Positions 1 to 64,000 of a stretch of DNA of 64,000 nucleotides are shown in pieces. The position numbers and the translations under genes are program-made. The stretch spans positions 1,364,001-1,428,000 of the forward strand of contig CM074512.1 in the NCBI GenBank assembly GCA_037379345.1, given 5' to 3'. The DNA comes from Perna viridis. Lineage: Eukaryota. The notes beneath the pieces were generated by a model that saw only the letters and a program-made list of their open reading frames with translations, was not told the DNA's origin and did not search any database. The stretch's first letter is position 1. Each line of letters begins with the position of its first letter.

Positions 1-972
1 AATTGGCCAATAAGAACATTATAAGACCTTTGGATGTCATGTTATTTAATTGACAAGAACCAAGGGTGATTCATTAATACAGAGCCACCAAAACAACATT
101 GTTGCCAAGTTTAATGATAATTTATCTACTTTTTCTAGAGATATGAGTTAAAGGCTAAAAACCACTAATTCCACTTTCCATAGGCTTCTATGCTAATTTC
201 ACAATATTCAATGGCTTCTCTGGACTTTACCTTAACTTTAACCTGCAGAGGACTATATATCAGCATGATTCTACATATGTCAGCTCACAATCCTCAGAAT
301 GGCATGTGGGGTTAGCAGACTTGCAGTGCAGTACTGGTCACCGGAAGTGAAGGGTCTATAAATAGCATGGGAAATCCCAGTGTTTTCACAAGACAGGGGT
401 ATATTTAAAAATCATTATGGAGATTAGGCTTCACATCACAAGAAGCAAAATGCACCTATAAAATGTACAGAAATGTTTTTCCTTTCAGAAACTGTTTAAA
501 TTTTTTAAATAAGATGAGAACTTTTTTCACAGCACTATGAGGAACAGGGGTAATTTCTGCGTAGGACTATTTTTGCGTACGTTCCAAATGCTCATTGGTT
601 GAATCGGTGGTCTGTAACCTAAAACAATATTTCCTAAAGGATTTCAAAGGCAATGTTTAGCTGCAGCAGCCAATAAAAACCCAACTTGAACATCGAAAAA
701 AGATAATTCATAGAGGTTATAGCTGTCAACAATCCTACCGAGATTCTAACCTGGAAAATTAGCCAATCAGAAGCAAATCAGGTTAAATTATGTGGACAAA
801 AAGTGGATCATTTGTATCAGGATGTACCAAAACATCGTTAATGACTTGTTCAATTGATTCAGTTTTCAAGTAGTTGAACACAATGTTAAAAGTTAAGAGA
901 TGACAACAGACAATTGAAGCATAAAAATGGCTTGGTCCCAGTCATCTAATAAAAATCTTATAAGTCACATAC

Positions 973-1042
973 TATATTGTGACCTTTGGCTCGTCTTCCA
1001 AATGTATATTCCAGTGCTACGGTAGGTTTTGGTGCTTCATCT
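973..1042 (-). CDS. DYNC2LI1: DYNC2LI1 coding exon 5 ([24 protein letters not shown])
   Basis: ttttgcag acceptor, gtatgt donor, 70 nt, phase 2 to 0. Confidence 0.93.
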
Positions 1043-4000
1043 CTGCAAAACAAATTCATACAATGTTTACTATTGATAATCAGAAAAACCTTAACCTATA
1101 AAAGCTTACAGTTCATTAACAATAATGTAATCAACTGCAATGTTATTATTTCTGTTAATATCAACTAATGATAGAATGAGGAAGACATCATAATATCTCT
1201 GAAAAAGAAAGAATATGCCAACCATTTAAAGAATTCTGTAGAAAATGAAATACATTTTATACTTAAGGTAGTAGACCCCAAAACCTCCCCATAATTCAAT
1301 TTTCTTTAAATTTGTGTATGATATTTCTCTAACTGTAGAACATCATCTGACAATTTTTTATTAGAAATCTGAATCATTGACCAAACTGAATCATATCTGG
1401 TAAATTACAGAATAAACAACTGAATAGTAAGTTAAATTCATTTAAAAAGGATTAATATATAAAATTTAATGTGAAATTCTTATTTTATTTATGTTGTAGA
1501 AGAGTAACTGGTCTTTTATTTTGTCAAAAAAACAAAAAAGGGGGCTAATTTTCAGCTATATGTCCAAATTAAAACCTCTTTCAGCTATTTGCCCAAATTA
1601 AAACCTGTTTTGCAAATCCTATCATTCAATTTCCAGACAAAAATGATATTATATAGGGCATTCATGTACAAAACCATAAATGAAGTTTTAGAAAAGTTCA
1701 CAGTGTAGTTTGTTTTAATGTTTAAATGATCTTGAGGTGCAGCTTTTGAACAATATCTTTATCAGTCCAATCAATGACTAAAATCATGTAAGTATTCAAT
1801 ATATAGGTAACCTAATAAATGTTTCAAATTATGATGACTTATATCAAATGAAGAGCACTAAATGATAATATCACACAAAGCCTTCTTTGGCCTTAAAGCT
1901 AATACTCCATCTCCAGATAATTTATCAGTTTAATTAAATGGTTAAAACTTTCTGAATCTATGATAGGACACATTCTGACATACAGCTCAGAGATTTGGGT
2001 AGCATACCACAAGATAAACTTGGAAAATATACATAATTTTATTTTCATTTTTGAAAAAAAAAACAGAATATGTACATGATTTATTAAGATCTGTATTTCA
2101 GGAAGATAAAAAATTTAAATCTGAAAACTGCCCTTCATGGGAGAAATCAGTAGAACAACTACTGGTAAAAACTTTATTTAACTTAAGACACATTAGATCT
2201 CTCTCATGTACAATTGAATAAAGAAACAAATGAGCATTAATCTTGTAAACTTATGGGTCAATTAACTAATACAAGAAATAATGAATCAGGAAAACTGAGA
2301 TCTTATAGCAAAATTGTATCGAATTTTGAGCTATAAAAATATTTAATATTTAATGTCAATAAATATTAACCCTCAATTTTATCAAAATTAAGACTTAGTG
2401 CACACAGCCATTGAAACTGGTTGGTATTACCCGTAATACCAGCCAGTGGTAGATTTTGTAAATCATGTAAAGACAAAATGGAAGATGAGTGTCACTTTTT
2501 AGTCAATTGCCCCATGTATAACTCACTTAGGGAAAAATTTTTCACACTATTTGATAAAAACTCTAATGAATCTTCAAAGGAGAAAGTCTCCTAAATCCAA
2601 CCACATCACAGGTATTAAAGCACATTTGTTTGAATCTAAAAGAATCTCTCACACTCAGAGAGACTTCTCAAAAATATTGAACTTTTATAAGTCAACGACA
2701 AGTGATGGTATGTAATCATTTTGCTATTGTTTGAACATATATAATTACATTTATATTATTTTTTCCATATACTGGATATATTTACTTAACACATGTACTA
2801 TCTAATAATGTCATCTTATATTTTATCTGTTAGTATTGGATTACGTAAATATTGTATTCTATGTAAATTGTACTTGACTATCCTTTTTCCAATAAACTAA
2901 TTTGAATTTGAATTTAATTGTAATTTTAATAAACCTCATCAGACAGACTTTGAATATAAGGTAGTTAACTGCAAGCATATAAATAAAATGAACAATTTAC
3001 AAAATTGATCTAATTCTAAACAATAATCACTTAAATATACTTAAAATGTCTTCCAAATTCATATCTCGCTGTTTAAAGACAAGAAAGAATATAATGGCAT
3101 AAAATACAAGTCTCAATATATTGTAATTGAAACTTTTATACGTGATATATTATGTATATGTACATGAGCCTGAACCAATTATAGTTATTGTGTTGGAACA
3201 AATAAAAGTATTTACATTTGTATTGCTTTCATTAAAAACTACATGTAGTGCCATTGTTTTCATTTCTGTAAGCAAACTACATATTATGCTGTACTGTTAT
3301 TTAATTAATAATGTGACTAGGATGCATCAGAAACAAATTAAACACATGAATTTCATTGAGCAAAAACAGTAAGATTTACAACAGCATTTAACCATATATT
3401 GCAGACATTGACTGCCATGTCCTATTACAGTCTGAGTAATAAGCATTCTATGTGGATCTCAAGTTATATACATAAATAATGCTTTATAAAACTAGGGATC
3501 TATAAATACTCACTTCATTCCAACACTTCCTTCTCTTGCTTAATTTCTAAATCTATAAGTACTCACTCCATTTTTATCCTCTTACTTTTACAATAGATCT
3601 ATGGATACTCACTCCATTGTTACCCTCCTACTTTTAGAACAGATCTATAGATACTCTCTCCTTTTTTATCATCTTATTTTTACAACAGGTCTATAAATAC
3701 TCACTCCATTTTTATCCTCTTACTTTTACAATAGATCTGTAAGTGTTCACTCCATTTTTATTCTTCTTTCTCTTGTTTAAAATAAAGTTTTGTTAGTACT
3801 GAAAGAAAAACTTTATTTATCTAATTTTACCTATCCAGAAACCTGAGGATGATGGAAGTCTTTCCCTAAAAAATAATTATTATATTATTAGTTATTAAAA
3901 AAAGACTGATATGTTTTTATAAATACCATTAGTTAAATATGATGTCATAAAGCATAAAAATTGCTTAAACGCTTTTTGAGTTTCAGTTTACACTAAGTGA

Positions 4001-7000
4001 GAACCCATTAATATGACCGACAGACATAAGAACGGACTGATTGGAGCAGCTACTAGATCTGCTATCATCATAGGTGATGCAGGTAAAAACAAAATAGGAC
4101 CCAAAGCAATTCTAATTTTTTACAAGGATTCTATACTAACTAAATGGAATTAACAAATCTTTATTTTTTTACTGCTGCCTAGTTTCTATTGAAATTCTAA
4201 TGGAACTTGCAAGTCTTTATTTTTATCACTGCAACACTGCCTACACTATAAAAATTCCACTAGAACTTACAGGTCTTAATTTTTACCATTGCTATCTTTC
4301 TGCCATACACTTTAATGGAACTTACAGGTCTTTATTTTTACCACTGCTACGTTTCTACTGTAACTTTTAATGGAACTTACAGGTCTTTATTTTTACCACT
4401 GCTACGTTTCTATCGTAACTTTTAATGGAACTTACAGGTCTTTATTTTTACCACTGCTATGTTTCTACTTTAACTTTTAATGGAACTTACAGAATTTTTT
4501 GCACCAACAACAAATACTGATGATTCATCTCCACTTGATCCTTCAACTGAAAATTAAAAAAAAAAAAAGTAAAAGTTTAGTTTTTACCTTCACTACCATT
4601 CTATGAAATGCAGGAAGTTAATGAAAAAATCTATTGAAGTGTAAAATGAAATTGAGCTTCAATAAGTAAGATACACCTGTTAATCTGTAAAACACAAAGC
4701 CCTATTGCAAGGCTACAGTTACTATTCCAAAATATGCTACATACCAAGTTTGATGAGATTCTGTTTAGCACTTTCAAAGGAGTTGTAATGACAGTCTGCC
4801 TCAGTTGAGAAATTTGGAAAATTTCTAAGCTCAAAGGGGCATTACTCCACAAAAAAATTAATAATATACACAACTATGTATCATATCCTTAGACTACCTA
4901 CAAATTTTCATGAAATCTGGTTCTATAATTTCCAAGGAGTTGTGCTTACAATCTGTTTCAGAGGAAAATTTCATAAAATTTCAAGGAAGCATTACTCCCA
5001 TAAAATTCAGATAAAAAAATTTCTGGTAATATACACACTAGCATACCATGTCCTAACTATCAACAAAGTTTCATGAAATTTTGTTCATTATTTTTTTTAG
5101 GAATTGTGCTTACAATATAATTTCATGAATTTTCAAAGTTATTAGGAGCATGTCTACACATATTTCAAAGTTTTGTGAAATTCTGTTTAGTTGTTTCTGA
5201 GAGTTGCCTTCACAAAAGTGTAATGCACCAACAGACAGACAGATAGAACAAAAACAACATGTCTCCCCACCAAAGTTTGAGGGGACATGATTAACTCTCC
5301 TTATAAGCATACAATAAGTTTACTACAGTCACAAGAATATGAAATTCTGCAGAACTTCAAATATTGCAACTACCTCTGACTTAAGCAGAATTCCTACTTA
5401 TTTTAATACTATTGTATCATGATATGTTAGCTACATTGTAACTCTAACTTGTTGAGACAGGCTTTTGAGTGTAATACACACCCCTAAGAAAGGAATGTTT
5501 CACCCTGTTCTTTGGTTTACACCCATTAGAAAGGAATGTTTCACCCTGTTCTTTGGTTTACACTCCTTAAAAAGGAATGTTTCACCCTGTTCTTTAGTTT
5601 ACACCCCTAAAAAAGGAATGTTTCATCCTGTTCTTAAGTTTACACCCCTTAGAAAGGAATGTTTCACCCTGTTCTTTAGTTTACATTCCCTTAGAAAGGA
5701 ATGTTTCACCCAATTCTTTTGGTTTACACCCCTAAGAAAGGAATGTTTCATCCTGTTCTTAAGTTTACACCCCTTAGAAAGGAATGTTTCACCCTGTTCT
5801 TTAGTTTACACCCATTAGAAAGGAATGTTTCACCCTGTTCTTTGGTTTACACCCCTTAGAAAGGAATGTTTCACCCTGTTCTTTACTTTACATCCCTAAG
5901 AAAGGAATGTTTCACCCTGTTCTTTAGCTTACACCCCTAAGAAAGGAATGTTTCACACTGTACTTTAGTTTACATTTCTTAGAAAGGAAAGTTTCACCCT
6001 GTTCTTTGGTTTACACCTCTAAGAAAGGAATATTTCATCCTTTTCTTCAGTTTATACTTCTAAGAAATGAAAGTTTCACCTTGTTCTTTGCTTTACACCC
6101 CTTAAAAAGGAATGTTTCACCCTGTTCTTTAGTGTACACCCCTAAGAAAGGAATTTTTCACCCTGTTCTTTAGTTTACACCCCTAAGGAAGGAATGTTTC
6201 ACCCTGTTCTTTGGTTTACACCCCTAAGAAAGGAATATTTCACCCTGTACTTTTCTTTACACCCTTAAGAAAGGAATGCTTTATCCTGTTCTTTGGTTTA
6301 CACCCCCAAGAAAGGAATGCTTCATCCGGTACTTTTGTTTACACCCTTAAGAAAGGAATGTTTCACCCTGTATTTAGTTTACACCCCTAAGAAAGGAATG
6401 TTTCATCCTGGGGGGCAGTTGCGAGGCCTTGCCACCCTCTGTACTCTTTTACGTTTACTCATAATCTTTTGTTATATGTTAACAGTTGTTTTTTAGTGGG
6501 GTTAATCTGTTTATTTCAGATATGAATTCTTTAGTAAATTGCTCAAGTCGTGGTAGATGTTTACAAAGTTTAGTTTGTGGTGGTGTATTTATATATCCGG
6601 GGGGGAAAATTTAAAGGATTTTCCAAAATGTTGAGAGGCATCTTAGTTTAACCCAAGGAATAAAGATAGTTTATTTTGTTTGTGGTATTCCTGATGTATG
6701 TGAATTGGTAAGGGATAAGAACTCCAAGTATGAGGAATCTTACATTGATACAGTTGTTGATGAGGAAGTTATCTTTAAAGCTTATATGGATAAACTTGAA
6801 ATGGTGTCTAATAGGATCAGGAATATGGGTCATCATGTAGTTTTCACAACTATAGTTACCAAAAACTTTGAGAAATGGAACACTCATAGATTATCTGTTG
6901 GTAAAACTTTATATTTGGCTTATGAGACCCAATACCCTAAGATGCAAGAACGGCTTAATGCTGTTTTGTTGGCTCTTAACCAAAGGATTGTTGCATTGAA

Positions 7001-10000
7001 CGTTAAGAATCAGGTGGCAACACCGTTATTACATAATTACACTCACCAGATATGTCAAAACGGGAAAATACGCTATAAATATACTAAGCTGATTGATGGT
7101 GTCCATCCTTCCCCGGATGTCGGGCAGAAATGGTTTGATCATATAACTAGTGTTATTGCTGAAAACGAACATCGACTGGCGAGCGTTTAGATATTTTGTT
7201 ATGCATTTATTTTGTATGCTTTATAATTTTATACTGTTCCTGTGTAGCGAGGCCTTGCCACCTATACAGTAACATGTAACCTGATTTGAATTCGAGGACG
7301 AATTTTCGTTCTTGAGAGGGGACAATGTCACAGTATAAATATTTATATATATTTTGGTATATTTTTGGTTGTTATATTTAGGTTGTTATACATTTATTTA
7401 ATACCTAAATATACTTTCGTTTATTATCTTATTTACTTTTGAGTATATTCCTATACATTCCATCTTCATCTCATAATCATAATCATTGTTATTGTAATCA
7501 TCACGTGACGGTTGACTGGACGGCTCTCCGTTAACAGGTTCACGCTGCACGGACTTTACTTTTCTTTTATTAAATTGTCATTCTGCACTTCGACTTTCAC
7601 CAGAGTGGATCGTCTTATCAACATCCTTTATTGCAGGTTAGTCAATTGTAATAATCTTTGTAAAATGTTTGATATTTGAATTTAACGGCGGTATGTTTCA
7701 TATATTATTCATTGTCTTCATTCCATTTATAATTCATGTCCTTTATTGCAGAATTAAATATCATCGTTGACAACTGGCAATTATACTTATTTTCGCCTTG
7801 CCCAACATAATCTAATGATGAGCATAATTTCCGGCGACATTTAGTTTACATCCTGAGAAAGGAATGTACTTAAGAACTTTACCTTTGCTTTCATCTGTCT
7901 GTTGGATTGCTGTATCCCATAATGACTTTTCTATGCTGCAAAAAGACAAAGAAATGTTCATGAAATATAGAATTATTTAGTATTGTATGTACATATGTAA
8001 TTGTTTTGCCACTGGCCATGTATCCTTATTCTTGATAATACAGTCAAATGCCTAAACTTTTAGCTACAATTTATTTAGGATAATCCCCATTATACCTAGT
8101 ATATTTGATATTAATTCATCTTAAAAATACACTAAAACCAGACCAACAACATGTTTAGACCTGTGTCACTATCATTTATTTACAATGTATCAGGATATGC
8201 ATATCTTTAATATATGCAATTATAAATACTAAGCAAGTTAAAAAATATATATTAAGGGTTACAAAATACCTACAGTATGTTTTTTATGATAGGAGGTGCA
8301 CATCTTCAGTACGTATATAAACAATGTGAAAACTTAAATTATATTTGTTCAATACTTATCGAGTTAAAGGTTACATAAAGTAAGTACCCTTTACAATACA
8401 AGTGATCAAAAAATGGCTAGGTTCAACTCTATTGTTCAAGTAAAACAAATATAAATTCACAGACAAAGTATGATTAAATCCAAATTTGGATAAGTACAAT
8501 GTAAGTTATAAAGTTTTAAAAATTGGTCGTTAAGTCACCAACCATAATTTTTTTAATCTGTTTTTTATTAAGTCACAGACCAGTCAATATTTAGGACATT
8601 GTAAATCTTAGAAACCGAGGAACTTGCAATTCTGTACAGAGGTAAAGTTTGACATGCTAAACAAGATAATACAAAAAATAAATGGAAACAAACAAAAAAA
8701 TTTGTTGCCCCAACTGATTTTCCAGCAAATATTTCAAAATGCTTTGATTTAGAGGAAGTTTAGATTTGTAGGCTGAAAATGATATGCTGAATCTAACTTT
8801 TGATGTTTCAAGGCCATTCAAACATTGCTGTTGCCACCAAACCTTCAAACTGCTTTGATTCTGGAGAAATTTTTAGGGTGAAAGTAATGTGCCAGATCTA
8901 AATTTTGATGTTCCAAGGCAATATGTGCACAGGGGGTGATTTGCTCCATGTTTCATTAAACATAAGCTTTAATTATTATTATTATTTTTCCATCATCTTT
9001 CGTCTTCCTATCAATGAACTTTTCCACAGAAATTCTAGGAAACTATCAGGCCGATTCTTTTAAAACTTTACACATATCCAGTACCATCTGAGGTTGTACC
9101 TAAAGTTTTAAAAACTCCAAAAAAAGGTGGCCATTTTGAAATGGCTGTCAAATAAGATAACTAAAGCTCTAGAGACCCTGAATGGCTCATCTGGTCAAAA
9201 ATGGTCTTTTTAGCTTTCTACAGCAAGATTCTTGCCCCTACCGTACTGTTGTCACAAGAATCATTTAATCAATAGAGAGCATCTTAGTTATTCACCTGGT
9301 TTTCATAGTCATTTTTTACTCTTCAAGAACAATAACTCCAACATCAATCAACAGATCTCTATGAAAATTTTGGCATAGGTCCACCTCACCATGATGATCA
9401 TTCTTACCCTGAGAAAATTTTGCTAAATCCATTAGTTCTTAAGTTATTTCTACAAATCCTCAAATTTTAGTAATGGCAGCCATGTTTTTCAACAGAAAAA
9501 AGACCTCCTCACACAGTTAAGGATATCCTAACAAACATTCTTGTCATGTTTGTTTACAATCCATCCTACTAGCAGTCTTAGAGGAGAAGAGGTATGTGGA
9601 GAAAACATATTTTCCCTTACAAGACCAATTTATATGACATTTTTAGTTATGGGTTGAGTTTGTGTGAAAAACCAGTTGCTATGGCTAACCATGTACCCAT
9701 TAATGGTGTGCTTGATTTGCAATGTCTCTATATAAAGGTTTAACATTAATTAGTTCATGTATGTATTATTCATAATTATAGTTTACATTTCAGATAGAAT
9801 TTGGAAAATATAAGTCTAGCTGAAGGTCAATTTTTCAGTGTTTGTTACGTTGCTCCGTAAGCAGGAAAGTGTAAACTATTTTCACTTAATAATTTGATAT
9901 TGTAAAATTTTGCAGAGCTGAGCTTTGAAGTGCTTAGTATTTGGAAATATAAGTATTCTTTTTACAGATTAGTCACTTACATGTACATCATTTTCTATTG

Positions 10001-10852
10001 TGAGCTATTTTTGATTCAGGTCAAACTGGTTCGTTTGCAGTATTTTTCAATTCTATATTTTTACTTGCAAAGCAGACATGAAAGGAATCGATTTTCATGG
10101 TAATTTGCACTCAAATAAAAGTGTATCTGAACCTTAGCCTGGAGTTCAGTAGGCCCATGATACCTAATAATCAATGAAAATTTAATTGTTAATGTTAAAG
10201 AGTTTAATTTGCAGTTAAAGGAGACGTGACACAAAAAATATCATTTCGTAAACATTTATATTTATAAAAACTATGGTATGTATAGATGAGAGTGTAACAA
10301 AGTTTTCTCATCAAACTAGTGCTATTAATAAAATTCGAATCATTTATTTGAGTTTTGCGATGACCTAAATAATATGCATACATGAAAACTGGAACTAACG
10401 CTAAATTACCATATATGGAAGTGCTATGTCATTGGTTCTCAATCTCCATTTGGGTACATTGAAAATGTACACACCTGCCCGAAAAAATTAATAAATCTTC
10501 GAAAATAGCTTGTATATACATGTACATGTATGACGCAGAGTAGTCCATTGATATGTGTATGGGTGCAATAATTGTAATTGAAAGTAAGGAGACTGAAGTT
10601 CTTCTCGTTTTCTGTCAGCTTTTCATTTTCGTTAGGCGTACATCCCTGCATGGTGAATACACAACTACTTAGCACACTATTTTTAGGACTTGAAATAAAA
10701 TGGTGACACTATGTATTACTTACTTACTTACTTACTATCACGAAGGACTCCGCCACGTAAAAACTACAAATATATTTCGTTCCGGCACGATTTTCTACAA
10801 GAAGACAGTGTCTAATAAAATTGCTTCAAAAGAAAACAAACCTTCTTGACAT
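973..10852 (-). CDS. DYNC2LI1: Cytoplasmic dynein 2 light intermediate chain 1, 5' part (exons 10842-10852, 7883-7935, 4491-4546, 3831-3865, 973-1042; continues beyond left edge)
   Basis: GT-AG exons with compatible phases splice to [75 protein letters not shown]. This matches the DYNC2LI1 N-terminus (P-loop-like GxKNxGKT, then [18 protein letters not shown]). Confidence 0.93.
3490..3770. repeat. Degenerate minisatellite, ~46-bp unit, ~6 copies
   Basis: Recurring atctataa-tactcactccatttttatcct motif with ~46-bp period. Confidence 0.8.
3831..3865 (-). CDS. DYNC2LI1: DYNC2LI1 coding exon 4 ([12 protein letters not shown])
   Basis: ttttag acceptor, gtaaaa donor, 35 nt. Confidence 0.92.
4140..4490. 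repeat. Minisatellite, ~55-60-bp unit, 6-7 copies, abutting the DYNC2LI1 exon 3 donor
   Basis: tggaacttac-type motif near 4201, 4261, 4316, 4371, 4426 and 4481. Confidence 0.88.
4491..4546 (-). CDS. DYNC2LI1: DYNC2LI1 coding exon 3 ([19 protein letters not shown])
   Basis: ttttcag acceptor, gtaagt donor, 56 nt, phase 1 to 0. Confidence 0.88.
5465..6410. repeat. Minisatellite, 41-bp unit, ~23 copies; resumes at 7840-7866 after an LTR-element insertion
   Basis: Unit tttagtttacacccctaagaaaggaatgtttcaccctgttc. Confidence 0.95.
6411..7839 (+). mobile_element. 5'-truncated Ty3/Gypsy-type LTR retrotransposon: extra ORF, polypurine tract and 3' LTR (7326-7839)
   Basis: Interrupts the 41-bp satellite. 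ttcgaggacgaa...gagagggga (typical Gypsy pre-LTR and PPT) directly precedes TGTCAC, and the element ends CGACA where the satellite resumes. Confidence 0.72.
6522..7190 (+). pseudogene. SGNH/GDSL-hydrolase-like ORF (~222 codons, one premature TAA at 6612-6614) inside the LTR element
   Basis: ATG 6522 is in frame with the 6705-7190 ORF. Block I-like [11 protein letters not shown], block II-like YPGG, block III-like VYFVCGIPD and block V DGVHP occur in the expected order and spacing. Confidence 0.7.
7883..7935 (-). CDS. DYNC2LI1: DYNC2LI1 coding exon 2 ([18 protein letters not shown])
   Basis: ttttgcag acceptor, gtaaag donor, 53 nt; SLWD corresponds to TLWE of vertebrate DYNC2LI1. Confidence 0.85.
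10842..10852 (-). CDS. DYNC2LI1: DYNC2LI1 putative first coding exon (ATG TCA AGA AG)
   Basis: aacATGTCAAGAAG|gtttgt. The phase-2 end fits exon 2 and the region is relatively CpG-rich, but the exon is too short for homology support. Confidence 0.6.
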
Positions 10853-12348
10853 GTTGTTAAAGAATGCAACTGGTTTACGGTTAATCTAAGCGATTCACTT
10901 CGAGTAAAGTGGAACGAAAAAACTCTTCCAGGTTAAGAGAAAGGCTGGGGAGTTCCGATTGTTCAAAAGATCAAGGACCAGGGTTTCTTTAAGGATAATA
11001 ACGCACGCACACGTACCTATAGTTTCAGACCTCAATCAAAAGGCACGTGTCAAAAGAATTTCGGACATAAATATGATTCGGCCTTGGTTATTTTATTCCG
11101 CGGTTTCATTGCATTTTATACGAGAGTGAGTTATTTATGTTGACAATTAAACAAACACGTTTATGGAAATGTGGCAATTAAACAATTACGTTTACGCTTA
11201 TAACCTATTTTCATTACAGGTCTATGCTTAAAACATGATGATTAAGTAAATTTGCGTGCCATGTGTTATTTTCTTGAATAAAATGTAGAAACTTGTATGT
11301 AAAAAGAACAAGATTTTACTGCGTTAGCTATCTTTTTTTTAAAGATAATACTTGTTTTTCAGTGTTTAGAATCGCAATTTTTTACGATACAACAATACTC
11401 CCCGCGGGGTATTTAATTGTTGTTCCCTAATAATACACAAATGGTTTAAGTGGTTGAAAAAGAACTGCGGATTAGATAACTTTATTTCTACAAGGTGTGC
11501 AAGCATACGCACTGTGCTAATATCAATCGAACGCGCCGTGCTACTTATTTTTAACATTGAAGTCTACATATATTAACTAGAAATCAATTAATTTCTAGGC
11601 CGGTGACTTCATGTACATATAAATATGTCCTACATGCAGTGACAGAACGGAACAGTTGATGGATGTAACTTCAATTAGATTGCTGTCTGTCTTTTTTTAA
11701 ACCAATTCTTACAGTTCATATTTCATTGCTCTACTTTAAATGACAAAAGCTTATCTTAGAAATCAACTCGATAACGTGACTTTTGAAAATACAAGGGAGA
11801 GGATATACATGTATAAAGCATGAACTTTATTCGTGTGCCGACTATCTCTACTCGCTATTAAAACAAGCATTATAAAGTAAAAAGTCCAGTTTTTATCTAT
11901 TTGTAAACGAAAAGTAAATTCTGGTCAGATAGATCTCCAATATTAAAAACTTTGTCTTTAAATTCAGACGCAGATAATCGTGTATTGGCAGTTTCCCCGA
12001 CCTAAATATACCAAAATGTAGTTAATTTAAAAGACGTAGGTGCGGTGTATCATCTAATTTCCCCTTTTATTCTAAAAATTGACACTAAGAAAATGATTTA
12101 AAAGGTGTTTCTGAAGGTATTATATAGTATCAGCTTGATAATATTTATGTATTGAACAAGGAATAATAATAGCTTAATAATGTAGTTAGCTCAACATATT
12201 ATTATTATTCCATAGATTCGATGACAACGTCAAAGTGCAAACAACACGCTACCAATTATGTTATTGTATAGTCCGTAAAAGATGAAAAATCAAAAGGTAT
12301 TGTTTCTAAAAAAGCAGAGGACGCTCACCCTACCGGTGCACCTTGTCC

Positions 12349-12470
12349 GTAAGTCCGAATTTCCTCTGACCCTGCACCCCTCCTTTTTTTCATTTGGATA
12401 TTGAACCCGACATATCAATATCCAAATGAAAAAAAGGGAGGGTTGCAGGGTCAGAGGAAATTCGGACTAC
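12349..12470. mobile_element. 122-bp fold-back MITE with a 6-bp target-site duplication
   Basis: ~55-bp near-perfect inverted arms and ~10-nt loop; flanked by ttgtcc/tggtcc. The host repeat has an uninterrupted sibling near 14470-14520. Confidence 0.8.
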
Positions 12471-14339
12471 TGGTCCATGTTCCCAGTTATTTATGGAAGG
12501 GGAAATCCGCCATATGTTCACGCGTTTCTTTTAACTATGTTACTTGCTTATTCGTTCTCTGTATTTTCTTTCTTTGTTAATCGAAGATTGTTTAAATGTT
12601 AATTCGTGAAATGCATTTTTAGCTCTGTAACTAGCAGTTTGTACGTATTTTCTTTGCTTAATGTCGTTTCTTTGTCTGTAACGTCTTTCTTTTACATTTC
12701 ATCAGTTATTAATTTTTTAAATACTTCTTCTAACCCTGAAAGTCGTAGTTTTTCACTATCTTTCCTTGTTGAAAGTCTTAAATCAGTGATTTGTACAGGT
12801 TATATATAAATTAAAACACGTTTAAAAATCGACTTGATCGACGCAGTTACAAAGAACGCACTAACATTTGACGAATTAACATGTTACTCGTGAGTAATTT
12901 TTCACCGGAAGATCGAGGGGTTGGTATAAAAACAGAACGGGCATTTTCCGATACATTTTTGACTATAACGTTTTGTTTTATTTAATGGCATTCAAAAATT
13001 TTAAATGATTTCTAAAGAAGAATAAAAGTGCTTTTTGGTATTTCAAATTGATTTAGAGTTAAATCCAAAATCTAGACAGGACTAAATCTTCATTTATCGA
13101 CATAATTAGGCTTAGAACTTAAATATATATATTTTATGAAAATTAATGTGAATAAAATAGAATTTGGGGGTATTTTTCTATGTAGAATCTTAATCAGTCT
13201 CGCAACAGTAGTTATATGAGCAGAAATCTTGTCGGGTCGAACTACATATAAATGTTCTGTGTAATCTGCCTAAATTGGATTAACGATCTCTAATCACCAT
13301 TAACTGGCTCGTAAAACTTTGACACCTTGTTAATCTGATTCATAATTAATCATGAATGTCAGGTAAATGGATTTTGGACCAATTTGATGGACTCTACGAT
13401 CCATACTATGGTATAACAAAAAATTATCAGAGAGCTATAATGTTGTTTTGAAACAAGAGAATGAATGACAGGAACTTGCCTGTTAACATGCTTGTTCTCG
13501 GTTACCACTTTTTACAAAACTTTGAAAACTATGACATTCTTAGAGGGTTGTCTAGCACAGGTAACTACATGTATCACCTAAAACGAGTTTTCTAGAGCAG
13601 CTATTTCGAGTGACGAATTAATTATTCCTAAAAGAATTATTGCACTTCCGACTTAGCGAAGCATGAGTTGGGGGATGAAAAATGGCATGTAAGGCTGAGG
13701 AAAATTTATCAGACACATCGCACATACAGGAAAAAGTTGTCTCTCCTCCCAGAATCATCAATTCCCTCCAGCAGTAAGTAGTCAACATGCACATGCAAGG
13801 TATGTAATAGACAATAACCTAATCACTCCTGTACCCATTCAGGGTGCCTTTATTGTTCAAGGTAGAAGTGGTAAGTATTGTGTCACAACAGTTCCCGATG
13901 AATCATGTCATCTACAATAACATGCTTCCATATCCTAAAAGCAAAACTCCGCAGAGGGTATGAACCTGTTGAAAAAATAACCGTTGTCAGTCTTCACCTA
14001 CTAGCAAATACTGTAGAAAGAAAACAAGTAAATCTACTCCGATATCAAGAAAAAAGTTACAATTTAATGTAGAGACAATCCAGGATGATGACACTCTGAA
14101 TGAAACACGTACACGTATAGATGTCAGTCCAGAATACCACATTCTTAACTTAACCTACATATGAAAGAAGGAAACTTGATTACAACGAAAAACATATCCA
14201 GGCAAACATTTTAGCACAAAGCATACCTTCAGTGTGAACTTTAAGACATGCATTCAATTTTAACAAAATAGTTTCCACAGAAATCGGGTGTTTAAGACTC
14301 TTGCCTGGCACTAATGTCCGCCTTGAAAAACAAAAGTAG

Positions 14340-14690
14340 TCATCGATCGTTACGGTGTATCCATCTGCGTCATGAAAACTGATTTGTTCAACGGGTCATA
14401 GTTTTACTTTCCTCTTTCGTCTACCCCGGACTTGACTTTTTATGAGCAAGTCGGCGGGTGTTTCTAAAAAAGTAGAGGATGCTTACCCTACCTGTGCACC
14501 TGGTCAATGCTCCCAGTTTTTAGAGGAGTCCGAGTTGCTCATTTACATTTGTTACTTTGTATGTATGATTTTAGTTACTCTATGTTCTTTGTTGTGTATG
14601 TCTGTTTTCCATGTCTGGTCTTTGTTCCTGAATTACATTCTTTTGATTACCATTATAACCTTGGTTCCCTTGATTACTCTTTCATAGATT
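14340..14690 (+). mobile_element. 3' fragment of a probable Penelope-like (Naiad-type) retroelement; related fragment at ~12300-12550
   Basis: Reads DRYGVSICVMKTDLFNGS*, similar to PLE RT C-termini as I recall them, followed by gaggatgcttaccctacc...gcacctgg tail seen twice in this window. Confidence 0.45.
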
Positions 14691-17270
14691 TTCTTCTTCC
14701 ATTGTGTTTTAGTGTACGGTGATTCTAGTAAGGTATAAATATCATTTATTCCATACTTCCAAAAAATCATTTTTACTGTTATAAACAAATTTTCACTGAA
14801 GTTGCTCTTTAGTGCAGTTTGACGTCTAGCAATACATTTCTCTGTTTCGGTTGGAGACAAATATTATACATGAAAGTTATTATCTCAATGTCCTTCAATG
14901 GGAATAAGTCCGGACAGTATATAAAGCACAATGTCAGTTGTATTTTGTGGTAGTGACAAAATTTGCTGCAGCAGTTTCTTTTGATACATTTCAAGCTTGA
15001 CTATGCCCTTTTTGTTCGGAGTCATAATTTCTAATCCATTAAGTAGGAAAGATGTATGTTTTTAGTGTATACAGTATTGTCAACAAATAGCAATTCCTGC
15101 GTGATCTCCTAGCTTTAATTCATGTTTTGTTAGTTGTTACTTTTCTGTGGTTGGAGTTTGTAGTGTTGATCACAACTAAAGTTGTATGCCATATTAAGTA
15201 GTATCTGAGCTTCCACCGATCTGGTAGAGCCGATTGTTATATCATCAGTACATGCCGTGGCAGAACAGCCTATGCTTCCAATCTTCATTCCCATACCTGA
15301 ATTTTGGAGTTCGTGAAGCAGTGGGACTACGTACGTACATCTTACACAGATCAGCGCTCAGAATTCCGCCCTGTCTTACACCTTGTAATACTTTGAAGTT
15401 ATCTGGGGTAAAGTTTTTTACATTGACAACTGAAACTGCGTAATTGTGCATGTTGTTGATGATACTCCAATGTCTGTCTTCAATGCCTCTGTGGTATAAT
15501 CTTAATGCAGATTTTGCATTAAGAAATGTCACTGTAATGTTTTTGTTCTGATCGCTCGCTTTTCTTTTTGCTTCTTATAGAATGAACGCTGCATTTCGAG
15601 GAGCACACTTCTTCATGAACCCTCTTTGCAAAGTGGATTGTGATGCTGTTAGGGTTGGTTGTATTATATTTTTTAGTATTGTTTCTATAATTTTACAGAG
15701 CACTTGAGTTATACTTATCCCTCTACAGTTTTTTTGTTTTTGTCTCACTTGCGCTTCCTTTGTTCCTAAATATTGGGGTGAGTTATGCTCTTTTTTTATG
15801 CAGTCTGGCAACTATCCAGTTTCAAACATGTATGATATCAGTTCTTGAAACAGTTTTGACAGCTGTGATCCCCCATACAAGAAATTATCTATCTTTAGAT
15901 ACATCTACAAATTTCCCTCTTTTAATGCTTACCATTACCTTTTGAATTTCCTCAGTTGTTGGATTTTGTATCTCTCGGTTCTTTGTTCCTGTATAATGTC
16001 AATTTCATATGTTATATTTTGAGCGCTTCTGTAGTTGTAGTTTTCGTCCATCTGTGGTATAGGTAGATTTTCAAAATGCTTCAGTTCAGGATCTGATACA
16101 GTATTCCCATCAATATATAAATCCTCTCTTGTTTTGTCGATTTAGTAGCTGATAGAAGAACTTAGTATCTTTAGTTTGTGTATTCATAATTTTTTCTCGG
16201 AGTTTGTTCCCCCTCGTTGCAGCTTCTATCCTGCATAAGCTTCTGAATTGTTATTTTTTTTTACAATGTTTCCTTTTTTGATAGCAGATAGTAGATCACA
16301 TTCTTCTTTTGATTTCCTCGCTTCATATCATTTGATGTTGTTTGTTCATATCTAGATATGATTTTGCTTCTGAAGTCCATATTTTAAGTTTTTTTGGCTG
16401 TTGAACATTGAGTAGCACTACCCGTTAGCGTTTGTCCAATTTCTATTATTGCGTTTTCTATTTCTACTTTTCCTTTTGATTTGGCATCAATGTACAAGTC
16501 GCTAAATTTTTTCTCTACTTTATTTTCATAATCCTCATGATCGATTTTGTCCCACTTTAATTCCTGTGAAGTCGGTTTGATATATTTCCTTTGAGTCGCT
16601 GCTTACTGTGATTGGGTAATGATCTGACACTGTAAGAAGTGGTAGGTCCAATATTGCCTTTTCTGTCAGATATATAGTTTGCTCACTATGAAGTAATCAA
16701 TTTCACTGCAATCTTTCCTCTGTGTGTTCGCAAAAGGTTCAGCTGTTAAGATTTGCATATTACAGTCGGTTTCTAGTTGTTTAAGATACTGAGCTCTATT
16801 TGAATAGTTTATTATGTCTTCGTTTAGATCACCTCCAACATTCATGTGTTTGCATATATTTTTGTACACTTTCATAAAGTTGATCCACACATTCCAAGGC
16901 CAGAAATTCTATGTCATATCATCCTTTTGTTCTGAGGTGTGCAGGTATTCTAAGGAGTGGCTTCGGAATATTTTCTAAAAACTCTATGGATTGTATCTTT
17001 TCATTTCCATCATGAATTGGTTTAATCCGAGTCACAAATGATTAATATCGTTTCTCCATAATATTGTAACTCCCCCATAACCTCGTGGTACTTGCGATGG
17101 TTGAATCTTATTGAGCATATCTACTGCTGTTGCAAAATAATTGAACTCTCCTATAGTTCGTTAATATGGTGAAGTTGCAAATCGTAAAGCCAATGTTCTT
17201 GGATAAGTATAATGTTATTTTCTTTGGAAGGTCTGGACGAGATGGCAATTGGAAAGACTTCTATGAAATT
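14690..17270 (-). mobile_element. Decayed non-LTR retrotransposon (LINE ORF2: APE endonuclease + reverse transcriptase), probably CR1/L2 group
   Basis: Fragments in order with stops and frameshifts: NIILIQEHWL, RGYGGV, VGGDLNED, SEIDYF, SDHYP (endonuclease); RGISIT, QRGF, QGVRQGGILS, TDDI (RT). Confidence 0.9.
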
Positions 17271-18076
17271 TCTGAGTGTTAAATCAATGACAGTTAGATC
17301 AACACATAACGTATGGCGTAGTTGTGGATATGACCTATAGCAATTAAAAAGGCTAAAATAAAATCAAGACTCCTATCTGGAGCGTATTATGGCAATCTGA
17401 CAAACAGTCAGACATTGGTATAAAGATCAAGGTTGTTTCTAGAGAACTTGTATTCGCCTTACGTAGAGAGAGATGCACTACATTGAAGTTGACATTTTAG
17501 ACACTATACAGAATTGATTTCAGTCAATGAGCGGGGACATTCTTAAACAATAATAAGTTATATTAACAATTAAATAGTTTAAACTATCACTATAATCCCC
17601 TAAATTTCATATTAGAATGTACATTCAATCAGTTTTGTTCACAAAGTCTTCTAATTTCTGTTTGTATCACATGTATCTCGATGACAACAAATAGGATATT
17701 TTAAATTGACTATAATGCAAGAGAACAACTGCATTCTACCGTTTCCAGTCACGTATTATATATTACAATGATATATGTTTTAGATTTATTTTAGTTACAA
17801 GCATAGACTATATTTCACTGTACTAAGTGCTCAAACGTTGTTTGTTTTCAGTTTTATCTCTTTTAGTATTGTTGAATAAGTTGGTTCTAATTCTATTGAT
17901 TTTGTCTCACGATTCTTCTTTACTTTTTCCCCCTTTTTTTGATCTTATAATTAAGAGTTTGGTTTTATCATTTGTACCAAATACAAATATTCATTTTATC
18001 AATAGCATATAACCAATTGACCACATATCCATTTTGCAGGGGTTATAACTAATGTAAAATAAATAAATATAATGTC

Positions 18077-18172
18077 GTTCCCTCCGCGGGACTCGAACTC
18101 GTACCGCTGTGACATCTATGGCAACACCGCTTGCACTAAGTCCAGCGCTCTAGACCACTCGGCCAGCTATGC
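18077..18172 (-). ncRNA. tRNA-derived (Leu/Ser-like) Pol III module inside the pLTR; not a functional tRNA
   Basis: Box A TGGCCGAGTGG, gtctagagcgctggac, box B GAGTTCGAGTCCC; acceptor stem does not pair. Confidence 0.75.
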
Positions 18173-18247
18173 TATATCAAAAATTTAGCTTTCGAGATAT
18201 ATACGTCTAAATATGTTTAACATCACCAGAAGATGGTAAAATTTAAA

Positions 18248-18286
18248 TTGAATATTTCGGATAACGGATATCCTTCCTCAGCATAA
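18248..18286 (-). ncRNA. Minimal type I hammerhead ribozyme motif in the PLE pLTR
   Basis: tg-CTGAGGA-a-ggata/tccgt/tatcc-GAA-ATAT-T-ca; mutated copies at ~18663-18700 and ~20540-20566. Confidence 0.6.
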
Positions 18287-18959
18287 AACGCATAAAACTA
18301 TATGGGCATAAAACTCACAAAAATTCACGAGCATAAAACTCACAAAGTTCAAGATCAAAACAGATTCAGAAGCAGAATCGCGTATACTGTGGGTGATTGT
18401 ACCTTTATCAAAGGCTCACATAAGCAACTGATAAGGAGCCTGAATGAAAATAACAAAGAGGGTCTTTTTATCAAAGTTGCAATTAACTGTGGAAAACAAT
18501 TTAAAAAAATAAAAAGTCCAAATATAGTAGTACGGCGTATTGATGTATAGCAAGTAGTGCTGTACTAGCCATTGACCACATATCCATTTTGCAGGGGTCT
18601 TATAACTAATGTAATAAACGTCTAAATACGATTAACATCACCAAAAGATGGTAAAATTTAAATTGAATATTTCGGATAACTGATATCCGTCTTTAGCATA
18701 AAACTCACAAAGTTCAAGGTCAAAACAGATTCAGAAGCTGAATCACGTATGCTGTGGTGATTGTACCTTTATCAAAGGCACTCATAGGCAAATGATAAGG
18801 AACTTGAATAGTAAATAACAAAGGGGGTCTTTTTATCGAAATTAAAAATAAAAATTAACTGTGGAAAACAATTTTAAAAAAGTCCAAATATAGTAGTGCG
18901 GCGTTTTGATGTATAGCATTTAGTGCTGTACCAGCCTTAGACCAAGACCTAAAAATGGA

Positions 18960-19295
18960 TTATTTTTTCTCGTTTATTCCATCTGGAGAAGTTGTTTGTA
19001 ATTTGTTTATCCAAAAGCTTTCCCGAGACACTCTTTTACATTTTGGCCAGTTTTTATTATGTTCTATGATCGTAACAACAATGTTGTGGAGATCCTCCTG
19101 GGTGTGTACGGCGGATCTAAGATGGCGACTTAGAGGGAGGTCTGGTTTGTATTTGTAGTCACTGCGATGACCATTCATACACCTGTTGAAAGGTTGTTCT
19201 GTTTCGCCAACGTATTGCATACCACATCGGCACTGGAGAAGGTATATGGTATTTTCGATTTTGCAAGTCACGTCGCAAAAAATGGCGAATTCCTT
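18960..19295 (-). pseudogene. PLE GIY-YIG endonuclease fragment
   Basis: CKIENTIYLLQCRCGMQYVGETEQPFNRCMNGHR...RESFWINKLQTTSPDGINEK. Confidence 0.9.
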
Positions 19296-19479
19296 TCCAG
19301 TGCAGTAGCTTTCATGCCAAGAAATACCCCCAAAAATTTCTGGTCTGCCCCCTACAGGCACTAATTATCTTTGGTATCGTGATAGTACAGATGTGGTCAT
19401 TAATGTATCTATTATCTCAGCGGGTTGTAAAGTTGGATTTTGGAGCGGTTTGTCTTGGCGTGTAAACGTTTTGGTGTGC

Positions 19480-20293
19480 AGTATCTGGGTACTCGGATAC
19501 TTCGGCGCATTTGCTCATCTGACGATACCATCAACAAACGTCTAGATGAACTCCGTGGTCATTTGTTATCGCGTGGCTACAAATCAACAGGTGCAGATCG
19601 GGGATTTGAACGTGATAACAACATCAGCCGTAATGATCTCCTCGAGTACAAACCCAAGAAAAAGAACAGAAGGGTTCCTTTGTGCTTACTTGCCATCCAG
19701 TCTTTGGGAAACTCGCAGCTACTTCATTCGAATTGGGAAGACATTCAAAAACATCCTAAGCTCTCAAAGCTCTTTCCTTGGGCCCGGTCTGTAGACCTAG
19801 GAGACTAAGAGATGCCCTAGTAAGAGCAGAGATTTTATCTCAGCCCAAACAAAATACAACGGGGCCAGTGTCGACCATGTGGAGATAAAAGATGTAAGAC
19901 CTGTACCCAGATACTGCGCACCAAAAAGTTTAACAGTAACTGCTCTGGAAAGGAATTTCGAATTTGCCATTTTTTGCGACGTGACTTGCAAAACCGAAAA
20001 TACCATATACCTTCTCCAGTGCCGATGTGGTATGCAGTACGTTGGCGAAACAGAACAACCTTTCAACAGGCGCATGAATGGTCATCGCAGTGACTACAAA
20101 TACAAACCAGACCTCCCTCTAAGTCGCCATCTGAGATCTGCCGGACACATCCAGGAGGATCTCCACAACATTGTTGTTACGATCAAAGAACATAATAAAA
20201 AACTGATCAAAATGTAGAAGAGTGTCTCGGGAAAGCTTTTGGATGAAAAATTACAAACTACTTCTCCAGATGGAATATAAACGAGAAAAAATA
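19480..20293 (+). pseudogene. PLE RT-thumb, Zn-linker and GIY-YIG fragment (frameshifted)
   Basis: Motifs are spread across ORFs 19440-19808 and 19879-20217 with several frameshifts. Confidence 0.88.
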
Positions 20294-20640
20294 ATTCATT
20301 TTTGGGTCTTGGTCTAAGGCTGGTACACCACTACATGCTATACATCAATACGCCGTACAACTATATTTTGACTTTTCTTAATTGTTTTCCACAGTTAATT
20401 CATTTCTTAATTTTGATAACAACATCCCCTTTGTTATTTTCATTCAGATTCCTTTTCATTTGCTTATGTGTGCCTTTGATAAAGGTACAATCACCCACAG
20501 CGTACGCGATTCAGCTTCTGAATCTATGTTTTGAGTTTTATGCTGAAGGATATCGGTTATCCAAAAATTATGTAAGTCTAAAGAATTGTAAAACGATACC
20601 GATATAAAGATGTTAATACACTATAATAAAACATATAATG

Positions 20641-20680
20641 AGGCAAATTTTCGGTCTACTAATGACCTTCTTCAGAGCCT
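20641..20680 (-). ncRNA. Minimal hammerhead ribozyme motif (left arm)
   Basis: aggct-CTGAAGA-a-ggtc/attagta/gacc-GAAAATT-tgcct. Confidence 0.6.
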
Positions 20681-20697
20681 TAAATAAAGTTTATTTA

Positions 20698-20737
20698 AGG
20701 CACTGAAGAAGGTCATTGGTTGACCGAAAATTTTGCT
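20698..20737 (+). ncRNA. Minimal hammerhead ribozyme motif (right arm)
   Basis: ggca-CTGAAGA-a-ggtca/ttggt/tgacc-GAA-AATT-T-tgct: stem I, intact core, 5-bp stem II, palindromic stem III. Confidence 0.7.
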
Positions 20738-21270
20738 AAGTATATGTTTTATTATAGTGTATTAACATCTTTATCGGTATCGTTGTACAATCCTTTAGAC
20801 TTATATACATATTCTTTCTGCTAAGTTTCATGTTTTTATAGTTCTTGCTCTATATATGCTGTGTAGTGTGCTGTTTTTAGTATGTATAATAATTCATAGA
20901 CGCTTTATAACGCCGTGAATGCTAACTCTTTTAGTGGAATGCTGCTATGATCCTCTGTAATATATGTTGGTGGGTGGGAATCGTAGACATTCTTTACCAG
21001 TATTCGGACTTATTATATATTATTTGGACTGAACCGATTTATATTGATTCCACACCTTTTACAAGCACTTTATTTTACTTGCATATGCACAACGTTGGTA
21101 AAGTACAGTTACTTTACAGTTCTCATCGAAGTTCTCAACCAATTTTGATGTGTGCTTCAGATAGTGGAGGAAATACTTTACAGGCCTTTAGTGTGACGTT
21201 TCTTTCCCTTATACTTTAGAACCCTAGTGTTATTCTTTCGGTTGTGGTCGGCAACTTCTACAACTATATA

Positions 21271-22995
21271 ATGACAAGTGCGTGGCTGAATTTTTTAGCT
21301 TGCGAAGGTTACGAACTTCTCCAAAAGGCGATAAAACTTTCTGAAGAAGATTCAAACGATGACCCAGAGGATGACCCATATAGATCAAAATACAGATCAA
21401 GAGATATTTACTTCCAAATGCAAGAAAAGCTGAAACACTGTTTTGAAAACAATGAAGACGACTTAGACTATCGTATTATCAATTCAGTTCTGTATTTGAA
21501 ACTTGGCATAAATTATATTGAGACTGAAGAATTAGCATCTGGAGAAGAAAATATTCTGAAAGCTGTTGATGAATTAGAAAAATACAAGTTCGAGCAAAAT
21601 GTGGTGAACACTTTCCAACATCTTCTTAATAATTTGGGCATTCTCTGGACAGGAAGACGTGACTATAAGAAAGCATTGCAATACCTTCAAGACTCAGAGC
21701 AGGTGTGTGTAAAATTCAAGCAAGAAGTTGGAGGTGTGCCCAAGGCAATGGAAGAATATGTAGCGAAACCATTTGATGAAGATAAATTAGAAAACAGGAG
21801 AAATTCTGAATTTGAGAAGACCTACACTTTAACTTTATACTACATGGCCCAGGTGTATGCCAAAATTGATGAAAAAGAATTGTCTGCTGAATACTGTCAA
21901 ATAACATTACGCCGTCAGCTAGAATGGGATACTTATGATCCAATGGAATGGGGAATTTGTGCTGCTACTCTCTCTCAATATTTCATTTCAACAGACGATT
22001 TTACAATGGCTCGTCACTGTTTAGCATGTGCTGAATTTATATACCAAGAGGCGGTTGAAAAATCTGGTCCAGAAGATTCTGAAGAGAAACTAGAGAAATT
22101 GAAACAAGGAAAAGCTGATATTGAGAGATGTTGGGTTAAATATGGACTGGCCTTATTGGATTCTTCTAAAAATAGATTGATGATAGATGATGATGAAACT
22201 GCTGAAAATAAAAAGGAGTGCAAAAGAAAAATGTTCAACTTAGAGGTAACTTCACGTGAAGAACAAGTTACTGATCAATATGTAAAAGTCTTTTCTGAGG
22301 CAAGAAATGTGTTTCTGCGTATCCAGCAATGGCTCAATTCTGCAAAGGAATTCTATGTATTAGATGGTCATTGCAATGATCATGTTGAAATTTGTCAAGA
22401 CCAAAGTACAGCCTACAAAAGCTTGGCATTTTTTGAAATGGATATGGACAGGCAGTGTAAAATGCACAAACGGCGAGCTGATCTAATATCAACCTTGATT
22501 AATGAACTGAATCCCCAGTTCTATCTGCTTGTAGTCAGACAGCTACTATTTGAGCTTGCAGAAATATACAGCCAAATGCTTGATATCAAGGTTGCAATCC
22601 TTCAAGATGAAGAAGTACAACCAACATCTCATGCTTTGAAGAAGATAAATGCTTTAGCACAGCAAAGCATTGCAAAATATGATGCTTATCTTAATACGCT
22701 AAAAAAGTCTGGAGAGGCTGACTTACCAAGTGAATTTTGTGCCGAGGACACTCGTCCAGCATTAGTGGCCATGTTCTGCAAAGGGCGACTTCATTCAAAA
22801 TTTGTCACACCTGAAATTAACCAAAGGTTAGCAAACATTCAAAGAAGTATTAACTGCTATAAATATGTTGTTGATTACTGTGAAAAATATCCATCTGCTG
22901 GATGTTTGATTCAAGAGGAGTTTAACATTTGTAAAGAAATGGTGGTGTTGTTACCTGTTAAAATGGAAAAAATCAGAATTGGATCAGAAATTTAA
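21271..22995 (+). CDS. KIFBP: KIF-binding protein (KBP/KIF1BP), 574 aa, uninterrupted CDS
   Basis: Intact ORF from ATG 21271. Family motifs DPEDDPYRSKY, LGINYIETEELASGEE, LNNLGILW, YTLTLYYMAQVY, ATLSQYF, ARHCLACA, RQCKMHKRR, LNPQFYLLVVRQLLFELAE, ICKEMVVLLP (TPR-like helices and KBP_C domain). Confidence 0.96.
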   Translation: MTSAWLNFLACEGYELLQKAIKLSEEDSNDDPEDDPYRSKYRSRDIYFQMQEKLKHCFENNEDDLDYRIINSVLYLKLGINYIETEELASGEENILKAVDELEKYKFEQNVVNTFQHLLNNLGILWTGRRDYKKALQYLQDSEQVCVKFKQEVGGVPKAMEEYVAKPFDEDKLENRRNSEFEKTYTLTLYYMAQVYAKIDEKELSAEYCQITLRRQLEWDTYDPMEWGICAATLSQYFISTDDFTMARHCLACAEFIYQEAVEKSGPEDSEEKLEKLKQGKADIERCWVKYGLALLDSSKNRLMIDDDETAENKKECKRKMFNLEVTSREEQVTDQYVKVFSEARNVFLRIQQWLNSAKEFYVLDGHCNDHVEICQDQSTAYKSLAFFEMDMDRQCKMHKRRADLISTLINELNPQFYLLVVRQLLFELAEIYSQMLDIKVAILQDEEVQPTSHALKKINALAQQSIAKYDAYLNTLKKSGEADLPSEFCAEDTRPALVAMFCKGRLHSKFVTPEINQRLANIQRSINCYKYVVDYCEKYPSAGCLIQEEFNICKEMVVLLPVKMEKIRIGSEI

Positions 22996-24749
22996 AACAA
23001 TCAAGTGAAGGATATTGGTAAATTGTGAATGTTATCTATTGAATTAGTTATATTGTGTAGAAAGACAATTCAAAGATTACTGATTGTTTTCTTTTATTTC
23101 TGCATACCTAACATGGAAGACATGTATTTTACAATTGATAGAACAGTAGTATAATTTTCATCATGTATGGATCACTATCAATATGTATCAGTGTATAGAT
23201 CTGCATGTACTTGTACATTTTGTAAGTTAAATATATGAGTTGAAATTACCTCAGTAAAATGTAGAAGTTAGTACTAGTTGACTAACATTTACAAAATGTA
23301 CATGTATACACAATGTATCAGGCAGGGTCAAAGGTACATGTACACAAAATGTACTTGTATATTAATTTGCTGCCTGTATTACCAAATTCTGATAATGCAC
23401 ATTTTTGGTCTTGCTCATCTTTATTTTGTTGAGAATAATGTAAACATTAGCCTAAAAATCCTAAAATGAAGGCATACCCTCTAAAACCCTAGAACAAAAG
23501 GATGAACTCTCGTCACAAAACACTTGAAAAAAAAGAGTATGTGTTCCATGTCATCAGCCCATCCCAAGTGTGAAGGGCATTGATGCCAAAATAATAATAT
23601 TTGCTGTTTCTTTGTCCATTAGGTTTATGGTAGCGACATTTGGTATTAACTTTAATCCGTTTTGAAATGTCAGCTGAGAGCTGTTTACAAATTTGAGGAC
23701 ATTCCCAATTGAAACGGAGAAATCTCACACAACATTAACTGATTTGTTGGTCATTGTTTTAACTTTTCCTATGGATTCACGGTAGTAACATTTGGTGTAA
23801 ATTTAATCAAAATATGTTGAGGATGTAGGGGTGAGAGTGCATACAAATAAGAAAATTTCAGTTTCCAAGGGAAACTTTCATATCATTAGCCGACCATTGT
23901 TGATTTTCGAATTTGAGAGATTCTGGTAGCAGCCTTTGGTAAAAAAAAATTGAAGTATGTTTTCTAATGTAGGCGTAAAAACCTAGAGTGCTTACAGGAT
24001 GTGACGGACGGACGTATCGACAGGCTCCTAGAGAATCTTTTAAGTTCCAAAATTGAGTTGCAACAAGGAACAAACCGATAAAAAAAACAAACAAAAATGG
24101 GATACACTCACAAAACCCTTGAACAATCGGATAAAATCCCAGATCCTGATATAAATCAGACTTCAATCTAATGATGTAACGTACTACTTCTCTTTTTTTA
24201 AAATTATGTTGTACAGAAGTTAACAAACCTGTTGTTTTTTTTCTCGACCTGTCTTGCATATGTGGTAGTAACCACTCGTTTCACAAGACTTAAACTATAT
24301 AGTAGCAGAGTAGCAGCTTTCTTAGTATGTTTTTTTTTCTTGAAAAAAAAAATAAAAAACAGACAAAAGACATTTTCACCAAATATACATTGAAACCAAA
24401 TAACAGAAAATTGTATGAGTAACATGGACTCAACGGGAACACCTGCTTCATGCAAGTTCGTTTGAGGGAAAATCAATGTATTGAAACAGAATATGTCTTC
24501 TATGGTAGAGGTGAACACACTTTATATAACTTTTTGGAACGATTCACGAGTATTTACCTATTATTTGTAATGTGGCTTCTTTTCGACCTTTCAAACATGT
24601 TAGATCGGAGCCTCCATGATAAAAAAAACAAAAACAGTTTCTCACATAACATTTGCAAAGAAAGGTAATGATGCGTTCAACATCAACAATACGCTTAATG
24701 ACATGTATGCCGAAATATTAAAAGAAGAGAAAACGTTCTTACTGTTTCC

Positions 24750-26650
24750 TACAGTTACATCACCACAATTTCCTGTAAATTTTTCATCTATAAACAAGCA
24801 TTGTAGGACCTAAGCGTAGACGTGTACCTCAAATACCCTCTCGTGCACTTAATTGTGACTTCCAAATTTCTTTTTGTCTACAACCCCTACCATCCTCCCA
24901 AGTCATGGTTTTGAGTCCACCTTCGCTCCCTCTAAGCCACCCCATTGGTTATTTGAACATTATTAAAAATGAGAATCACCGAAAAGTGATAACTCAAGGC
25001 CTGAAGTTCATAAAACCACAATAAATAGGCTGGTACGTGTACCATAAATTTAAAAGCATAATAGACACAGTTGTGATTGTGACAGTATGAGAGAAGGAAC
25101 AAGAACCAGGACTCGCTGTCTGATTGTCATGTTGGTGATCCGCAAACATCAATGGACTAAGAAAAAGAAGCTGTTAAATGTATATCCTCCTTTCACGAGA
25201 AATATATTATTGTTCCCGCTGACAATGCCTCTGACACCATAATGTAATGCGCTTTACAACGAAAGCTTAGTAAGAGAATTGGGAACCAAGTATTGAATAT
25301 ATTCCTTCAAGTGGGAAGTATTGGGACTTCCCTTATTTGTATTGGATTCATAAACTACATAAGCATCGATCATGCATATATCAAAATATCTACTTGTTCA
25401 ACTAAAGAGTTGTCTACGGCTGACCAAGGAGGGACAAAAAAAAATAATTGTGAAACTGGCTACTCGCGTAGTGGTATAAATCATATATGGATTCTCAAAA
25501 ACTCTAAAGATCTCTTAAATAATCTTAAATCTCGTTCCTTCACTGAAGTTACTACGGTGAAAACTTTTGACTTTCCAACATTATACTGCCCCATCTTACA
25601 TAAATTAAAAACCTGTTGAAATTATTGACAGTTCTTACAAAATTGTTGTTTTAAATTACAAATCGGTATTCTTAACACTTTTGAACAAAAAGCTGCTACA
25701 CCGAGCAACATGTGATCAGTATTCCAGAGTTTCCTCTTGATAACGCATACAATGTATGTCACTTTTGGATTTTTTTTCAGCAGTTTATCGGCATCCCAAT
25801 GGACAATAAGTATTCCTAGACGAGCAGTTTCTTCATTCATATGAATCGGAATTTCTTTTAAAATAAGGCTAAAGAAACATTCATTCCACTTATCGATATA
25901 TTGACGATGTTCTATTAACAATCCTAAACTTGGAGAATGCATGGCTTCCGTTCATCCACCAGAACTAGGAATTAGAGACTACTTACACAGTTTCCTCCGC
26001 CTAATTTTTTCGGTCGTATAAATATATCACCCTGTCAGCATCGCCGTCGTCGTCGTCGTTGTTGTCCGGGAACTTTAGTTTATTTACGAAAACTTTAGTA
26101 AAACTTACCAATCAGTTTTGAAATTTTAACACATTGTTCCTTGGAACATAGCAGAGGGTCCTTAAGTTTTTGGAAATTGTTTCCTTATTTGGAAATAAGG
26201 GGCTAAAAGGGGAAAATATATGTTATCACTGGAATTGATAGAAAAAAAACTTACTGTTGATCCGATTTTTAGGATTCAGATGTCGATCTGCTCCTTTTGA
26301 AATTCTGTTTTGAAATTAATGACATGGTAGGCTTATCTTTGACCGTGTTGGGGTTAAAGGGGTGCCAGATTCAGCTTAAGTGTGTCAAAAACTAATATTG
26401 TGTCCACACTTCCCCAAACTCTTCAGGGTTCCACCACTGTGGCCGTATCATGCTGCGCGAAGCTTTTATTATTTCGACAATAGTAGTCATCTCAGCACAA
26501 AAATATAAGACAAACAAGGGAACTATATTTAAGAACTTCGGTCAACTTTCAAATTTCAAACACAGAAGATAAAAATATCCCAGGGTCCGACTCGCACTGA
26601 AAACCTTTCATTATTAGTGAATACAGGGTATTACTACATGTCAAGCTACA
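24750..26650 (+). mobile_element. Decayed Penelope-like reverse transcriptase (Naiad-like), interrupted by another repeat at ~26000-26470
   Basis: YSRSGINHIWILKNSKDLL, KTFDFPTLY, QFIGIPM, YRYIDDVL, HPPELGIRD, then HLSTKI*DK after the insertion. Confidence 0.78.
26000..26470. repeat. Interspersed non-autonomous repeat with (gtc)n tract; related inverted fragment at ~33890-33990
   Basis: Splits the RT relic; cagggttccaccactgtggccgtatcatgctgcgc resembles the reverse complement of ~33920-33955. Confidence 0.5.
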
Positions 26651-28087
26651 CTAAGTTAACTGATTCTTTGTTTTATTTTTTTAACTTTTAAAAAGCACAC
26701 TACAACCCATCTTTCGCTTTTGGAAGATGTGTTTTCTTAAATCAGACAACGCAAAAAAAATGTACTTTGTAATGGTTGTAACGATTCCCGTCTTTCAGTT
26801 AACAGCAAACATGTCGAAAATGCATTTTCAACGATTTTTGTTGCTAACTTTTGTACTTTTTTTTCTATCTGATTTTACACAAATTAGTACTTTTATGAAA
26901 GTTTTTCTACAGACTCCGATGAAAATTGCGGACATTTGGGCAATTTTTTAATTGGCCCATCATGTTGTCAGAATTCCTGGGATAATGGCCAAGGTCCTTT
27001 CCGTTTCAGTAACACACCAGCTTGCCCAGCACATCATGTTTATAGTTTTTAATGTATGTCCGTGCTATACCGGCTACTTTATGCGCCATCTGAATTTGCC
27101 TGAGAGAAAGGTTATAAGAATGTCTCATACGCTGCCTGGAAATGTATTATTTCCGATATCTAGACTGAAAAGTATTTTACTTCTGACGAAAGAGACCATT
27201 GATTCTCATATGTACTGTTTTGATTACTGATTTTACCATTTTTGCTCAGTGACAATTTTGCGCTGCCTTTTGTATTGTGATATACTGCAAACAATTAAGC
27301 CTAATGGAAGCGGGAGGTTAGAAACCTGGTCCAGCCCATTATTTCCAGATAATGCCTACCAAGTCGGGACCATTGAGGTTGTTCCCAACTTTCCGGGTTT
27401 TATTTGTTACATGAACTTACCTGTTTTAAATTATTCCTTTTGACTATTTCCTACTGCTTGCCTATCGGAAACGATGTATTTTGAAAAATCGTCGAAAAGT
27501 TGATGTCGTTCGAATCCACTTTATTTTTATCTATGCCCTTTACAAAATTTTAAACATTACTTTTATCTAAGGAAGCAACGATTTGATTTTTAGGGGGTGG
27601 GGTTAGGATCAAATTTATTTTTTTTTTGTTAAGACTATCCTTACTTGTTGTTCTTGATTCCAGCCTGTCCTGGATTTTTTTTTTCGTGGTATATGATGGT
27701 GAACTTAACATGTTTTGAAAAAAAAAATTGTTGACTATTTTGACATTCTTCATTGCCTTTTTTTATTATCCTTGATAGTTTTAAGTATAGACACGGGTCA
27801 AGGATGACCAAGCTAGTCTTAAATCGGGTGTGCCAATTTCTTTTTTATTTGTTATTTACCAACGATATGTATGTTCTAACGATGATTTATTTTAAAATCA
27901 GCATTTTGTAACATTAAAGTGTTTACAAAAAACATATCCTGATATTTTTCAACAAATGCATCCTGGATTGTTTCCCATACTGACTTTTTCAAATTTAATT
28001 CTAGCCCCCCATAACAATTAAATGGTTGCTCCCTTAGCAAGTTTTTCAGTCAAATTAACTAAAAACATAAGCTTTATAAAATTTTAA

Positions 28088-28113
28088 TATATACATATAT
28101 ATATATATATATA
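28088..28113. repeat. (TA)n microsatellite
   Basis: Direct reading. Confidence 0.85.
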
Positions 28114-31100
28114 TTTACAAAGATTATAATCCCTGATGTAATGAATAAATAAAAACGACTAGACAGTTAACAAGAAAAGACATGCAATGAAGAGTTAACA
28201 AACATGTGATGTGCCAGGCACAATGTGGAGGTCCAGATGGATCCCTTGATTCTCAGAAAAGTCAATAAATATAATGAGAAAAAGAAGCTTTATTTCACCA
28301 TTTTTTGCAGAAAAGGTCAAGTGAACATGATTATGAAATACTATAACTGGAAAAAAAAAACGTGATGGAAAGAGTATATGAGATGTGACAGGGTCTGTGA
28401 ACCATAAGAAGGAAGCCCAACACCTAAACCATGTAAAGTGAATGAATAATGAAAATACAACCCTTTAATTTAAATACAAGGGTTACCTGTTAAGACGAGC
28501 AAGTATCTATCAAATGTGTTTGCAGACTGGCAAATGTCTATATAAACTGAGAGAATGTTTTGACATATTAAAAATCCTGTGCAGTATTAAAATTTACTAG
28601 TTTACTAGAAATTTTACCAAACTTAGGTAATGTTTCTGCTAATTCGGTACTTTGACTTGCAATTGGGACCCAGCAGATCATTCTACATCTCTGCGGTAGA
28701 ATTAATTACTGACTGAAAGAATGGGACATGTGGAATACAGTACATGATTTGAATATGATGATCTGACAGATGAGTTTTATAAAAAGTTTACATCTTTTAT
28801 TTGTTGTTGGGCCTCTGAAAAAAAAAAAAAAAACTTTATTTGCACTTGATGTTGCTTGACAAGAAGTTGCCCCTGATATTAGTTAGACAATAGAATAAAA
28901 AAGAGCTTTGCGGAGTGCTGTATGATACTACTGCAGCGTGTTGAACTCTGTTCACTTGGGGCAAGTGTGGAGACAATATTAGTTTTTGACACATAGGGAA
29001 TTGAAGTTCATTATGGACATAACGACTGGTTTTGGATGCTATGTAATACAAAATTTGAAATCCAATTAAAGGTGAAAAAGTTCTGTTAATAGATACTAAT
29101 TAAAGTCCCTGCAACTAAAAACATGTAAGAGATATTAATCTGATTAAAAAAATGCAAGCAGGGATTTTCATAAGGAATTCAATAAAAAAAATCAAATTAG
29201 TACCAAAAATAACTAGAAAAACTGAGGGCAGTACTCACTAAATTGATACCCAAACTTCCCCATTTGATAACATGCACCTTTTGACCTCCATACTGATTTG
29301 GATCAAAATCTAAAATGGAGGTGCACAATGGAATATGTTATGAAGATTCTGTGAAAGTTTCATTAAATTCCATTCGATGATGTAGAAGTAACGGATAAGA
29401 AATGAGAGTTCCCCTCAGTATAAAAAACAGATAGGATAAGTTTATTCCAGTTATCATACATAAACCAAAGTTAATGGACGCAAATGTCAACAACAGGGTG
29501 TTACCATTATAAAACCTAAATATTTTTTTGCAACTGTATAAAAAACGACAAAACATTTGTTTGCAGCTAATGCTGTTGGATACCATAAAAATTACTTCAT
29601 TTGCCCCTAATGCTCTTTGACATAAATAAGTGAATTGGACATAAATTATTAGTGTACATTTGATACTTTTTTCATTGAGACCAATTTTTGCACACTCATT
29701 GAAAAGTTTACCACAATATTTAATAGGACTGTCAAGTTTTAAGATGCCAACTGCGTGAATTATACCAAGGGAAATTTGCCAATATTTTACTAAAACTATG
29801 GCACATCTCACACATGTTATATGAGTCTACATGTATTGTGCAAGTCTGTCATTGTCAATATACTCTCTAGGCAACCCCATAACAATGTAATTTGAAAGAT
29901 GAAAACATTTTAGAATAAGAAATGTTTAATACTGTTTAACATTAAATAATGACCACCTATAATAATGTGAAGAACAATCATGATAATTACTAAATATTTG
30001 TTTTGAACCCTGTACAAATATCCTAAATGCCTATCAATTTGAAAAATGTTCAGCCTGTACAAACTTAACTATGACTTTAAAATAAATTCTTTATAAATAT
30101 GTGCAATAAAATATAGTATTCAACAGGCTACAAAGCAAATGATTATCAAATGATTTATTTGTGTTGATGATGGAATGTCTGATCAGTACAGGATTTATGG
30201 AAAGGAACAAAAAAAAATACACCACAACACATATAATTCACAACCACTAACAAACATACCCTGTCATACATAAAACAATAGTCTGAAACAATAATTAAAT
30301 GCTACCTTAGCCGTTAAATCAAATGACAGATCTTCATAATAAGTTTAAAATACAAGAAGTATATTTTCACACTAAAATTTATAAAGTATCTAAATTTTTC
30401 ATGTGAAAAAAATAGATCCTTATAAATAAAAACCCATAAAAACCAAAACACAGGTGAGAAACAACTGTAAATTGTTTTCTACATTTAGTTAATAACTATG
30501 TTGAACCACACAATAAATCTGATTTATTTACCTTGTGTTAAAGGTGTGTTTTTTCCACTTAGTTCAGTTCGACATACTGCTAAAATACCCTTTTTCATTA
30601 ATTGTTTAATGTTAGAAAGCTGTATGTATCGTACATCAATTAAATGTAGTCACAGAGATAATTAGGGACATTCACAGAAAGATGAACAAAACATAATAGT
30701 GTCTATGTACTGCTCATTTTTTGGATAATTTCTCCAAATGATCCCCACAAATAGACCAGTCAAGTTATTTCACTCTTTGGGTAAAGATTACACACATTGA
30801 GTTACTATTTAAAAATACTTATTGTCCATCAAGTACAGTACTTGGTACTGTAACCTTTGGAAACAGGGGAATCTAGAGACGAAATAATTTAATTACAAAT
30901 TAACCTGTGGTTTACTAGAACTGGACAGGATCAATACAATCATAACTTCCCGATTCCATTGTCCTTCCAGACAGACACATGTATTAAGTGTAAGCGTTTA
31001 TAAGAATCAAGCAAAATGGGAAAAATCAAATACATCCATGTAAACAACCCACCGATCTATCACTCAAGGATGCTTTCTCTATTTGAAAAGACCATTATTA

Positions 31101-32572
31101 GATCTCTGCATCACTGGCTTTGCTCAGAAATTTTTCAATAGAATGTTAGAAAAATTAGGTTTTTGACAGAGTTGTCTACCATGAAATGTTCATTTTCAGT
31201 GCATTTCAATGAAATCACAAGTCAATGTACCAGCATGATATGGAAAATCTTGTGTGTTTTCCTTGATTTTGATGGTGCAAATAGTCAAATCACACCATCA
31301 AAATGATGGGGTTTTTTCATACCATGTTTCACCTACTGCTTGATTCTTACAGAGACTGATACTTAAATATTCATTACTAGTGACCGAAATACTATCTAAC
31401 AATAAAAAGAACATTAAAAAGAAGTTAACAAAAGCTCATATTAAGATTATAAATAGTGACATCTATTTAACAAGGAAATCAGTACAAAGCCACTGACAAT
31501 AGAACTTCACTGTTGATAACATTTACATAAAATATGACATTTAATGACAATATAAATACATGATTAAATACAGTTTGATTCCAAGATCTTTCTACATACA
31601 GTAGCTGCCTATAAATGCACCAAGTCTTACCTGGTTTTCTTCCTGCAGATATAAAAAAGTTGTACAAGATATCCTGTTATGATATGCTTCCTAATTATCT
31701 AAGATCCAGGGTAAAATTATTCTGTAGTTATGATAAGTTAGTTTAAATGCCTGTATGTACATGTAAAGTAGCTTTTCAGCAGTCAAAGTTCAGTAAGATT
31801 TAATCAAACCATGTTTTTGTTCTAAATAATACTTAACTCAGTCAAAGATCATACAATCATTTCATACACACTCTATAGTGATAATCAAATGTTGCTTGAA
31901 TCATGTGTAAACCATGTGTCAGGTACATGATCAATCTAGACTGATTATCATATGTTATCATCATACATGTATGTAATCATAAACGAATCCTATGTAGCAC
32001 TGCCTGGTACTTTTAGCTTTGTAGAAAGCATTTACATATCAAACTTCAGAAAGTTATTATCAACCTGTACCTTTTGAGAAGATAGACATTAAGTAGAGGC
32101 TCAACATTGACTCAATACAAGGACCAGGTTGACACTTGAAATTGATATGATGGAAGTTCAGTTATAAAAACCAATGCTATTAAAGAAAAAATATAAGAAA
32201 TCTAATTAGAATAAGCAAAAGTAATGGTCCAATGAAAACAATGATAAGAGTATCTTAATCAAAACATGAAGAAAGGCACTTAACTGTGGTCCAAGATAAA
32301 ATCCAAGGTTTTCATATGCACAACCATATATGTAAGCTGGAAGGTAGAAATGGTTTTAATATGTCTGCAGAGTAAGGATATGTCATGTCAAAATGTATCA
32401 CAAGGAATTCATAATGCAGCACAGAAAAAAACTTTGGCACCAATTAATAGTTTTTAACACAAACTACAATGTCATTACATGTATCATCAACAATCTTAAA
32501 TCAGTTTAACATTCTAACCAGCTCAACTTAAATTGTCCTGTACAAAGGCAAAAATTAAAGCCTTTAGGGTAA

Positions 32573-32716
32573 TCAAGTTCTGTCAATAGTTTTAAAAAAC
32601 CACTCAGTAAACTTCCGTAGCTGTGCTGCTGCTTGCTGGGATTCTTCCTGTAAACGAACATTTTCTGCTCGCAGTTCTTGAACTTCCTCTTCTAGTGTAG
32701 CATTTTCTCTTGTCTC
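32573..32716 (-). CDS. SIPA1L1: SIPA1L terminal exon ([12 protein letters not shown]...[16 protein letters not shown])
   Basis: tttcag acceptor, TGA stop, conserved C-terminus. Confidence 0.93.
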   Translation of the reverse strand, partial: ETRENATLEEEVQELRAENVRLQEESQQAAAQLRKFTEWFFKTIDRT

Positions 32717-35700
32717 CTGAAATACAAATTTGATATGTTGCTTTATATGAGCATGTAAGAATATCTTAATCAAACAAGGGGCTCCAAGGAACCTGAATCA
32801 CTCATCTGTTTAAATTATTGCCTTTTAAGGGCAATAACTCTAACAAGGAGTTGTCCAACAACTTTTACTTTGGTAGGACTTATCATAAGGATCATTTCAT
32901 CAATTGAAAGTTTCATTCTATCTATTATAGTGTTCAAGATAATGGCTGAAAACTGCTAAAACATAGTTTTTTGCCTTTCAAGGCCAATAACTCTATTAAA
33001 GAGTTGTCTGAAAACTTTGATCCCCACACTTTTGTAGGCCTTATCATAAGGATCATTTCAGCAACTGAAAGTTTCAATTTACCTATTATAGTTTTCAAGA
33101 TATTGGCTGAAAAAAAAACGTCCTTTTTCACCTTTCAATGGCAATAACTCTTACAATAAGGAAAATTTCAGCAATTGAAAGAATTTGGCTAAACCTAATG
33201 GTTTTGGAAATATATAAGAAAAAATTCTGACCGACCCCTTTGTTCTATTTTTAGCAACAGCAGCAATGTTTTTCAATGGATCAAATATCCCTACTACTGT
33301 TCTATGAAAAATACCCAAAGGAACAATCATACCAAGTTTGGTTCTAATTGGTCAAGTAGTGTAAGAGGAGATCTTTGAAAGAAATAATATTAAAAATAGG
33401 AAAAAAAAAAGAAAAAGGGCAATTACTCAAACATGGCTTAACAGATTAAAATGAAAATTAGACCACAGATAGATATCATCATACTGAACACTTTTTACCC
33501 AGTCAGAATTTGGTTGAACTTAACAGTTTTGGAGATATATGTGAAAAACTACCATCTGACCTCCATGTTCTATTTTTATTAACGGCAGCCATGTTTTTTG
33601 ACGGATCAAAAATCCCCACTTTGCAGGATACACCAAGGAATATTCATACCAAGTTTGGTTTCAATTGGTTGAGTAGTGTCAGAGAAGAAAAGTTTTGAAA
33701 AATTGTTAACAACGACAGATGCCAAGTGATGGCAACAGCCCACATGACCTTTAGCAAGGTGAGCTAAAAAGGCATAATTGTTTTCATGTTATTTTTGGGT
33801 CATGACAAAAATCCATTAGCAACTCAAAATTCAGTTAAGCCAGAAGTAGCACTGCATTCTGAATAAAATAAACACAACATATGGCATACCAGATCTATTC
33901 AAATCAAATGCTTCACAGGGTGCAGCTTGATATGACCACAGAGGTTGAAACCTGAATAGTTGGCATTCAAACTTGATACATCTTTGAATTTTGATTATGA
34001 TAAAATATTTGACACAGGATATGAATTTGACCAGAAACGAAGTGGTCACTTTTTGGTCCCTTTTCCAAAACGGTTCTAGTTGAAATCTCCAAAATCAATC
34101 CTAATATTTATTTGGGAGTATGGCACCTTGTGGAAAACTTTAAAAGTGATCCATTCCCTTTTACTGAAGTTATTATCAAGAAATCAGAAAAAATACTTGT
34201 TTCTGACCTGTTTGTGGACCCTTACTCTTACTTGGCTTAAGTAAATCAATCCAGTCTTTCTTTTGTGATATGGGATCTTGTTGTACATCTAAGAGATCTA
34301 TTCACTAATAGTCAAGTTTCTGACCCGTTTTTGACCCCTAAAATGGCAATAACCCCCAAAATAAATAACAACCTTGTTATCAAAATCAACCGACTAACAT
34401 TTTAGTTATTGCACAAAAAACAAGTGTCTACAGAAAATGACTACAATGACACAGAAGACAATTTTTTGTGTAGGAAGCTAAAGCTAAGAGTAATCTTACC
34501 TTAGCCAGATCATCTTCCAGTTGTTTGACTTTAGTCTCTAACTCTAAGATTCTCTGTTGAGGGTTGGCTACCACTGACCTCCAGACATTACTACAGATAA
34601 AGATCACCTTACATACACTATCTCAAACTTTACATACACTAGCTCAAACCTTAATTTTAAAATTTTTAAAATGATGTTACTATCAACACATTAATTTTCT
34701 AAGGTCAATTAAATTCATGTAGTCCAGTCAAAATAAATCTTAAACAAATTGCAACAGAAAATGTCTTTACTTAAAAACTGTTTTTAGGTCGTAGATGATC
34801 CTACTAATGCTAACATGTCTAATATCTCCACATTTTATTTATCATAATTGTGATTTTGTATCTAATTTTGATGCATCTCCCCTTCCCAATGTTAATATTG
34901 ATACATGAAATGCTTATTTCAAGGTTTCCAAATGACAGCTTTTGTGTTTTACTCGGGTCATAATAATATAAATAGAACTTAAAAATCTTCTGTAGCAATT
35001 TCTTTACATTTATGATAATATTTTGTTAGACTGACTGGACTAATGAATCTCACAAAATAATATCAACGCAAGATACAAGTGTTCGTTTAAATGCAAGATA
35101 AGAGCAATCCTTTAAACAAACGATAAAAGCATTTGTTTATTTTTGTACATTCATTATTAACTTCATTCAACTGCTATTTTTATATTTTTTGTATTTTCAT
35201 TAGTTCTATTTTCTGTTTTCCCTTTCTTCATTTTTGGTAAATATTAATATTTTTCATCGTTCGTCTATCATGCATTTAATGCATGCTATGAGCATTTCTC
35301 TATCGTGTTTAAAAGTACACTGGGAGTGTTTGTTTATTGTGCTTTTACACACGATAGGAGTGTCATTTAAACTGACAATATAAGCATTTGTTTATCCTGT
35401 GTTAAGTGAGCATTTGGCGTGTGTTTAGGTATCATGCATTCGGGAAACCTAAACGTCTCAAGGAGTGTATAACCCATTATGTGTGTGACCAAGACAAACG
35501 TCGCACATAAACTAAACAAACCATTTTGTTAGAAGCTGCATAACAAATACTAACAGGCACACCTGTTTACTGATGAAGTGGATGCTTGACCAATTTAAAA
35601 GTCAACACATTCCAATGAGGAACTTAAATGGTCAAGTGGACAAAAATTATTGGAGCAGGCATGTATATACTTATTGACTATTTGTGAGGGTAATCATAAA

Positions 35701-38700
35701 CATATACTGTTACACAACAAACCTTTCGTGTTTAGTCTGTCTGGTCTCTGTAGTTCTATGAGTACTACCTACAAATAAAGGTTTATTACTACAGACATGT
35801 CATGGAGGTGGGACAAGTTAACTACTACAGACATGTCATGGAGGTGGGACAAGTTTATTACTATAGATAAGTCATGGAGGTGGGACAAGTTTATTACTAT
35901 AGACAAGTCATGGAGGTGGGACAAGTTTACAACTACAGACTTATCGTGGAGGTGGGACAAGTCGATAACTACAGACTTGTCATGGAGTTAGGACAAGTTT
36001 ATAACTACAGACTTATCGTGGAGGTGGGACAAGTTTATAACTACAGACTTGTCGTGGATGTGGAACAAGTTTATTACTACTGACATGTCAAGAAGTGGGA
36101 CAAGTTTATTACTACAGACATGTCATAGAGGTGGTACAATTTATTACTACAGACATGTCATGGAGGTGGGACAAATTTATTACTACTGACATGTCATGGA
36201 GGTGGGACAAGTTTATTACTACTGACATGTCGTGGAGGTGGGACAAGTTTATTACTACATACTTGTCATGGAGGTGGTACAATTTTATTACTACAGACAT
36301 GTCATGGAGGTGGGACAAATTTATTACTACTGACATGTCATGGAGGTGGGATAAGTTTATTACTACAGGCTTGTCATGGAGGTGGAACAAGTTTATTACT
36401 ACAGACTTGTAATGGAGGTAGGACAATTTTATTACTACAGACGTGTCATGGAGGTGTGACAAGTTTATTACTACTGACATGTCGTGGAGGTGGGACCAGT
36501 TTATTACTACAGACTTGCTGTGGAGGTGGGGCAAGTTTATAACTACAGACATGTCATGGAGTTGGGACAAGTTTATTACTACTGACATGTCATGGAGGTG
36601 GCAAGTTTATTACAACAGACTTGTTATGGAGGTGTGACAAGTTTATAGCTATAGACAAGTCATGGAGGTGGGTCAAGTTTATTACTACAGACATGACCAT
36701 GGAGGTGGGACAAGTATATTACTATAGACATGACCATGGAGGTGGAACAAGTTTATTACTATTGACATGTCATGGAGGTGGGACAAGTTTATTACTACAG
36801 ACTTGTCATGGAGTTGGAACAAGTTTATTACTACTGCCACACCATGGAGTTGGGAAATATTCACTAAGAATTCAATTTATTGTCATAAAACTAATTTTAA
36901 CTTTGAACCTCAATTTATACAATGAACTTGAAAATAGGGCCAATAATAGAAAATCTAAATACAAGGTTAGATTAGGCATATTGTATTGCTGCAAGAAATC
37001 AATTTCTTGACAAAGCCTTACAAATTTAATTTTGGACCCTATGGAACAATTTAAAAACAGTTTCTTAATTAATAGATTCACAAGTATGGATACAACATTT
37101 AGGTTTGATACAGTTCTATAAATAAATTTTGATTGCAATTAAATATTCGATACAGGGTAAGAATATGACCAGAATCAAATGGCCCCTTTTTCGACTTTAT
37201 TCAGAAATGGTTCCAGTGACACCTCCCCCCACAAAAAAAAATGAATCCAAGACTTCCTTTTGGGTAATGTCATTTTATGGTACAATTTCAATGCAATCCA
37301 TTTATTTATGGTCAAGTTAGTATCCAGACAACAGGAAAATGCTGGTTTCTGGCCGCCCCTTTTTGGCAAAATAGTTGTCAAGACAGGAAATGTCTATGTA
37401 TGATGATGCCAATGACGACAAGCAATACACAATTATACAACTGCAACTACTTTGTGATCCTAAAAATAATTTTGAGCAAAGGATTTTTCTGAAATCAAAT
37501 TAGATTTATTTTTGCTATGTAAGTCATTCTGAGTTGCCTACAATGATCAAACTTACCTTCAATAGCTTTAGTAGCAACACTGACAAGATTTGACCATTCT
37601 AATCCAGATGTTGATTCTGGTAAGGGAACGCTGTTGCTCATTGCTGGATTTTCCTCAGCAAACTTGGATTGTAGACTGGGTGATTGCCGTTTGCTAAAAG
37701 AGTAACTACAGTAGTGTTTGCTTATAACGTATAGGCTTATAAGGTAAAGGCTTACAACGTATAGGCTTATAAGGTAAAGGCTTATAACGTATAGGCTTAT
37801 AAGGTAAAGGCTTATAACGTATAGGCTTATAAGGTAAAGGTTTATAACAGGCTTATAACATACAGGCTTATAAGGTATAGGCTTATAAGGTAAAGGCTTA
37901 TAAGGTAAAGGCTTATAATGTATAGGCTTATAACGTACAGGCTTATAACATACAGGCTTATAACGTATAGGCTTATAATGAATAGGCTTATAACGTACAG
38001 GCTTATAATGAATAGGCTTATAACGTACAGGCTTATAATGAATAGGCTTATAACGTACAGGCTTATAATGAATAGGCTTATAACGTACAGGCTTATAATG
38101 AATAGGCTTATAACGTACAGGCTTATAATGAATAGGCTTATAACGTATAGGCTTGTAACGAATTAAAACATATTTCCCAGTCCCTGTGTTTTAAAACATT
38201 TCCTCATTGAAATCACAAATTTGTCAAAGCGAAATCTGGGATATAACAAAGTATTTCTTATGGCCCAGCGACAGACATATTGCTGAAGTTTGCCTGGATA
38301 AAACGAAGGGTCAATTTAATTCTTATGTAAACATCGGACACAAGTTGTCTGAAATTCATGGTAATTGATTAATCAACAGTTTCAGGGTTGATAGACATAC
38401 ATTAAGAAGATTGACTAATCTTACCTGTATTTTTGTTTTATTATTCAGTAAAATATCAATCAAATAATGTCACTCAAGCCATTTAAGATAATTAGCCTAT
38501 GAGAATCCCAGAACTTTTATCACTATTGATTCAATGATTACGTTTATTGGTAGTACTATCAAAATGATAGTTTTTCACGCTACAAAGGATCGAATATGCT
38601 GTGTAAATTACAGCAGACTGGTTCGATGATTAAAATTCTTCACAATTTTGAAATTGCCAGTAAAAAGAGAAGGGCAACTGATCTCAATACTATGGAACAA

Positions 38701-41700
38701 TTAAACCACATGCTTCTTCTCTTTTTTTTTTTTTTTTTGTGGGGGGGGGATCTCTCACAAACAAATCATAAGAAGGACAAACAAGTACACAGATAAAAGA
38801 GAAAGTTTATAAGTTAATAAAACAACTACAACAGCAACAAAAAGATTTGTTTTTTTATTCATCATTTATATAAATATGCATTACAAAACAATTAAAAAAT
38901 TTACTGCTAGAAAAAAACGCATCAATATTTCTAACATCTTACGTGATATAAAACTTTTAAAAAATAAAAAGGGAGATAATCCTAATTTTGAAAAAAAGTT
39001 TCTAATATAAAGGACCGATACAAATAACGAAGTAAGTAAGACAGTCCCCTGATTGTGTTAAAACTTTAACTGTTCAGGAATGAGAGGCTTAAAAGGGACC
39101 ACTCAATTCTATTCATATTCTTAGCATGTGTCAAATGCTTGATTCATATTCAAATTCGGAACTGTATCAACGACAACAACTACAATAATTTTGCTTTCAT
39201 TCATTTAAAAATGCAACTTGATTTACAAATAAACATTAAATATTAGCTGGAAATATGAAGAGTGATTTATGAAATGCTTTGTAATTTGCCTAGTAGTAGC
39301 TAAGATACACGTTATAGGGTTTACTTACCTTGCAGATTTATCTGGGGGTGAAGCTGTGGTAAATATCACATCTGTCAGATGGGTTTCCAACTTTAGAGGT
39401 GCAGAGGTAAATTTCTGATTATGTAAACTTTCATCTGACATCGTCCTTTTCAATCTGGTGGAATGCTTTCCTTCAGATTTCTTTGCCTGCAAAAAGTTAT
39501 CATTTTTTTTTTGGTTTTCATGACAGTAATGAAACTGTGTTTAATGCATAGTTCAGGCTGTTCAATTTAAATCTTCATGGAAAGAGGGAGTAGGGTGGTG
39601 TGCAGTTCATTGTTTTTTTCTTGGTTGGGAGGGGGGATCAATTGCTATTTATAAATATTGTTAGGGGGTTTGTTTGAAAATTGAATTCCAATCAATGGGG
39701 TCATTCCCCCCTCCCCAAATAAAAATTTATAACTTCTGGTAACATACAGTTTTGATGGTAAAAATGTGCTCTCAATCAAGTTGTTTCAATTTCATGCAAG
39801 GCATCATCTCCAGAAAACCCCTCAATTGTCTTTTGAAACTCATACCAGATATCTACAGATGTCAGGAGTCAGTGACTAATAGGATAATTAACTTGAAAGA
39901 ATGAGTAACAAAAAACATGATACAAATACCAGAACTTTTCATCAAGTGGTCATAAGTTTTTAGTTATTTGTAGATTTTCCTTTTTATCATATTGATTTTC
40001 TGTATAATTTATTGATCAACATTTAATATTTTGTAAAGAAGAATATTCTTCTTGGGACTTTTTGGTGGGAGAGAAACCAAGAGTAAAATTAGCAAATTTA
40101 TTTCAGTGTGAATTAAAGAATTATTTTACACTGAGAACATTCCATAAATCACTGATATCTATATAATAAATACCAGATATCCCTTCAGATCTTTATCAGC
40201 TAATTCTGGATCAATAAGCCTCTTTAATTCTGCCTGGAAATCAGGACGTGTAGGTTTTGTAGAGGATGTCACACCAGGTCTTAATCTGCTATTCAATGAT
40301 TCTTCTGATGATGTACCATAGATATTCCTACAATACAGTTTTTATCTATACATACATGTTTAGTGCTTTTGACTTGTCAGTTGCTTATTTGCTGTTTATT
40401 AAATAATTTTGATCATATTTTGGTTATTCAAGAAAACTAATCGATTATCCTATTTATTATATAGATTTCCTCCATTTTTCCAGCATAAATTTTAAATTTT
40501 GTGAACGGCGTAATGATATTTGTGTTGTGACGTTTTGGCAGGAAAAAGTCAAACAGTGAAATTATCAAATTTATTTCACAGTGTGAATCATTGAAATCAC
40601 TGTTATCTATATAATAAAGTGTTTGTATTAACTTTAAATAGTTTTTACTCTTGCAGAATGATTGATTGATTGATTGATTGTGGTTTACATTCTATGACAT
40701 ATTATATTATCTCTTATATGTCAGGGGTGGAGAAGCAGTGACTCTATCTCCTATATGACAGGGGTGGAGAAGCAGTGACTTTATCTCCTATATGACAGGG
40801 GTGGAGAAGCAGTGACTATCTCCTATATGACAGGGGTGGAGAAGCAGTGACTATCTCCTATATGACAGGGGTGGAGAAGCAGTGACTATCTCCTATATGA
40901 CAAGGTGGAGAAGTATTATGTGAAATCAAAGGATCAATTAATTTTTCTTTAATCAAGACTGTTATAAAATCTGCCTGGTAAAAGTTTAAAAAAACAAATT
41001 GTCAAGAAAAAGATACTACTTATATGCTGATTATCTGCAGACCTAATCACTAGCGTTATTGTCATCCCAAGATGGAGGATCATTCATGAATGCTTGATAT
41101 TTGAAGTGGGAAGCATATGGGTAAAATGTATGATTAGTGAGAAATTACAAGGTAAAAGTATCGGTGGGATAACTGTAACGAAGAACCTTGTTTTTCTAAG
41201 GATGACGGTAACATGCAGATAGAGATGTCCCTAACATTAGAAACAAAAATATTTCGTGATGAGAGTTGTACTTTACCAAAATGACAAGTGTTGAATGGCA
41301 AAAAATTTCACTGAATTATGTTAAAATTGATATACTTGATAAATTCATTCCAAATGGCTTCTACTACACATGGTGTTTTGTACAAAATCCTGAAAACAAT
41401 TAAGTGAGTTGAATCAATGGATTCGACAATTCCATCTCTGAAGAATTTCCAAATCTTTCCGTGAAGCAACAATCCTAAATGTAACAGCTGAACAGCAAAG
41501 TAAAAAATATACCTCCGTGTTAAGTAATGCAGAAACATCGTGATAATGTACATGTATGGCTTCCATGTGCAGTAGGCAATATAGCTGGCTTGCATAAGGC
41601 GGGGAGTGTATGTGTGGCATACATGTATAATTTCTAATTTCATAATACAATTTTATGTGAGATCTGAACCAGGGGTCGTGCTGGGCTTCGCCAATGTTGC

Positions 41701-44700
41701 AATTTGCGAATTTTTATTTCATCTGGCGACAAAAATAACCAGTTGGCCATTTTCTTCTTGGTGCCTAGGTTTTGTTTTTTAAAATTGGCAGGATGTTTAT
41801 CTGCAATAGATATTCTTTCTAATTAAACAATTGTGTTTACACCTGGTAAGAGTTAATTGACCATGACCAATTGATGACTGAAGGCAATTAAAGGCAATTA
41901 GACCAGACCACCGTGGCTGACAATATCTTCATGGGAGTTGTCAATCAAATGTAAATATATTATTGAGCCAATCAAAACTCTCATCATCTGGTAAAAGGTC
42001 AACACTATTATGGCCATATGCATGTGGCTACATACAAGCTTCACAGCCCTGTTTAGCCATGTGATACATTCAGAAACAGACTTATGCAATAACAGAATAA
42101 ATTAAATCCAATTCACAATGAATTTCCCATCAGGAAGTGTCTTAATACTGTCATATTTTTTTTAAAAAAGTATAACTGTTTTGGCAACCTTTGGCTCTAA
42201 TTTCTGAAAATTGGTGAAACATTATGGCAGCTGGCGATTTTTCTAGAAACCTTAAACAAGCATGTTTTTTTTCTTGGCCTTAAAACAGAATAATACCTAT
42301 GTACAATGAGAAGGGGGCAGTTGAGGCTTCGATGAATTGAAAACCATTCACTTGAATAAGCGGCCAAATAAGTTAGATATACTTGCTTCAGTTTAATTCA
42401 TTTTTCATACATCATTATTATACCTTCTCTAAGACATAACATAAATTATTACAAAGCTATAATATGCACCTTTAACACTCCAGTTAATTTGACAATGAGA
42501 TAAACCTGTAGCCAACAAAAGAGAGGAAAGGAAAATTTTTTTTGATAATAAAATTAAACAATCAATAAAACTGTCAAATATTAACTTAATCAAGTATAAG
42601 AATGATATAGTTTCTTCCCAGTCTATTTTTAGTTGTGGATAAACACCTAAACTTAGATTAATTCAGTAACTATTTTACCCATATCAATATCTTTTACATG
42701 TACAATATTTTGGTCAACATTTCATATATCATATTAAATAAACCTGTTACAGTCATCCTGTTTGTTAGTCTCTTGTTCTATTACAGTCATCCCACATTCT
42801 TCGTTACAACCATCCTGCTGATATTTTTACCTTTTACCTTTTATTTTTTACCTTGCAATATCTCATAAATCATACATTTTACCCACATGCTTCCTGCTTC
42901 AAATATCCAGCATTGATGAATGACTATCTGTCATATTTATTTTGTTGAATAACTTGAATAGACAACTTTATTAGAGGAAAACATTCTGACCGGAATTTCC
43001 ATCTTCCATCTTGGGATGAATGTAACGGCTGTTAGAGTCAGCCGCTTTACCCCAGTGTAATGTTTCAACATGTATCAAAATTCACTAGAGAGCCTATATG
43101 ATATAGACATTACATTCAATGCCAACATTACAGGCAGGTTTTTTTGGTAAATGTTTTACTTAATTCAACATGCTATCAATATTAGGCAACTTTGCTGGCA
43201 TACTAACCTATGTTGTGGTTTAGGACTGCTGTTAGCACTACTTATTGGTGAGTCTGTTTTTTGTACTATTTTCTGTGCAGCAGTCTTCTGTCGGAACCGA
43301 GAGATATCTTCTGAAATAAACAAATATATGCCAAATCCTTTGTAAAATTAGACAATTCATGGTCTGTTCAACCATTTAAACATTATAATTAGACAATTCA
43401 CGTCCTGTTCAACCATTTGAACATTATAATTAGACAATTCACGTCCTGTTCAACCATTTAAAAATTATAATTAGACAATTCACATCCTGTTCAACCATTG
43501 AACATTGCATTGCATTAACTGGAAACCTAAAGAAGTATCTTTTACAGCATGATAAAGTACAATATATATTCAATGTGAATGTTCCATTGATATTTAATGA
43601 AAATGTTCCATTGATATTTAATGTGTTAGCTCCATTGATATTTAATGTGTATGTTCCACTTATATTTTATTTTAATTCTGATGGAGTTATAAAACACAAA
43701 CCTTTGCTATCAGTATAGTTCCGTGGCCCCGATGATGAACTACTGGAAAACGATGTATCACTCAGATTATTTGTTTTCGGTTGCTCTGGTCCTCGATTTA
43801 ACAGAAATTTAGTGTTTTGTGACTGTTTTAACAGTTCTAATGCAATATTGCCATGTTGTACAGAATTATCTGATAAGAATGTGGGTTTACGGTACCCAGT
43901 AGCACTATATACTCCTGGAATGGAGGTCATACTTGAGGCGTGATCTGACTGTTCACTAGAGTTATCTCCCCATCGGGGACCAGTATACTTGAACTGGTTC
44001 ACTTTAGATCTGTTAATAGGACTAGGACCTGAAAGTAACAACAATGATTTTGAATAAAAAATGAATAAGTTTTATTTTAAGTCTGCATGATAAGTACTAA
44101 GAGTAAACATAAGATCTATACAGATTGTAATAACTGATATTCCAATCATGAAAAACAGCAGGCATTAAACCTAACCTTCTCCTAACCCAGTATGAAAAAA
44201 AAAACATTCAATAAACAAGTTAAACAACTTTCAATATAAAATTAACTCAATTATTGTTCAGACATCAGGCTAGTTTCTGGCTCTCTTGAGCTCTACTTCT
44301 CTGACTTTTCAAGTATCAACCCATAACCTTTCCCAGCCTTTCTTTTGTGGTATGACACCTTATGTTTCACTTTCGAATCGATCATTAATTTCACCCAAGT
44401 AACTAACATGACTCTAAATGCCTATAGACAATAAGGAGGGCATATCATAGGTGTCAAACCACCTTTGGTCTAAAAATAAATATAGGACTGTAGGAGGTTT
44501 CTTTTTTTCAATTCATAGGGCTGATAAAGAATGTATACAGATTTTTAAATACATTAATACGAATATATGGGGGTTTAAGTGAAGGTTTTGCGCGGAAAAT
44601 CTTTCGTTTCCACCTACAAATCTAGCAAATCTTGTATTACACCAGGCATAATATAACAACAGAAACAAAGAAGACATCTATTTATGCTTTTTCTTCTTTC

Positions 44701-47700
44701 CATCTTCACTTGTTTCCCTCTGCTGTCTCTTAATTGACTTTTCTCCATGGCTTTAAGAACTGCTTTCTCTTCACTGACATTTCTCCATGGCATTAAGAAC
44801 AGCTTTCTCTTGACTCCTCTCAATGGCCCAAAGAATTGCTTTCTCTTAATTGACTTCTCTCCATGGCCTTAAGAACTACTTTCTTTATAACCTGCTCTTT
44901 TTCAACATGATACATCTCATGGTTTCCCATACCAAATCCTTTATCTGTCATTGAGTAAGCAATATGCTTCCTCTGAAAATTTGTGTTGATCTATTCATTA
45001 TGTAACTATTGTGTTAAGTGATCATGTCTCTCGTGAGCTGTTAAGTTGTTTGATAAAGATCTATCTGAACAAAACAGAAAAATACTTGTGACTGGCTTCT
45101 TAAGGCCCTTACTTCCTCAGCAGTTAAAGCCATAACACCAAAAACTGATACAAACCTTTCTTTTTATGGTATGGAACCTTGTAAAATTTTATAAAGATCG
45201 ACCAATAGTTTTGCCCCTACTTTAATCCCAAAGGTGAAGATACAAGGAACGAAATCTCAACTAAAACATTTCACAAAAATCAAATACCATTTCTATACCT
45301 TGGCATGATAATTGTAACAGTAATCATTTATCAATCTACTAAACATTTATTTTTCAACGTTTACAAAGCCAACTAACGTGAATATTTATTTTTTTTTTCT
45401 TTTCCCTGTCAAGTTTGACATTTGTATTAATTTGTCTCTACATCCCAATTAGTGATTTAAGCATCACATCCACAATATAAAGGTTTAACTTACTGATAAG
45501 ATAAGCATAATCTGAGCTATCCCTAGAACTAGCTCTCTCATGCTTAATATCCTCTGTACTACTATAATGATGTCTCTCTAACACAGGATCAGTGTAAGCA
45601 TGTTGGAGAGAAGGATTTCGATGAAGACTTCCAACTCTGTGCTGATGAGTTACTGAACTGAATGGAGAATTTTTCATGTCCATTCTGAAATTAAAAGAAA
45701 ACAAGAAGTTTCTTTATAAAGATAAAGCCATTCATTAGATAATGTTCTATGACACTCTTAAAGCAGGAAATATAGAGCTAGCTAAGCAGTGGACAAACAT
45801 GGGAGACAACAAGAAATTCTGCAAAGCTCATAAACCTTCGTCTAGTTGTGCATAACCTTCCAAATGTATCAAAAAATATTAAATACATGTAAGAAGGTAT
45901 ACACCAGTACTTAATTTTTATGCAATGGTTCATGTATTACTTTATAAGATGGAGAGAGGGTACTATCAAAGTGCTTTGCCCTTTTTATGAAATGGTTCTA
46001 AGTAAAATAAACTACTGGTATTTGGCCAAATCAATGGATCAATGGTAGTAAACTAGTTCATCAACACAGCTAAAAATAGATAACTTTTAAATAAACATCT
46101 TAAAACTTTAAAACTAAAGACGTGCAATGATAATAATTTACTGCTATGTATTTAACTGTTGAAGTATAAAATCAGAGAATATGATGAAGGTGAAACCTTT
46201 TAACGCTCCTGAAGAAACATTAATAAAAACAAAATTTTAGTCAGCTCTTATTTGATATGTTCTATCTTCAAGTATGGTAAATTTTGTAATGATATATATT
46301 TGCCCTAAAGCATTATACTAATTGTCATGGTCTGATATGTCTATTGGCCGAAATGTCTGGCATTTCATAAAGAATTATTGGTTTTCGTAGTCCGAGATGT
46401 CTTTGGGTCGAATTGTCTGGCACTGGTTAAGATTATGGTTCTTAAAATTAGCGAAACATCTTAAAAGATTTCTTTTATTGTATTTAGTTTCTCTGCATTC
46501 TGTTTCATTTAGTATAGTTTAATTGTGTTTTTATTACGATTTGATTCATTTTATCGAATTGTTTCGTTTCAATTCTTTCTTTTATCAATTATTTTCGTTT
46601 CACAATTTTTATGACCCAAGAATTATGGGTAATATTGATGACGTAATTTTTGTAAACATCCGGGAGCCATACTGCAGACTATAAGGCCAACCCTATCTTG
46701 GAAAAACCATGATCCGATTTGTATTTAATTATCGAAGCTAGCAAATATTTTCCGAAACTGGTTTGGCACTCAATTGCACATACGCAAGTATACACAAATG
46801 AAGCTGCCATTATGCTGTTTTTCAGCTCCTGAAAATGCAGGTACAAACTGAATATTGATGCTTTTTCTTGCCACAAGTATACAGAACCAAGTTGATAATA
46901 CAACTTTGGGAGCGTATTATTTGGATCTTTTTATCACATTTTGACATAGAATAAAAAATATGCAATATACACAGAATAATTTCGGAACTCACTATAGTTA
47001 AAGATTGGCAATCCTTATCCATTAATGGCAAATTTTCCGTTTAGCAATTTGAAATCCTGTGTCCATGTTGATAAAAAAAAAAAACAAAAACAAAAACAAC
47101 AAAATATGAAATGCAGAGTACTGTAGCATTATATGACATCAATGCTTTAAAGGTTTCATTTAAATTCAACTTGTGGTAAAAAAATAATATGAGAAGGACA
47201 TTTGAAAGTATTCAAAAACCAAGACAGACAATGCACAGGATCATTAAAAATGTGAAAATTCCTGCAAAGTTTTATTGAAATCCATCAAGTAGCTTATTAG
47301 GAGTTAATTAAATGTGTAGTGCATGAATAGATGGAGGAACTAACAGTCAGGGACACTCATGACTTTATACTTTCCTAAAGCTATAATTAGGATAATGGAA
47401 AATACAAACAGTGATGTCAGAAGTAGACAGTAAAGCTATTTTATGATCAGAGTACTGAAATAGATAAACAAAATAGAGTTCAATAATGTTATAATGAGAA
47501 GTTTACACGTTAAGTAGGGATTTCACATGATGTCATGCTAAGGATCTAACATTTAAAGAAAGTCAATCTAAAGCAGAGCTGAAAATAAGACACAATATAC
47601 AACTCACTATGTCAAAGCTATATCTACCAAATAATATACAACTCACTATGTCACAGATATATCTACCAAATAAGACACAACTCACTATGTCACAGATATA

Positions 47701-50700
47701 TCTACCAAACAATATACAACTCACTATGTCACAGATATATCTACCAAATAAGACGCAATATACAACTCACTATGTCACAGATATATCTACCAAATAAGAC
47801 ACAATATACAACTCACTATGTCACAGATATATCTACCAAATAATATACAACTCACTATGTCACAGATATATCTACCAAATAATATACAACTCATTATGTC
47901 ACAGATATATCTACCAAATAATATACAACTCACTATGTCAAAGCTATATCTACCAAATAAGACACAATATACAACTCACTATGTCAAAGCTATATCTACC
48001 AAATAAGACACAATATACAACTCACTATGTCACAGATATATCTATCAAATAAGACATGATATACAACTCATTATGTTACAGATATATCTACCAAATAATA
48101 TACAACTCATTATGTCACAACTCACTATGTCACAGATATATCTATCAAATAAGACATGATATACAACTCATTATGTCACAGATATATCTACCAAATAATA
48201 TACAACTCATTATGTCACAGCTATATCTACCAAATAAGACACCATATACAACTCAATATGTCACAGCTATATCTACCAAATAACCAATAGATGTGTATGT
48301 TTGACATTTAAGTCCTGTCAATATTCCATATAAAGTTTGTTAAAAATCAACAAATAGGGAACATTAACAATTATTTGCTTTAAAGACAACCAAGCTCCAT
48401 TTTGATTAAGTTTTTCACCCCTGTATCCTGGACATCAAATGTTTAATCAATGTTTATAAATGACATTATGTTGATTCTTATTCTCTTTGTTTAACATGAA
48501 GGTTCAAGTGTCATTGATGGCAATAACTGTGTAAAAATATAAGAACAAGATTTCCACTTTTGCTATTTTCCAAAAGATTAAGAGGAGAATTCGACCTTAA
48601 TTTTCAAGGTCATATTCCCAAATATAATCTAAAAGATAAAAAAGGAGAAACTACCATATAATTTGCTGTAATCAACACTCTTTTGGGTGAACTCAGCCTT
48701 CAGACAGCATAGGAATGGTAAAACACTGGTTGCCTTTTATTCTAATGTAGTACAATTTTGAGAATTTAGATTTTCACTAACAAAACCAGTAACATTTATT
48801 TCAAAGTGTTGCATTTCATGTGACATGAAATAAAAAAAAAATCGAGGTTTTTCCCTAAATTCAAATTGAGTGAGAATCCTTAAAAAAGAAATAACTGAAA
48901 ACTAAAATCAGCATAACTGAGATTAAAAAATATATTACATATTAACAAAATGAAACAAGCTTTGAAGCAGTTACAGTTCATGCAGAGATAAAGATCATGC
49001 AGGGAAAAAGTTAACACTGGTACCTAGTGGGTGTCAATGGTTTCTTTAGGAGTGGGAGTGTCATAGATCCACGAATATTTTCAGGTGATTCATCAGACTC
49101 TCGTAACTTTGTAGAAAGTGTAATCTCCCTCAAATGATAAGAAGTTTCACTAGAACTGCTAGACATATCTCTTGAGTGTCCTTTCTGCCATTGTTGAAGA
49201 TTCTCTGTGGCCATCAGAGCTGCTTTCAATGTCTTCAGTGATGTAGAGTGACAGTCTGTGTGTAGCATAGCCACACCCCTGTAAAGGTCAACGTCATGGC
49301 AATATGTCAAAGCACGAGAAGATAACTCTAGCAAGTCAAACATGCCAGACTTGAATGTGGTACAGCTTTTTTTCAAATTCTAGCAGAAAATGGTGATGAA
49401 GTGCAGTGTATATGAAAAGGTGTCTATGAAAAATATGATATCATTAGGATCAAACCGAGAATAAGAGTAGTTTTAGTTTCCTATTAGTATACTATTATCA
49501 CTTCAGGTTCAATATCTTAAAAATGCATTTAAAATTTATTTGCAGTATTTAATTAATCCAATTTCCTCCCTAAAAAGACACCCCAACTGAAATCATTTTG
49601 TTGTTATGCTGAATAAGACAGGTAAATATACTATTGTCCAAAGGAAATCTTTACGGATTGGAAAAATAAAAATGATACAAATCTATTCCCCATAAATGGC
49701 AACTAGAATATAAACATCAAGGACTGCTGTAACATACATCATACAATAATAGAGTTATGTGAGCAGTGTATACAAATGTTACCAATAGTGTGTAATATAC
49801 ATGTGTTACACTCATTTTACATTTATAATTAAAAGTAGAATCATACCTGGGAGTACCATCATTAAATGGATCAATCACTGTCACTCGTACAGTTACAGAG
49901 GTTCGCAGACACTCTACTAGTTCCTCATGTGTCATGGTTGCCACTGAGATTTTACACACCTCAACAAGACGACTACCTTTTCGAAGACCAGCATCATAAG
50001 CAAACCCTGTTGTCTCAACATCAGTAACAATTCCTTCACTTTGGACATGGAATCCAAGCTGCCCAAGGCCATTCCGCTTCAAAGTCATTTCTTGGGTCTA
50101 TCATTAAAAAAAAAATAAATAGAATTTCGTGTATTAATGAAAAAACTTCTGTGGTTTCATTTATGTATGGGTATCACATCCTCAGATGTAGCTAAATAGA
50201 AGTGGTCACATTACTCATGATCAATCACACAACAGATGACCATACTGGTCACTTTAAAACTACTCAATCACACAACAGATGCACATTCTGGTCACTTTAA
50301 AGCTATTTAATCATCACACAACCTAAGGACATACTGATCACATAATAACTGAACAATCACACAACAGATGGACATAATGCTCACATAACAACTGATCAAT
50401 CACACAAGAGATGGAAATACTGCTCACATAACAACTGATCAATCACACAACAGATGGAAATACTGCTCACATAACAACTGATCAATCACCCAACAGGTGG
50501 AAATACTGCTCACATTACTCATGATCAAAATCACACAACAGATAAAAATACTGCTCACATTACAACTGATCAATCACACAACAGATGGACATACTGCTCA
50601 CATAACAACTGATCAATCACACAACAGATGGACATACTGCTCACCTAACAACTGATCAATCACACAACAGATGGACATACTGCTCACATAACAACTGATC

Positions 50701-53700
50701 AATCACACAACAGATGGACATACTGCTCACATTACAATTGATCAATTACACAACAGATGGACATACTGCTCACATAATATCTGATCAATCACACAACAAA
50801 TGGAAATACTGATCAAACACACAATGGATGGACATTGAGAATCCAATACCCCTGAGAGTGCAAAACAGAGAAATCTTAAGAGATTTTCAGTTCTCTAACC
50901 AGCATTTGCCGAGTTATCTTACTAAAGGATGTCTGAGATTTCATAGTCTTGCATTTTCTTGTGGTGTTTGTTTTTTTTGCACTTAAAGGTTTTATTATTA
51001 TTGAGCCAATTCAGAATGCCCTGTTTGCAAAAATTCCATAGAAATTGCAAGATGTCATAAAACGTTTTACTGTTATGTCATAAACATAACATGTTTTATC
51101 TCACCCACAAATGAGATAAGGACATCTTATATGGCTAAATACAATAACTTCCTTGTCCCTTTAGTGAGAAATACTAAGCACTTTATAATTAGTCAGACAC
51201 TTACCTCACAGCCAGATGTGACCCCAATTAATCTATCACAGATCTCTCTTGTTTCTTCCATTTCACCACTCAGAGGTTTTACATAGACAGCCTCCCCTTG
51301 ATTGAAATATATTCTTATCCTAAAACAAAAAAAAACGATATAGCATGATAGTGTCTTAACAGCACGTGTACAGTCAAACCTATCTCCTCAGACATTGCTG
51401 AATACAGGTTTACTTCCAGTAAAACTTGTAGCTTTAGAGGTCAAGCCACCAAATTAGACATTGCCTTTAATGGGACTAATACTCCTGAAGCCTGTTGAAC
51501 CCTGTACATTTAGAAAACAATGTGGACACATGATTCATATTGGACATAATTAAGTGGTGAATAGACTAAGCATTTTTGACACACACATTTCCTGCCGTTT
51601 CTAGAACACCAATTAGTACTATTTTTCTGTTGTTGACAGCACACAATGACAGAATATGACTTCACTTTAAACATAAATTTTGGACAATATGCACTTCCCA
51701 ATGTGGTAATTTAACACCACATTAAATTTCATACTAATCCTGAAAGTTGCTAAGGAAGAGTTGAGTACAACACAAGACCATAAATTCCCTACAATATGCA
51801 CATCCCAATATGGTAATCTAATACCCAATCCTGCAAGTTGTTGTGGAAGAGTTATGGATAATATACTGATATGGCGTATATTTCACACCCCAATTTGGTA
51901 ATTTTACACAACATTAAATTTCATACCAATCCTGCAAATCATTGAGGAGGAGTTGTGAACAATGCATTTTTTTTGTTGTTTTGCTGAAAAATGCCCAAAT
52001 ACAACAGCCATTATTTCTACAATTTTCATCCAAATAAAAATTCTTGACAGTATGTACATCTCCATGTGATCAACATGTAAAACATCCCATCAAGTTTATA
52101 ATAATGCTACAAGATATTTAGAAAATAGTTTAGACAGTGTGAAATCTATGTAGCCCCAAAACTTTGTTTGCAGGGGTAAAAAAAAAAAAAAAAACAGAAA
52201 ATACTTATCCTGCCCTGCAGCATGAACCCAGCACAAAAACACAAGAGTAAATACTTACCCTGTGGCTTGAGAGGTCCAGTCCTAAAAACCAGTATATACT
52301 GTAACGATTGGGCTACAGATAGCTATATTAACCAGTACCTGCAGGCTGGCAAGCTTTTATTATTCATGTATGCTGATATTATTGTCAGTCACGTGTTGAC
52401 ATAAACATTTCTCTATTGTTGTTTGTTGTATTTATTGTATTGTATGCTATTGCCGGGAAAGCCGTTTAGGGTATGGTTCATCCTCATAGTTTCCCAGTCT
52501 GCTTTAGTTCAGCCTAATTCCTATTTCATGACCCCTTCAGATTTATCCTCATAATAGCGTTAAGGGATATATTGTTACCCTTTTACTTACTCGTATATGT
52601 TAAGGCCCTTTACCCCGTTCATAGTAGTAGATATCTAGTTATCTACATTTGGCTCCATTATCCAGTTTCTGGAAGTGAACTCCACAGTGCGACACCCTGT
52701 AATTGGGGGAATGTTTATTCGTCCAATCAATGGCGCGCCACAGCACCACAGTGGAGATGTGGAGTCTGATATAAATTACACGTACGCAGACAACAATTCA
52801 GATTCGGTGACCAAGGAACCATACCGTGCATTTTCTGTACAAGTTATTAAAACCAAACCTGTTGGATTTTATCTGTACCAGTAAGCACCCCAGTGGATAC
52901 CTAGTTTAGTTGTACACCTACTAATTTACATACATTATTGATTTATGACGTAGTGACCCGACATGACCTGAATACCAGACCTAAATATTTACTTTGCTAC
53001 TACTATGAACTCCGAATCCCATTCCCGTCATACATACATTTAAGGGGGGTCCTTGGATTATTCAAGTGTGTGTTTATTGTATGAAAATTGCTTTATTATT
53101 GATATTCATGTATCAATAAATTGTTATTTATTTAAGTTTCTCTTACTTAGACTAGACAAAACAGTGCCTCATATATATTAAACAAATCAGTGCCATATCA
53201 TGCTCGGCCACACTTAACCTGATACCAAGGTTACCTTTGCAACCAGAAAAATAAATAAAACCAGTGTTTTGGGTGACCCCCACCCAAACGTGACAATATT
53301 TACCCTAAAGCTTAAGAGGTCAAGCCCCCAAAAAACAGAAAATACTTACCATGTAGCCTAAGAGATCCAGAGCCAAACAAACCAGTAAATACTTACCCTG
53401 TAGCCTGAGAGATCCAGAGCCAAAAAACCCAGTAAATACTTAACCATGTAGCCTAAGAGATCCAGAGCCAAAAAACCCAGTAAATACTTACCCTGTAGCC
53501 TGAGAGGTCCAGAGCCAAAAAACCCAGTAAATACTTACCCTGTAGTCTGAGAGGTCCAGAGCCAAAAAACCCAGTAAATACTTACCCTGTAGTCTGAGAG
53601 GTCCAGAGCCAAAAAACCCAGTAAATACTTACCCTGTAGCCTAAGAGATCCAGAGCCAAAAAACCCAGTAAATACTTACCCTGTAGCCTGAGAGGTCCAG

Positions 53701-56700
53701 AGCCAAAAAACCCAGTAAATACTTACCCTGTAGCCTGAGGATCCAGAGCCAAAAAACCCAGTAAATACTTACCCTGTAGTCTGAGAGGTCCAGAGCCAAA
53801 AAACCCAGTAAATACTTACCCTGTAGTCTGAGAGGTCCAGAGTAAAAAAACCCAGTAAATACTTACCCTGTAGCCTGAGGATCCAGAGCCAAAAAACCCA
53901 GTAAATACTTACCCTGTAGCCTGAGAGGTCCAGAGCCAAAAAACCCAGTAAATACTTACCCTGTAGCCTGAGAGGTCCAGAGCCAAAAAACCCAGTAAAT
54001 ACTTACCCTGTAGCCTGAGGATCCAGAGCCAAAAAACCCAGTAAATACTTACCCTGTAGTCTGAGAGGTCCACAGCCAAAAAACCCAGTAAATACTTACC
54101 CTGTAGCCTGAGAGGTCCAGCCTATTACAGCACCACAGTGAACAGTGAAAATAACTTCACCAGAAACCTCCTCAATAACAACTAAAACTTCAGAAGAGAT
54201 TCCCAGGAAACCATCTACTGATGTCGCTAATCCATAATCCTCAACCTGGAATATAGCATAACCCTTACATTTTAGTTTTTTATCAAGTTCACTGTAAGTA
54301 AAACTACATGGAGTAATTGAAAAATGATTACTTAGTATTCAATACATTAAGTTTGTTCTATAGAACTAGAGGCTCTAAAGAACAAACTTAAGCGCTCACC
54401 TGGAAAATTTGAAATCATGTGGTCATATCATTTGATCATTTAAAAAAAAGTTTAAAGAGTTCCCTATTCTACATCATTCCTGTCATCTACTGAACCATCT
54501 GAAACACGTAAAGGAAGAAATATCAGCCAAAATGTGTTTCTCCATAGGGTTTCAATAATAGTAACTTTAGAGTGGCCACATACACCCCTTAGCCACCTGA
54601 GCCTCACAAAAAGTGGATTGTTTGTATTTGTAGAGGGCATTGAGATCATTAAGATTCAAAACACTTTCAGAGAAGCTGATCTTTGAAAATTGGCCAATCA
54701 GAAGCTTAAATAAAATAGCCTCTGGTGGCCATCGTGTTTAATCAAGTAGAACAAAAACACATGTTTAAGTTGTCCCTTTCTAACAAGTTTGGTCACCACT
54801 GACTATGCGTAGGCCAAAATGTGTTTCCAATAGAATTTCAATGACAACTTTGAGTGGCTGAAGCCACCCGCTGAGCCATCTGAGCCACACAAAAAGTGGA
54901 TCCTTTGTAGGGGATATTGAGGTTAATAACTAAGAAGTTTCAAAACATTGGCACTTATTGATTCAGAGGAGTTGATTTTAGAAAACAGTGATCAGAAGCT
55001 TAGATAGCCTCTGGAAGCCATCTTGTTTAACAAAATAGAACCAATAGTGGGTATTTGTAGAACCTCTTGCAAACATCATTTCTGCCAAGTTTGATAAAAA
55101 TTGGTCACGGGGTTTTCATGTAATTGAGCAGAATGTGAAGTTTATGGATGACAGACAACAGAAGAAAAGTGATGATATAAGCTCAGTGAGACATTTGGTC
55201 CAGGTGCTAAAAATAATGCTGGTGGAAACCGACATCATAAAAAAAGTCTCCTGCTATTCCAGAAAAAAAATTCTCCCCACCCGATCTTATTATATTCATT
55301 TACATGATTTAATAACTTAAACAATGGCAAAGCAGCCATGTTTTTTTCGTGAATAAAAGTCATTTTGTGCAGGATACCCTAAGGAACAATCATACCAACT
55401 TTCATCTAATTCTGTACAATAGTTTCTGAGGAGAAGATTTTGAAAGTAGTAACATCAAAAACAGCAAAAAATGTCCAAAAAGGGGAATAACTCCAACATA
55501 GGTCCACAGATTTTCACTAAAATTAAGCCACAGACAGATCTTGTCATACTGAACAATTGAACCAAATTAAAATTTGGTTTTGGAGATATATGCAAAAAAC
55601 TGCTGCCTGACCCCTATGTTCTTTTTTTTAGCAATGGTGGCTATGTTTTTTCATGTATCAAAAATCCAAACAGTCATTTTGTGCAGGATTCCCGAAGAAA
55701 CAATCATGCTAAGTTTCAACCGAATCCATTTACTTCTTTCAGAGGAGATGTTTAAAAAATTGTTAATAACGACAATGGATGCCAAATGAGCTAAATTTTA
55801 ACCCTGACCTTAACTTTGGTCTATGAAATTAAATATATATAGTGTTCCAGATTGTCATAAGGACTATATACTACATGCGGCATCTTTGACCTAAATAAAT
55901 TGAAAAATATTGATTTAAGTGTGTTTACAAAGATATTATGGAAGGATGGAAGAAAAAAGTCAGACCTTAGTGTAAGTATCTGAACTTCCTTGGTGTAACA
56001 ATACCTGAACATTCCATATTGTGGTTCCTAATGAAAACAGATCAGGGATGACTTTCTGTTTTGTTTTTTCCTTCTTCCTTACACTTCCCAAACCAAATTT
56101 ACCTAAAAATATAGCAAAACAAATACTTTATCTCATTCTAATGATAAGAATACTTGGTCATACTTGTATGTCTTGTGTACAATACACAATTTAAAAGCAG
56201 GTCTGTATCAATTTTCACTATATTGAATCAAATATGAAACCAGCTAAAAAGAACTGTAAAGTCATAATTTGTTGTTGTTTATATCATTACCAATAATTTG
56301 AGTTAAAATTGTATTAAATATAAGTCTCAAATTATTAATTTTCAATATAAGCAAATCATTTACAAATATTGCAAAAATTTAAGAGACTGTCCATGTAGAA
56401 ACCAGTCAAATTCTATAATATGGGTACCACAGAGTTACCATAAATTGTATCATACAGTTGTTTTCGTTCTAATGTAATGTTGAACTTATTATGATATCAG
56501 AGTGAACAGGGATTTTCCCGTATCAAAAGTGGATGATTGACACTCTCTTAAAATTGCAGCTCACTACAATATACAAAGTTTGCAATAAGTAAAATAGTTA
56601 TATGTGCAACCTAAAAAGAAGGATACCACCTGCTTAGATTATCTCTACAGGAATAAAGTTATGCCCAGAAAGATTTATTATAGGTCAATGGTATAGAGTT

Positions 56701-59700
56701 GCTGATTTATGTTTTATTTGCATTGATTGTCCACTTACTAAGTTTGGAACTACTATCCAGTGTTGTAGAGGTCACATGGTTTGTAGCTAGATCTCTAAGG
56801 TACTCCGTTCTTGTTCTTGTTGCCATTGCTTTGAATTTATCTGCTCTATGGGCAGCATTTTCTGCATTTATTACTAAACAAATGAAAAAAAAATGACACC
56901 TTTTACAGTTTTGTAAGTCTGAACATGCTCTTGTTTGTTAGTTCATACAATTAATCCATGATAATGAAATATCAGTGGTTTTTATCTGAACAAAAGCTGA
57001 CATTCCAAAGAGATCTCCTAAAAAAAATAAGAACAGAATATCTATTCCATATCCGGGAGTTTAATTTATATAATGTCAACTGCATATCTAATACATTAAA
57101 CCATGTCGAACCTATTGAAATACAAAGACTGATCTGCATTTTATTTACTTCCAGGATCTCAAAATCTGCATCACAATGCAAAATCTTTTATTTTATGCTT
57201 TTCTTAACTTTTCAAACATGTAGAATTAGATATTGATCATGTTTATCAGTATAGATATTGATCATCTTTATCGGTATAGATATTGATCATGTTTATCAGT
57301 ATAGATATTGATCATCTTTATCGGTATAGATATTGATCATGTATATTGGTATAGATATTGATCATCTTTATTGGTATAGATATCGATCATCTTTATCGGT
57401 ATAGATATCGATCATCTTTATCGGTATAGATATTGATCATGTTTATCAGTATAGATATTGATCATGTTTATCAGTATAGATATTGATCATGTTTAGCAGT
57501 ATTTTTAAACAAAAAGATGTTTTGCTTTTGACACTGAACTCAAGGCTTTGTTAATGATGAATCTCCATACATTTAAATGGTAGACGATGACCCATTCTCA
57601 TGAACCCAATGAGTCATATGACAAGACTTACATACCATATAAGCAGAGAAAAATATGAACATTAAAAAAAAAATTCAACAAACTACTGCATTGCCATTGT
57701 TACACAGTTTCTGTCCATAAATTATGATCCTACCTTTAGCCATAAGGAAATCTGCAAATTCTGAGGACTTTGGAAACATTACATTATCTGGTATGTGAGG
57801 TCCAAAGGCAGGAACATCTTTAGATCTACTGACTGATACACTGAAATAATAAACTATACTTAGATCTCCTGACTGAAGACAACAGGATCATATTTGTAGA
57901 CAATATCATATGGCTTTTATAATTTAATAAGGACTAAGTATGGTTATAATACATATACAGAAAACTTATGTGTTCTATATATATAGTATTAAACAGTACA
58001 GTTATCATGACTGACTGATAAAGTGGAATACATGTAGTTACAGTACAGTTATCATGACTGACTGATAAAGTGGATTACATGTAGTTACTGTACAGTTATC
58101 ATGACTGATAAAGTGGAATACATGTAGTTACAGTAGATTTACAATTATTGACTGATAAATTGGAATACATGTAGTTACAGTACAGTTATCATGACTGACT
58201 GATAAAGTGGAATATATGTATTTACAGTACGGTTACAATTATTGACTGATAAAATGGAACACATGTAGTTATAGTAGAGTTATTATGACTGACTGACAAG
58301 TAAAACATACCTGTAATGACAGCTGTTAGAACATGGATTATGTACTCGAACAACAATGAAAACATGCTGGAACTGTGATCTCATGGTTTTTGGACTGAAT
58401 GGTTTTGCTCCTGGCTCTTGGAAGACTACTGTTACAATGTCGTTACCTATATGACGCTTCCTTAAAAGCTAGAATAGATACCATTGTTTATAAATAACAC
58501 TTGTTTATAAACATGCATGACTGTATTAAAACTTACAAAATAACTCCTGGCAGTACTTAAACTATACTGAAAGGCTAGATCTTTATATTGAGAAGCAACA
58601 GGAGCTTGTATGTTATACTAAGGATGTGTCTGACAAAACTGTATTACACTCCCACAACATCAAAGAAAAGTGACAGAAATCTAGAAATACTTTGGGTAAG
58701 GTAGAAAAGAGAAGATACCCCCTAACTTCAAATGGACATAATTGCTAAAACTTAAGTTGGATTTTCTACCTTTAGAGAAATTGGACAACAATTATATTCC
58801 TTAATGCATTTCTACATAGGATACCTAACCTTTCTATAAATTTCACCAAAATCCCTTGAGTGGTTTAGAAGTTGTATTACAGGTGTTTTAATGTGTAAAA
58901 TCCTTAAGCCAAATAATCTCTTTTGGAGGTTTATTCTTTCAAGCACATTTACATATGATGCCTAACCATCCTGTAAAATTTGCAAGTTTGCAGGTACAAA
59001 TACACATCTATAACTGAGAGGGATCTGAGAATTAATGGTTGTCATCACAGAAGAGATTGGTATCAATCATTTTTACCATAAACTTTATTGGTAGTCTTAC
59101 CTGCTGTGTATTATTAGCGGTGTATGGGAGAAGTGTTGACACATGAAACATAATTTCACAGTTATTAAATGTTGTGTAGTAAGAATGAGTTCCAGTTGAG
59201 TCACCTGAAAAACATTACCATCAGACTGTTAACCCTAACTCAATTTACAAACAGTTCTTTTTGATTAAATAATTTGGAAGTCACCATAGTAGAGCATGTA
59301 TAATTTATGATAACAGTAACAACAAAATTACCAAACACTAATACAATCCATCAAGTCAAGCCCAAAATAAATATGACAAAATAAATTCACATTACCGGAG
59401 AAGCTGGTACCGCAATGGTCCTGACTTGGTGCAGGCATTTCAAATCAAATGGTGGGTTAAATCTAAGTTTTACAGCACACCAAACCTTCCTCTATGCATT
59501 GTGGTGTGAATACACCTGTGTGATTAACACTTTCAACCCTGAATTAGTAGTTTTGTGAATTTTAAGTGCTGAGTTAATCATTCATGCGGTCTTACACATT
59601 CTTACACTTTCAACCCTGAAATAATATTTTTCCTGAACTTTCAGAGCGAAGTTTTATCATTGCATGCGGTCGCCAGGGCCGGAATTAATTTGACATGTTG

Positions 59701-62700
59701 AACAAAGAAAAGTCGCTTCAGAGAATTAATTCAAAATGCATCTAACGAGAAGGAGTTAAGATGTGCCATTTTGCAAAAATAACAATTGCTATGCTGGCTA
59801 AATGAAACTCTACTTTATGATTATTGTAATTGACAAAAACACAGAAAAAAAACAAGTATCTGTGATAATATTGAAAGTTTTGGTAGGTATTCTGTGTCTG
59901 TGATTAATCCATAAATTTAATCCACTACTATTACAAAGGAAAAGGATTAATATCAATTAACTTTCAAAATCAAATGGTTCACTTATCTGATGGCATTTTC
60001 TACAAGTACTTAGAACTTGCTCTAGCATAGTGAATAAACTGTGAAATATTCACACCATATGCAGGAGATGAAGGTATACTGCTCTACAGGTAAGGAAAAT
60101 TTACATAATTTTAAAATTGAAGTTGTCACTTTTATCATAAATCTTAGCACTGAGATGACCACTGTTGTCAAATTTGAGATGTAGGTCCAAAAACAATGCT
60201 GAACAAGCTGTTTCTGTATTCTCCTTTATCTCAAGCTATAGTGGATATATTGAAGGTAACCATATACCAAAAGAAGGGTTGTTAATAGACAATACGTCAT
60301 CAATATATCTCTGTAAAAGTAAAGGATTTAGCATCTTTTATATTTTTATTCTTTACAAGATTCTTTGTATGGATTCTAAGATGATGATCCAGCTATATAC
60401 CTTTCTTTGTATGGATTCTTATGAAGTTTGGGAATCCAATACAAGTAAGGCAAGTCCTAACATTTTGTTTCAATGTTGAGAGAAGACAAGAAGTACTTTC
60501 AGTTGTTTAGGATTTCATCTTTGTCAGGATCCTTGTGAGGACAGGCTTTCAATTTATCATTGAATAATGATGACATGACCAGAAGGATTGAAATTTAATA
60601 GAGAAGAAGCACAGTCACAAGACATAGGAGACTTCAAGTAATCCTCAATGTTTAGATCCTGTCTTTTTATGGTTGAAAATTCTACTACTTATTGTTTTAG
60701 TATAGCTGTAGGAGACACATTAACAGTATTATGAAATACATTAGTTTGGATAATTGGATGAGAAAATGTATAAAAACTTATCCAGCTGTCTAATTTCAGT
60801 CAATTGGTTTTGCAACTTTACCAGTTGAATTGGAGTATTTCCATAATAATATTTTCCAGAAATCCACCTTTACTTACTTTTATTATCAAGTTGTGCTCGA
60901 TATTTCTCAAATCCTTTCAATCTAACCTTTTCCCCAATACACTTCAAAAACTCATCAAAAGCTGGACTAGAATTTTCTAAAATACGCAAATGAATAAAAT
61001 TAAAACCTATGATCATGTTTACCTTATCAACATAAATTTTTGACATTCTTTTTCTTTCCCTCAGTACATTACAGCTAATTTCTGTTGGTAATGAACTTAA
61101 GTAGACAAATAAAACATATCAACACATCTTCTAGTCTATCTTATAAGGTACATGTGTATAAAGCCACTTACCATTATTATACATGTCTTCCTCAGAAGAC
61201 TGTCCAGATCTACACAACAGTATGCCAACTTTATGCGTACTATACAACTGAAAAAAAAAAATCTATGAGCAACAGCTCACCAGTGATGCCCCCACTTTCA
61301 ATAACAATACATTATAAGGAAAATAAACAAAGTCTTCGGTAAACAGGAAGTTGTTGCCAATTTTTTTTCGAAAATGGATCACACCATATGGCATATGAGT
61401 AAAACAGTTTTCCCCCACTCCTTTGGAGCAGGGGCATGAAAACTATGAAATCAGAATATAAAAATATATCTGTGAGCTACAGCTGTCTGAGCACTAACTA
61501 GCTTTCCTCCAATTAGGCCCTAAATCAACAAATGTTATAGATTAGTTATTTGTAAGCTTAATATGGAACCAAAGTTAAACACAAATATCACTGTTTGGTC
61601 ATTATGTCTGTAAACTGTAGTTGCTGAGAAAAGTGTGAAAAAAAATTGCCATTTACATAAGTAGACTAAGTAAATAAACAGGAAGTGCCACAGAGTTTTA
61701 TGTGTCTACAATGTAATATAACAACATATTGTACCACACTTACCCCTTGTTCATCTAATTTAAGTAATTGTTCAAGAGTTTTTGGTGTCCCAGTTCCTAA
61801 CTTAAGACATGAAATTTGAAGCTGGGGTAACAGGAATTCTAAAATGTCCTTGACTTGACCGGTCCTTGAACTGCTGAGGCGCCCACTTGTTGTAGGAATG
61901 GCCTCCTCTAAAATGGCACCTCTTAACGTTGTAAGCTGAAAGAACAGTGACTTTAGTAAGCAAGGTCTAAACCCATTGTTTTCGTAAATCTGTTTAAATA
62001 AAATTTATTATATAGATAGCAGTATTTTATCGAATTTTCCCAGTTAAATAAATTTCAATAATTCACACTTCCAAATAAATTCGGTATTTGCACTCTCAGA
62101 TTTTCTCCCAACAAAATGTCACAACTTTGAAATCAATCGGCCGTTCACAAAAGTTTAAATTTATGTTGAAAATAGCAAGGAATAATCAAGGAAATCTATA
62201 TAATAAATAGGATATTAAATTGGTTATTGTGAATGACCAAAACATGACCACTCATGCCAAGAACGCAGTAAGATTTAATTCGTGCTTGGAACAGGTTCCG
62301 CACACTCGTTAAATCTAGGCATTCTTCTGCACTTGTGATCATATTTTGGTTTTTCACTCCTTCCAATTAATTATCACATTAATATTGGTAGATCAAAATT
62401 CTTGTCAAAGAATTTAATTTTTCTTCTTTTGTAAATTAAGACATTGTTTGGTCATTATGCAATACATTTAATAAATTTATCAAGAAAGCTGTTAAACAGC
62501 TGCCAAGTGTACGTCTATTATGTGAAAGTTATCAGAAGAAGACAATGCTGGCAGCTATGAAAGTTATCAGAGAAGATAATGCTAGTAGCTATGAAAAATA
62601 CATCAGAATACGAACTATTACCTCACTAGTTCTAAAAATAATTCTGTGCTGATACTGTCCATATTCTGCTCTCCCTAATTTATTTTCTCGATCCTCTAAC

Positions 62701-62767
62701 TTCTCTCGGCGAATACTGATTGCAACTGGTCCAAAATTTTCATCAATACCAAAATAATTCTGATGAT
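32573..62767 (-). CDS. SIPA1L1: Signal-induced proliferation-associated 1-like protein (SIPA1L/SPAR; RapGAP + PDZ + SPAR_C coiled coil), last 22 coding exons; 5' end lies beyond right edge
   Basis: 22 GT-AG exons (3,233 nt) join in one frame. RapGAP motifs [34 protein letters not shown] and [11 protein letters not shown] (Asn thumb); PDZ motif [11 protein letters not shown]; C-terminal [15 protein letters not shown] and [10 protein letters not shown]. Orthology to a specific vertebrate paralogue (L1/L2/L3) cannot be resolved. Confidence 0.95.
32772..33768 (+). mobile_element. Non-autonomous interspersed element with internal tandem blocks (HINE/Helentron-like); relatives at ~9165-9600 and ~54365-55795
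   Basis: Shared start (ga..cgctcacctg-like), shared ggcagccatgttttt and accaagtttggtt blocks, and gccaagtga...gtgagctaaaa end. Superfamily assignment is inference. Confidence 0.55.
34500..34590 (-). CDS. SIPA1L1: SIPA1L exon ([30 protein letters not shown])
   Basis: ctgtag/gtaaga, coiled-coil KVxQLE motif. Confidence 0.9.
35723..35768 (-). CDS. SIPA1L1: SIPA1L small exon ([15 protein letters not shown])
   Basis: ttgtag/gtttgt, 46 nt; needed to bridge phase 1 to phase 2. Confidence 0.75.
35780..36855. repeat. Minisatellite, 36-bp unit, ~30 copies, abutting a SIPA1L acceptor
   Basis: Unit ggacaagtttattactacagacatgtcatggaggtg. Confidence 0.95.
37557..37693 (-). CDS. SIPA1L1: SIPA1L exon (...[23 protein letters not shown])
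   Basis: ttttag/gtaagt, SPAR_C motif LxWSNLV. Confidence 0.9.
37709..39072. mobile_element. Probable Tc1/mariner (pogo/Tigger-like) MITE
   Basis: ta|CAGT...cttataacg left end; gttaaaactttaACTG|tt right end; internal ataacgaa and cagtccc motifs. Confidence 0.5.
37720..38160. repeat. Minisatellite, 15-bp unit (ggcttataacgtaca variants), ~29 copies
   Basis: Direct reading; alternating variants give a 30-bp higher-order period. Confidence 0.95.
39329..39486 (-). CDS. SIPA1L1: SIPA1L exon (AKKSEG...[10 protein letters not shown]...)
   Basis: ttgcag/gtaagt, SPAR_C motif RTxSDES. Confidence 0.9.
40174..40327 (-). CDS. SIPA1L1: SIPA1L exon ([18 protein letters not shown]...[10 protein letters not shown]...)
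   Basis: ttgtag/gtattt, phase 2 to 0; ELKRLID resembles the SIPA1L DLxKLID motif. Confidence 0.85.
40453..40618. mobile_element. MITE/HINE-like element with 14-bp inverted repeats tttattatatagat; longer inverted copy at 62004-62385, fragment at ~40088-40170
   Basis: The same inverted repeats and flanks occur at three places in the window. Confidence 0.6.
40705..40915. repeat. Minisatellite, 35-37-bp unit, ~6 copies
   Basis: Unit tatctcctatatgacaggggtggagaagcagtgac. Confidence 0.92.
41037..43043. mobile_element. ~2-kb non-autonomous DNA transposon with degenerate TIRs and a probable nested element at ~41670-42253
   Basis: tcatcccaagatggaggat (~41060) is the inverse of atcttccatcttgggatga (~43001), with similarity extending ~20 bp outward. 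Confidence 0.55.
43208..43310 (-). CDS. SIPA1L1: SIPA1L exon (EDISRFRQK...SSPKPQH)
   Basis: tttcag/gttagt, phase 1 to 2. Confidence 0.8.
43345..43503. repeat. Minisatellite, ~41-bp unit, 4 copies
   Basis: Unit ttagacaattcacgtcctgttcaaccattt(a/g)aacattataa. Confidence 0.9.
43570..43666. repeat. Minisatellite, ~23-bp unit, 4 copies
   Basis: atgttccattgatatttaatg repeated. Confidence 0.85.
43702..44028 (-). CDS. SIPA1L1: SIPA1L exon (SPSPINRSK...RNYTDSK), Ser-rich
   Basis: tttcag/gtttgt, phase 1 to 1, open. Confidence 0.8.
44715..44885. repeat. Degenerate minisatellite, ~40-bp unit, ~4 copies
   Basis: ctccatggc..taagaac.gctttctctt repeated. Confidence 0.75.
45494..45684 (-). CDS. SIPA1L1: SIPA1L exon (MDMKNSPF...SDYAYLI)
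   Basis: tttcag/gtaagt, phase 2 to 1, open. Confidence 0.8.
47583..48282. repeat. Minisatellite, ~39-44-bp unit, ~17 copies
   Basis: acaactcactatgtcacagatatatctaccaaataa(gacacaa)tat repeated. Confidence 0.95.
49024..49278 (-). CDS. SIPA1L1: SIPA1L exon (GVAMLHTD...KPLTPTR)
   Basis: tttacag/gtacca, 255 nt open, phase 2 to 2; low-conservation linker. Confidence 0.75.
49847..50097 (-). CDS. SIPA1L1: SIPA1L exon, PDZ domain ([18 protein letters not shown]...DGTPR)
   Basis: tag/gtatga, PDZ signature. Confidence 0.94.
50200..50835. repeat. Minisatellite, 43-bp unit, ~15 copies
   Basis: Unit gatcaatcacacaacagatggacatactgctcacataacaact. Confidence 0.95.
51205..51319 (-). CDS. SIPA1L1: SIPA1L exon (IRIYFNQGE...VTSGCE)
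   Basis: ttttag/gtaagt, conserved peptide. Confidence 0.92.
52190..54121 (-). repeat. Minisatellite, ~47-bp unit, ~20 copies, made of a SIPA1L exon end plus its donor site; interrupted by the solo LTR
   Basis: Minus-strand unit ctggacctctcaggctacagg|gtaagtatttactgggttttttggct. Confidence 0.95.
52300..53295 (+). mobile_element. Solo LTR (~996 bp), Gypsy-type
   Basis: TGTAACG...CGTGACA termini, 4-bp TSD atac/atat, splits one unit of the 47-bp array; AATAAA near 53115. Orientation is tentative. Confidence 0.78.
54100..54245 (-). CDS. SIPA1L1: SIPA1L exon (VEDYG...FLGISSE...[10 protein letters not shown])
   Basis: ttccag/gtaagt, conserved LGIS and VIGW motifs. Confidence 0.92.
56005..56102 (-). 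CDS. SIPA1L1: SIPA1L exon ([13 protein letters not shown]...GTTIWNVQ)
   Basis: ttttag/gtattg, phase-compatible. Confidence 0.88.
56739..56873 (-). CDS. SIPA1L1: SIPA1L exon ([29 protein letters not shown]...)
   Basis: tttag/gtaagt, end of RapGAP domain. Confidence 0.93.
57225..57502. repeat. Minisatellite, 25-bp unit, ~11 copies
   Basis: Unit tatagatattgatcatgtttatcag. Confidence 0.95.
57734..57840 (-). CDS. SIPA1L1: SIPA1L exon ([14 protein letters not shown]...FADFLMAK)
   Basis: tttcag/gtagga, RapGAP peptide. Confidence 0.93.
57990..58300. repeat. Minisatellite, ~39-47-bp unit, ~7 copies, abutting a SIPA1L donor
   Basis: acagttatcatgactgactgataaagtggaatacatgtagtt repeated. Confidence 0.9.
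58311..58468 (-). CDS. SIPA1L1: SIPA1L exon ([20 protein letters not shown]...), catalytic Asn thumb
   Basis: ttctag/gtatgt, RapGAP catalytic motif. Confidence 0.95.
59101..59204 (-). CDS. SIPA1L1: SIPA1L exon ([10 protein letters not shown]...[19 protein letters not shown])
   Basis: tttcag/gtaaga, RapGAP peptide. Confidence 0.94.
60878..60976 (-). CDS. SIPA1L1: SIPA1L exon ([11 protein letters not shown]...KYRAQLDNK)
   Basis: ttttag/gtaagt, RapGAP peptide. Confidence 0.93.
61172..61247 (-). CDS. SIPA1L1: SIPA1L exon ([25 protein letters not shown])
   Basis: tttcag/gtaagt, RapGAP peptide. Confidence 0.93.
61744..61935 (-). CDS. SIPA1L1: SIPA1L exon ([14 protein letters not shown]...LLKLDEQG)
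   Basis: tttcag/gtaagt, 192 nt, conserved peptide. Confidence 0.93.
62622..62767 (-). CDS. SIPA1L1: SIPA1L exon ([22 protein letters not shown]...IIFRTSE)
   Basis: tag acceptor, gtaata donor, conserved peptide. Confidence 0.93.
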
Positions 62768-63382
62768 CTATCAAAAACAGAATGAGGTTGATAATTACAT
62801 GAGAAGTGGCCTCTCTTATGTTATGGGGGAAAATAAGAATTAAACATAATATCAACTTAGTGACAAGTTTAAAATATTCTAAATTGCCAGCTGGAAAATG
62901 GTCACAAGACCAAAATATGATAACTTGGCACAGGCTGACAGTACAAACTTTAATTTGACTTCATTATAAGAGTAAAATCCTTACACATGCATATAATCTA
63001 TATACATGTATATTTTACAACATACTTTAACATAAACGGTACATGTAATATTACACCATTATTCTGAAATAGCAATGGTGGTCACGATTTAGTTTCATCA
63101 GCATTTTAAAAGAAGGTACACCAAGGAAATATTGACTACTGGTTGGCAAATAACATGTACAAATGTATCTTACAATGTATTTGGAATATTTTTTTACCCT
63201 TTTTGAGAAATTGGGAAACTTACACTAGGGGATACAGCCTTATTTCAGTAGCACAAGCATTGTTCATTGTATTGATCACCATTATCATACATTTATAACT
63301 TGCTCTTTCTTCTATTTCTTCTTTTTCTTTTGCCTCTCAACTTTTTTGTTTTTTGTTTATTTTTTTTGCTTTAACAATGTGG

Positions 63383-64000
63383 AAGCTCTGAACTTGTGAT
63401 ATCCTAGTGCCATCAGAGACAATAACTCTATACTTTAGGTATCCCAGTGCAATCAAAGACAATAGCTCTGAATTTTAAGTACCCTAGTCCCATCAGAGAC
63501 AATAGCTCTAAACCTCATGTATCCTGGTGCCAGGAGCCAGGAGCCAGAGACAATAGCTCTATACTTTAGGTATCTCAGTGCCATCAGAGACAACAGCTCT
63601 TAACTTAAGGTATCAAATTACTACATGTATTAAAGACAATAGCTCCATACTTTTGGTTATCCAGTGCCATCAGAGACAATCGCTCTGAACTTAAGGTATC
63701 CCAGTGCCATCTGAGACAATCACTCTGAACTTAAGGTATCCCAATGTCATCTGAGGCAATAGCTCTGACCATTAGGTATCCCAGTGCCATCAGAGACAAA
63801 AGCTCTTAACTTTAGGTATCCCAGTACCATCAGAGACAATCGCTCTGAACTTAAGGTATCCCAGTGCCATCAGAGACAATTGCTCTGAACTTAAGGTATC
63901 CCAGTGCCATCAGAGACAATAGCTCTTAACTTAAGGTTTCCCAGTGCTATCAGAGACAATAGCTCTGACCATTAGGTATCCTTTTGTTTTCAGAGACAAT
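63383..64000. repeat. Minisatellite, ~40-bp unit, at least 15 copies, runs off the window edge
   Basis: Unit ggtatcccagtgccatcagagacaatagctctgaacttaa. Confidence 0.93.

Follow-up and report, generated by a model that had tools for sequence, protein, structure and literature searches.

A decayed SGNH-fold esterase gene in a 5'-truncated LTR element of Perna viridis, a candidate accessory gene of an envelope-bearing Ty3/Gypsy lineage

Esterases recur in unrelated retroelements (CR1/L2/RTEX, Penelope, Ngaro and Vesta) without a known role; one proposal, still open, is that they substitute for the envelope protein (env). In bdelloid rotifers, an SGNH/GDSL esterase forms ORF3 of Vesta1 LTR retrotransposons, for which the authors doubted an env-like role and proposed an auxiliary one (Rodriguez, Kenefick and Arkhipova, 2017; PMC5408684). 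Vesta1 is bounded by TG..CA LTRs and carries its amplified GDSL/SGNH ORF 3' of pol, with intact catalytic residues and no transmembrane domain; it has a dUTPase but no env and no chromodomain. Outside the LTR elements, an esterase is found in ORF1p of ZfL2-1 (CR1/L2/RTEX non-LTR elements, PDB 4C1B; Schneider et al., 2013; PMC3905857), work in which lipid binding and esterase activity were shown for a retroelement SGNH protein. Ngaro elements, tyrosine-recombinase retrotransposons, have a stand-alone SGNH ORF of unproven function as their last, fourth gene; they possess a recombinase and split direct repeats where LTR elements have integrase, PPT and TG..CA LTRs (bioRxiv 2021.08.05.455354). Chromodomain-bearing "ancient errantiviruses" with an F-type env are known from Mollusca, Annelida and Cnidaria, and are described as three-ORF elements in the order gag-pol(chromo)-env(F) (Chary and Hayashi, 2026; PMC13524379); the terms SGNH, esterase and GDSL are absent from the main text and the seven supplements of that paper. 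A 2012 review states that accessory genes have not been shown for errantiviruses (PMC3383448).

We analyzed a stretch of 64,000 nucleotides of the green mussel Perna viridis (the window; contig CM074512.1, positions 1,364,001 to 1,428,000). Positions 6411–7839 are a 5'-truncated LTR-element remnant within a 41-bp satellite, as an earlier note on this sequence had observed. The satellite (5478–6410, 22.7 copies, no strand assigned) is host sequence outside the element; it halts at 6410 and restarts immediately past 7839 with a degenerate final piece (7840–7868), and both element boundaries are therefore supported. All features of the element lie on the forward strand. The surviving 3' part of the internal region (6411–7325), from which the 5' LTR, gag, pol and any env are gone, ends in a polypurine tract (PPT; 7314–7325, 11 of 12 purines) that directly adjoins a 514-bp LTR (7326–7839). 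Both had been noted before. The LTR is a single one, with no second copy confirming it; it has TG...CA ends that form short inverted repeats (5 of 6 bases matching), candidate polyA signals at 7569 and 7753, and a donor-like site near 7637. Its length falls inside the 244–1,595 bp reported for bivalve ancient errantiviruses (PMC13524379). Across both strands of the window, a TGT follows a similarly G-rich purine tract only twice. Neither a second LTR nor a target-site duplication was found in the window, tblastn with nine gag/pol/env-bearing proteins matched only the SGNH ORF there, an env profile found nothing, and an Rfam search of 5400–8000 returned no match. Because the window is without gag, pol and env, the labels "Gypsy" and "env position" used in the earlier note cannot be read from it alone; the Gypsy assignment is supported through the Ty3/Gypsy pol of relatives and a shared 3' signature. 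The window copy itself is an ordinary dead fragment.

The SGNH-fold esterase gene (6522–7190, stop codon at 7188–7190) is an intronless frame of 222 codons, pseudogenised by one in-frame stop at codon 31 (6612–6614), as had been claimed. The TG that opens the LTR follows its end by 135 nt; this distance had been given for the PPT too, which begins after 123 nt. The codons of the catalytic triad (Ser9, Asp192 and His195) and the DGVHP motif are present, as are the other motifs quoted in the earlier note, and block II is represented by Gly27. Block III, listed in that note, reads GIPD (GxPD) and is missing the canonical Asn to which the family owes its name. Pfam gives a weak Lipase_GDSL match below the cut-off (E = 0.026), and a PDB sequence search with the window protein returned only spurious beta-propeller repeats. 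Compared with its 96% identical natural relative P0003, the window ORF has the stop and eight replacements, and at six of these eight positions the other relatives agree with P0003. The ORF measures 0.67 kb and is without the block III Asn, whereas the Vesta1 GDSL ORFs, compared by description only, measure approximately 1.3 kb and are reported to have intact invariant residues.

A fold comparison, as suggested in the earlier note, was carried out on P0003 and gave a clear match. The AF2 model (pLDDT 95.2, pTM 0.90; alignment of 141 sequences) had SGNH hydrolases as its top VIA matches (3p94: Z 16.7, rmsd 2.9, 174 aligned), and Foldseek found 55 PDB matches at E ≤ 0.001, while the ZfL2-1 esterase (4c1b) was matched with E 1.5e-4. 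The esterase family comprises 1,261 clusters. Within the 141 members aligned (about 24–60% identity), the Ser-Asp-His triad is kept in 125 of 127 that could be scored, which points to selection, and block II has Gly in 128, Ser in 7 and a gap in 6. At the block III Asn position we found Pro (76), Cys (52), Thr (7), Asn (3) or a gap (2), in a register confirmed against GTND. This Asn is the oxyanion residue of the SGNH superfamily (PMC10792757). We therefore class the family by its SGNH fold, with a variant site, and do not count it among the canonical SGNH enzymes; since the Asn occurs in just 3 of 141 members, catalysis may be weak or altered. Pfam finds 14 of the 141 at E ≤ 0.01; the analysis supplies a large, well-conserved esterase family most of which Pfam misses. 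The ZfL2-1 esterase has in common with it the SGNH fold, the triad, a basic protein and a retroelement as its source, but lies within ORF1p together with a coiled coil, 5' of pol, and carries the canonical Asn. The 141-member sequence profile did not match it, and it is therefore probably an independent capture.

The protein starts at most 13 residues from the catalytic Ser in 102 of 129 members. A hydropathy of 1.6 is reached by 5 of 141 members and the P0003 maximum is 1.38, which leaves no room for a signal peptide and gives no membrane anchor, as judged from hydropathy and start position. The isoelectric point was 8.6–9.3 in all nine clade members checked, and P0003 has no N-glycosylation sequon. 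Sequence and model together predict a cytosolic serine esterase, soluble and basic, whose triad is intact and whose oxyanion hole is non-standard; it is presumably active. The SGNH ORF was also considered as an env or viral fusogen, with signal peptide, fusion peptide and TM anchor as the marks to look for, and rejected, given the soluble enzyme fold, the hydropathy maximum of 1.38 and the start near the nucleophile.

A pyrimidine tract with AG (6495–6519), the AG ending 2 nt before the ATG, is a predicted splice acceptor, and had been noted before. Among the window's 2,736 ATGs, just 8 are preceded within 10 nt by a TTTCAG site as rich in pyrimidines, and 103 by any YAG site that good. Of 18 members with an upstream extension, 13 show acceptor-like translated tracts in the four residues that immediately precede the family Met (4.8 expected from shuffling), in a test on non-independent rows with a pattern picked after inspection, and on translated DNA, where Gln may be CAA instead of CAG. 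Windows further upstream gave 2/18, 3/13, 2/9 and 0/5. The acceptor phase varies (10 phase-0-like and 3 phase-1-like) while the Met is constant, and therefore the protein would start at its own Met. An own splice acceptor of the SGNH gene is thus probable, now backed at family level. Separately, the leader of member P0013 has a short L-R-S motif in common with gag N-termini, one that is present in 4 of 86 env-set proteins, two of which have gag domains; phmmer gave no significant match, making it a lead only.

The genomic setting of the gene is seen in two relatives, the Mytilus coruscus gene models P0022 and P0160, from contigs of 100,023 and 40,145 bp. These are the only family members with visible neighbours, and both run from the integrase C-terminus through env to SGNH. 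P0022 has a weak Chromo match and P0160 an SH3_Tf2-1 match. Together with P0003 they fall within one 16-member clade (FastTree support 0.92, 155 sequences), at 38–40% identity to P0003 and the window ORF. The five closest relatives, P0003–P0007 (48–96% identity), are without visible context. The env piece is approximately 31–44% identical to mollusc proteins annotated PF12259 Baculo_F; P0160 itself has no Baculo_F match at E ≤ 0.01, and an Atlas search with the env-like part of P0022 gave nothing usable. As the env profile had a single, marginal match in the PDB, the F-type label rests on the Pfam Baculo_F annotation in relatives. P0243, of the same family as P0022 and P0160, encodes RT, RNase H, an integrase zinc finger, a chromodomain and env. 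The two models are automatic, come from one species and one family and are 94–97% identical; they could be haplotypes of a single locus, or models joined to a nested neighbour. SGNH is carried by just 2 of 87 env-type proteins.

On balance, we consider the window copy somewhat more probably than otherwise to be a dead, 5'-deleted copy of a chromodomain, F-env Ty3/Gypsy "ancient errantivirus" with the order gag-pol(chromo)-env(F)-SGNH-PPT-LTR and a spliced, cytosolic accessory esterase. Up to env, this order is that of the ancient errantiviruses, shared by the M. coruscus relatives and by L001, an errantivirus locus (gag, PR-RT-RH-IN, chromo, Baculo_F), whereas a fourth gene is added to the three described there; Vesta1, in contrast, has its esterase as third gene. 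Because the M. coruscus relatives run from integrase through F-type env to SGNH, the esterase there is a fourth gene behind env and no substitute for it, contrary to the proposal that it takes the place of env. The parent of the window copy itself would likewise have carried env, judging from these relatives. L001 has env and no SGNH, and the esterase would be dispensable, because a related F-env element without it exists. Of 19 bivalve ancient errantiviruses with LTR coordinates, Mcal_3, Mvir_1 and Mvir_2 have internal regions of 9.5–10.3 kb, against 7.8–8.6 kb in the remaining 16; as a hint of SGNH this is a weak lead, L001 measuring about 9 kb with no SGNH gene. A GTDB scan for the SGNH clade gave six pattern matches, none confirmed; for env it gave two loci from 44 matches, with SGNH in neither (fewer than 500 bp follow env in L002). 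A search with alignment A2 revealed no longer fused SGNH forms among 6,454 candidates, a weak negative.

Less likely, but the strongest alternative, is that the gene and its cytosolic accessory role are the same, but that the window copy's own family is gag-pol-SGNH without env, the layout assumed in the earlier note, or a non-autonomous derivative. This layout is known from Vesta1 (PMC5408684), only approximately 110 nt of the element survive upstream of the ORF, with no trace of env, and P0005 lies on an 8,135-bp contig, a size fitting a three-gene element; errantiviruses are also reported to lose env often (PMC3383448). The clade members with visible context, that is P0022 and P0160 only, nevertheless carry env upstream.

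Under the favored four-gene reading, integrase would have placed a provirus into the 41-bp satellite, as suggested by the PPT, the TG..CA end and the interrupted array. The 5' part would then have been lost by deletion, after which the ORF decayed. Intact copies may produce SGNH from a spliced subgenomic RNA using the acceptor just upstream of the ATG, yielding the predicted cytosolic esterase, with fold and triad taken from relatives. Such a protein would most likely serve in an accessory capacity, attaching to acidic membranes and hydrolyzing an acyl ester (phospholipid or protein S-acyl group). By analogy with ZfL2-1, it may act in particle assembly, traffic or release, leaving fusion to env. 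An esterase next to an intact-type fusogen argues against an env stand-in and for an auxiliary membrane-related job, and the SGNH gene behind the envelope gene in the mussel relatives suggests an accessory enzyme for retrovirus-like elements. More tentatively, and at slightly less than even chances, there could be a "complex" errantivirus lineage of marine invertebrates in which gag, pol and F-type env are joined by a fourth gene, an esterase that is spliced separately and has a non-canonical oxyanion hole. An enveloped Metaviridae lineage would then possess an enzymatic accessory gene, and such elements would carry most of the 1,261 clusters, whose products would work alongside env when particles assemble or spread. 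Natural variants with and without the esterase in a four-gene lineage would allow a comparative test of its role. The earlier note knew of no well-characterized family with such an architecture; an SGNH/GDSL ORF3 in LTR elements was already published in 2017 (PMC5408684), whereas no description of gag-pol-env-SGNH was found in the literature that could be searched, a scope beyond which lie Repbase and most subscription journals, which may already hold such elements.

The remaining explanations are all improbable. A secreted or virion-surface receptor-destroying O-acetylesterase, partnering the F protein like the viral hemagglutinin-esterases, would fit the neighbouring fusogen gene in relatives, the bacterial sialate O-acetylesterases that rank close behind the best fold matches (7pzg, Z 15.8) and the SGNH-fold family of the HEF esterase domain (PMC10792757). 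However, the best fold matches are generic and hardly separated by score, matches in BFVD were generic phage esterases, and the short distance from start to nucleophile, the varying acceptor phase and the missing sequon in P0003 all speak against export. Similarly improbable is an origin in an element of a different class (Ngaro/DIRS with a 3' SGNH ORF, Penelope, Helitron or BEL/Pao) or a host esterase beside a solo LTR by chance. The window is without pol, an SGNH ORF follows the recombinase in Ngaro (bioRxiv 2021.08.05.455354) and Helitron-borne SGNH is reported (PMC4021074), but the gene is intronless, its clade is tied to Gypsy integrase, ORF and LTR came into the satellite as a single block, and the 3' signature is common to the PR-RT-RH-IN element L001. 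Ngaro/DIRS was rejected for the window fragment, which has PPT and TG..CA at its 3' end and neither the split direct repeats nor ITR/ICR ends. Least credible of all is the mechanism of the earlier note, an esterase-fold protein that alone mediates exit or entry in place of env, for although the gene has its own acceptor and precedes the PPT, and LINE SGNH proteins bind liposomes with a speculated help in vesicle transfer (PMC3905857), a genuine F-type env co-occurs in relatives, export and anchoring signals are missing, and the Vesta1 authors raised the same doubt.

The window element and L001 have no DNA similarity, yet share a hairpin. In the window the hairpin (7289–7304) has a 6-bp stem with an AGGA loop, and begins 31 nt before the LTR; both RGGA hairpins stand 31 nt before a TGTCAC, and their stems are unrelated in sequence. 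The motif, a perfect 6-bp stem closed by an RGGA loop, has a single occurrence in 128 kb of window sequence (both strands) and likewise a single one in 19 kb of L001 strands; it was defined only after both sequences had been seen. A hairpin before the PPT may be general to chromovirus-like Ty3/Gypsy elements, and for this reason it carries no implication of env; among the papers listed by a literature search, none evidently confirmed it as a hallmark of Gypsy elements. The SGNH cassette is also bracketed by a direct repeat of 16 nt (19 nt with one mismatch), with copies at 6421–6436 and 7247–7262, the second at the tip of a predicted 3' UTR stem-loop (about 7235–7275). It is the longest exact internal repeat of the element, and Markov simulations of the element produced a repeat of this length in 2 of 500 runs.

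The element at 6411–7839 splits a 41-bp tandem array (5478–6410), which restarts after 7839 as a degenerate last unit. The feature recognized in an earlier note is real: the interval contains an ORF (6522–7190) with a single in-frame stop at codon 31, a 3′ UTR between the ORF and a purine tract (7314–7325) and, after this tract, a 514-bp LTR-type segment with TG...CA ends and inverted termini matching at 5 of 6 positions. A TGT behind such a G-rich purine tract occurs at just two sites in the window (both strands). Neither a second LTR nor a target duplication was found in the window, and a search of the window with an env profile and nine proteins bearing gag, pol or env matched nothing but the ORF. 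The window retains the 3′ end of the element; a deletion removed its 5′ part. The SGNH cassette is flanked by a 16-nt exact direct repeat (6421–6436 and 7247–7262) with an internal 6-nt palindrome. The downstream copy of this repeat caps a long predicted stem (7230–7330, z = −4.3); the repeat could be a capture scar, a recombination route for cassette loss, or an RNA signal. Many mutually unrelated minisatellite arrays of 15–55 bp lie across the window (40 rows), and the element sits in one of them. Neighboring KBP_C and PDZ coding sequence marks the host as an animal, and the named relatives make a mollusc likely.

Pfam gave just a weak match to Lipase_GDSL in the window ORF (E = 0.026). Seven relatives share 28–96% identity with it, and the frame of the nearest, P0003, is open. 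A profile of these seven retrieved 1,261 clusters at E ≤ 0.001, of which 168 reached E ≤ 1e-30; among the 150 matches listed, 148 are 130–342 aa long. The proposed SGNH fold holds: the AlphaFold model of the 96%-identical P0003, built on 141 sequences (pLDDT 95.2) and used for the structure match, resembles SGNH hydrolases (Z 16.7 vs 3p94), including the ZfL2-1 esterase (Foldseek E 1.5e-4).

Of 127 scorable family members, 125 keep the catalytic Ser, Asp and His, and 128 of 141 have the block II Gly. At the block III Asn position, described as one of three oxyanion donors in SGNH hydrolases (PMC10792757), 128/141 members have Pro or Cys instead. An Arg follows the nucleophile in 127/129, and our guess is that it compensates for the missing Asn. 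Compared to P0003, the window copy has eight residue differences and the stop; relatives agree with P0003 at six of the eight, which fits decay of the window ORF after insertion. Elsewhere in the family, P0016 (2,135 aa) contains six tandem repeats of the domain with degenerate catalytic motifs, and is possibly a domesticated, inactive derivative. Many distant members (e.g., P0036, P0053, P0080, P0133) have an acidic low-complexity C-terminal tail bearing a recurrent SPKRSW-like motif, a tail motif absent from the clade of the window ORF.

The earlier note suggested that the esterase may stand in for env, which is contradicted by the gene order in two relatives. In the Mytilus coruscus gene model P0022, an integrase tail is followed by a chromodomain (Pfam E 1.5e-4), then by a cysteine-rich segment and an SGNH domain. 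Used as a query, the cysteine-rich segment retrieved 87 proteins; many of them bear Baculo_F, share ~31–44% identity with the query and are assigned to Pecten, Haliotis, Pinctada, Argopecten and further molluscs. A second M. coruscus model, P0160, is ordered in the same way; its env is longer and its SGNH domain nearly complete. P0022 and P0160 are the only 2 of the 87 proteins with SGNH. A protein of the same family as these models, P0243, carries RT, RNase H, an integrase zinc finger, chromodomain and env. In a tree of 155 sequences, P0003 falls in a 16-member clade with P0022 and P0160 (support 0.92). The esterase therefore comes after env wherever neighbors are visible, that is, in two automatic gene models of one species, possibly of one locus, with 38–40% identity to the window ORF.

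An env scan of GTDB yielded two loci, L001 and L002, neither of which has an SGNH gene. L001 (1–9613 of JBEVXT010000364.1) is a eukaryote-type F-env Ty3/Gypsy element in a Sedimenticola MAG, most likely host carry-over; it carries gag, PR-RT-RH-IN, a chromodomain and Baculo_F in permuted order. The window (both strands) and L001 each contain a single perfect 6-bp stem capped by an RGGA loop, in both cases 31 nt ahead of an LTR beginning TGTCAC; the stem sequences differ. The motif was drawn up after both sequences had been inspected, but its uniqueness and spacing were not fitted. A similar motif lies ahead of the PPT in many chromovirus-like elements; a literature search gave no confirmation of the hairpin as such a pre-PPT feature. 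As an independent line, the hairpin and spacing shared with a PR-RT-RH-IN element support the suggested link to Gypsy, and do not speak for env.

A TTTCAG acceptor as strong as the putative one just ahead of the ORF's ATG lies within 10 nt upstream of only 8 of the 2,736 window ATGs, and any YAG site of that strength of 103. In an indirect test for splicing among the 18 of 129 relatives with an upstream start (the other 111 have no testable extension), 13 show an acceptor-like translation in the last four residues before the family Met, vs 4.8 in shuffles and 2/18, 3/13, 2/9 and 0/5 in windows farther upstream. Since the acceptor phase differs among relatives and the Met is constant, the esterase probably begins at its own Met. 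ORF3s of LTR elements are typically made from spliced messages (Rodriguez et al., PMC5408684). Residues 1–44 of the relative P0013 form a gag N-terminus-like leader ahead of the SGNH ORF, an arrangement that a gag-leader splice would give; the phmmer match of this leader to gag N-termini was not significant. Within the LTR, a 13-nt acceptor-like repeat (7624–7636 and 7739–7751) has a donor-like GTTAGT directly after its first copy, which could delimit a ~115-nt LTR intron or serve as donor for subgenomic RNAs.

An esterase within an LTR element is already known: bdelloid Vesta elements carry GDSL/SGNH as ORF3 without env, an env-like role being doubted (PMC5408684; restated in review, PMC5718144). 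Ngaro elements are described with SGNH as a fourth ORF (bioRxiv 2021.08.05.455354). Molluscs hold a chromodomain errantivirus clade (PMC13524379), with no mention of an esterase under main-text term searches and in seven supplements. Esterase, lipase and hydrolase do not occur in PMC6238403, SGNH appears only in the reference lists of PMC9025612 and PMC7599744, and errantivirus accessory genes are not shown according to PMC3383448. Literature searches, with Repbase and subscription journals outside their scope, found no paper on a gag-pol-env-esterase element. What remains new is a probable lineage of errantiviruses with four genes, in which the accessory esterase would be made by splicing, has a variant active site and comes from a large unannotated family. 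Troyka was excluded as the identity of the element, as it is reported to have CG ends (PMC12440569). Three mytilid errantiviruses, Mcal_3, Mvir_1 and Mvir_2, have internal regions that exceed by 1–2 kb those of the 16 further bivalve elements compared, all listed with LTR coordinates in supplementary file 1 of PMC13524379, and are candidates for a fourth ORF.

The protein starts ≤13 residues from the nucleophile in 102/129 family members, no membrane anchor is shown across the family, and all nine clade members checked are basic, together suggesting a cytosolic or particle-internal enzyme rather than a fusogen or surface receptor-destroying enzyme. The one retroelement esterase studied, that of ZfL2-1, is reported to be active, slow, and to bind acidic phospholipids and liposomes, with membrane targeting proposed and depalmitoylation as an alternative (PMC3905857). 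By analogy, such a membrane role is most likely that of the window family, whose esterase would act at membranes to aid env-bearing particles.

Elsewhere in the window, a nested inverted duplication (18357–20807; arms ≤242 nt at 96%) contains weak GIY-YIG coding fragments, as is typical of Penelope-like elements. A single-exon KIF1-binding protein ORF (KBP_C) lies on the plus strand at 21220–22995; on the minus strand, at about 43667–62960, are exons of a host gene with a PDZ domain, presumably SIPA1L-like.
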